From Chrysomallon squamiferum (lineage: Eukaryota; Animalia; Mollusca): a stretch of 64,000 nt of DNA. Location: NCBI GenBank assembly GCA_012295275.1, contig CM022667.1, positions 6,386,001 through 6,450,000 on the forward strand, in the 5' to 3' direction. A program made the position numbers and the translations under genes. Below, piece by piece: positions 1-64,000 of this stretch. The stretch's first letter is position 1. Every line of letters starts with the position of its first letter. The notes beneath the pieces were generated by a model that saw nothing but the letters and a program-made list of their open reading frames with translations, had not been told where the DNA came from and ran no database searches.

Positions 1-629
1 AATCGTTATATCTGACATAGGAAATAATTATTTCTGTAATTGAGGTAAATGTGTTTGTATGTATGTCTATGGATATTTAGCCATTTAGAAACTTCATCGT
101 ATGACATTGACATGGTCTTTTTTCATGCGGTTATCATGGGAAAACATTACCAGTGGCTGTCTTAGTAGAAATGCTCCCTATGCTGCTCCTTTTCTCTCCG
201 AATTTGTGTCAGTATTTTGAAATATTTCAATGCAAATCTAAGCTGAGCACCTAATATAGATTATCTTGTAGATATAAACACAGCATGTGCGTTTGAAATG
301 TTCTGGATTTAATAATTTACTGTTTGCTACAGGAAGAAATTAGTGTTATTTTATCAATTTCAAATTAACAGTTACTCTTCTGAAAGTCACAAAGGCCTAA
401 TTACTTAATATATCAAGATAAATGTTGATAGGCATCTTTGTTTATCTCTTGAGTAAAATAACCTTTAAGGCAAATTCATGGAAGTAGATTTACATTATTT
501 TCTGCTGATATATGTGACAGGAAATTGCCTTCCTATGAGTTTTACACATTGTTGTCTCTAAAGCTAATAAATTAGTATTGATATATTGTTGCATGTATTT
601 GAAAGTTTGCATATTTTTTGTTTTATTTT

Positions 630-819
630 GAGGAATTTTTTTCCTTTTGATTATTTAACTTAATAAGAGAAACTGATAACAGAGCTCTTAAAAAAACGAG
701 GAACTTTATTCCCTTTGATTATTTAACTTAATAAGAGAAACTGATACCAGAGCTCTTAAAAAAACGAGGAACTTTATTCCCTTTGATTCGTTAACTTAAT
801 AAGAGAAACTGATAACAGA
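630..819. repeat. Tandem repeat, ~68-bp unit, ~2.8 copies
   Basis: gaggaa...ccttt(t)gattatttaacttaataagagaaactgata recurs at 630, 698 and 766. Confidence 0.9.
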
Positions 820-3032
820 TGTTGTTAAGATATTGCACTACGTTGAAAGTTGATTTCACCTAAAGTTACAAAACATTTTGTATACACCGTTATAATATCT
901 CTTGATGCATATTTTGTATATGAATATATTTTCGTATTTCATAATAATGAAGTAAAGATTTTGTCTTTGTTTTCTAAAATGTTTTGCTATTGGTCATTGC
1001 AAAATGTTACATTTTTTAATATATAAACATATAGTTAGATGTGTGTGTGTGTGTGTGTGCCCTACTTGGAGACGCCAGATGGTGTAAATGTTAACACCGC
1101 TCAATCAGGAATTAACTAATATTAAAGCCCTTTAATTGGAAACCCCTAATTCAGTAATACAAATATTACATAACTATAAATAATTACATCCTCTCCTTTG
1201 TTGTATTTTATGTTGAAAAAATGATGTGATTTTTAACTGATTTGCTGATATCACCGATTTCAAAACAAAGATTATATCATGTGATAACGTGAATGGGAAG
1301 AATAATTACATTATCATTCAGATTTTACTTTTTAAATTATTTTTAAAATTTTGGTTTTCTTTCCTTAGATAGTGATGTATGTATCTATATATATATTATA
1401 TCGTTCTTCCGAGATCCGCTTGCCATGCTTCTCTCCCCGTTACAACTGTATGTATGTATATTCACGTTTTATATTAATATAACGATTTTTTACTTTAATA
1501 TCTTTACTATTTTTGTAAATTTAAATTCAAAATATCAAATAAACATTCAGGAATTCCAAGATTCTTGTACATATTTGATAGTATATTGATTATTGTATAA
1601 TTTGACAATGTTTTCATGTTTGTTACATGTATATTTCTTGTAAATTTTACAATAAATTCGACAAACCTAAAAATTAAAAATTTAATTACAAAAGACTGTA
1701 GGTTGTTTTCTTTTAATATATTTAATTATAGTAGATACACTAAAACTATTTGAAAGTTTATATTTGTGTATTAACTACTTTTACTAATACATGTAATAAA
1801 ATCTAAAGTGCTTTTCAATTATTTATTTATCTTTTTAATAAAAATGTATTGTTTGTATTCCTAATCGTTTGTAAAGAATCCTGCTTCTTGTTATTTCGCT
1901 TAAAATATCCGAGCACCACTCTGCAATAGAACCTTCTTGCCAAATTTGTTCTGAATTATAAATGTTTATTCTGTCTATTTTTACATGCCGATTTAAAGCA
2001 GAATTACTGTTACATTAAACATTCAGTATATTATTATATTAGAGTAATATTTATTAAGCTACAGTGTATAATCACCTTTATACATTTATATTTTTATGGT
2101 TCTTCAGTGTTTAGATAATTAATGTTGGAATACGAGGGTGATTCCTCAAAGAGCATTCAGACATCAATGGGCTGTTTAGAAGCTATATATATAATAAGGG
2201 GAAGCTCTGTTATTTTATAAACTAAGAAACACTGGGATTATTTAACTCAGAATAAGCACTTAAGCTGTAAAGTAAATTCAGAAAGGCTGTCAGCAGAAGT
2301 GTCTCGTGAACGCCTGCGCGATCCTCTGTAAGGTTTTAAACGAGATAATTTGATCAGTGCGCCACCTTACGACACGTCTGAGATACGCGTAGTCAGAACA
2401 AAGGATCACCCAGGCAATGGTAATTCCGGTTTAAATGTTTTATTCTCTTTTTTTTATGTAACATACATGTTGATTGATAGAAGATAGCCAATTATATTTC
2501 TGTTGGATGTTATATAGTGTTATTCTGTGGTACTTACAGTTGAAAACTAAGTAACAAACTCAGATAAGGTATGTTAATAACTAAAAGCTTAGTTAGAAAG
2601 TTAACGTAACCAGTTGGGCTTAATTAGAATAGTATTATCTATAAACGCTTTTGCCTTTGTATTGTATCGTGAGTGTCTTACGATTAAATTATATGTTACC
2701 ATTGATGGTTAGTTAAGGTGAAATATAAACTAATTATTCATGTTCAATTCTTGTTTGCGTGATTCTTTTCGTGTGGATACAGTGTAGTCATTTAGTAGTT
2801 TAAGCTGTCTCAGGTCATTAACACCTTGTCAGGTGACGCTATTATAGTCTGCAACCCTTTAGACGGGTTAGGATTAGGGTTATATATCAATGATTGTTAT
2901 GTCTCAGACGACCAATACCTTGTTCTTCATTGATCATACATTTAAACCATAGCTAACCAAGGACGTACCATATAAAAGTTCTTATACATTAACTACATGT
3001 ACCTACCAAAAACAGACTCAAATTTTATATCC

Positions 3033-3541
3033 ATGGCTGATCTTAGAAGGGTCGAATTTCTTCAGTCACAAAAAGGTAGACCACATATAATACTGGAAGG
3101 AATTCTATTTGTAACGAATCGCACCAGAGGGGAAAGCTTTCACTGGAGATGCGTGGCAGAAATGTGTACCGGGAAGTGCACCACTGTCGGCGATTTTATT
3201 CAGAACACATCCATCTTCCAAATGACTGGAATGTTGTTCGGTTTGTTAGCACACTACGGAATCGAGTAAGAGAAGAAACGACACCAGTGCAGAAAATATA
3301 CAATGATGAGGTTGCAAAGCAAACATCAGACATTGTTCCTCATTTGCCTTCCTTTCCCATTATGAGCTGTGCACTGTATAGAGAGAGACGACTTCTCATT
3401 CCTGCCCTACCACAGACTACAGCTGATGTCAGCATAGACGAACCATAGACAAAGACAAATGACGGAAGACCCTACGTTTTATTTAGCAATCGAAATGAAG
3501 ATAACATGCTTATGTTTTCTACAGATGAGCAGATCATAGCA
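3033..3541 (+). mobile_element. Decayed Mutator-like (MULE) transposase 5' part with FLYWCH zinc finger
   Basis: SQKGRPHIILEG..F.....HWRC....C..KC followed, across a frameshift, by LRNRVREETTPVQKIYNDE..LPSF....LYRERR..PALP and TNDGRPYVL..MLMFSTDEQ. This is the typical FLYWCH-MULE layout; it has a frameshift and a stop and is truncated before the DDE core. Confidence 0.8.
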
Positions 3542-4639
3542 GGATGCGTGTTTCTAAAATGATTATGTGGTTTCAACATGAGAAGACGATGGCGCCAGAT
3601 TCCTTTGATTTTGTTGAACCATCATCTGAACAATGGCCCCAGAATAAGCATTGATCTGGATGGTTTTCGTTCAGGAATGAACCAGTCAGTTCAACTTTTC
3701 CATTCAGATATATACAGATTTGTAGATTTGATAAAAGGAATAGAAACATCAGAATGATAAATTCAGACAGATAAACTTTGAGGCAAATCAATCTAATTTT
3801 ATATAATTTTGTTCTGTGTTCTGTATTTAGTTGTTTCAGACTATTCCATTATTAACCACATGTATTATTCAAGGTACACGGCAGGTCATTAGTAATGCGC
3901 TCAACCGCGTCTTGTGTTGTTTTAATGCGTCGCGTTATGGGACGTCTGTCTTTTGGGAGGACACCAGTCAGACCCTGTCTTTGTTAATTGTGTGGGTAAA
4001 TTTGGTTTTGACTTTAAATTCTAGAGAGCATCTTATTCGCCTCGAACTATTCTGTGACAGACTTTTACTTTTTATATTAATTTTGGTTTGGTGGAGGGAT
4101 AAACAATGTTGATGAGCATGAACCTCTGAACTCCTTTTAGCAAATTGTTTCATTAATTCTGGGTCTATGTTTAACGTAAATGCATAACTGAATGTAAAAC
4201 AGTGCTTGTGAGCAAAGGTTATATGTTATTTTAAGGATTCAGTTTCTACAACTAGAATCAGTTTCAACATTACCCCTACTTATTATGAAAACTATAAGTT
4301 TATCCAGAATTTACTTAAATAAATAAACCAATAACGTTTGTGCGGATTCATATTTATAGCGGTATTTGTATCCAGTTGTTCGGTTTCATGGTCATTGAAG
4401 GAAAACGCTATGAACGAATGTTACATAATTTACATAATTAAAATAAATAAACTTTTTACGAAAAAAATACTAAAGAAGAACAATTGTTTTCTTTCTGAAA
4501 TACATAAATATAATAAATAAGTAGAAACGATATTGGCCATGGACAGGCATTTTTTTATCGTTTGAGTCTTTGACTTTTGTACTGATACTGTTTTACAGTG
4601 TATTATACTCAAATAATGAATGTAAAAATTATAAAATAC

Positions 4640-5011
4640 TTATCGATTCATTTTCCCGGAATCAGGACACAATGCAGGAAGTAAATTATCAATGAGCAAG
4701 AATCGGGACCATTCATAACGAATAACAGGTAACTGGACTGAGATTATAAAAAGTTTTCTAAACCCGTTTTGTAAGACAGTAAAGCAATAGGTGTAAAAAT
4801 AAATAAATGTTTTTGAAATGGAGTTTATGTCATAGATTATAATAATCAATTATAAACTGCTGGTGAAAAATGTATCACTTTCTTACTCAAAATTATTGTG
4901 AAACTGTTTTTGTTTTGTGTGTTTTGTTGATATTTTTTCAACTCAGCGTCACCTAAACCAGTTTACTTGAAAGGATTCGCCCAAATAAGACTCATTTGTG
5001 TAAGCAGGAAA
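4640..5011. promoter_or_regulatory. Conserved upstream block of gene A1 (putative bidirectional promoter)
   Basis: Alignable with 19125-19507 and, inverted, 61236-61620. Shared motifs are GCAGGAAGTAAATT (starts 4674, ETS-like) and ACCTAAACCAGTT (4951-4963). TTCCCGGAA (4653-4661, STAT/GAS consensus) is present in this copy only. Confidence 0.55.
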
Positions 5012-5075
5012 ATGGCGTCTGAATTGAGGTGTTTGTTTCTGTGGGTATTTCTTCTACATACTGATATTTGCTTAG
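5012..5075 (+). CDS. Gene A1 exon 1: signal peptide MASELRCLFLWVFLLHTDICL(G)
   Basis: aaaATGG start, hydrophobic core, phase-1 donor G|gtcagt; near-identical paralogue at 19508. Confidence 0.88.
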
Positions 5076-5236
5076 GTCAGTTTTTACATTGGGATGTTGT
5101 TTTGTTTTTTTGTTTGTTTGTTGTTTTCGTTTTATTTTCTTCTTATTATTATTTTTGCTCTATTGTTATTTAGTTATATATTTATTTATTTCTTGCTTTC
5201 AGTGTTTGTGTAAATAATTAATTTCACTATAATTAA

Positions 5237-5808
5237 CATGGACCAATGATTTTTTTAAAATAAAAATAGGAAACTCATTGTTTGCATACATAACAGTACA
5301 TGTTCTAGAAGTTCAATGTTTTTTGTGATAACGAAAACGAGTGAAAATTTAATTTGTAACTAATTTTGTTATCGGACCGGTTGATGGACCTTTATTTATT
5401 TATTTTTAATTTTCTGTAGTAAACCTGCATCAAGCGTTATCGGGAATAAATCAAGGCAGACATTCAAATAACACGTGATGAATTTGATTTTTACATGTAA
5501 TACGACCTTCAATGCGTTGAAAAAAAAAAAAAAAAAAAAAAAAATTATAATAGTTTCAACTATCGTTTTACAAGTAGGTACTCAGAACTGTCCGCCATGG
5601 AGTTTTAGCAGAGTAACGTGCCCACATTACAGTACCTAATGAGAATAGTCATCTTCATATTCACGCGCCAGTGTCTGTGAAAATTGTTTATTTTATTTTA
5701 TTATTATTATTATTTTTTTTTATATATATTGCCTGCAGACGTCGTAATAATATTAAAAAAAAATATAGAGTACAAAACGTGTGCGAGATGGTATGACGTC
5801 AAAGTTAC

Positions 5809-5841
<33 letters not shown>

Positions 5842-6210
5842 GAAAAATGGTTTCGGCCTTTGCTGCAATTTCTAATCAATAATAGACATCTATGTACTGG
5901 AGGCACTGATTAAATGACATATTTCCCCAAATTACTATTAATAATCCATGCAGAATTGATTGCATTATGAAGGCATACGTATTAAAAAGTTTGCAAACTC
6001 TAATGGGCGTTCGACGCTGTCGTCTTTGATTTCGATCGGAACTTTCCGTGAGCTCACGGATTTTTTGAAACTTCCCAATTCAGTTGTTTCACATATGTTT
6101 TCTGAATGTTTTATTATTTAAACTGATAAAGATAACTATGGTTGTTCATATTACCAAACCATGAGGTCGCGGGACTTTCGTAACTACTTTTTCAACTTAA
6201 TCAAACCTTT
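5237..6210. mobile_element. Internally deleted non-autonomous relative of the transposon at ~55440-60615
   Basis: 5237-5520 aligns with 55440-55725 and 5870-6210 aligns with 60320-60615. It is absent from the equivalent position in A2 (homology breaks at 5230/19632). Confidence 0.7.
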
Positions 6211-6299
6211 TCTTCTTCTTCTTCTTCTTCTTCTTCTTATTATTATTATTAATTTAATACATTTTTGCATTGTAGTCTTTTGTTTGAAAGTTTGAAAAA

Positions 6300-7500
6300 A
6301 AATATAATTTTTTTAATAAATATGCTTCAGTTAATGAATTTATATAAAAACAAAAATGACAATGCAGAGAATATGAGTAAACTTTGTTTTATTCTTATAA
6401 CCTGTGTAGACTTTTGTTCTCATGAAGCTTATTTCTTATTTTGATGTGTTTCTAATTTAATTTCACAACATCAGTTCAGTACATAATTTCCTAAACCTGT
6501 GAAGTGTAAGTAATATGTTCAAGAAATCTTTCATTTCAAAACTCAGAAAATGTTAGAGATACTTGAAGATAGAGATATTTATAAAATTATTTAAAATAGA
6601 TTTTTGAATTGTTGTTTATACAATCATTTGTTGCTTTATTTTATGTTATTTATTTATTTATTTTTCTGAAATGGGCAGATACACGAAGAAAACTTAATAA
6701 CTGATGTATGCGTGTCTGTGTGTTTTATTTAGTAGGTTTTACTTCTGACTTTTACAAACATTTACTTATGCATTATACAAGGACATTTCATGTTTGTATA
6801 TCTTGTTTATTTATCCTGCATAAAAATATTTTACTTAAAAGTTGAAGTCTAGCTTTATTTTATAGCAATTTCTAGTTAACAGAAAGTGAAAAAGCATACA
6901 TAAACACATACAGGTATGATGTTTGTAAATGCAGAACTAATCATCATCATTAAATCTTAATACATAAACCTTATTTTGTATTTCTCTGTACATAACTGTT
7001 AATTTAATATAATTTTAAATGATTTTGAGATAATGTTTCTCTATTTTCAATAACAATATGATAAAGTGTTACGTGATTAATATTTTATAAATTTAAAAAC
7101 ATACATAAGAAGTAATTAAAACAGAAATGTCACTTCGTTTTGAAAACTAGTAATCCATTAGAAAAAAAGATTAATACAAATATTTTACGATAAAATTGAA
7201 GCAATAGTTGATTTTATAATTATATACTTGTTTTTATTTTTAATTTTAAAATAAGTATTATGACATTGATTAATATTCTGCATATACTAAACATGTTCTC
7301 TATGTCTAATCTGCTATATTCCATTATCACACATTTTTACTGGCGTTGGTGATGGATGTAAAGATATTGTCCAAGGCTAACTTCACCATAACACAACAAA
7401 GATATTACTTCTGTCCTGTGTTTATTTAGTAAGTTCACACAATAAATTTGTTATTTTCTCTTGTATCAAAAATTATAAGACCTGCTGAAAATTATTATTA

Positions 7501-7543
<43 letters not shown>

Positions 7544-8600
7544 CATCATTATCATTATCATAATTATTATTGTTAACTGTACTAAAAAAATAAAAATGAA
7601 TAAAAAATAATATTAAGCAAATATTGCTCTCAATTGTACAATATTAGAAAAACCTAATTATTTATTTAAATATATAAATATGTTTCAAATTTCAGTCATG
7701 TTCTATATCAAGTTGAATGAATATGTTTAAGAGTTTAAACAATAGTTCCATGATGTAATTATTGTGGTTCAAATTCTTTTACAGATAAATAATTTCACTG
7801 ATTAGTAAAATGTTCTAAATAAAACTCTATAAAACACAGCTGCTATGAAAATACAGAATGGTATATATCCCCAACCTTGTAAAAAAACAATTGCTAACAT
7901 AATCATTCTTTTCATCATCTCTGTTTAGTCAACAGTTTCAGTTATCTCAAATATTCTTACATGCAAAAGATGAATGAGTGAAACTGAAGTCAGCTCTTTA
8001 TTATCATTCAACACAGTGTAAAATATTTGCATCTCGAATATGATTCATTAATATTCACATGACAATTAAACAAAATTATATGTAAAAAGGAAAAATGGTG
8101 GTAATTTAATCAGAGGACATCAAAATCAAAATTTTTCAAGAAACACAAAAGCAGGTGGCATGGTGCCAACTGGCAAACCGTTTTTCCACAGCCCTGACAC
8201 ACATGTATATCAAATTCATTTTATTTATGGTTATGTCTGTGCTGTCAATAAATAATCATGTATAATACTGTTAAGAAATGATCTGTAGTAATTGAATGTA
8301 TCAGCTTTTCTAGTTTACATCCATATTTTCCATTATTCTTAACAGCCTTTTGCTTGTTAATTTATTTGGTAACTGAAACAATAATATAATAATACGAATT
8401 CCTTCTTTTAATCTAAGCAAAACAAAAACACAACTGAAGAAAACGATTTTCATCTTATTGTTAGAATGTTATAATTTATTTTCCAGAAATATATTTTTCT
8501 AATAAATAAATAAATAAATAAATAAATATACATTATAATATTGATAATAATTTTTTAACTGTTGACAGTATGTTTCACCTTTCATAAGACTTTAATCTAA
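6300..8600 (+). repeat. Copy of the intronic stalk-microexon repeat module inside A1 intron 1
   Basis: Collinear with ~25950-27700; retains the donor context acag|gtatgatgtttgta at ~6910-6927 but not the acceptor or exon body. Confidence 0.75.
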
Positions 8601-8994
8601 AGTGATTACATTGGTTAAATTCCTCTTCAAAGTAATGGATTTAATTAATACATAATCCCAAGACTTAAGAACATTAGCTGTTTTAATAATATTTTCCTTT
8701 TCTTTACCGCTTCCTTCTTTCTTTATGAAACATAATTTAACAACTTAATCAGCGCTGTCCCGTTTAATTTAAGATTTGACAGCAGCCTATTGTCATTGAA
8801 ATAGCATTTTTGACGGTCTTTGTTTTTTATACATCTACAATGTTAATCCACCAAATACAAATTTTTACTTGATATATATAAACAATACTTTGAGCTAAAT
8901 TTAAAGTAATTTTCATTTGTACCAGGTTTGGAAAAAATACAAAGAAAACGACAAATATATATTTATTTTTTATTCTACTATCTTACTGTAAAAA

Positions 8995-9300
8995 TGTGGT
9001 AGTTCAGCAGACTACCAGGGTTCGAATTCCGGTATCCCAGGGAGATATCAGAAGCTAAAATACTACAGGCTACCAGTACGGACAAGTGCTGAATGCAAGT
9101 GCTAAATCTGTTGAATGCCTCGCCCTTGCCCATTGTGAGTCATGATAAGGAGTCCACCGAAAATCACCAATCACATTAGCAGAATTTAGTCAGGCACTTC
9201 AAGAGGAGTTGAACGATGGCCACTGGGAAAGTCACAAACAGCTCATCCACTGAATGAATGTCTTACACACCAGGACAATATCATACACTACTGACACAAA
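8995..9300 (+). mobile_element. Possible tRNA-derived SINE remnant
   Basis: B-box-like GGTTCGAATTCC at 9019-9030 with a weak A-box upstream, at the start of a locally GC-richer island; no cloverleaf. Confidence 0.3.
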
Positions 9301-9507
9301 AAAACACCAAAACCAACAAAAAAATGTCAGCTTTAAAGTTTAACCTCTGACCCTGTCTTCTAGATCAAAATCTACTAAGAAACTGTACTATTACTGGTAA
9401 TGTTTGCCCAGTCACTTCACTATTATCATATATCTCCATTTTACATATGTATCTTTAGATCCATAGATAGATTGATATAGACATGTATAATATTTTTGTG
9501 ATTGTAG

Positions 9508-9720
9508 GTTACACAGTGTATTTGTCAGGAACTTCATTAAATGCTATGTCATACACACTTACATGTACAGTGGCAGATGCTGCAAATCTCAGCGACTACG
9601 TAAACTTTAAAAGACAGATCTCTACAGCAGTCTTTTCTACAATAAAACAAACTACAAGTGGATGTTCAGTATACACCAAGCCACCAACAGGCTATGATTC
9701 AGAGTGTGGAAGTGGAACAC
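9508..9720 (+). CDS. Gene A1 exon 2: V-type Ig domain (partial, runs into the gap)
   Basis: Acceptor ttgtag|GT in phase 1. GYTVYLSGTSLNAMSYTLTCTVADAANLSDYVNFKRQ...GCSVYTKPPTGYDSECGSGT aligns with the A2 and A3 Ig exons. Homology is lost ~30 nt before the N gap. Confidence 0.85.
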
Positions 9721-9748
9721 AGGGAAAACAATGCTCAGATTAAGGGAT

Positions 9749-9948
9749 NNNNNNNNNNNNNNNNNNNNNNNNNNNNNNNNNNNNNNNNNNNNNNNNNNNN
9801 NNNNNNNNNNNNNNNNNNNNNNNNNNNNNNNNNNNNNNNNNNNNNNNNNNNNNNNNNNNNNNNNNNNNNNNNNNNNNNNNNNNNNNNNNNNNNNNNNNNN
9901 NNNNNNNNNNNNNNNNNNNNNNNNNNNNNNNNNNNNNNNNNNNNNNNN
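9749..9948. other. Assembly gap (200 N)
   Basis: Run of N. Confidence 1.
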
Positions 9949-11568
<1,620 letters not shown>

Positions 11569-11897
11569 TATACAAGGAATTCAAACATCTGTCTCTATGT
11601 TGACATTTTGGGGATTGGATCATTCATTATTTATTTCATTATGTATTTATTTTAATGATGATTAAGCCCTATATGTGCATTTGGTATGTTTGTACTGTGT
11701 GCGCATATGTATGTATAAATGTATTTGTGTGTGTGTGTGTGCGGGGAAGTAGTAATTGTGTTATAAAATTTCGGTTATTTTTAATTTGTCATTTTATTTA
11801 TTAGGTTCATGTAGAGAAAAAACACATTATTTGTTTACCAGTTATTTTGTTATTATTATTATTACTTTTATAAAAATGAATTTATCTGAATTTTCAG

Positions 11898-12144
11898 ATG
11901 GTCCAGAAAACATTAAACTGAACAGAAGCTCACCAGTAAAGATAATAGAAAACGTGGCTGTTTTGTGTGAGGTAGACTGTGATGAAGTCTGCTCTTACAA
12001 GTGGAACTGACAAACAAAGGAAATGAATGATGCTGTACTTTCTTTTACACAAATACATAACAGAGGCTGGAGTTTGTGTGTGTATTGTCACCAGTGTAAA
12101 CACAAACAAGTCAAAAATCAAAACTGTTATTTTAGATATAGAGT
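11898..12144 (+). pseudogene. Disabled Ig (I/C2-type) exon
   Basis: ttttcag|AT GGT CCA...GAG T|gtaagt. Translates GPENIKLNRSSPVKIIENVAVLCEVDCDEVCSYKWN*, then frameshifts to EAGVCVCIVTSVNTNKSKIKTVILDIE; has an in-frame stop plus a frameshift. Confidence 0.8.
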
Positions 12145-12239
12145 GTAAGTATCTAACATCATGTACCTTTTTAAAACTGTTACTTGTACATTATCCAAAA
12201 AAACTATTTATTTAAAGTACATTGTAAAGGTTTCTTTCA

Positions 12240-12530
12240 AGTAACTATGATTTAAAGCAATATGGTCTACATCTGTATATCTTTACAACCTAGATTGTAA
12301 AACAAAAAGATCTAAATCTTTTTAAGTGATTGTAAAACAGAATGATCTACATCTTTATATCTATGTTTGTAAAAGAATATGGTCTACATCTTTATATCTT
12401 TATAACTATGTTTCTAAAAAAATATGGTCTACATCTTTTTATCTTTATAACTATGATTGTAAAACAATATAGTCTACATCTTTTTATCTGTATAACTGTG
12501 ACTAAAACAATATGATCTACATCTTTATAT
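12240..12530. repeat. Minisatellite, ~40-44-bp unit, ~7 copies
   Basis: Recurring taactatgattgtaaaacaatatggtctacatctttatatcttta variants. Confidence 0.85.
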
Positions 12531-14552
12531 CAAGCTTCAGGGCTGAAGCTCTAAATTAATGATGTTTCTGGTTGTTGTTTTCTTGTTGTATTTTTGTTTG
12601 TTTGCTTGGGGCGAGGTTATTGTTTTTTCCACTTGTGAATAACAGTTATTGAATTGATTTTAAATAATTAATAGACAGCGATAACAGTCAAGTATAAAAG
12701 AACTCAATCACACTCAGAGTAAAAAGAAAATAAGAGTAAAACAGAAAGAGCTAACAGGAAACCTTATCATCAAATACTATATGTCCCATAGTTTATTTAC
12801 TTATTCATTTATTTATTTATTTGCTTCATTGAACAGATGCATGTATTGTCACAGTATGCAGATTTAATACACAATATGAATAAAGGGCAATTATTTTGTC
12901 ATGATAGTTTAATTCAAACTGTGAATGATGAATTACATTTAAAATAGAAAACTCTTTTACTTGTTACAGATCACCATTGACTAATTAGACTAAATCTATT
13001 TTCCATAATTTTCCTTCAAGAAGAAATGTTTTCTAATTGCCCCTATTGGCAGTAATCAAAAATGGTTTATCCGAATTCTCTCACATTTGCTATAATTGTC
13101 AATTTTGTTTATTATAGCTGGGAAAATTCAAATATTTCTTAATTTGAATCATTTGTGAAGTAATTACCTTATTGAAGAGTTAGTACTGCTGGCTAAAAAT
13201 CACTATATATATACATAAAGTAATTTCCCTATCTAAATTTCAGTTGTGTTCTTATTATTCATAATCAAAACATATATATATATTTATATATATATATATT
13301 TTTAAATTTCAGTTGTGTTCTTATTACTCATAATCAGAATATATATATATATATATATATATTATTATTGTTATCATTATTATTATAATATTAGCATTCT
13401 TTTTCACTTTTTAATTTTTTTAATATTAATTGATAATAACAATGCTTTCGACTGGATTTATCTTACATAGCTTTCACAGATGTACATAAGTACAAAAATA
13501 CACAAACATTCACATATATATAGAAGATACTCATACTTAAATTTCATTTCAGCTTACAAATGTACATTATTTGGCTGATTAGTCGGAAGGGTAATTTGAA
13601 AAGAAACAAATTATGACAGATGAAAACTACACAAACACATAGTGATGCATGCATACATATACAGACAAATCTGAAATATTTGAAATAAAGCAAAATCCAA
13701 TAATTCCCTAATTTTCAGTATTTTGTTTGTTTCAGACAGTTTAACACTGGAGTACAGGAATCACCTCTCTGTGACGTTCTTCAACAAAGTCAAGGTCAGT
13801 ATATACATACCAAGTGTAACAGATTAAAGAATGTCTGAATTAAAGCAGACGTGCTGTACGCCTGTGACCTTTGTTTTCAAAATAACAGACAAATTTTACA
13901 CATGAAATACACTGCTTTTTGTTTTTGTTATATTACGTTTCTAACATTTTCTTTACTCTCAGCATGTATATAATATATATATATTATTGTAATTTGTTAG
14001 AAAACATATCTTCTATTTTTGTACATTTTATCTGTTAACTCAGATACAACAAGAAGACACTCTATTACTCATTCTGTTACTTGTTTACAGTACAAACAAT
14101 TACTCATCACTGGAAGCTAGAAAAGACTCGCCATAATCTGATCTGTACTCACTGTCTATGAAAACTCACAAGTCACAGGATTGAACTCAGATGTGTTTGT
14201 CTGTGTCTTGTATTTCATATTTGCTTATTGAATGAACCTGAACTGATGTCTGACATTTGAGGATGTTTTCACACGGTCAAATTTAAGATTAGGCATAAAA
14301 TATGAAGTCATCAGCTTGTTTTGTACCTATATATAAAAATAAATTAAGACTGCTGGTTCAATTTACTTTCCATTTACTTGCCAAGAAACCAGGGATTAAC
14401 CAAAATTTCCAGACTCTGGTATATGGTATTTCCAAAAACATTCCAAGAAATAATTTGAAAATTCATAATAAAAGTTGATCTAGCATATAACGGACCTTAT
14501 TTTTTTCATGAAATCTTTCAGAATAGTACAAATAATGTTACAGCATTACAAC

Positions 14553-14828
14553 ATGTAACAAGAAGCTGCACTCTTTGACTGACACCAACTTGATGTTGTT
14601 TCCTGCTTCACGTGTAAAATCCTGTATCCAGACATCCAGCTTCTTTCCAGCTGTACTCCACTTACTTGGTGTTTGTCACTTCACGTAGAATGTGTGAGTT
14701 GTTTAACAGTTTGATGTGAGATGCTGGATTACTGTCAACTTCACATCTCAGAGACACAGGAGTCAGTTCATTAACTGTTATCTTTGTAGACTTTGAGTTT
14801 AAAGTGAAAGATGTTATTGACGTCTGAG
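14553..14828 (-). pseudogene. Gene B2 disabled Ig exon
   Basis: Acceptor ttgttatag|. Translates QTSITSFTLNSKSTKITVNELTPVSLRCEVDSNPASHIKLLNNSHILREVTNTK*VEYSWKEAGCLDTGFYT, then a frameshift removes the F-strand Cys. The 3' boundary is approximate. Confidence 0.8.
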
Positions 14829-15541
14829 CTATAACAAATGTTAAATTCATTGAAAAATAGACGGTAGCAACATGGACTAAAAAAATAAAAAAATAAATAA
14901 ATAAACGATTGTATTGCTTATTGTTATTATTATTGTTTTCTCACTGTTACTGATGTAAATAAAGAGATAATGATTAGTGATTCAGAAATAAGACAGTTGT
15001 GACTGGGATTAGTCATTTATCTGTTATGTAATCACCAAGAAATAGTAAAGTAATTAAATTTCAATCTTGTACAGCACTTCATACAACATCTAACTTGTAA
15101 TATAATATTTAGAATGACAAATTCAATGAAATTTGACTGAATGCACAACTCATAGATTTTAACTGGACAGCTACTTGTCAATTTACGAAAAAAGATAAAT
15201 TGATTATAATTATGTTTGTTTTTTCTGTTTGTTTTTTTTAAATTTGTTGTAGCTCTTACTTAGTCCATTTTTTTTTTTTTTTAAATTGTGACTTTTGTTC
15301 CAAGCACTATAGTAAAATTACTTCAATACATTATGAGACACATAAAATAATAAACACGAAAGACTGGCTTGATAATGAAAGGAATTTAACTGTATCACAC
15401 ATACGCACACACAAACACATACAGAAAGGTAAACAGAAAAAATAGGCATGATTTTTGACTGTGTAGTTAACTGTATTTATACAACTATATTCAGTATTAT
15501 TAATGAATAAAATAAAATAATTATAACAAAACTAAACTCAC

Positions 15542-15605
15542 ACAGGACATCCAATGTAACTGTTGTGTACTTTGATTTGTTTTAGCTTGTGTAGACAACA
15601 GCCTG
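15542..15605 (-). pseudogene. Gene B2 remnant: 3' end of an Ig exon
   Basis: NKSKYTTVTLDVL followed by donor gtgagt; resembles the end of the 11898-12144 exon (NKSKIKTVILDIE). The 5' part is missing. Confidence 0.6.
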
Positions 15606-15938
15606 TGATTCATGCATCAAAATGTTAAAAAGTTCTTAATGTTAATGTCCAAAACAAAAACAACAACAGCAACAGAAATATATCTATGTAATTTAAAAAG
15701 CGAAAAGAAAAATAATTACTAATAAAACGAAAGAAACATGATGATATGTAATTAATATTTTAAGTCTAGATTGCAATTCAAAGACAAATATTGAGAGTGT
15801 AAACAATGGATAATTGCGTAAGATTTTTCAAAACACTTTTAAGAGTTGGATGAAAAAAAATTTCTGCACATTCCACACTGACATATATTCAGAAATGTGA
15901 TACATTTTAACAAAATATGATAAACTGTTTTAACTCAC

Positions 15939-16268
15939 ATATTTTAGTTTTTCTACATGTAGATTGAATTCCACGATCTCCATCTTGACAAGTCCATATT
16001 ACAAAGTATGTTTCTGTGTTAAAAGACTGGATAGTGAGAGTAATAGTCTGTGTTGTTGAGTCAATGTGAGCAGAGTAACCAGTGAAACCAGGAAACAGTC
16101 GACATCGAGTATTTTGTGTGCTACACTGAACAACATTTTGTGATGATCCAGAAGTAGGTCGAGAAAAGAGAATTCCACTTCTAACAGCACCACTAACTTT
16201 ACACACCAACAGTGTTCTGTGTCCTTGTTGTCCACCACCCATACAGTCAAGTGTTGTAGTAGCCTCAC
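15939..16268 (-). CDS. Gene B2 N-terminal six-Cys V-type Ig exon (open frame; gene probably a pseudogene)
   Basis: 330 nt, ttacag|GT...T|gtgagt, phase 1-1. GEATTTLDCMGGGQQGHRTLLVCKVSG...VVQCSTQNTRC...GYSAHIDSTTQTITLTIQSFNTETYFVIWTCQDG...STCRKTKI. Confidence 0.8.
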
Positions 16269-16552
16269 CTGTAATTATTATTAAATATCAGGTATATATA
16301 TTATTTTTAATATTACAGTTATTTTACATTCTGAGTACTTGTTGTACATACAGTCAAGTGTTGTAGTAGCCTCACCTGTAATTATTAAATATCAGGTATA
16401 TCTATTATTTTAATATTACAGTTATTTTACATACTGTGTACTTGTTGTACATACAGTCGTGTTGTAGTAGTCTCACCTATAATTATTATTAAACAGTAAT
16501 ACCAGGTATATCTATTATTTTTTATATTAGTTTACATACTGTGTACTTGTTA
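16241..16552 (-). repeat. Triplicated ~100-108-bp unit spanning the B2 Ig-exon acceptor
   Basis: atacagtc(aa)gtgttgtagtag(c/t)ctcacct(g/a)taattatta recurs at ~16241, ~16348 and ~16451. Confidence 0.9.
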
Positions 16553-16963
16553 TCTACTACTCATAGTTTCAAATCACATCATCCACATAGAGTCATACCA
16601 AAGAAATAATAAAACACTGTGATCTATGGCTGTTGCTCTTGTTGTTTTTAATTTTATATATATTTAATATAAAAAAACAACAAAACTACTACATCCTGGA
16701 GCTCAATCTGTTCATACTATATCGTGACAAGATAATCATAACAAATAATTAATTATTTGGGGTTTTTCAATGAATTCCATAAATATAATACAGAAAGGCA
16801 AGAATAACACTTTGAAAAATTGCTTCTAATAAAAAAGGTCAGTGGTGCAAATTCGGTACTGATGCCGAAAGTGGAATATTTTCAGATGACGACAAATTCA
16901 AGGAAGCTTGTTTGGTCTAATTGAAAGGTATGAAATACTCCAGTATGATGATTATGTTTTTAC

Positions 16964-17018
16964 CTAGGTGTATGAATACTACGAGGGAAAACACTGAAGT
17001 TTTCAAGTCCCTTTGCAT
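16964..17018 (-). CDS. Candidate B2 signal-peptide exon MQRDLKTSVFSLVVFIHL(G)
   Basis: ATG, hydrophobic stretch and phase-1 donor G|gtaaaa; joins the next exon to give ...HLGEA/TTTLDC. The donor is weak. Confidence 0.4.
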
Positions 17019-17879
17019 TCAGAACCAGAAACATACATGTTACAACAAACAAGGAGTTTGGAGCATAAGTGTGAGTGATTCTAAGTAAGTGTATGCAACT
17101 GATGATAAAGGGTCAGAGTCCATCAAGACACCTGACTGTAGCCACTGACATTGTAACATGCATTGTATCGCACTGGAAAGTTGTATTAATGTTATCATTT
17201 ATTAGCAGTTATTTGTTTGGTTTAGATTTTAAATTGTTTTAATTTCTTTATATTAAATCATCCAAAAAAAATAAGAATAATTATTAAAAGTAACTTTTTT
17301 AATGTTAATTATTTTGATGTCCAGCTTATCATCAAGTTTTAATTACTTCGTAAAAAGATATTTCATCTTTCCATTAGTTGTATTTACCAAAAATATTTGT
17401 CTGTTTGTTGTTGTTGCTGTTTTTTTGCTGCTGTTGCTGTTGTGTGTGTGTGAAATGATCATCACTAACGTATCGAAACTGGCATCTAACACTGGAACAT
17501 CCACAAGTTTTAAATCATAGAAACATAATTATCTGAGAGAAGAAATGAATGATTAGAAGATACACCAAAGATACAAGTTTATATTCAAAGAAATAGTCTA
17601 TATATATTTTGTTTTCTTCAAAGTTATTGTATTATTTCTATTTACTGCAAAACTGAACTGATATCAACGTACAAGAATAGAACAGAGTTAACAAAGCCAG
17701 TGTTCTCCCATATTTCTGTTCAGACAAAATAATCAGATTTTACAAATTTGTTGAATAAAAAATAATAAACAGTGCATTTATGAATATGTATTCAACAGTA
17801 CAAGTTCATGCAAGATCAGTTATGTAATTTTAGGGTGCTGTCTATAAAAAATGTAAATATTACTATCGTCACCAATGTG

Positions 17880-18130
17880 AAACAAGTGAATCATGAACCA
17901 TCTTCTACCAGACAATTCCTTTCAAGTACTCTGCCAGTTCGTACCTCCATCCTCTTGCTTGTCATCCTCTACATTGTTGCCCTTCATAGGTTTTTTAAGT
18001 CTTGATTATTTACTGAAGTGTCCAGCCCAGGACCACTTCCATCTTCTAACATGTTCAGTCACTTTTCTGATTCCAGCTTGCATCATTGTTTATTTTTCAC
18101 TCAGTGCCTTCTATGATTTCCATTTTGGTA
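17880..18130 (-). mobile_element. RTE-type LINE ORF2 3' fragment
   Basis: Minus strand encodes KWSWAGHFS (KWSWAGH at 18018-18038), matching the KWxWAGH motif at the C-terminus of RTE-clade ORF2; degenerate, boundaries approximate. Confidence 0.6.
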
Positions 18131-19124
18131 TTTTTGTAGCAGTTTATGTAAGTTTGCACATGAGTAGGTAATTCTTGAGATCTTTGTTATTTCCTTAGCA
18201 TTCTTGTTTTTTTATGTTTATGCAATATTAAACAGTAAAAAAAAAAAAAAAAAGCAATACAATGTCGTGCATGAAATATTTCTGGTAGCCATAAAAATTG
18301 CTGAAATTATTTGAAGGCAATAATCATAAAATCAGCAAGTTGAAGTTTCCGCTTGCTCTGCTAATCATGTGGGTTAACTTAGTTCTGCATTGCAAATTTA
18401 GATGGTATTCTTACTCCCCTTAAACTATGCTGTGACAAACTTTTACTTTTTTATATTAATTTTGATTTGGTGGAGGGACAAACAATGTTTCATGAGCATT
18501 AATTTCTGTCCTTTTAGCAACTTGCTTATTAACTTCAATTCAAATATAACTCTGGATCTAGGTTTAATGTAAATGCATAAGTAACTGTACAACAGTCAGG
18601 GGAGAAATGAAGCCATATATCCTTGTGAGCAAAGGTTATATCAGTGATTGTGGATTTAAGCATTCAATTGTAACAGCCATAATCAATTTAACATTCCCCC
18701 CCCCCATTATGAAAAATATAACTTTATCCAAAAACTTACTTAATTAAATACATATATATAATATAGCATTCATGCATATTGATATTTACGTGCGGAATTT
18801 GTTCGGCATCTGTTGGGATTTATTGGTTCTGAAGGAAAACGCTAACAAAAGAATGATAAATAATTGAAATAACTGAAATAAATAATATTCCTTTCTTAAA
18901 TTTTCACAACAAAAGCTGTTTCACTTTTCAGTGTCCCTTCTGAAGAGGAAAACTACTTGTGAGAAAAACGGCTGTACTCTTTCTCAAATACATAATTATA
19001 ATAAATAATAAAATATGTACTTAAAGTAGCAAACGATGTTAGATATTAACAGACATTTTGTTGTATCGTTTGACATTTTTACTGAAATATTATACAGTAA
19101 TAATGAATTCAAAAATGAAAAAGC

Positions 19125-19507
19125 ACTCACCGATGTAGAGTCGTTAGCCCGGAATCACGACACGGTGCAGGAAGTAAATTGTCAATAAGCAGGCATCAGG
19201 ACCATTCATAACAACTGAATTAGGTTTTGGTTTCTAAATAACAACAAACTTGACCGAGATTATTAAATTTGTCAAAACCGGTTTACAAGACAGTAAAACA
19301 ATAACGTGAAAATAAAGAAATGTTTTTGAAATAGTGTATGCCATATATTATAATAGTATCAGTTTCTGATAGAATATCGTTGTTGTTATTTTCTTATTTT
19401 TCTTTTCTTTTTTGATTGCCTTCTCAGTTTTCCCACTCAGAGCCACCTAAACCAGTTGGCTTGAAAGGGCTCGCCTAAATAGGACTCGTTTGTATAAACC
19501 AACGAAA
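19125..19507. promoter_or_regulatory. Putative bidirectional promoter between B2 (-) and A2 (+)
   Basis: Minus-strand donor gtgagt at 19130-19125 closes a putative non-coding first exon; GCAGGAAGT at 19167-19175; ACCTAAACCAGTT at 19445-19457. Part of a ~1.2-kb block (18430-19632) paralogous to 4055-5230. Confidence 0.6.
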
Positions 19508-19571
19508 ATGGCGTCTGATTTGAGGTGTATGTTTCTGTGGATATTTCTTCTACATACTGATATTTGCTTAG
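19508..19571 (+). CDS. Gene A2 exon 1: signal peptide MASDLRCMFLWIFLLHTDICL(G)
   Basis: 64 nt, aaaATGG, phase-1 donor G|gttagt; paralogue of 5012-5075. Confidence 0.9.
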
Positions 19572-20652
19572 GTTAGTTTTTATACTGGGATGTTGTTCTT
19601 TCAGTGTTTGTGTAAATAATTAATTTCACTATTATTAGGTAATCTTGTAGTTTAGGTCACTCACCAGCAAACTGTGAGACAGGTTACCGTTATACATAAT
19701 TATGATAAGGTAACGAATATTTTACGCGATTGTTGGTATTGCGAATATATTTCCGATAATAACATATACACACAATACAAATATTTGTCTGACTTAAAAG
19801 TTAAAGTGTATACATAAGAATTATGATTCGAAGTCGCTTTTCTACTGCCAATGACACTGATAATGATATAAAGTTACACTTACCGGTAAACTTTCAGTTT
19901 AGATCTGCCACATCTTAAGAAATAATTTACTAAGTTACGTAAGTATATATATATTTTTTTCTTTTTTTTTTTAAACTGCTAGAAAGTAACTTAAAAAAAA
20001 AATAACAATAAAAAATAAAATAAAATAAGGAAAAGAGAATAGCTGAAGAATGAAAAAAATAATGCTATGCTGTATGTACCTTAGCCACTTTATCATAAAG
20101 TTTATATTACAGCACTGTATTTTATCTATGAACATAACATTATATTTGGTTGTTGAACATTTAACTGTGTTTTCATATTAGTTCTCATTATCCTGAAATG
20201 TTTTTTTTGAGTCAGTGCATACCACATCACACAAAATTTAAATAATTAAATAATTATGATCTTGATCTTTGAATTTGACAGCTTGTAACTGGTGATCTAT
20301 AAACAGTATTGGTGGAGGTACATAAATAATGCTTAGACATTTTAATGTGTGTTCAGTTTCAAATTCCAGTATTTACCTGATCTTGTGATCTGTTATTTAT
20401 TTGTTTCTGTACTTTTGTTTCTCTCTTGTTTATTTATAATGTTTTGATCAGTAAGTAATATCTAAGAAATATACTTTAGAAGGACAAAAATTAAAATTAA
20501 TAAATTTACAAAAACAATAAAAAACAAAAACCATCAAGAAAAACCAGAAAAAAAACTCTCCATAACAAAAGTTTAATGCATCAGAAATATAATTTTTTTA
20601 TTTATTTACCTTTTTTAATTATTTATTTATTTATTTTGTTCATGTCTTGTAG

Positions 20653-20994
20653 GTTTTTCATTGAGATTGTCTGGCTCACCAAATCCTCCTTCTTACATTC
20701 TGACCTGTACAGTGACAGATGCTGCTGGGCTTGATGATCTCGTACTGTTCAATAGGCAAACATCGGCACTTGCCATTATTTCAATAGAACAATCTCCTAC
20801 AAAAGGATGTAAGGAGTTCACCTATCCACAAGGTTATAATGCAAGTTGTGGAACTGGAACAGAAGAAACGACATCAGAAAGTAAAACGTACACTGTGAAG
20901 ATAAATAATGTTGCAGACATAGATCTTACTGACTGGTGGTGCTCACTGGCAACAAATAAGACACAAAGCAACGAACACAGAGTAACATTTGAAA
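20653..20994 (+). CDS. Gene A2 exon 2: four-Cys V-type Ig domain
   Basis: 342 nt, ttgtag|GT...A|gtaagt, phase 1-1. SYILTCTV...VLFNRQ...GCKE...ASCGTG...YTVKINNVADIDLTDWWCSL; sequons NAS and NKT. Confidence 0.92.
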
Positions 20995-23607
20995 GTAAGT
21001 TGATGTAAATACATTTTTATTATCTAAACATGTTACTGTCATTATCTAAGTAAGATAGGTAATCTACAAATCCAAGTATATGAAATTAAGGTTTAAATAT
21101 TCATACTGAAATAGTTAAGCTGGGACCTAAGGTATCTTATCAGGTTTCATGCATTCACATGTGATAGCACTTGTCGCTTAATTGGCATCAATAAAGAGAA
21201 AGCCTTCACTGTGCTGAAGTCATCAGAATTATTCCAGTTAGACACCGAAATAGTATTCACATTAATTTACACCAAAGTCAAATGTACAATAGAATATGTT
21301 TGCCTTTATGTTTTCTTTAACTGCCATTCTTCATGTAGTACTTGTAACAGAGGTCTACATTAATTTAAACTTTTTCATTTGTTTCTCTTTAACCTGTGAA
21401 ATATCTTACAAGAGAGTAATATTAAGTTTTTTTTCATCAACTAAGACTTGCTTCTAGTTTGTAATGGTGGCCATTTTGATTCTGTTTCTGATTATACAAA
21501 TCATGTACAGCAATGGTTTTATTATATCACAACCACAAAACATAGGATTAGACACCGAAGTTGGATCCATATATAGATTTACACCAAAATGAGTGTCACT
21601 ATTAGAATCTGATGGTGCCATCTTGAAAATGGCTTCTAAGGTGATCAGTATATTCTATATTTTTGCTGATATAAGCTATGTCCAGCAGTTTATATATTGT
21701 TCTATCATTAAAGAAACCATTAATGGATGTAACATTTCACCAATGACAAGCTGCCAGAGTTGGTAGGAATCAAATATGCAGCTTAAGTAATATCATGTGT
21801 ATCCACCTCTGACCTGAAAACATTTTACACACATTTGTCTTACGTTATTCATTGGTTGTCTCAACAAGTCTAGGGTGATATTCTTCTACTTTACAAATCT
21901 GGCCATAATTGAACTGGAAACTAAACCTGGCTTCAACTGTGAACAGTACTTGACCCCAATGAACACACCCAATGATGAGTGCAATTATTGGTTATCAGAC
22001 AACTGCATATTGTCTGTTAAGGCTGTAGAGAACTTGACAGAGACTGCAACATTGTCACATTATTGGCATGCAAGTTATGTGATTTCAAATAGTAAGTATG
22101 ATGGTGTACCTGTCTTCTCTTTTCATAGTGCTTTGGGTTCTTCTTGAATGTTGACTATTTCAAAACGAATTCTTTGCCAGGAAATGTTGCCAAAATCAAT
22201 CAACTAATCTCTAAGTCACACCACGTCTCAGAGCAACATTTCTTTTCATAGCCATTCTGAAATGAAGCTAGAACCCTTCATTGATGTTCAATAGTCAGTT
22301 GACATCACAGTGTGCTAATTAATTATGTTGATGGAAAAAACAATATTAAATGATGATGGTATTATTATGCCAATTTTGATAAAGATATGTAGTAGTATGC
22401 TTTAATACCTGTTTGCAAAGCTTCTTTTCTTTTCTATAAGGAGTGGTCTTTTGCCTAACATGCATTTCAAATGAAGGGCTTTTGTCTTATTGTGTTATTT
22501 TCACTGGGTTTCTTCTCCATGATTTTTCACTGGGGAGCTTTTGTTCTTCCTTTCAAAATTACTGAGGGGCTTTTGTCTGTCTGTGCATTTTTGGACTGGG
22601 GGCGTATGGTTATGTCCTACATTTCTAAATCATCCAGGAAATGGTTGTCATTTAAAATGTTCACAGACACTGGTGATAGGCAAAACCACTTAACTTTTTG
22701 TTTCAGGATAATTTTATTAATACTAGATTTTGTTGCATAAACAGTTATTACATTTAGCTGATTTTTTTCTTTTTCTTCATATATATATATATATATTATA
22801 TATATTTCAAAGCTGGAGGAAGAATAAAATTACCACCTTCATGTTTTTAATTAAAGTACTGAATAATATATTTTAGTTTTCAAATAAACACAGGTTTCAT
22901 GCAAAGGGGTAGTGTGGATGAAATAATCAGCTTTTATGCTAAACATTGCCTTTCTTTAAAGACATGCAAAGTTCTTATAGGTTTCATTCTCCATGATTCT
23001 CATTGGAATTCCTTAATGGCAGTAAATACAGATATTTTCCTTAAGAAATTCGGTTAATTGATACGTTATATGTCTACTATGGAGAACTATAGAGATAGCA
23101 TCCTATGAACAGCTGGTCATATGGAAGTACATCACATGACCAACCCTATGACTAGCTGTTAAAATGCATTATGTTATTCAGTACTACTGTTGTAATTAGA
23201 GGCTTACAATAAACAGTTCTTTTAAACTTATAGTGTTATACACAATTAAATTAATTGATATTGAGATAATAAATGACTACCTAATTACATGTACAGTATA
23301 GAATACAATATATAATCCTCTGTAGTGGTCCAAGACTTCATACAGTAGGCTGCAAAGTTACTGGCAGCAAACATCATAATACACTTATATTAAATAACTA
23401 TTACAGTTATGGCTTGAGTCTCTGTAAAATATTGTGTTAAAGACGTTGGTCTGTCAGAGACCGATTATTGATGCATACTTGTATATGTTTGGTTTTATGT
23501 TCTTCACAAAACCTCATATCTCTAGAGGAAGAACCCACTACTTAATTTTTAGTTTAGTTTGAATCCTACAGCCAATAATATATGCACATATATATATATA
23601 TATATAT

Positions 23608-24303
23608 GGGTCATTCCGTGTCAAATCACCCCCCCAAAAAAAAAAATTTACACCCTAGCATCAGAAACACCTAGTTTTCTCAAATTTATGTGAACTTTAT
23701 GCATACATGTAAACCTACAATGTCTTACTTGATGATCAAGAGAGATGGTGATTCCTACCATCCAGAATTGATCATTCAGGTTTTAGTTAATCAGATGTTA
23801 ATGGCTGAAAAGGTGTTATTTTCATGTATGTGCATTTTTTAAATCTATATTGTGGCTAAATAAAAAATATTACACCTAGGAAACTTTTATATGTTTTAGT
23901 TAACATGTGGGAGATTAAATTTCAATAAAGGCCATCTCAAGATCACGTGATCCACACGGTCACTTTCAAGGTCATAGCAAAGGTCAAAAGGTCAAGGTAC
24001 TCCAGTATTTTCCAAACTAAACACAAATGGCAGATTTGGAATCCTTGTCATTTTGCCTTTCTAACAATACCAATTGTATGAAGATTGGCCCAGTAGTTCC
24101 TGAGATATGAGGGTTCTAAGGTTGGTGGTCACACCCATTTTTGCCAAAAATCTCAAAATTAGGTGGGCCGTATCTCCCACACCACTGATCTGATTGGGCT
24201 AATATTTCGTGCTGTGGGATCCCAATCAACAAGTATACCAAGTTTCATAAAAATCTGAGACGGTCAGGTTTAAACCATTGGGTGATTTGACACGGAATGA
24301 CCC
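23608..24303. mobile_element. Non-autonomous DNA transposon (MITE-like), Sola-like termini
   Basis: TIR GGGTCATTCCGTGTCAAATCACCC / GGGTGATTTGACACGGAATGACCC, flanked by ATAT on both sides within a TA tract. Interior is shared with 50677-53124. Confidence 0.85.
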
Positions 24304-25637
24304 ATATATATAATTTCTTTTTAAATTGTATATGACTATCTTTGACCTGTAGCGTTATTTTATTTTATTTTATTAATATTTATGATTATTACTACACCAC
24401 AAATGTAATCTTTATTGACTAAAAAATTAATTTTGTGATAGTGTTATGAAATCTGCTTCTCCTATTCCTTTCCATCAATAATTATTGTGGATTAATGATA
24501 ATAATTTAATAACACAAATTCCATTTCTTAATCTATTATGAAAAACAAAAACAAATTAAAAGGGGAAATAAAAAATAAAATCATGTCTTCATGTGCTGTG
24601 ACTGTTATGATAAATTAAGCCCAGTCCTGATGCTGAGACTATATTTCAGATGGTGCATGATTTTAAAATTAAGGTAGTAGCTAACATGAAGTTAGCATTC
24701 ATTACTAATTTGTAGGGATTTTATCTTAGTATATTCTTGTGTATGTATACCATTCTTGGTATGAGATTTAATACTTTTATCATTATTTTTCTTTGTCTTG
24801 TTTTAATAAACAACATAGGTACAAGTCAAAAACTAAATCTGGTATGCTATTTCTTTATGAATATCACATCATTTCACAACCATGAGAACAAATTTAAATT
24901 ATAATTTTTTTTATTATTAAAATGATTAAAAACAACTGTGCTTTACTTCTTTCATGTACAGTAAATAAATTATGACCATTTGTTGGTTACAAATTCATTT
25001 CTTAATGCTGTTATGAAATGTTTTGTATAAACTCAGTGCTTCTGCTTTTCCAGGTTTTCTATTACTCTCAGTGTTCATTTTGATAATTATTATTTTTATT
25101 ATTATTATTATTACTTTTATTATTGTTAATATCTCAATGTAATTAGTATATATTTCATTTGTTAAATTTGACTTAAAAATGCATGTAACAAATCTAATTA
25201 ATATATTATTTCAAACCTTTCTTAAATATATCAGCATAATCAGCACCCATACCTATTAAATTCAACAGATGTGTTTTAAAATCCATCAAATAAATATATC
25301 AGTATTCTATAAAATATATTTCTCACATTTCAGAACAAACTGTATTATGTTAAACCTCTGAAGTATAATGAAGAGGTTCGAACATTTTAAAAATAAAGTA
25401 TTACAGATATTTATCAAGTTATTTAAAATTGGCTTTTTTTCTTTCTACAATTTATTATTTTATTTTATTTTATCTGTTTCTGAATTAGACAGATATATGC
25501 AGAAAAAATATACATACACACACGTTATTCACATGTAACATTTTTACATAGTATTTTTTATATATACACCATAATATAAGCATCAAATTAAAAATAAAAT
25601 TATTATTTCATTAAATTTTCTTTTTCCAATCTCATAG

Positions 25638-25661
25638 GTCTAGTTACAGTAACGCAATCAG
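25638..25661 (+). CDS. Gene A2 stalk microexon 1 (SLVTVTQS)
   Basis: 24 nt, ctcatag|GTCTAGTTACAGTAACGCAATCAG|gtatat; same acceptor context as the other microexons. Confidence 0.72.
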
Positions 25662-25869
25662 GTATATTTGTAGTCAGCTGCTGTCTTGTTAACAGTTTAG
25701 TCAACATTTACAGTTTAACTTCCATCATAGATAACAGAGATATTTTATATAATTAATAGACACAGCTGTATTTAAAACACTACACTCTTTCCAACAGTCA
25801 TATTTATATATGATTTTACAGATTCTAACTATTTATTTCTTTCTTATTATTTATCTATTATTATTATTA

Positions 25870-25913
<44 letters not shown>

Positions 25914-26690
25914 TTTTTTTTTTTTTTGTATTTCAGAAACATAAATATTCTTAATTGGTACACTTCAAGTAATGAATTTATATTAAAACAAAATTGACCA
26001 TGCAGAAAATATCTTATAGATAGACTTTTGTTCTCATAAAGCTTATTTCTGATTTATAAGCCTTTTCAAAGATTATATGTTTGATGTTTCTAACTTCATT
26101 TCATAACACCAGTTCAGTACATAATTTCCTATAGCTGTGAAGTATACGTAATATATTCAAGAAATTTCTCATTTGAAAATAGAGAGAATAATAGGGATAC
26201 ATCATTTTATTTAAAATAGTTTCTTTCTTGAATTGTCCTTTACAAAACTATTTGCTGGTTTATTTGATTATTATTTTATTTGATTAATATTTCTTTCTTT
26301 TTCTGAAATGGGCAAATACATGCAGAACATAAATAACTGATGTATGCATGTCTCTGAGCATGTGTTTTTGTGTGTGTGTCTCTGTGTGTGTGTGTTTGTT
26401 ATTTAGTAGGTTTTACACCTGACTTTTACAAACATTTTCTTAAGCATCATACATGGACATTTTATGTTTGTATATCTTCTTTATTTGTCTGTATACAAAT
26501 GTTATTCTTAAAAGTTCAAATCTAGCTTTATTTTTACAGTAATTTCCAATAAAAAGAAACAACAAAAAAAACAAGATATACATGATATAGTCATACAAAA
26601 AAAAAAAAAGACACAATTTAAAAAAAATAGAACAACAACAAAAAATAATAATAATCTTTTCATTTTGAATTTTTATTTTCCTTGTAATAG

Positions 26691-26714
26691 GTCAAACTAC
26701 AACACCACAAACAG
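26691..26714 (+). CDS. Gene A2 stalk microexon 2 (GQTTTPQT)
   Basis: 24 nt, taatag|GTCAAACTACAACACCACAAACAG|gtatga. Confidence 0.82.
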
Positions 26715-28415
26715 GTATGATGTTTGTACATGTAGAACTAATCATCATCATCGAATCCTAATATATAAACTTTATTTTGTATTTCTCAATACATAAATGT
26801 ATTAATTTAATATAATTTAAATTAATTTTGTGGGTAATATTTCTCTATTCCAATATCAGTATGAAAAAAGTGCTACATGATTAATATTTTATGAATTTAG
26901 AAAGGTTACAAGTAATTACAAAAGAAATGTCACTTGGTTTTGAAAACTAGTAATACATTAGAAAAAAGATTAATATAAATAATTAAAAAAAAAAAAAAAA
27001 TGATGTTGCAGCTGATTTTATAACCATACACTTGTTTTAGTTTTGCTTTTTAAATAAGTATTATGACGTTGATTAATATTCTGCATGTACTAAACATACT
27101 TTGCGTCTAATCTGCTTTATTCCATTTCTCATATGTTTTCCCTGCAGCTGCTTGGATATCAAGATTATTACTGGTGTTGATGGATGTAAAGATATTAATT
27201 GTGCAAGCTTAATTTCATCATGACACAACAGTTCTATTCTATTTAATTTTACAATATATTTGTTGTTATTTTCTCTTGTATTGCCGCTTAAAAAGGTCTG
27301 TTATATACTATTATTATTATTATTGTTATTATTATTATTAGTTTTACTAGAAAATGAAGTCTAAAATCCCAACAACAACTGATAAAAAATATTTTCACAT
27401 ATTAACATTTCCATAATTATGACAACTTTGGAAAGCCAAACTATAAACTTAATGATGTTTCAGATTCCAGTCATGTTCTATATCAAGTTTATGAGTATGT
27501 TTAATATGTAACATAGTTTCACATGTAACAATTGAAGTGCCAATTCTTTCTATGAATAAATAATCTGACTGAATTGTAAAATGTTCCTAATAAAAAGCTT
27601 TAAAACTCAGCTGCTATGAAAACATACACATTGCTATTTTTGCCCAAGTAAAATTGTAAAATACCAGTTACTAACACAATCATCCCTTATATCATATCTG
27701 CTTATTGTTTTACTTTACAAGGGTGCTGGTGATAATGTCTGGATACAAAATTATCATAAGTTTGTATTCTTAAATTTGAAATTTAGTTTTGCAGAGTTCT
27801 TTTTTTGTTCAATGTTTGAAAAGAAATTTAAGAGTGACCTGTTCATACTTCAGGAGATCTTCCAGATATATTACTACTGTATTTAATTTTAATGTACTTT
27901 AATATAATGTATTCAACATACAGATATGTTGTAACAGTGACAAACAGAACTTATTCACAGTAAAATGTTTTTCTGTCATAGTGATTTACTTATTAGTTAC
28001 TTACACATGAATAAACAAATTAAACATATATGTATCATTTACATAAATTTGTTATAAAACTTATTCTTGTGCATCAATACATAAATGAATTAGTTTAATA
28101 TAATTTTAAATAATTAATTTCTGTGTCTAATCCGCTTCATTCGATTTATCACACATCTTCCCTGCAGCTTGTTGTTTATCAAGATCATTACTGGTGTTGG
28201 TGATGGATACAAATAATTAATTGTGCTGTGCTAACTTTACCATAATATTACAGTTATATTACTACTTCACTGCAGTGATATAATATTTTAACAAAAAAAT
28301 GTTAAAATCAGAGTCATTTGCAATAAAAAAAATGTTTTTTATCATTTTTGACTCATACCAACACCTAAGAGATGTATTAAAAGTGTGTGTGTATGTATAT
28401 ATATCTATATATATG

Positions 28416-28447
<32 letters not shown>

Positions 28448-28467
28448 TTTATGTATGGATGTATCTA

Positions 28468-28505
<38 letters not shown>

Positions 28506-29237
28506 TGCATTTATGCCACTAGGAAATGAAGTTTAAAACCCAGCAACAGTGAATAAACAACTTTTTGATAACTGTTGCTGTCAGAATAGTGATTTAAAAT
28601 AGGAATGTTGCCATCCAGGGAAGTTTTACATCAAGTTTGTATAAATATGTTCAAGAGCTTATAGAATAGTTTCACGAATGTAATAATTGAAGTGTAAATG
28701 CTTTCTGTTGAAAAAAAAACAAAAAAATATATATAATACAGTGACTGATGATTCATTAGTAAAATGTTCCTAATAAAACACTTTAAAATACAACCTCTAT
28801 GAACACACACATAATGTTGCACATCCCGTTTTGTAAAACACCACTTACTAACATAATCATTCCCTTTATCATCTCAATTTATTCTGTTACTTCTAGAGGG
28901 CACTGTGCTGATAGTGATTTGAAATGAGTCGTATTTCTGCGAAGTGTTTTCAAACAGTTTATAGCCAATGGTTTTTGGATCAAAGTTGTGTTTAAAAGTT
29001 TACAAAGAAATACAAGACTGACCATTTTGCACGCTGCAAGATCTTTCAGTTACATTTACATTACCACTGAATTTTTTAAAATACCTTAGTATAATAGTTG
29101 ACATAAAGATATATTTTAAATTTTTTTTCAAAAGTTTCTAAAGTTTCATAAAACATTTTCTTTTGCATCATAAGGTAAACAAAATAATAAAAAGAAAATT
29201 ATTATTTCATTTAAATTTTCATTTTTCAATGTCACAG

Positions 29238-29261
29238 GTCAAACTACAACACCACAAACAG
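29238..29261 (+). CDS. Gene A2 stalk microexon 3 (GQTTTPQT)
   Basis: 24 nt, gtcacag|...|gtatga; exon sequence identical to 26691-26714. Confidence 0.82.
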
Positions 29262-30160
29262 GTATGATGTTTGTAGACGTAGAACTAATCACTGTCATAA
29301 TATGTTAATACATAAACTTTATTTTGTATTTTTCAGTACATAAAAAGTATTAATTTAAAATAAATTTAATATAATTTATGGGTAATGATTCTGTGTTTCC
29401 AGTATTAATATGATAAAGGGACTATATGAGTGACATATCATGAATTTAGAAACAAATTATGAATATTTATCACAGAACTGTCATTTTATTTTGCAAATTA
29501 CTATAAGAAAAATAATTATTAATGTAAATTTAATTTACTATACAGTTTATACTATACTACTACTACTACTATTCTTATTTATTTATTTATTTATCCCAGT
29601 GAAATTTTACATCAAGTTGTATAAATATGATTAGAAATTTAAAAACCAACATTCAAATTGTTGCTGTTGAAAAATAATCTGACTGATTAATAAAATGTTC
29701 CTAATAAAACACTTTAAAATACAACCTCTATGAACACACACATAATGTCATATATCTCCAACCTTGTAAAGCACCACTCACTAACATAATCATCCCCTTT
29801 ATCATCTCAATTTATTTGTTACTTCTAGAGGTTTCAGATAAGTCATATTTTTGTATTTCTATACATGCTTTCAAACTGTAATTATCTAGGGGTTTTTGGA
29901 TCAAAGTTTACAAAGAAACACAAAACTGACCATTTCACACACTGCAAGATCTTTCAGATACATTTACATTACCAGTGAAATTTTTAAAATACCTTAGTAT
30001 AATAGTCAACATAAGATTTTTACCTTTGAAACAGAAGTGGTAGTTTATATATATATATATATATATATTTATAAAACATTTTCTTTTGCATCATAAGGTA
30101 AACAAAATAATCAAAAGAAAATTATTATTTCATTTAAATTTTCTTTTGTCAATGTCATAG

Positions 30161-30184
30161 GTCAAACTACAACACAACAAACAG
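30161..30184 (+). CDS. Gene A2 stalk microexon 4 (GQTTTQQT)
   Basis: 24 nt, gtcatag|GTCAAACTACAACACAACAAACAG|gtatga. Confidence 0.82.
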
Positions 30185-30793
30185 GTATGATATTTGTACA
30201 GTTATAATTAATCATTGTCATAAAATCTTAATACATAAACTGTATTTTATAATTCTTAAAAATGTATTAATTTAATATAATTTAAAATAATTTTGTGGGT
30301 AATGATTCTGTGTTTCCAGTATTAATATGATAAAGGGACTGTATTAATCATATTGTGAATTTAGAAACAAATTATGAATATTTATCACAGAACTATCATT
30401 CTATTTTGCAAAATACTATAAGAAAAATAATTATTAATGTAAATTTAATTTACTACACAATTAATGCAGAATTTCATTTTTAGCCATTTATTTTCAATCA
30501 TAATTTTTAAGTATTTAAGTATTGTGACACTGATCAATATTATGCATGTACTAAACATGTACTTTGTGTTTAATCTGCTTCATTCTATTTATCATACATC
30601 TTCCCTGCAATTTCTTCTTTATCAAGATATTTGCTGGTGCTGTCATCAATACAAATAACTAACTTACCATAGCATCTCAGTTATATCACTACTTCATTTT
30701 AGTGATATGATACTTTTACAAAAAATATTAAAATCCCAGCTTTTAAGGTTTTTCTTCTGTTTTTGACTCAAATAGAGGTATGTTAAATTATGT

Positions 30794-30835
<42 letters not shown>

Positions 30836-32020
30836 TGTATTGTTATTATTATTGTTCTTGTATTATTTTTATTTTTATTTTTTTTCTCTCTGTTAATGCA
30901 ACCAGGAAATGAAATCTAAAATCTCATCAACAATGAATAAAAAACGTTTTTATAAATGTTGCTTTCAGTAATGCATTTTAACATATTAACATGACCATGA
31001 TTATGAAAACATTGGAAAGTCTAACTATAAACTTAATGTTTCAAATTCCAGTCAAGTTTTAAATAAGTTTCTATAAATATGTTCATGAGTTTGACCAATA
31101 GTTTCATGAATGTAATAACTGAAGTGTAAATTCTTTCTGTGGCAAAATATATACTTGACTGATGATTCATTGCTATTATTATTATTATTATTATTATTAT
31201 TTATTAATTTATGTTTTTATTTATTTATCCCAGTCAAATTTTACATCAAGTTTATTAAATATGATTAGAATTTTAAACACCAACACTCAAATTGTTGCTG
31301 TAGAAAAATAATCTGACTGATTAATGAAAATGTTCCTAATAAAACACTTTAAAACAGCTTCTATGAACACACACATACTGCCATATATGCCCAACCTTGT
31401 AAGATGCCAGCTGCTAGCATAACCACCCTTACATCTTCTGTCTCTCTTGTGTGCATTTATGAGGTGCTGGTGCCAATAATAATGTCTGGATTTGAAATGA
31501 GCTTAATTTTGTAGTTAGGTTTTATTGGGTCAAAGTAGTGAATGTGTGAAGTGAAAAAAACAAACAAAAAAAACTTGGTAATCAGAGCAAGCTGTTGTAA
31601 AGTACACTATCAAAGTAGAGGGTAACATAACCTTTGTAAACTTGTGTAAGACTGCACCAGAGACAGTAACAGGATGTAAAGCTATTTCCATAATGTATCT
31701 GAATGCCAGTCTCACAGCAGATTAATTTCTTTTAGATCTTCCTAAGACAACCTTGCAAAAGAGAAAGCCTTGGGTGTTCTATGCGAATTTTCACAATTTA
31801 AGACCTTGTTTTTTTAATTATTATTATTATAGTATCATTAATGTAATTCAGAATAGCTTTTGTTTGTTTGAAAGTGTGCAAAGAAATTTCAGGTTGACCA
31901 TTTCACACTTTGTATGATCTTTCAGATATATAACTAAAGTATCTTAATATAATATTTGACATAAAGAAACATTTCTGTGAAACAAGAAGGTGGCTGTTAA
32001 TGTATATTTATTTATTACAG

Positions 32021-32128
32021 GTCCTGGTGAATCACTTGACTGGTGTATTGCAGTGTCTGCTGTACTTGTGGTTCTTATTGTAGTTGGAATTGTCATCCTC
32101 ATTCTAGTGGTGAAGGAGCCATTTGATG
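32021..32128 (+). CDS. Gene A2 transmembrane exon GPGESLDWCIAVSAVLVVLIVVGIVILILVVKEPFD
   Basis: 108 nt, ttacag|GT...G|gtcagt, phase 1-1; ~22-residue aliphatic stretch followed by Lys. Confidence 0.88.
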
Positions 32129-34103
32129 GTCAGTTTTAGTTTTTCTATTTGGTTTATCTTTGAGATTCATCCAATGTTGCATATATAGATAAAAATGACA
32201 CAGAAAAACATGTTATACATACCACAACTCATCATGCTAGGCACACAGTCTCATCAGAGTATTTTGTTTTCTTTCTGATTTATTAATAAGATTAAATTTT
32301 ACTCAATGTTGACACTGAACAAAACGTGGCTGGGTTGTGCTACATGATTGAAGTAGTGTGCAACACTGTGTTTTGCCATATTAGTAACCTACTTCATCTA
32401 GTTTCCAGTTAATATAGCACCATTTTGTTTTAGTAGGTGATTGACGTGGCAAACCGTGTGTGTGTTTATGTAGATACATTTTTTCTTTTTGTATGTATGT
32501 ATGTTCACAGCAACCAGTTGTTCATTCCACTGCTATTACTGGAAAATAAGATTATAGGAAACAAAAAATGTATAACTTCTAGAATAGAATTCAAGGATTC
32601 ATAACCATTTTACCTTTTGTTTGATCTTGTGTATTATGTAACCTTCTTATGATCTTCAATCAAAATCAAAGCCCAGGATGTCAATAAGAAAATATAAAAC
32701 ATCTAGACATAATTGTTTTAGAAGTCAGGAGTCAAAGTATGAATGCCTGAGACCACAGGACATCTTTTGTATTGGATGAATCTGTCATCAACTACACACA
32801 CTGAAGTCCTGATATGTAGATCCCAATCAAGTTATGCATACTTGAAGCAGTAATCCCTAATGAACTGTTTAAACATATCAGTGCATTAAACATGTCAATG
32901 CTAAAAGAAAAGTCCTTTCCAGACTCAGACTTTTCTCTTCTTTTTTTCATATAGCCTCCTGCTATTATAACTTGGTAGAGATTTTTTGCTAAAGGTGATA
33001 ACTAGAAGTGATGAGAAGCCTTTGAAGGATGCAATTCAACACTGACCAGTATTTTTGTTATATGACCAAATTAATGATGAATAAAGCTCTTCACTGTTGA
33101 CAGTGTCTTTTTTCTCAGTGTTGGACATTTTGTCTACTGTTTCTGTTCATAATGTGCACATCTGTCTGCCTTCTTCATACCAGTATCCAAGATCAGCAGT
33201 TTTATCTTTTTTCTCATTGTCACAGAGTTGACATGAAAGGTTTTTTCTGAATGATTCATTTCATGTCTTTAAAAATGAGTAACAGTTGCAGTTATCTCTG
33301 TAAGGAAGGTATAGAATGTTTGATGCTAACCATTCTAACTTTCTGCCACCTATGATAGATTTTGCTGTGTGTCTTACACATTACATGGGCATGGATATTC
33401 ATATACTTACTTTCAGAATAACTTAAAATGGATCTAATATTCTGTACCAAAATTTCAGACTAGATATTTTTATTTGATAGCAGCAGAATATATGAAATAC
33501 ATTAGTTTGATATTGGAATTTTATTATAGTTTTCAGTCTTGGTTAGGCAAAATGAACTGCACATTACTCACTCATTTATATGATTTTGCATAAAATGACT
33601 TTAAAATGACTGATGCATCCAACATACATTTAACAATGTTTTATCATACATATCAATTTTAGATGTTCTGAATACATTTTCTGATTTACAAAGAGTGCTA
33701 CCTGTATAGGATTTTTTTTAGATGTTGGATTCTATATGAAGTTTGGGCCACTTTTTGCAGAGATTTCGAGTTTCAAAGATTGCTTTCCAAATCTTTGACA
33801 AATTTTGACAGATCTTATTTACAGATGTATAGGTTCAATGAATATAAAATCTTATATTTCTACATAAACAAAAATTGAGCACCACTTCTCTGTTCATGAA
33901 ATGATTTCTATAAAAGTAAAGTTTTTGGAAACTGATTAGCAATTAATTGTTTTCAATAGTGCATATTTTTATTTATTTATTTATTTTATTCTTCTTATTA
34001 TTGTTTTTAATTTTTTTTAACTTCACTCTTTTCTACTGCTGTTTTATATTATTCAATCTGATTATTTATTTGTTTATTATTATTAATATTATTTTTTTTT
34101 TTT

Positions 34104-34141
<38 letters not shown>

Positions 34142-34212
34142 GTGTTAGTATTATTAGTATTATTATTATTAATATTATTTACCGTTTAATTGAATTTATT
34201 GTGTAATTTTAG

Positions 34213-34259
34213 ACAAAATTCTGAAGACACTGGGGATAGTTTTGATAGTGTATAAATGA
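34213..34259 (+). CDS. Candidate A2 post-TM exon DKILKTLGIVLIVYK*, cut by the palindrome junction
   Basis: Acceptor aattttag| in phase 1; open frame. The last codons and the stop (34251-34259) come from the right palindrome arm. Confidence 0.45.
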
Positions 34260-35700
34260 GTGAGTAATGTGCAGTTCATTTTGCCTAACCAAGACTGAAA
34301 ACTATAATAAAATTCCAATATCAAACTAATGTATTTCATATATTCTGCTGCTATCAAATAAAAATATCTAGTCTGAAATTTTGGTACAGAATATTAGATC
34401 CATTTTAAGTTATTCTGAAAGTAAGTATATGAATATCCATGCCCATGTAATGTGTAAGACACACAGCAAAATCTATCATAGGTGGCAGAAAGTTAGAATG
34501 GTTAGCATCAAACATTCTATACCTTCCTTACAGAGATAACTGCAACTGTTACTCATTTTTAAAGACATGAAATGAATCATTCAGAAAAAACCTTTCATGT
34601 CAACTCTGTGACAATGAGAAAAAAGATAAAACTGCTGATCTTGGATACTGGTGTGAAGAAGGCAGACAGATGTGCACATTATGAACAGAAACAGTAGACA
34701 AAATGTCCAACACTGAGAAAAAAGACACTGTCAACAGTGAAGAGCTTTATTCATCATTAATTTGGTCATATAACAAAAATACTGGTCAGTGTTGAATTGC
34801 ATCCTTCAAAGGCTTCTCATCACTTCTAGTTATCACCTTTAGCAAAAAATCTCTACCAAGTTATAATAGCAGGAGGCTATATGAAAAAAAGAAGAGAAAA
34901 GTCTGAGTCTGGAAAGGACTTTTCTTTTAGCATTGACATGTTTAATGCACTGATATGTTTAAACAGTTCATTAGGGATTACTGCTTCAAGTATGCATAAC
35001 TTGATTGGGATCTACATATCAGGACTTCAGTGTGTGTAGTTGATGACAGATTCATCCAATACAAAAGATGTCCTGTGGTCTCAGGCATTCATACTTTGAC
35101 TCCTGACTTCTAAAACAATTATGTCTAGATGTTTTATATTTTCTTATTGACATCCTGGGCTTTGATTTTGATTGAAGATCATAAGAAGGTTACATAATAC
35201 ACAAGATCAAACAAAAGGTAAAATGGTTATGAATCCTTGAATTCTATTCTAGAAGTTATACATTTTTTGTTTCCTATAATCTTATTTTCCAGTAATAGCA
35301 GTGGAATGAACAACTGGTTGCTGTGAACATACATACATACAAAAGAAAAATGTATCTACATAAACACACACACGGTTTGCCACGTCAATCACCTACTAAA
35401 ACAAAATGGTGCTATATTAACTGGAAACTAGATGAAGTAGGTTACTAATATGGCAAAACACAGTGTTGCACACTACTTCAATCATGTAGCACAACCCAGC
35501 CACGTTTTGTTCAGTGTCAACATTGAGTAAAATTTAATCTTATTAATAAATCAGAAAGAAAACAAAATACTCTGATGAGACTGTGTGCCTAGCATGATGA
35601 GTTGTGGTATGTATAACATGTTTTTCTGTGTCATTTTTATCTATATATGCAACATTGGATGAATCTCAAAGATAAACCAAATAGAAAAACTAAAACTGAC

Positions 35701-35808
35701 CATCAAATGGCTCCTTCACCACTAGAATGAGGATGACAATTCCAACTACAATAAGAACCACAAGTACAGCAGACACTGCAATACACCAGTCAAGTGATTC
35801 ACCAGGAC
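35701..35808 (-). CDS. Inverted copy of the transmembrane exon
   Basis: Reverse complement of 32021-32128 with intact splice sites; it is a real exon only if the palindrome is real. Confidence 0.55.
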
Positions 35809-36994
35809 CTGTAATAAATAAATATACATTAACAGCCACCTTCTTGTTTCACAGAAATGTTTCTTTATGTCAAATATTATATTAAGATACTTTAGTTATA
35901 TATCTGAAAGATCATACAAAGTGTGAAATGGTCAACCTGAAATTTCTTTGCACACTTTCAAACAAACAAAAGCTATTCTGAATTACATTAATGATACTAT
36001 AATAATAATAATTAAAAAAACACAAGGTCTTAAATTGTGAAAATTCGCATAGAACACCCAAGGCTTTCTCTTTTGCAAGGTTGTCTTAGGAAGATCTAAA
36101 AGAAATTAATCTGCTGTGAGACTGGCATTCAGATACATTATGGAAATAGCTTTACATCCTGTTACTGTCTCTGGTGCAGTCTTACACAAGTTTACAAAGG
36201 TTATGTTACCCTCTACTTTGATAGTGTACTTTACAACAGCTTGCTCTGATTACCAAGTTTTTTTTGTTTTTTTTTCACTTCACACATTCACTACTTTGAC
36301 CCAATAAACCCTAACTACAAAATTAAGCTCATTTCAAATCCAGACATTATTATTGGCACCAGCACCTCATAAATGCACACAAGAGAGACAGAAGATGTAA
36401 GGGTGGTTATGCTAGCAGCTGGCATCTTACAAGGTTGGGCATATATGGCAGTATGTGTGTGTTCATAGAAGCTGTGTTTTAAAGTGTTTTATTAGGAACA
36501 TTTTCATTAATCAGTCAGATTATTTTTCTACAGCAACAATTTGAGTGTTGGTGTTTAAAATTCTAATCATATTTAATAAACTTGATGTAAAATTTGACTG
36601 GGATAAATAAATAAAAACATAAATTAATAAATAATAATAATAATAATAATAATAATAGCAATGAATCATCAGTCAAGTATATATTTTGCCACAGAAAGAA
36701 TTTACACTTCAGTTATTACATTCATGAAACTATTGGTCAAACTCATGAACATATTTATAGAAACTTATTTAAAACTTGACTGGAATTTGAAACATTAAGT
36801 TTATAGTTAGACTTTCCAATGTTTTCATAATCATGGTCATGTTAATATGTTAAAATGCATTACTGAAAGCAACATTTATAAAAACGTTTTTTATTCATTG
36901 TTGATGAGATTTTAGATTTCATTTCCTGGTTGGCATTAACAGAGAGAAAAAAAAAAAAAAAAAAATAATACAAGAACAATAATAATAACAATAC

Positions 36995-37038
<44 letters not shown>

Positions 37039-37648
37039 ACATAATTTAACATACCTCTATTTGAGTCAAAAACAGAAGAAAAAACCTTAAAAGCTGGGAT
37101 TTTAATATTTTTTGTAAAAGTATCATATCACTAAAATGAAGTAGTGATATAACTGAGATGCTATGGTAAGTTAGTTATTTGTATTGATGACAGCACCAGC
37201 AAATATCTTGATAAAGAAGAAATTGCAGGGAAGATGTATGATAAATAGAATGAAGCAGATTAAACACAAAGTACATGTTTAGTACATGCATAATATTGAT
37301 CAGTGTCACAATACTTAAATACTTAAAAATTATGATTGAAAATAAATGGCTAAAAATGAAATTCTGCATTAATTGTGTAGTAAATTAAATTTACATTAAT
37401 AATTATTTTTCTTATAGTATTTTGCAAAATAGAATGATAGTTCTGTGATAAATATTCATAATTTGTTTCTAAATTCACAATATGATTAATACAGTCCCTT
37501 TATCATATTAATACTGGAAACACAGAATCATTACCCACAAAATTATTTTTAAATTATATTAAATTAATACATTTTAAGAATTATAAAATACAGTTTATGT
37601 ATTAAGATTTTATGACAATGATTAATTATAACTGTACAAATATCATAC

Positions 37649-37672
37649 CTGTTTGTTGTGTTGTAGTTTGAC
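37649..37672 (-). CDS. Inverted copy of microexon GQTTTQQT
   Basis: Reverse complement of 30161-30184. Confidence 0.5.
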
Positions 37673-38573
37673 CTATGACATTGACAAAAGAAAATTTAAA
37701 TGAAATAATAATTTTCTTTTTGATTATTTTGTTTACCTTATGATGCAAAAGAAAATGTTTTATAAATATATATATATATATATATATATAAACTACCACT
37801 TCTGTTTCAAAGGTAAAAATCTTATGTTGACTATTATACTAAGGTATTTTAAAAATTTCACTGGTAATGTAAATGTATCTGAAAGATCTTGCAGTGTGTG
37901 AAATGGTCAGTTTTGTGTTTCTTTGTAAACTTTGATCCAAAAACCCCTAGATAATTACAGTTTGAAAGCATGTATAGAAATACAAAAATATGACTTATCT
38001 GAAACCTCTAGAAGTAACAAATAAATTGAGATGATAAAGGGGATGATTATGTTAGTGAGTGGTGCTTTACAAGGTTGGAGATATATGACATTATGTGTGT
38101 GTTCATAGAGGTTGTATTTTAAAGTGTTTTATTAGGAACATTTTATTAATCAGTCAGATTATTTTTCAACAGCAACAATTTGAATGTTGGTTTTTAAATT
38201 TCTAATCATATTTATACAACTTGATGTAAAATTTCACTGGGATAAATAAATAAATAAATAAGAATAGTAGTAGTAGTAGTATAGTATAAACTGTATAGTA
38301 AATTAAATTTACATTAATAATTATTTTTCTTATAGTAATTTGCAAAATAAAATGACAGTTCTGTGATAAATATTCATAATTTGTTTCTAAATTCATGATA
38401 TGTCACTCATATAGTCCCTTTATCATATTAATACTGGAAACACAGAATCATTACCCATAAATTATATTAAATTTATTTTAAATTAATACTTTTATGTACT
38501 GAAAAATACAAAATAAAGTTTATGTATTAACATATTATGACAGTGATTAGTTCTACGTCTACAAACATCATAC

Positions 38574-38597
38574 CTGTTTGTGGTGTTGTAGTTTGAC
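38574..38597 (-). CDS. Inverted copy of microexon GQTTTPQT
   Basis: Reverse complement of 29238-29261. Confidence 0.5.
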
Positions 38598-38811
38598 CTG
38601 TGACATTGAAAATGAAAATTTAAATGAAATAATAATTTTCTTTTTATTATTTTTTTACCTTATGATGCAAAAGAAAATGTTTTATGAAACTTTAGAAACT
38701 TTGAAAAAAATTTAAAATATATCTTTATGTCAACTATTATACTTAAGCATTCTGGAAAATCTGTGGTAATGTAAATGGGAATTGGAAAGATTCCGGCCCC
38801 GTATTTCTTGT

Positions 38812-39011
38812 NNNNNNNNNNNNNNNNNNNNNNNNNNNNNNNNNNNNNNNNNNNNNNNNNNNNNNNNNNNNNNNNNNNNNNNNNNNNNNNNNNNNNNNNN
38901 NNNNNNNNNNNNNNNNNNNNNNNNNNNNNNNNNNNNNNNNNNNNNNNNNNNNNNNNNNNNNNNNNNNNNNNNNNNNNNNNNNNNNNNNNNNNNNNNNNNN
39001 NNNNNNNNNNN
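38812..39011. other. Assembly gap (200 N)
   Basis: Run of N. Confidence 1.
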
Positions 39012-40640
<1,629 letters not shown>

Positions 40641-40723
40641 ATATAAAAGGTTTGTTACTTTTGTCATAAGCCGAAGTTGTTTAAACATAGCCAATAATAA
40701 TAGCGGCAGATTAAAACAGTTTC

Positions 40724-41070
<347 letters not shown>

Positions 41071-41249
41071 AAAAAAGAGAGATGCACTCACCAAATAATG
41101 CACACAGTAATTGTCCATAGTACAGGTCTTGTGCGGGTGGCAAGTGATGATGTGTGATCTGTTAAAATCAGAGCAGAATGAAAATCTCAATTAAATATAC
41201 CTTTAATGCATAGGATTATTTATTTATTTAAAAATAATAATAATAATTT

Positions 41250-41665
41250 TCAACCCGGCCGTATCAGATTTTTATGAAACTTGGTATACTTTCTTCATTG
41301 GGATCCCACATATCTCAGGAACTACTGGGCCAGTCTTCATAAAATTGGTACTGTTAATGCTTTGGGCCTGATTGTGTAGAACATGTTATGCCATTTGGCA
41401 TCTTTTCATATCCTTCAGCCATTACTTCAGACATGTCATGTGGATTTTGACTCTAAAAATGAGTTTTTTGTCTCGGGGAAGTGTATACATGTAGAAAATG
41501 TACATTGTAATGCATTGTATCAATCATCTGCGCAGGTATGCATTTTTAAAATCTATATTGTGGATATTGTGGCTAAACAAAAAATATTACACCTCTGAAA
41601 CTTTTATATGTTTCAGTTAATATGTGGGAGATTAAATTTCAAGAAAGGTTATCTCAAGGTCACGT
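41250..41665. mobile_element. Fragment of the Sola-like element
   Basis: 41370-41665 matches 52420-52695; 41255-41350 matches the subterminal sequence of 23608-24303 inverted. Confidence 0.75.
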
Positions 41666-42256
41666 TGTTATGCTAGCAACTGGCATTTTACAAGGTTGGG
41701 GATATATGGCATTATATGTGTGTTTATAGAAGCTGTTTTAAAGTGTTTTATTAGGAACATTTTCATTAATCAGTCAGATTATTTTTCAACAGCAACAATT
41801 TGAATGTTGGTGTTTAAAATTCTAATCATATTGATACAAGTTGATGTAAAATTTCACTGGGATAAATAAATAAATAAATAAGAATAGTAGTAGCAGTAGA
41901 ATAGTAATCACTGTACAGTAAGTTAAATTTACATTAATAATTATTTTTCTTAGAGTAATTTGAAAAATAAAATGGCAGTTCTGTGATAAATATTCATACT
42001 GTATTTCTAAATTCACAATATGTAACTCATAAGGTCAGTGTATGGGATTTTAATATTTTTTGTTAAAACATCATATCGCTAATCTGAAGTAGTAATGTAG
42101 CTGAGATGCTAATGTAAAGATTATTTTAAATTATGGTAAATACATTTATCTATTGAGAAATATAAACTACACTTTATGTATTAAGATATTATGACAATGA
42201 TTAGTTCTGTCTATAGTTTGACCTATGACACTGAAAACAAAAATTCAAAACGAAAA

Positions 42257-42326
<70 letters not shown>

Positions 42327-42804
42327 TTATGTTTTTTGTTGTTGTTGTTTTCTTATTCCTTTCTGGGGCATTTTGTATGACTATGTCATGTATGTGTGTG
42401 TGTGTTTATTGTTTCCAGTTTCTGTTAATTGAAAATTACTATAAACATAAATCTAGATTTCAACTTCGAAGCAAAATATTTGTATAGAGACAAGTAAACA
42501 AAATATACAAACATGAAATCTCCATGTATGGTGCATAAGAAAATGTTTGTAAAAGTCAGGTGTAAAACCTACTAAATAACACACACAAAATCACATGCTC
42601 AGAGTCATGCAGTTATTTATTTTCAGAAAAATAAATAAATAAATAAAATAAGAAATAAGTCTAATGAGAAGAAAAGTCTATCCAAGTTATGACAATAAAA
42701 CAAAATCAGCTGATATACTCTGCATGGTCAATTTTGTTTTAATATAAATTCAATAACTAAAGTGTACTGGTTAAGCAAGTTTATGATATTTGTTTCTGAA
42801 ATTC

Positions 42805-42860
<56 letters not shown>

Positions 42861-42980
42861 CATCAGTAATAATAATAATAAATAAATAAAGAAGTAAATA
42901 ATAAGAAAGAAAAAATTGTTAAAGTTTGTGAAATTAAGATTTTATGACAATGATTAGTTCTACATGTACAAATATAATAC

Positions 42981-43004
42981 CTGTCTGTGATGATGAAGTT
43001 GGAC
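42981..43004 (-). CDS. Gene A3 stalk microexon (GPTSSSQT)
   Basis: 24 nt, gtcacag|GTCCAACTTCATCATCACAGACAG|gtatta. Confidence 0.78.
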
Positions 43005-45406
43005 CTGTGACATTGAAAAAGAAAATTTAAATGAAATAATAATTTTCTTTTTATTATTTTGTTTACATTATGATGCAAAAGAAAATGTTTTATGAAACTT
43101 TATAATTTTTTTTTAAATACCTTAGTATAATAGTTGACATATATATACAAACAACCCCTTCTGTTTCAAAGGTAAAAATCTTTATGTCGACTATTATACT
43201 AAGGTATTTTAAAAAACCACTGGTAATGTAAATGTATCTGAAAGATCTTGCAGTGTGTGAAATGGTCAGTTTTGTATTTCTTTGTAAACTTTTAAACACA
43301 GCTTTGATCCAAAAACCACTGGCTATAAACTGTTTGAAAACACTTCGCAGATATACGAATCATTTTAAATCATTATCAGTACCTTCTGGAAGTAACAGAA
43401 TACACTGAGATGATAAAGGGGATGATTGTGTTAATAAGTGGTGTTTTACAAGGTTGGGGATGTGTAACATTATGTGTGTGTTCATAGAGGTTGTATTTTA
43501 AAGTGTTTATTAGGAACATTTTACTAATGAATCATCAGTCACTGTATTATATATATTTTTTGTTTTTTTCAACAGAAAGCATTTACACTTCAATTATTAC
43601 ATTCATGAAACTATTCTGTAAGCTCTTGAACATATTTATACAAACTTGATGTAAAACTTCCCTGGATGGCAACATTAATACTTTAAATCACTTTACTGAC
43701 AGCAACAGTTATCAAAAAGTTCTTTATTCACTGTTGCTGGGTTTTAAACTTCATTTCCTAGTAGCATAAATGCAAATGCAAATAATAAAAATAATAATAA
43801 TAATAATAATATACATACATATACATACATACATATATACATACATACATACATACATACATAGATACATACATACATACATACATACATACATACATAC
43901 ATACATACCAACACCAGTAATGATCTTGATAAACAACAAGCTGCAGGGAAGATGTGAGATAAATGGAATGAAGCGGATTAGACACAAAAATTAATTATTC
44001 GAAATTATATTAAACTAATTCATTTAGGTATTGATGCACAAGAATAAGTTTTATAACAAATTTATGTAAATGATACATATATGTTTAATTTGTTTATTCA
44101 TGTGTAAGTAACTGTAATAAGTAAATCACTATGACAGAAAAACATTTTACTGTGAATGCTCTGTTTGTCACTGTTATAATAAATCTGTATGCTGAATACA
44201 TTATATTAAAGTACATTAAAATTAAATACAGTAGTAATATATCAGGAAGATCTCCTAAAGTATGAATTGGTCGCTCTTAAATTTCTTTGCAAACCTTGAA
44301 ACAAAAATGTACTCTGCAAAACTGAATTTCAAAGCATAATTTAAGAATACAAACTTATGCTCATTTTGTATCCAGACATTATCACCAGAACCCTTGTAAA
44401 GTAAAACAATAAGCAGATATGATATAAGGGATGATTGTGTTAGTAACTGGTACTTTACAATTTTACTTGGGGATAAATAGCATTATGTATGTGTTCATAG
44501 CAGCTGAGTTTTAAAGTGTTTTATTAGGAACATTTTGCAATTCAGTCAGATTATTTATTCATAGAAAGAATTGGCACTTCAATTGTTACATATGAAACTA
44601 TTACACATATTAAACATACTCATAAACTTGATATAGAACATGACTGGAATCTGAAACATCATTAAGTTTATAGCTTGGCTTTCCAATGTTGTCAAAGTTA
44701 TGGAAATGTTAATATTTGAAAATATTTTGTATCCATTGTTGTGGGGATTTTAGACTTCATTTCCTAGTAAAACTACTACTACTACTAATAATAATAACAA
44801 AAACATATAACAGACCTTTTTAGTGGTGATACACAAGAAAATAACAACAAATATATTGTAAAATTAATTAGAATATAACTGCTGCTTCATGGTGAAATTA
44901 AGCTTCCACAACAAATATCTTTACATCCATCACCAACACCAGTAATAATCTTGAGAAACAAACAGCTGCAGGGAAAATGTATGTTAAATGGAATAAAGCA
45001 GATTAGACACATGGTGTGTTTAGTACATGCAGAATAGTAATCCATATCATAATACTTATTTAAAAAACAAAACTAAAAACAAGTGTATGGTTATAAAATC
45101 AGCTGCAACTCCATTTTTTTTTTTTTTTTTTTTTAATTATTTTTATTAATCCTTTTTTTCTAATGTATTACTAGTTTTCAAAATGAAGTGACATTTCTGT
45201 TCTAATTACTTGCAACATTTCTAAATTCATAAAATATTAATCATGTAGCACTTTTTTCATACTGATACTGGAAATAGAGAAATATTACCCAGAAAATTAT
45301 TTTAAAGTATATTAACTTAACACATTTACTACTGAGAAATACAAAATAAGGTTTATGTATTAACATATTATGACAGTGATTACTTCTACATGTACAAACA
45401 TCATAC

Positions 45407-45430
45407 CTGTTTGTGGTATTGTAGTTGGAC
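45407..45430 (-). CDS. Gene A3 stalk microexon (xPTTIPQT)
   Basis: 24 nt, gtcacag|GTCCAACTACAATACCACAAACAG|gtatga. Confidence 0.8.
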
Positions 45431-46146
45431 CTGTGACATTAAAAATAAAAATATTAGTTTTGTTTTATAGTTGTGTTTTGTTGTAGTTTTTTTCTTGTTG
45501 TTGTTGTTATTGTCTGTGTATGTGGGTTTTTTTCAGTTTCCATTAATTGGAAATTACTATAAAAATAAAGTTAGACTTCAAATTTTAAGCAAAACATTTT
45601 TATACAGGACAAATATGAAATGTCCCATTTAAGGTGCATAAGAAAATGTTTGTAGAAGTCACATGTAAAACCTACTAAATAAAACACACAGACATACATC
45701 AATTATTTATTTTTCTGCATGCATTTGCCCATTTCAGAAAAAATAAATAAAAAAATAAATAAAAAAAAGCAACACATTTCTGTATAAATGACAATTCAAG
45801 AAAGAAACCATTTTAAATAACTTGATATATATTTCTAACAATCTCTATATTTAAATATTGCAGTTTTCAAATGAAAGATTTCTTGAACATATTAATTATA
45901 TTTCATACGGTTTTGTAATTATGTACTGGTCTGATGTTATGAAATTAAAGTAGAAACACATCAAACACATAATGTTTGAAGATGGGTTCTAAATAATCAA
46001 TAAGCTTTATCAGAACAAAAGTCTATAGAAAATATAACAATAAAAGAAATTTTGCTGATGTTATCAGAATCATCATTTTTGTTTTAATATAAATTTATTA
46101 CTTAAGTGTACTGATTAAGAATGTTTATATTTGTTTTCTGAAATTC

Positions 46147-46189
<43 letters not shown>

Positions 46190-46710
46190 TAATAAATAAA
46201 AAATGAGAAAGAAATAAAATGGTTAAAGTTTGTGAAATCATATGTGGACTGTCTACTGAGAAAAGAGAAGTGTTCAAATACACCTGTGACCATATTTTTC
46301 TTAAAACATCTGTTATTTATTTTAGGATGGAAGTTAAACATTTCTACAGATCATTACCTGTTTAGAAAGAAATCACTGTTTTCAGATAATAACTTAATAA
46401 AAGTACTTCCAATGTTCCCTGATGTTAATGTTAGTTTTAATAGCACAGATCTGAAAAAATATATTGACAAATTTCTTCAGTGAATTTTAGAAAGGAAATC
46501 TTAAACTAAATGGGACAGTGCTGATTAAGATGATAAATGATGTTTCATAAAGAAAGAATGAAACAGTTTATAAGGCTTGAGATTATGTATTAATTCAATC
46601 CATTACTTTGAAGATGAATTTAACAAATGCAGTCAGATTATATTCAGATATCATGAAATAGGAAACATATTACTAACAACTAAAACAATTATTATTAATG
46701 TCATAATGTT

Positions 46711-46753
<43 letters not shown>

Positions 46754-47580
46754 TTCTTTATTTATTTTATAGAAAACTACATTTCTGGAAAATAACTCTG
46801 ACAATAAAATGGAAATTGTTTTCATCAGTTGTGTTTTTATTCACCTTTAATTTAAAAAAGAGGTATTCCTATTAATTTGTTACTCTTTCAGTTACCAACT
46901 AAATTAATAAACAAAAGGACTGTTGAGAATAATAGAAAACATTGAAGTAAACTGGAAAAGCTGACACAATCAAATACTACAGATCATTTCATAACAGTGT
47001 TATAAATGAATTTGTAACCACTAATCTTTATTTACTGACAACACAGAAACAACCATAAATATGAATTTAATATGTGTGTGTGTCAGGGCTGTGGAGAAAC
47101 ACTGTTGCCAGATGGTACTGTATTTATTGGAAAAGTTGATTTTGATGACATGCAATTAAAATTACCTATGGTTGTCTTTTTCCATATAATTGTAGTTTAA
47201 TTGTGATGTGAGTATAATGAATCATATTTGAAATGCAAGTATTTTTCCTAACCTAAAACACCCTAAAGACATACGTATATATCAAGAAATAGAATTAGGC
47301 CAAAGGAAGAACATAATTATATTAAATAACAAAAATGACAGAAACAGACTGTAATAAAAAACAAACATAAAACTGAGAACAATCCCAAAATGACAAATGA
47401 AACTGATATCTGAATTTTATTTTAAAATTATTTATGTGATTACCACTGCAAAGTCGAAATTGCACGTCATGTACTCCCTGTATATTAAATTAATATATTT
47501 ATGTACTGACAAATACAAAATAAGATTTATGTATTAACATTTTATGACAATAATCAGTTCTACATGTACAAATATCATAC

Positions 47581-47604
47581 ATGTCTGTGATACTGTAGTT
47601 TAAT
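47581..47604 (-). pseudogene. Gene A3 degenerate microexon with in-frame TAA
   Basis: gtcatag|AT TAA ACT ACA GTA TCA CAG ACA T|gtatga; same module context, with a stop in the reading frame. Confidence 0.65.
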
Positions 47605-49866
47605 CTATGACACTGAAAATAAAATTTAAAACGAAAATCTTATTATTATTTTTTATCTGTGTATATAAGTTTTTTCAGTTTCTTGAACTACCATAATTGA
47701 AATTACCATAAAAATAAAGCTAGACTTCAACTTTTAAGCAAAACATGTTTATACAGGACAAATATACAGGATATAAAAAGGCAAAATGCCTATGTAAGGT
47801 GCATATGAAAATGTTTGTAGAAGTTAAAACCTATTAAATAACACATGCACACACACAAAGACACACATACATCAATTATTTTCTGCATGTTTTTGCCATT
47901 TCAGAAAAACAAAAGAAATAATAAAATAAAGCAACAAATAGTTTTATATGTACAATTCAAGAAAAAAACTTGTAAATAAGTTGATCTCTATCTCTAACAT
48001 TTTCTCAATTTTCATATCAAAAATTTCTTGAACAAATGAATTATACTTCACAGCTATAGGAAATTCTGACCTGAACAGGTGTTATGAAATTAACATATCA
48101 AACATATACTGTTTGAAAATGGGTTCTAAATAAGAAACAAGCTTTATCATGTTTATGAGAACAAAAGTCTATCTACATTATAACAATAAAACAAGAATTG
48201 CTGATATTGTGTGAGGTCATTTTTGTTTTAATATAAATTCATTACTTAAAGTGTAATCATTAAAGTATAATATATGACATTTATGTTTCAGAACTTTAGT
48301 CATCAAAATCATAATCATAAAATAAATAAATAAATAAGAAATAAACAGCTAAGATTTGTGAAATCATATGTGACTATGACTACTGACAAAAAAATAGTTT
48401 CATATACAGGTGTGACTGTTATTTTGATGAAACAATGACATTTAGAAAGCAGATGTTGAATTTAACTGAACTGTGAGAATGCTGAATAAACTGATAAATG
48501 AAATGTTTCATAAAGAAATAATTAAAGTAGGAAAGAAAAGGCAAATATGATCAAAAAAGATATTTATGAGGCTTGAGAGTATGTGTTAATCAAATCCATT
48601 ACTCTGAAGATGAATTTAAAACATGCAATCAGATTACAATAAGTTATCCTGAATTGTGAAATATATTACTAACAATTAAAAGAATATTTATTGAAATTAT
48701 AATGGTATTTTATGTTACAAAATGTTAATATTTCAAAAAAATAAATTAATAGATTCTGATTGTAAAATCAAAATTATTTTCTTCAAATGTGTTTTACTTG
48801 GCTTAGATTAAGAAAATGGATTTCTATTATTATGTTACTGTTTCACTTATCAGCAAAAATAATAAGAGAAAGGACTATTGAGAATAATAGCAAACATGGA
48901 AGTAAACTGGAAAAGCAGTTAATTTGAAATGCAAGTATTTTACACTGTGCTGAATGTTAATAAAGAGTTAACTTTATTTAGTTTTACTGACCTATCTTTT
49001 CTGTGTAAGAATATTTGAAACAACTGTTAACTGCTGATTAAACTGATAACAAGTTCAGTTCACTGGATGGGATTGTGTTTGTAATACAAATTTTATTTAG
49101 GTTTTTTACCCATAGTGATGAAATCATCTGATCTGAATAAAGAAATAACCTACCAGACTTAAGTGTTGTTGTTGAACCTAAGATATTTATAGATTAATGA
49201 AAAAAAAAAATAATAATAATAATAATTGTGATGTAGAGTTTAAATAAAGGTAATATGAAATAACATTATGTTTAATAAAAACACAGATATGTTAACTTCA
49301 AACAATCGAATTATGATAAATGTTTAAAGTTCATGATGATTAATTTTATTGTAGAAAATATATGGATTTCATGTATGTGATTAGCATAATATATTTGTTC
49401 TCCCTAAAAGTTAAAATGGAAATAAAATAAATTTATAAATAAATATGAAAAAAAAAGAGAAAAAAAAGAATATGTTACTAATAATATATATATTTTTAAA
49501 AACTGAGTGATAATATAATGTTTCTTTGTTATTATTCTTGCCACACAATTAACCAAAAATAAATGCATGATGTATCTTTGTTTTGAAATCAGAGCTATCA
49601 GCAAATCAATTCAAAATCATGCTACTTTGCCATACAAAACACAAGTAAGAGGATAAGTGATTATTTATATTTTTGTAATATTTTTATTTAAAAAGTTACT
49701 GGAGTAAATTCAATTTTGATAGTAATATCTCTTCTCTGTGTCAAAGTAGACTTGGCTTCTGTTATCACATTGAGCAAATATTGGAAAATTCTTACTATGC
49801 ATTTGTATCAGTATATAATCACTCAAGTTGTTTAAATCAATAAATCAAAGTGTTAAGAGAACTTAC

Positions 49867-50208
49867 TTTCAAATGACAATGTGATATTGTTACTATCTGT
49901 TTTATTATTCTGCAGTGAACACCACCAAACAGTGAGATCTTCACTTTTAACTTCACTTATCTTCAAAGTGTAAGTCTTAGTCTGTGACGCTGTGTTGTCC
50001 GTTCCACTTCCACAGTTAGCATTGTAACCAGTTGGTGGAGGATTAAAAACAGAACAATCTGTAGTAGTCTGATGTATTGTAGTAACAGAGACTTTTGCAG
50101 TTTGCCTCATAAACAAAACAAGATCATTAAGACCAGCAGCGTTATTTGCAGTACAGGTCAAAGTGTAGGAAGGATAATTCTGAGAGCCAGACATTACTAG
50201 AGTGTAAC
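49867..50208 (-). CDS. Gene A3 exon 2: four-Cys V-type Ig domain
   Basis: 342 nt, ctcatag|GT...A|gtaagt. SYTLTCTA...VLFMRQ...DCSV...ANCGSG...YTLKISEVKSEDLTVWWCSL; same length and phase as the A2 exon. Confidence 0.92.
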
Positions 50209-50597
50209 CTATGAGAGAAAAAAAACAACAAAAAAACACACATTAATAATGAATTACATACATCTGAAAACTAATTACTCTGTTGATATTAACTTTTTTA
50301 ATGTTTGTTAACATGTCAGAAGATTCACCTTTGTTTATGAAAGGTGCAAGTGTTATCAATGCCTGTGATCCTTAGTTATTTGCTGGGCACTAACTAAGAC
50401 AAACTTCTATTTTTAACTCTGCCATTTTTACCAGAATGTATATAAGCCTGTCTGTGCATATTTTATTGAGAGTGACAATTACCAAACTGAATGGAGCTTG
50501 TTCACACTTACATTGTTTCCATGTTCTTGCCAGTTAGAGCAAATATATTCATAGTGTTAAAAGTAATTAAATGGGAGCCCTTATTGACATGATCGAA

Positions 50598-53124
50598 ATT
50601 GAAAGCAGAGCTGGCAGCCAAATCTGCCTTTTCATTACATTATGGATTTTGGGAAATCTGGATCAAATCTGGATATGGGTCATTCCATGTCAAACCCCCC
50701 CCCCCAAAAAAAAACCCACAAAAAAACAATATTTATACCTTACCATCGTGGATTTTTATGAAACTTGGCACACTTGTTGACTGGGATGCCACAGCACCAA
50801 ATCTGAATTTTTTTTTCAGTTTGGGGGTCACTGACCTTTTGACGTTTTAAAAAATGCACATCCACAAAAAGAACACCTTTTGTGCCAATAACAACTCATT
50901 AACTAAAACCTGAATGATCAATTCTGGATGCTAGGAATCACCATCTCTCTTGATCACCGAGTAAGACATTGTAGGCCTACATGTATGCATAAAGTTCACA
51001 TAAATTTGAGAGAACTAGGTGTTTCTGATGCTTAACCTTCTCACCATCCTTGTTTCAAATGCTCACTGTATCCTTCATTCCCGTACACATTCTACTGTTG
51101 TCGTCACTTTCACTATTTCCTCCTTCAATTCATTTGAAAGAACTTTCCCTTGTTTTTTATCACAGAGGGATAGAATCCCTTTCTCTTTCTTCACAGCACG
51201 GCTTTTTTTCACAAGGTAATTCGTTGTTTCAGATTCATTCATTGTCCTATCAATGATAAAGGGTGACAAAGTCAAGATTTGCACATTCTCAGGGTAGGAT
51301 TCAGACTTGTCGAATTTCTCTTGTAACTCCTCCAACATGTTCCTGAATAAATGAAGATCCGATTTTTCTGATGAGTCAAGGTCACTTTCAGGAGAATGAA
51401 GCAGAATATCATAGACTGTTTCAAGATGTCATTTTAATGTTACTGTAGCTATTGCTAGTTTTTTCTCTCCTTTCATTCGTTTACTTGAACATGCTAGTGA
51501 ATGGAGTTTAACAGGAGTTTCGCCTAAACTCGACAGGGTAGAATTCAAATCAAAGTCCTTTTCTGGGGAAACAACAAACCGGTGGTTTGTCTGGCAAGTT
51601 ATCATCAAATTCTCCCATAGTAATACCACCCATACTAAAGCCATCCTCTGCAGGGGTTTGGACCTTTGATTTCTGAAAGCTAATCAGACAGTCACAGCAC
51701 AATTTGTCTCCTGGTACTAGTGTCTTTGGATTTACTAAGCATTTGTAAGTGCCCATGCTAACAATTCTTAAAGATCTAGTTCGTGCTTGCTTAGGATGGC
51801 AATTAAGGGGATCACAACACTTTTTCCACAATGTTGAAAATTTGATTAAAAAGTCTTGTACACGATGTGAACAGATACTCTTGATGTCCCGTGTTTTGAT
51901 CCCACTTCGAAGAGTGAGGAGTTCGACTTCCTCAGTTTTCCATACACTTCGCAACAACTCCTTTTTGGTATGATAGTGTTGATAACAAACATTTTCAGGA
52001 GAGTAAAAGCTGCAGTTAGTCCTGGAAGAAATACAGATTTTCAATATTGCCTGCACCTTCAATTCAACAGAACAAAGTCAGTGCTCTCCTGAATATCAAA
52101 CCAAACCCTGAAACCCTTTCAGTAAAGTTAAACAGGTCATAAAATGGCAGACTGGGTTGTACTGTTGTTTACTGAAACCTTGTTCAAAACCATTGGCAAG
52201 GCCACATGACATGATAAAATGACTTAATAGGTTTTATGAAGAAAACTTAATATTAACATATCAACATCTACCATTGTGTCCAACTTGAAAACTTCAGATT
52301 GTCAAAGAAATGCAGATGAAGAAATTTCTTTGTCTTAAACTTCTAATTGCAATGTGCTCAATGGGGATTTCACCAGGGGATTTCAAGGAGTTCCTGACAT
52401 GCCTGTTAACCCTTTGAGACTGATTGTGTAGAATATGTCATGCCATTTGGCATCTTTTCATATCCTTCAGACACGTCAGGTGGGTTTTAACTCCAAAGAT
52501 AAGTTTTTGGTCCCAGAGAAGTGTATACATGTAGAAAATGTACATTGTAATGCATTGTATCAATCATCCATGCAAGTATGCATTTTTTAAATCTATATTG
52601 TGGCTAAACAAAGAATATTACACCCAGGAAACTTTTATATCTTTTAGTTAACATGTGGGAGATTAAATTTCACTAAAGGTCATCTCAAGGTCACGCGGTC
52701 AATTTCAAGGTCATAACAAAGGTCAAAATTCCAGTTAACCCATATTGCCTTTTCAATAATACCAATTTTATGAAGATTGGCCTAGTAGTTCCTGAGATAT
52801 AAGGGTTCAAAGTTTGGTGGTCATGCCCATTTTTGCCAAAAATCTCAAAATTCAGGGGCCCATATATCCCACACCACTGGTCCAATAAGCCTAAAATTTC
52901 AGATTTGGTCCTGTGGGATCCCAGTCAACAAGTAAAAATCTGAGATGGTCGGATTTAAAAAAATGTTTGGGAGGGGGGGTGTTTTGACGTGGAATGACCC
53001 GTATCCAGATTTGATCCAGATTTCCCAAAATCTATAATGTAATGAAAAGGCAGATTTGGCTGCCAGCTCTGCTTTGAATTTGGATTGGGTTTAACCCTTT
53101 GGGTGATTTGACATGGAATGACCC
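50598..53124 (-). mobile_element. Internally deleted Sola-like (probably Sola2) DNA transposon with transposase N-terminal remnants
   Basis: GGGTCATTCC termini at 50677, and inverted ending at 53000 and 53124. Minus-strand ORFs 52062-51075 carry CCDPLNCH, KLCCDC and VQILTLSP...YLVKKSRAVKKEKGIL...GKVLS motifs; the catalytic core is absent. The superfamily call is from recalled motifs. Confidence 0.7.
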
Positions 53125-53139
53125 ATAAGTCTTAAAATT

Positions 53140-53310
53140 TGAACTTACTGCCATTTCCCTCTTGAATTCTTACCTCTCTGCACTGTTCTTACTCCAACCA
53201 TACGATCTCAGCAACCCTCTCTCAACCCACTTTCCATCAAAGTAAGAGTAAATTTTACTGTTGCACCTATAATCATCCTAACAAACTACTCAACCTAGCC
53301 TAAATTTTAC
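53140..53310. repeat. ~165-bp segment with inverted copy at ~61745-61907
   Basis: gaacttactgccatttcc...cagcaaccctctctcaacccacttt...gtaagagtaaattttactgtt is reverse-complemented at 61785-61907. Confidence 0.85.
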
Positions 53311-55439
53311 TACTATAAATTTTAACATTTGTTTACATTGTTTTTCATGTCTGTGAAGTTCTTACATTACTATATTACTCTAATATATAGCTCTTTGTGT
53401 ACTAAAGTTTAATGTTTCAGTAAACTTTAGGGTTATATTTACCATTTTTCAGACCCTGTTAGTCTGTGAAACTGAAGGTCAATTACTATTTTCTTTTCTG
53501 AAAATAAATTGACATTTTCTCATGTCATCATTCCAAATGAGCGCTTTACTGTGCAAAACCTAGTACGAGTGCCCCAACATATCAGTTTCCCAAGATACAA
53601 GCAGTTGTGTGATCAATTTTTTGCTTTGAGTTGCGAGCCAATATCCAAGTTACGAGCGAGCTTCAGCTTGTTAGTTGGCGCAATGAAAAACAACATCTGG
53701 CCAGCTTCCCACGTCTCACTTGTTTATTTCACTTGGTTGTGCATATGTTATGTGCAGTATTTTGGGCTGGAGGCTTAATGGTATTTCAATTAATTCGAGT
53801 TGGGAAAATTAATTTCATATACAAGTAGATTTGATTTATGAGTTAGGTCACGGAAAGAATTAAACTCATAAGTCAAGACACCACAGTATCTGAAAATGAC
53901 CCTGCAAAAATAATTTGGAAGCATTTGGACATTTTGGGTGTTGACTTTTTTGACTTTCTAATTCAATGAGAATTAAAAAAAGTCAGAAATTCTCTCAACA
54001 AACAGAAGAGATCTGAACTGTATGACAGCTGATAGTAACATATTTAATCAAATGAAGAATATAACAGATAAAAAAGAAAGCAAAATGTTTAAATATTTAA
54101 ATTGTGGTGTGAAGGACATATCCTATAATGCATTTAATTACTGACTAGTTAATCAACCTATTTATTTCAATAATAGTTCAGTTTATAGTGTCAGATGTTG
54201 TACTGAATATTTTATAACAATTAAATGTTTTGGTGCATGTGGCAATACAAAATTCTTGTATTCTTTGTTCGTTTTCACTTCATTAAGTATTTCCTTCTCT
54301 TCATCAGCTATGACACACATGCTTATACTGACCAATGTAAGTAATAATTTAAAAATAGCAAAAAACAAAACTAATAATAATAATTATAATAATAATAAAT
54401 TACATTGTTTTAAAAGGAATTTTTATTATTTCTAATGTAAGTAAATAAAACATAAATAAAGACATTTTGAAAAGAGACATGCTTTTCTACTTTGGATATC
54501 AATTTCGTGATTGTTTTGATTTGATTTATTTTGTAAAATAATTTTCTTTTATACTACATTAAAATGTATAAATGCATTAAATACCAGGAGAGCACAAGAA
54601 AGTGAAAACACTGATTTCCATTATGTTCTTAATATTTAATTCAATGTGTCTGTTGGCATTTCACCAAAGTTGAAGATGATTACAAGAAATCTTTTAACTT
54701 CAGTAATTTCATGAAATGATTCCTATCAGTCAACAGTGCACAATTTGAATTCAGGCAGCTATATTTATGCTTGTAAACCCAAGATGCAGTTTTCAAAATC
54801 AATGCTGCTCTGTTATAACATAAGGAATTTTGTTACAATAAACTGATAATTTCAAAAGATTCTGTTGGAAATTCACTGAAATCTATGCAAAAAGAGTAGA
54901 GAAAAAAATAATAATAATAATAATAATAAAAACTAAGAAAATCAATATTAACATTTGACAATATTATTGTCCAGTTATTTTTGTTGTTTACAGAGCCTTC
55001 AGAGGTGATCTTTTCTACATCTTAGACATTTCCCAAAAGTAACTTTATGTTTTAATATCCAGTCTTGTGTAAATATGTCTGAAACAGCTAATCAAATTTA
55101 ATAAACATTGGTGATACTGACAGATAAGCAAAGAAGATCAGTTTGTATTCAATCACATAACACATTTTTGACAATCATTGTTGCTTATTCAACACTGTTT
55201 CAGCTGACAGTTTTCGGATAGTGTGGTGTCCTAATGCAAGTCTGTTCAAGCTTTGGCAAACAGGCCCAAGTTTTTAAAAAATAGTCACTAATGGACTTTT
55301 TTTCCAGCGTTTTGTTTTTTTTCTTTGGTGATTTATTTTCCTGTGATTTGTTTTCATTTCCCAAATGCATATGCCCTACCAGAACTCACATCCAAATACC
55401 TGAGAACACAGTAGAAATATAAAACCAGCTAATGGTAGT

Positions 55440-58400
55440 ATGAACCAATGACTTTTTTAAAATTAAAATAGGAGACTCATTATTTGCATATATAATAGTA
55501 CATGTTTTAGAGATTGAGAGCTTTTTGTTTCAACGAAAAAGAATGAAAAATAAATTTTTAACAAATTTGTTTATATGACCAGTTGACGGAACGTTCAAAT
55601 ATTTTTTCAAATTTCTGTTTTAAAACTGAAACCAAGGCACTATAATGAATTTATCAGGGAAATCTTCCAAATATCAGGTCATTAATATCATTCTTAGACG
55701 CAGGATGACCTATAATGCATTGAAAATGGAAAGTAAATAATAGAAAACAGAATTATACTGTTTTTGAAGACAATCTTTTATAGGATTATATATGTGAAAT
55801 TCCACCATCTTCAGCATAACAGCATATTTACATCTACATCTTTGTGAAACTGGTTCTTTTTCTTTTCTTTTGTGGGGTAATGTCTTCTGGCTCATTACCT
55901 CTGAAATCAGTAGAATAAACAAACTCTTCTATGCAAATGTATGGTTCAGACTTTAAAATAACAATTTCTGTGTTACATTTTAACAGCAATTATGCTTCTC
56001 TGTCTCAACAGATTTCATAAAAAATTCAACATGCAGATTACATTTGTATAAACAACATTTTAGCAATAAAATGAAGTCATTGTGACATACTAAAACCATT
56101 TCACTTCTAAATGATGTATCTATATATTTGTTACTGTTTATTAAGTCTACTAGAAAAAAACTGATACGTGTTTGAAACAAATTCCATTAACACTTAACTG
56201 CATTGTAACATTATCTGATGCAAGGAGTTTGTGAACAATATTACAGTGAACAAGGCATAAAACTGGGACAGAACCTGAGAAAATGCAGCTTACAACATTT
56301 GTGTGCACTGTTACCCCAGATGACTTTGTGCAAGTGTGCAATCTGATCATGGTTTATAGAGTCAATCACTTTGATAGGGTTTCTGTAGTGAGTGAATCTA
56401 TTAAAATCTATTAAAATGAGTATATTATTATGATCTTCAAATGTTCGTAACATCTCTTTTCTCAGTCAGCAGATCAAACATATCTCAACAGTTCATTTCT
56501 TGTATTGACATATAAGCATTTTCATACACAAAGTATTAAAAACAACAGAACCAAATTCACTTATTTTTGTATGACACAGATGTAACATGTTATTGCGCAT
56601 ACTTAAAATTCTGAAATACTTGTGTTACTTATTGTGCCATATGTGTTTGAACTTTGATAAAATAAAAAAATGTTGAACAAAACAGAATGTTAGTATCAAA
56701 TTAAAATATTATTTAACAGTATCAAACAAAAATATCCCAATTTCTGTTTCACAATTCAAGAAAACATTTAGGTTACATACATCAGTAGGAGTGTTATTCA
56801 TATTTATCAAAATTATGTTGTAGCGGACTGTCATGATATTGGAATATTTGTCTTCAATCACCTGTGAACAGTAAATGTTAAAGCATACATTTTCACATTT
56901 GCTACCTTCAGCTCTTATTTCTAAATCTCCAGCATCATAGTCTTCAGCCAACTGGTAAAATCACTGCTGGATCGTTTTCATATGTGATATTATACCAGTG
57001 TGAATATCCAGGTACAGTAGACAGCACCCAACCAATATATGCCACCCTGGTATCTTCATTCATTTGGAAATGTCTAACTTTTTTCCTTATGAACAATGAA
57101 GCACTGAGACTGTCATCTGATAGACTTGTAAATGAACATGTAATTAATGTTTTGATATTATAAACTAATTTCTCAATACTGTATTGTTCCCCTACTTCTG
57201 ACACCTGAAATAATTTGTTGTCTGCTTTTTGGCCTAGTACATTTTTTCTGAATAACAGCTGTAATTTAAGAGCTTTTCTCTTTTCTGTAAAAGAAGGAAT
57301 ATCCTTCAGACATTGATCTACTGTTTCGGGATACTGCCATAAAGTATAATATAGAATGTCATTTATGAAATTTCCTTCTATTTCAATTGGTCCTTTTCTT
57401 TCTTTTCTGTAACCCTTCGTTTTACTTGTAACAATTCTCTATGTTTTCTTCTATATCCTTCAGTCTCATATTGTACATTTGGCTACAGTTTCTTCCTTCT
57501 TTCCGTGACATGTCCAAGTAAATATCCCTTTTTCCAGGAGAAAGAGTTCAGCCATTCTCTAGTTTTATTAAGTGAAAACATTATGTAACATTCATTACAT
57601 AATGTTGATGCAACAGGTCTGAAAGGTGTTAATGCATACAAAAGTACAAATACTCTCTCTGGGAACTGATAGAGTTTCCATGGCTAATGCTGTGTCACTG
57701 TCAACATCTTCAAAACAACTGCCTGGCAGATCTTTGGTTGCTTTATTAAGCAATGTGTATCAGGAGTCAAAAATTTGTTGCAATATGGGACAAGTTTCAC
57801 CATCAAAATTGTCTTGTTGCATAAGTCATTTATATAGTTATATTTGTCATCTGTTTTCATTATGTCTGGAAAAGTTACTCCACATAGTACATCTGAACAA
57901 TCTCTTCGTGCAGTATCAAGGAATTTGTGTAGGTGCTGATATATTTTGTTTCCATTGAGCAGCGAGCAATTCTTACTTTCTACAGCTCTCCAAAATGGTG
58001 CTGTCACTACTTTAGAACAAAGTCCTAAAGCTTTTATGATGACCAGATATTTTGTTTCATTTATGTCATACAACAGTACCTTTTGGTGTTTGTTTGTTGG
58101 CTTGTTCACTTTATCAAAAAGTTCCTTAATGTCATCCGACAAATAGAAGATTATTTCAGTATTATAAAATAAATTATTAAATCTATTGCCTCTGAATGCT
58201 GCAAGTAAATGAGACAATTGTTTTGATGTTTTACAGTATTTATCCAGCAGAAATGTTTTGAAATCAACATAACATCCATTTTTTTCATCTCCTCCTCTTC
58301 CTAAACATTTGCTTGCTGTTCTGACTAGTCTGACTGACCCACTTACTTCTTTTGTACAGAAATGACAAGTCTCTACATAAACACCCATTGATCCCTCTTT

Positions 58401-60615
58401 TGCGCTACTTTCATAATTTTGTATTACAGTATCACATTTCTGCAAAATTAACAAGAATATGCAGTCCAAAGTAGAAGTTATTAAGTCTGGACATTGTTTC
58501 CTGCTCTGTCATTCCAACAACTGTACAATGAGGCTAATAGCTCGTCTCTGTAAGCTGTAATAGATTATGACATTTATTCTCTGTGGCTGTCTGTCTGACA
58601 TTGTATTTTTTATGTTAATTAACATCTTCTTTCCAGCTGGTGTATATGTACATTCTTCAATGTCATTAACGATGGATTTCAGAGTATTTAAGCAATTTGC
58701 GTAACTTTTATCAGACTTATCTCGCAATCCAAGTACCCACTCTTTTGCTTTATCATCCCTCACAGAACACATTTTGTGACTGTCACCATTCTTTCTACGT
58801 TCATCAGATAGTAAAGTTGTATTCATTTTATCAGACGATCCTTCAGAAATCTGCATATAAGAAACAGTTACTTGCTGATCAGCAATTTTATTAATGGTTG
58901 ACACTGAAGGTAGTTTGGTCAGCCACATAGATCACTACTTTGACAATATGGTGCACACCGACACCCTCAGCCAACAGATTCATACACAACAGACTGTCTC
59001 TAGTGTATAGGCATTCTTTTCCAATTCAATTGTGGTTATCACATTAGATTTGTCATCTTTCAGTAACTGTTCCATGCATGTTAAACTTTGCTTCAAAATA
59101 CAATGCTATGTGTTTCACATTCATGTACAGTGCTCATTGTTTCTTCTAACTTCTCATTCAGAGCCTTTTTTTCCTTTTCTGATGTAATGGCCATTTTTTC
59201 AAAATCTTTATCTCTTTCTTTAATGACTTGCATATTCATGTTACATATTTCATATTTCGTGGCATTTTTTTTTTTTTTTTGAATAACAGTTTTTTTGTTT
59301 ATCCTCAGTTCTTCATTTTTCTTTCTTAAAACTTCATTTGAAAATTTATTTTTTGCTTTTTAAGTTCCTGCACTATTTTGGAAAGAGTTTCTGCCTCTGC
59401 ATTTGTAGCAATTTTTTTTTTTACTGTATTTGAAGTTGCTGGCCTAATTACTGGTGATGATAACTTGAATTTAGATGGTGTATTCAGCATATTTTTCTTT
59501 TTCTGACCTTTAAGTCTGGCACATTTTTTTTCACTTCATATGCTTTTGTTCTTAAAATATTACTGGAACAGTTCATAGCTGAAGCTAAATCATTTATAGT
59601 ACAGCCTGTGCCTTTGTTTTTTGTTATTTTAAGATAATAATGAATCAACATTTCATTTGTGTTACTTGTTACCAAGTCAGGGTCAAGTTCACGTTTTAGT
59701 AAAATTTTTGCAGCATCCATGGCTTCTTGCAGATTAATATGTTTCATAGAAATTCCACAGGTATTAACTGTGTAGAATTGTAAACTTTTCTTATCTCCAG
59801 GAAATTCATCTACTTGAATGTGTACAACAATACATATTTTAATCCGTTTCCAGTAGAAGTTATAACAGATGTATACCCACAATGTACCTCACATCCACAG
59901 AATAAAAAAGAAAAAGAAAGTGGAAATAATTCAAAAACAGCAGATACCTGTCACTGACAGATGTAAAACAAAGATTATGAACAGCTGTGTGTTGCTTAAG
60001 ATTCAATGATGAACTAAAATAGATGTCATCTTATAACACTACTGGTTACAGATACAGGTAAATAATACACAAATGAAACTAAAGTACACTGCAGGTATAT
60101 AGAACAATTATGCATATCCCGATATGCAACATGGACAAAGAAAAACACATACTAATCTGTATTTTGATAATAGAAATAATAGATAAATAATATTTGAAAA
60201 ATACTACAGTACGGAATTTCAAACATGTATAAAGTTTGGCATGAAGACGAATTTACAGCAAAGCATAAATGAATGAATGAAGAAAATTAGATAGAAACCT
60301 TTTCCACCTTTGCAGTAATTATTATTCAGTAATAGACATCTATAGTTTCCATATGGCATTGATTTTATGATACAGTTCCCCAAAATACTTTTAATAATCA
60401 ACGTTCGATGCAGCCACCTTTGATTTCGATCGTAAGTTTCCGTGCGCGCTCGTAAACCGCCTGATCGGGGTTTTAAACTTCCACATTAAATTATTTAGCT
60501 TCCATTTTTCAGGACTTTTTATGATTTACACTGATAAATGTTAGGATGGTTGTTCATATTACCAAACCATGATGTCACGCGCCTCTTCTAACTACTTTTT
60601 TAACTTAATCAAACT
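55440..60615 (-). mobile_element. Decayed DDE DNA transposon (hAT-like catalytic layout) with C-terminal Spindlin-like Tudor domain
   Basis: Frameshifted minus-strand frames ~59880-56916 encode, in order, TTLLSDE, NTMSDR, FYFGLH (CxxH position, C mutated), GDEKNGC, RGNRFNNLF, PERVF...IMFSLNKTREWL, then the Tudor-like domain. Both ends are shared with 5237-6210. True termini and TIRs were not identified. Confidence 0.75.
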
Positions 60616-61177
60616 TTTCAAACTGGATTATTTTTGTGTAAATACGTGCAAAATAAACTGAAATTATAATGCGTAATAAGATTAATGTATTAACTTTCGT
60701 AGTTGTCAATGTTCCCCCTCTCAGAACCCAGCAGAAAAAAAACATTAAATCGACGAAATTTCTTGAGGCTTTTTTTTTTCGTGTTGTAATTTGTGCCGTT
60801 ACGAGTTATCGTTCCTGTTGGTCGATCCTACTAATGGCAAACTATCCGAGCCTTCTTCAACTCTTTGTATGTTATACGCTAGAATTGGGACATATGAAAA
60901 TATCATGCACTGTACAAGTTATTAAAATATAAACAACATGCACTGAATGATAATAATTTTATATGTTAGCGTTTCTTAATAATATAATTATTTCAAAAGC
61001 CTCATTCCTTTCTAGTTCAGTAGTTGTACACAATTCGGGGGTGACTTCATTCAGTAGGACATAGGAGTTACATGGAAGAAACCGACTTATTCGTTTTAAA
61101 CAAAATAAAACGATAATATATGCGTGTGAAACTGGTGACAAATGATAAAATGAATTTAGAATTTTTTTTATACATAC

Positions 61178-61235
61178 CTAGACAAAAATCAACAAGCAGA
61201 AGAAACGTCCACGGAAACATTAGCATAAACGCCAT
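61178..61235 (-). CDS. Gene A3 exon 1: signal peptide MAFMLMFPWTFLLLVDFCL(G)
   Basis: 58 nt, aaaATGG, phase-1 donor CTAG|gtatgt; homologous to the A1 and A2 leaders (F.W.FLL..D.CLG). Confidence 0.85.
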
Positions 61236-61620
61236 TTTCTATCAGACCATCTATTTCCTTACTTCGATGAGGCTATTTGGGCGAATATATTTTACAGAAC
61301 TGGTTTAGGTTTACAAGTGCAGAGAAGCGCGTGAAAGATAAACCAGTTTTGTTTAGTTTATAGTATAATACAGAATACAAATAAATACGCCGACAGGTAT
61401 TTGAAAATAACGAATTTAAGATTATTTTCCACGACTTTTATATTTCATAAAAATATATACAACAACAACAAAAAAGAATAATCATTATGTGCATAATTAT
61501 GGTTTGATGAATTTACATTTTGAAGTCTGGAAACGAATAACAGCAAGTAACTCCGATGACTACACTTGCGATAATTTACTTCCTGCATTTGTCGTGATTG
61601 TATTAAACAGATACGTGAGT
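61236..61620. promoter_or_regulatory. Putative bidirectional promoter between A3 (-) and B3 (+)
   Basis: AACTGGTTTAGGT at 61298-61310, GATAATTTACTTCCTGC at ~61570-61586 and plus-strand donor gtgagt at 61615-61620; an inverted homologue of the A1 and A2 upstream blocks. Confidence 0.6.
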
Positions 61621-61951
61621 TTGTTCTTTAAATTTAAAAATTCATTATATCATCCATATCATATTACTAGTAATAGGTATTATTTAACAGTACACAAACT
61701 GTACTGAAGTTATCAATAAAAATAAGTTCAGTCAATAAGAAAAATGTAGGTTAGGTTGGGTGACGTTTGTTAGATTAGATGATTAACAGTAAAATTTACT
61801 CTTACTTTGATAGAAAGTGGGTTGAGAGAGGGTTGCTGTGATCGTATGGTTGCAGTAAGACCAGTGCACAGAGGTAAGAATTCAAGATGGAAATGGCAGT
61901 AAGTTCAGTTTTTGTTATTTTCCAGATCTGACGAAATTGAGGGTCATCAAC

Positions 61952-61952
<1 letters not shown>

Positions 61953-62001
<49 letters not shown>

Positions 62002-62152
62002 CTCCCAAACAAAGTACCAGCTGGACACCCCCCTCATAAGCCACACACACACACACACACACACACATATTTCAAATGGAAATTACTGATTCCAGTTATC
62101 TGGACTGTTTATCACGTGTGTTATGGACTGCTAGATTTGTTGTCATTCCTAG

Positions 62153-62210
<58 letters not shown>
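61953..62210. repeat. (CA)n and (TG)n microsatellites facing each other
   Basis: (CA)n at ~61953-61999 and ~62042-62067; (TG)n at ~62157-62211. Confidence 0.95.
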
Positions 62211-62214
<4 letters not shown>

Positions 62215-62793
62215 TAGTAAAGGTAAACTATGACAAAGACAAGGAACACATTATTTTTCACCCTAATCAAGACCAACAACATTGCCATATTAGACTTTTA
62301 AGAAAAATATATTTTGTAGAAAAAAAACAAAAATTGTATACTGTGCAGTATCCTTTAACATGACAGAGGCCCTGCTACGCCACAATCAAAAGCTTTGACT
62401 AAAACATTTGGATAAACCAAAGTCAATTTCATTTGTATTCACATGCATGATAAAATGTTTGACAATTATTTAGTTTTCATTTGTTTATTTAATAATGGTT
62501 TATACAGTGACCATCACTATTATTATTATTATTATTATTATTATTTATTATTATTGCTGCTGTTGTTGTTTTAGCTTTTCTAAGTAGTAATAAATAAATC
62601 ATTGCTACTGTAACAATAATTTATTAGATATGTATGTTCTAAGCTTTATTCTGCATTTATGATAACATACAATATATATATATATTCCTTAACTGACATG
62701 AAAATGCCTCTCTATAAATATATATGTAATTAAATATATGCTTTTTTTGTTTTTTAATATACATTTTTTATATATTACATTTTATAGATTAAA

Positions 62794-62860
62794 ATGATTC
62801 AGAACATCATATCTACAGTTACTCTGGTCGTCTGTCTTGCTGCTGTTGACTTGATTAAAG
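62794..62860 (+). CDS. Gene B3 signal-peptide exon MIQNIISTVTLVVCLAAVDLIK(G); rest of gene outside the window
   Basis: Acceptor ttttatag at 62787, aaaATG, hydrophobic core, phase-1 donor AAG|gtaact. Confidence 0.7.
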
Positions 62861-64000
62861 GTAACTAAAGAGATATGTTTTATACAGAAAAAATGTGAAT
62901 ATATCATTATATATGTCACATTTTCATAACTAACAGTATCTTTCAGATATAGTGTATGTGTTTGAATCCCAAGTAAATTTAATTATCCAGAATTTAACAA
63001 CAATAATCGAACAAACATATAAGAACATTTAAACATTACCCAAATGCATAATGTTTAAGTAATAATAATAATTATAGTGTTTATTTAAAGAAAATGAAGT
63101 TTTATAATTATCTCTAAACCATAACAAATATTATTAAAAAACACTGTCATCATATATAACATTGTTACACAGCAAACAAGTAAAAAAGCTTAAACCAATG
63201 TGGGTAATTAGTTTTATAGTATTTTCTGTTAATTACATTTTTGTTATTAAATGTCCTAGTAATTGTTTTTCACTTAAAAAACACTTCCAACAACTTTTTT
63301 CAAATATTAATTCAGATAATTATATGGGTATGGGTGGGTGTCTAGTTGTGAATAGTTTGTAATATTTACTTTAATAATGATAAGTAATCAAGATTATATT
63401 AAGAAAATATCAGTTATAGTAGTTCTGAATTGTTTTCTTTCTTTTTGTTTTGTTTTTTGTTTTTTTGTTTTGTTTGTTTGTTGTAATTTTCTGCAAAATT
63501 GTTACAGATTTTTGAGTCCATGAAAGGAAAACTATTTACAACCACTTATACATAAGTGCCTCTTCAATAGTTGTGTCCTTGGTAATACACACAGTCTACA
63601 CTGACTAATGCAGTACTTTATTATCTAGGAAGTCAGACAAGAATATACGAAAATGGTGATCATTTAAAACTATTGATTGATGGTAAAAGAAGACTTTAGA
63701 TTTTAACCCTTGAAATGAAGTTGGCAACAAATTATTTTTATATATGAATTCTGATATTTAAAAAGTCCTCTAGATTAAAATCCCCCTAATTCAATCACTC
63801 TGTTTGATCAGAAGCCTTCTTGCCTGAAAGCCCTATATTGATAATAGGTAGTATTAAAAAATAAAAAAAATAAAAAAATAAAGAATCCTAGAGAAATAAA
63901 ATTAAGCCTTAGATAAAAACTCATATTTATATTCTGCTAATGAAAGTCCTGATATTTACTTTGGGGTACTGTTTGTATACATCAAAACATTCATATTATG

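Follow-up and report, generated by a model that had tools for sequence, protein, structure and literature searches.

Can the stalk of a cell-surface receptor be built in steps of eight residues from exons of 24 nt, and how would such a receptor be held in the membrane? The question is raised by gene B, which lies in a window of 64,000 nt from the mollusc Chrysomallon squamiferum (contig CM022667.1, positions 6,386,001 to 6,450,000; all coordinates below are those of the window). The reading proposed here, held with moderate confidence, is that of a clustered, likely gastropod-specific V-type Ig family. Its Ser/Thr stalk, encoded by 24-nt microexons, lengthens or shortens by eight residues at a time as units are gained or lost and likely also as exons are skipped, and its anchor in gene B is probably multi-pass.

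Gene B is read on the + strand. Exon 1 (19508-19571, 64 nt) encodes a predicted signal peptide and ends with a phase-1 donor; paralogous exons are found at 5012 and 61235. Exon 2 (20653-20994, 342 nt) encodes a V-type Ig domain with Cys at positions 18, 52, 65 and 96 and two N-glycosylation sequons. Four exons of 24 nt follow: the divergent microexon 1 (SLVTVTQS, 25638-25661), identical to microexon 2 at 16/24 positions; microexons 2 and 3 (both GQTTTPQT, 26691-26714 and 29238-29261), which are identical; and microexon 4 (GQTTTQQT, 30161-30184), one base off microexon 3 and carried in a unit that copies unit 3 at 82%. The first transmembrane (TM) exon (32021-32128) has 108 nt. GT-AG ends are present throughout, all junctions are in phase 1 and splicing yields a single open frame, as the initial annotation had described for this exon series. 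The Ser/Thr stalk of symmetric exons that it had read from the sequence was also recovered: the four microexons (96 of about 650 coding bases) encode 32 residues, 16 of which are Ser or Thr. A candidate alternative terminal exon (22667-22740, +) encodes 24 codons, a hydrophobic tail and then a stop, and may give a stalk-less isoform with a GPI-like signal. Its in-frame acceptor lies 22 nt upstream of 22689, and it is one of four such tails among 114 acceptors.

The Ig exon was modelled from a 104-row alignment, with a pLDDT of 96.5. An earlier model from three sequences was poor (pLDDT 53), had no Foldseek match at E up to 0.001 and was set aside. Foldseek matched the retained model to VH/VHH domains (TM 0.59-0.77). 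The best VIA-align hit had a Z of 12.8 (rmsd 2.3, 101 aligned), and the top 50 included antibody V domains, TCR, CD8, CD28 and PD-1; TIM and CD300 entries were absent from the structure matches listed. V-type Ig domains are sandwiches of two sheets with a B-F disulfide and additional C' and C'' strands, and the model superposes on them. The predicted fold thus agrees with the IgV assignment made at the outset and is that of a divergent V-type domain. In the 104 rows, Cys18 is near-invariant, Cys96 is invariant and an additional Cys pair (52/65) is invariant. Canonical V domains have a C-strand Trp and a D-x-G/A-x-Y-x-C motif; Phe32 and Trp94 stand there in gene B and family-wide.

The gene B Ig exon had no Pfam match, and V-set matches at E up to 0.1 were obtained for 18/104 family members. 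HMMER returned 200 matches at E up to 0.001. Of 10 homologs looked up, the eight with a species name were from the gastropod Gigantopelta aegis, Mollusca were commonest in the two best Atlas clusters, and the family is likely gastropod-specific. Alignment A2 contained 102 of the 150 listed matches, long, multi-domain and short-match rows being left out. A search with A2 and longer lengths gave 7689 candidates and a word-based homolog search gave three; none was significant in either. The hit L001 was rejected as due to chance: an in-frame stop lies close to the matching stretch, past which no Ig pattern follows. Two HMMER matches (P0014 and P0089) look repeat-driven, and the search of the window was run without P0014. 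The suggestion that annotation had missed such a family held in part: Pfam does not recognize the exon and no repeat stalk of this kind occurs among the 150 homologs listed, but RefSeq does carry annotated relatives, under the labels uncharacterized or CEACAM-like.

Two paralogs, A and C, lie in the same window and were absent from the initial annotation. Paralog A (+) has a signal exon (5012-5075) with 18/21 residues identical to B, a relic microexon unit (6890-6913) that lost its acceptor and kept its donor, and an Ig exon (9508-9748) that breaks off at an N gap. Paralog C is on the - strand. Its likely signal exon (61178-61235, 58 nt, phase 1) is presumed to belong to the IgV exon 11 kb away (49867-50208, 342 nt), the protein of which is 54-56% identical to B. 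Intact 24-nt microexons are found at 49154-49177, 45407-45430 and 42981-43004. A further 24-nt unit (47581-47604) has an in-frame stop and is dead or a poison exon, and another (42199-42222) is dead, its donor being deleted and its acceptor retained. The tail exon (41088-41158) encodes a polar spacer and about 11 hydrophobic residues followed by a read-through stop, and may be a GPI-like signal. In one contig of RNA run X1, a variant of this tail exon directly follows a B-like Ig end.

The excess of 24-nt exons was checked against chance by running a loose acceptor-N-donor pattern over 20995-32020 for cassette lengths of 15 to 40. Eight cassettes of 24 nt were found, against 0-4 at each of the 25 other lengths. 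Six were open, two of these being noise from the loose pattern; the shuffle mean was 0.73, and at least four were reached in 2/500 shuffles. These cassettes are not independent, because the copies are duplicates. Every microexon is carried in a duplicated intron unit of 0.8-2.5 kb. The alignment of 11 distinct units comprised seven intact and four dead ones, and live and dead units occur in both B (four intact) and C (three intact), so that a change of stalk by copy number, as first proposed, is visible between the paralogs. All seven intact units retain 24 nt and Ser/Thr-rich coding. For the five closely related live units, the exons were more alike than the downstream flank in 10/10 pairs and more alike than both flanks in 8/10, these pairs not being independent. 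For the stop-bearing unit, exon likeness was about at flank level in its five pairs with live units (also non-independent). The flanks are conserved too, because the duplications are recent. Gene B also holds a 23-nt frameshifting unit (24819-24841, +), dead or mis-sequenced, which was not previously noted and is the counterpart of the intact unit at 49177-49154. A degenerate form of the microexon pattern had no match in metagenome contigs.

Assembled RNA contigs from four runs of one study, which are not reads of the assembled animal, were compared over 19300-31500, a range that ends before the TM exon. A joint from 20994 to 29238 with GT..AG ends, linking the Ig exon to a 24-mer, was found in two of the four runs (X1 and X3), and a 24-mer-to-TM join in one, the loose end of an X4 contig behind 29263 reading as the start of the TM exon. 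At least one 24-nt exon is therefore really spliced into RNA, and the stalk likely varies in length by multiples of eight residues. The X1 and X3 joints bypass microexon 1; they do not distinguish microexon 2 from microexon 3. An mRNA with full inclusion holds only 3/26 and 8/24 of the 31-mers from the Ig-24-mer and 24-mer-TM junctions, so transcripts lacking microexon 1, or microexon 4 as assembled, are needed. Inclusion of microexon 1, of microexon 4 or of all four together was not found among the RNA rows listed, nor was a signal-to-Ig joint; five joints and 231 loose ends fall outside those rows, and the missing forms are not read as truly absent. A 162-nt contig matches 20711-20872 in the Ig exon with zero differences, the signal-exon bin (19508-19571) had RNA depth in one of the four runs, and in run X3 both the Ig exon and the signal bins have cover. 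One X4 contig joins 20994 to 22689, the letters between not being known; this joint from the Ig donor into intron 2 suggests alternative splicing at the locus. Other RNA joints (at 23.7-24.3 kb and between repeat units) mostly lack GT..AG ends and were rejected as repeat-derived.

The membrane anchor was read from the 3' end and from two G. aegis proteins. P0021 (XP_041347222.1, LOC121367147) shares the Ig type of gene B, with 40% identity to its Ig exon, and a homologous membrane module comes next, starting with the same DWCI motif; P0151 (LOC121367015) has a homologous module behind a different Ig type. They were the only two homologs with a matching module among 2828 candidates, and each has three hydrophobic segments. 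The TM exon is homologous to the first of these, with a score of 69 against each protein that was reached by 0/2000 shuffles. The first hydrophobic stretch of gene B holds no charged residue. A likely second TM exon starts at 34213 (34213-34250, +). Among 46 open acceptors it was the best against P0021/P0151 (gain 27, next 13), and 13 of its residues match the second hydrophobic segment in register. After 38 nt it is cut: the sequence from 34251 onwards is the reverse complement of the stretch that runs down from 33580. This inverted copy (34251-38777, -) reproduces 29053-33580, with microexons 3 and 4 and the TM exon, at 99.2% and ends 34 nt before an N gap. The end of the gene had been placed at 34259; the stop codon used there lies inside the inverted copy. 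Because of this copy, the rest of the second and the third hydrophobic segments are absent from the window. Any cytoplasmic tail is missing from it, too. Since the TM exon and the 34213 fragment match the first two of the three G. aegis segments, the receptor is probably anchored by several passes, not one. The basis of this reading is a match of 13 residues, from an exon that is cut, to two homologs, and hydrophobic stretches align easily.

In the mechanism envisaged, each duplicated 0.8-2.5 kb intron unit would bring one 24-nt phase-1 microexon and lengthen the stalk by eight residues, and unit gain or loss, likely with exon skipping, would shift stalk length in such steps. O-glycosylation would turn the stalk into an extended spacer of about 32 residues at most, setting the distance of the Ig domain from the membrane. 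From a single allele, skipping could yield a graded series of stalk lengths. The gene B anchor would have three passes, as in P0021/P0151, and GPI-like anchors may arise via paralogs and the alternative last exon.

What looks like skipping within one allele may be a difference between alleles or paralogs, from which the contigs may stem. At introns and Ig ends the contigs depart from the window sequence, and the many substitutions in intron-matching contigs imply that other alleles or paralogs are present. The X1 joint may be a paralog's, since that run shows no depth over the body of the Ig exon at 90% likeness, and the X4 join could be allelic because a single base separates microexon 3 from microexon 4. 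All this would suit constitutive microexons, with stalk length varying only among alleles or paralogs through intron-unit gain and loss, as would the four and three intact units of B and C and the dead units in both. This account is nevertheless rather doubtful: the identical joint without microexon 1 recurs in two runs, X3 covers the Ig and signal bins as well, and the Ig donor is also joined inside intron 2. Microexons that are neutral by-products of intron duplication, randomly included, decaying and without tuned function, would explain why 4/11 units are dead and why recently duplicated flanks are conserved too. However, RNA shows exact splicing at either side, live exons resemble one another more than their flanks do where the dead one does not, and 7/7 intact units keep 24 nt and Ser/Thr-rich coding, which makes this account very improbable.

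The anchor could also be that of a single-pass type I receptor, TIM/CD300-like, ending by read-through or a short tail, with a real inverted copy. Read-through of the TM exon donor meets a stop within four codons and would give such a protein, the majority of homologs that have a hydrophobic segment give a single-pass impression (P0012, P0016 and P0028, for example), and the 34250/34251 junction has no N gap. We consider it unlikely. The one good match of the TM exon among the 150 listed homologs, P0021 (joined-piece score 79, next 43), has three hydrophobic segments, and the 34213 exon extends that match in register. The inverted copy differs by 6 substitutions and 15 gap events over 4442 columns, whereas gap events and substitutions number 43 to 267 and 14 to 96 in true paralog pairs; with this error-like pattern, the copy is likely an assembly fold-back.

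The role, read solely from architecture and clustering, is most likely cell-surface recognition (of self, microbe or symbiont). More speculatively, one small cluster of invertebrate receptors might diversify along two axes, the length of the stalk (eight residues at a time, through skipped microexons and the birth and death of their units) and the type of anchor (a CD47-like multi-pass topology versus GPI-like), for tunable self/symbiont recognition. That GPI-like tails on the second axis come from an alternative last exon or paralog shuffling is a similarly tentative idea. The locus would show a mucin-type stalk being built stepwise by exon-unit duplication, its live intermediates still lying next to dead ones, in a mollusc Ig family unrecognised by Pfam. 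If skipping is regulated, one Ig domain borne on stalks of naturally graded length would make receptor reach directly testable. It is unusual for an IgV to sit on a multi-pass anchor, and the probable fold-back illustrates how assembly can fake a C-terminus.

The surprise is limited because CD46 and TIM4 already provide examples of short Ser/Thr stalk exons that are spliced, and schistosome micro-exon genes (MEGs) examples of microexon ladders. In CD46, as described in the available text (PMC7709105), an alternatively spliced, variably O-glycosylated Ser/Thr/Pro (STP) segment lies between the ligand-binding domains and the membrane; that text gives no sign of ongoing exon-unit duplication. CD46 differs from gene B in its CCP domains, single pass, vertebrate origin and small fixed STP set. 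TIM-1 and TIM-4 resemble gene B in combining IgV, mucin and membrane anchor, and gene B does have a Ser/Thr-rich segment between the IgV and the membrane. According to the available part of PMC4913284, chicken TIM4 has splice isoforms without several exons. TIM IgV domains have six Cys, with a phosphatidylserine-binding WFND motif in TIM-1 and TIM-4. Gene B has four Cys, no WFND, a Phe replacing the C-strand Trp and probably several passes, and in human TIM-1 mucin variation is mostly inside one exon. CD300 receptors have an IgV with a second disulfide and an ITIM tail or a charged TM residue; like TIM, as type I receptors, they cross the membrane once and continue into a cytoplasmic signalling tail. 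The TIM/CD300-type single-pass assignment first given to gene B was not supported, given the Cys count, the missing WFND, the gastropod origin of the named relatives and the match to a three-segment module. CD47 has one IgV on a membrane domain of five passes, without a known repeat stalk; no sequence or structure link between it and gene B was found. In the protein models of P0021 and P0151, unlike in gene B, the Ig domain is not set apart from the membrane module by a Ser/Thr repeat stalk, either because microexons were missed there or because they are absent. The Biomphalaria polymorphic transmembrane clusters PTC1/PTC2 group divergent, structurally variable genes for cell-surface proteins of a snail; compared by description only, they are single-pass, and the available text mentions no microexon stalk (PMC7494358). 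The accessible portion of the DICP preprint (10.1101/2021.06.11.448072) says nothing about stalk microexons. In schistosome MEGs, tiny symmetrical exons permit splice variants that are a few residues apart (PMC4350168, in the part available). Microexons make up most of the MEG coding region, whereas in gene B they form the stalk only, below a folded Ig domain.

The exons that the initial annotation had assigned to gene B (the Ig-stalk-TM gene, forward strand from 19508) were all present: 19508-19571, the Ig exon at 20653-20994, four 24-nt microexons at 25638, 26691, 29238 and 30161 (microexons 1-4) and the TM exon at 32021-32128. The proposed splice anatomy also held. All exons have AG/GT ends, all junctions are phase 1, the microexons are symmetric and a single frame is open throughout; 16 of the 32 stalk residues are Ser or Thr. 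When the stretch separating the Ig exon from the TM exon was scanned with a loose splice-cassette pattern, eight cassettes had 24 nt; the counts at 25 other lengths were 0-4. Six of the 24-nt cassettes were open (shuffle mean 0.73; four were reached by 2 of 500 shuffles). This count is a weak test only, because the units (duplicated intron segments carrying one microexon each) are duplicates, and the RNA data weigh more for the reality of the microexons.

RNA was analysed as assembled contigs from four runs of one study, which contained 5-12% of the words of 19400-29300; contigs were placed on 19300-31500. Among the joints listed, one between the Ig donor at 20994 and a 24-mer, with GT..AG ends, was found in two of the four runs (depth 69.6 and 18), and microexon 1 was bypassed in both. 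As microexons 2 and 3 are identical, the joined 24-mer could be either. Among the loose ends listed, one contig from one run ended on a 24-mer of this type and read on into the first bases of the TM exon. Of the junction 31-mers (Ig/24-mer and 24-mer/TM), a full-inclusion mRNA contains only 3 of 26 and 8 of 24, and the window DNA 2 and 4; the joints therefore come from real splicing into shorter forms. The claimed use of microexons stands in so far as at least one 24-mer is spliced to the Ig exon (two of four runs) and to the TM exon (one of four). Skipping was inseparable from a difference between alleles or paralogs, because run X1 had no depth over the Ig exon body, intron-matching contigs were rich in substitutions and a single base separates microexon 3 from microexon 4.

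Two more of the joins listed used the same donor. An X1 contig led from it to a variant of the tail exon of paralog C without an intervening stalk exon. An X4 contig led to 22689; the in-frame acceptor lying 22 nt upstream of that position opens onto a short hydrophobic tail, one of four such tails among 114 acceptors. At 20972-20996, loose ends in X3 and X1 showed that other Ig 3' variants are expressed with different following exons; the window therefore captures only part of the family's members or alleles.

Every 24-mer is housed in its own intron unit, a duplicated segment about 0.8-2.5 kb long, and these units are born and die. Paralog C (reverse strand; likely signal exon at 61235, tail exon to 41088) has an Ig exon of 342 nt that shares 54-56% identity with that of B. 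Three of its 24-mers are intact, a fourth carries an in-frame stop and a fifth has lost its donor by deletion; the tail exon of C looks like a putative GPI signal. Gene B has an extra, frameshifting unit of 23 nt (24819-24841), and a relic unit near 6890 is missing its acceptor. Among the 11 distinct units aligned, seven were intact and four dead. In five closely related live units, the exons resembled each other more than the downstream flanks did in all 10 pairs, and more than both flanks did in 8 of the 10, the pairs not being independent; for the identical microexons 2 and 3, flank likeness is 53% and 79%. For the stop-bearing unit, exon likeness was about at flank level in five pairs with the live units. 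Gene conversion could be an alternative source of the excess of exon likeness.

The Ig exon of gene B had no match in Pfam. A search with a profile built from three paralogs in the window (A at 5012-9748, forward strand, B and C) yielded 200 proteins with E-values no higher than 0.001. Eight of ten relatives looked up were named Gigantopelta aegis, annotated as uncharacterized or CEACAM-like, and the two best Atlas clusters were commonest in Mollusca, which makes a gastropod origin of the window likely. The structure model was built on an alignment of 104 rows (two window exons and 102 of 150 listed homologs). It bore out the proposed IgV fold (pLDDT 96.5): antibody V domains matched at TM-scores of 0.59-0.77 in Foldseek, and the best match in VIA-align had Z 12.8, rmsd 2.3 and 101 aligned. 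In the family alignment, Cys52, Cys65 and Cys96 are invariant and Cys18 nearly so. The canonical V-domain motif has Trp and Tyr at the positions occupied here by Phe32 and Trp94. The TIM-type assignment had to be dropped, since the gene B domain has four Cys and lacks WFND and so departs from TIM as defined in PMC4913284 and PMC11164124. The exon at 15907-16287 (reverse strand) encodes a second type of Ig domain, likewise divergent, which shares 44% identity with that of G. aegis P0151; in G. aegis the two types occur mixed, e.g. in P0029, P0030 and P0032. C2/I-like Ig exon fragments occur at 11899-12145 (forward; in-frame stop and frame change) and 14662-14940 (reverse; weak Pfam Ig matches).

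The last exon originally described was not complete: the exon at 34213 has just 38 bases of its own, and its stop sits in an inverted copy. From 34251, this copy of 29053-33580 (99.2%) runs to 34 nt before an N gap. Over 4442 aligned columns, the two arms show 6 substitutions and 15 gap events. Gap events exceed substitutions, the reverse of true paralog pairs (267 substitutions and 43 gap events; 96 and 14), and the copy would therefore fit the same DNA read twice, an assembly fold-back.

The anchor had been taken as a single TM segment. The protein is probably multi-pass, because the TM and 34213 exons match a membrane module with three hydropathy peaks (2.9, 2.6 and 2.7 in P0021). The TM exon scored 69 against each of the G. 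aegis proteins P0021 (XP_041347222.1) and P0151 (0 of 2000 shuffles), the only two proteins found in the membrane-region search among 2828 candidates; in P0151 the same module follows a different Ig type. Several passes are called into question by the second-segment match of only 13 residues, by the readiness of hydrophobic sequence to align, by the stop soon met on read-through past the TM exon and by the end of the RNA placement at 31500. In their favour, 34213 extends the match into the second segment better than any other of the 46 acceptors that are open ahead of the breakpoint (gain 27 vs 13). We consider an anchor crossing the membrane three times quite likely.

Two contigs begin with sequences (9949-11568 and 39012-40640) that are reverse complements of each other at 97.8%, and their differences, 9 substitutions and 18 gap events, have an error-like pattern. 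The scaffold may carry the piece between the two N gaps in inverted orientation; if so, genes C and B are a head-to-tail tandem pair. Paralogs A and B are 67% alike over 1.3 kb that cover the signal exon and the sequence upstream of it (3979-5101 and 18356-19597), and the whole gene was therefore duplicated, promoter region included. Decayed stalk-intron sequence of B/C type at 6213-8777, in the signal-to-Ig intron of A, suggests a rearranged or deleted older copy. A dispersed repeat family (23657-24307, 50592-51032, 52403-53311 and 41351-41664), likely a non-autonomous mobile element, was very abundant among the RNA contigs, with one bin reaching a summed depth of about 1650. A FLYWCH zinc-finger fragment with a frame change (2976-3448, forward; Pfam E 1.8e-8) is likely a decayed Mutator-type transposon. 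Broken transposase-like frames lie at 51075-52077 and 56944-59888 (reverse); the two tested from these regions had no Pfam match.

In the proposed mechanism, the Ser/Thr stalk would be O-glycosylated and extended, so that each microexon would raise the Ig domain by a fixed step. On balance, we lean towards microexon skipping yielding a ladder of stalk lengths from one allele. Paralog C, and perhaps also the 22667 exon, would provide GPI-like forms. Architecture and clustering point to a possible recognition role, by analogy with snail transmembrane clusters (PMC7494358).

The initial observation is real and is partly re-interpreted here. No paper on the family was listed in searches of mainly open-access literature on mollusc Ig microexons, tandem-exon mucin stalks and the G. 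aegis Ig, immune and genome topics. It belongs to neither CD46, the schistosome micro-exon genes nor TIM. In its way of working it resembles CD46, where alternative splicing and variable O-glycosylation affect the Ser/Thr/Pro segment (PMC7709105), and, in its use of small symmetrical exons, the schistosome micro-exon genes (PMC4350168).
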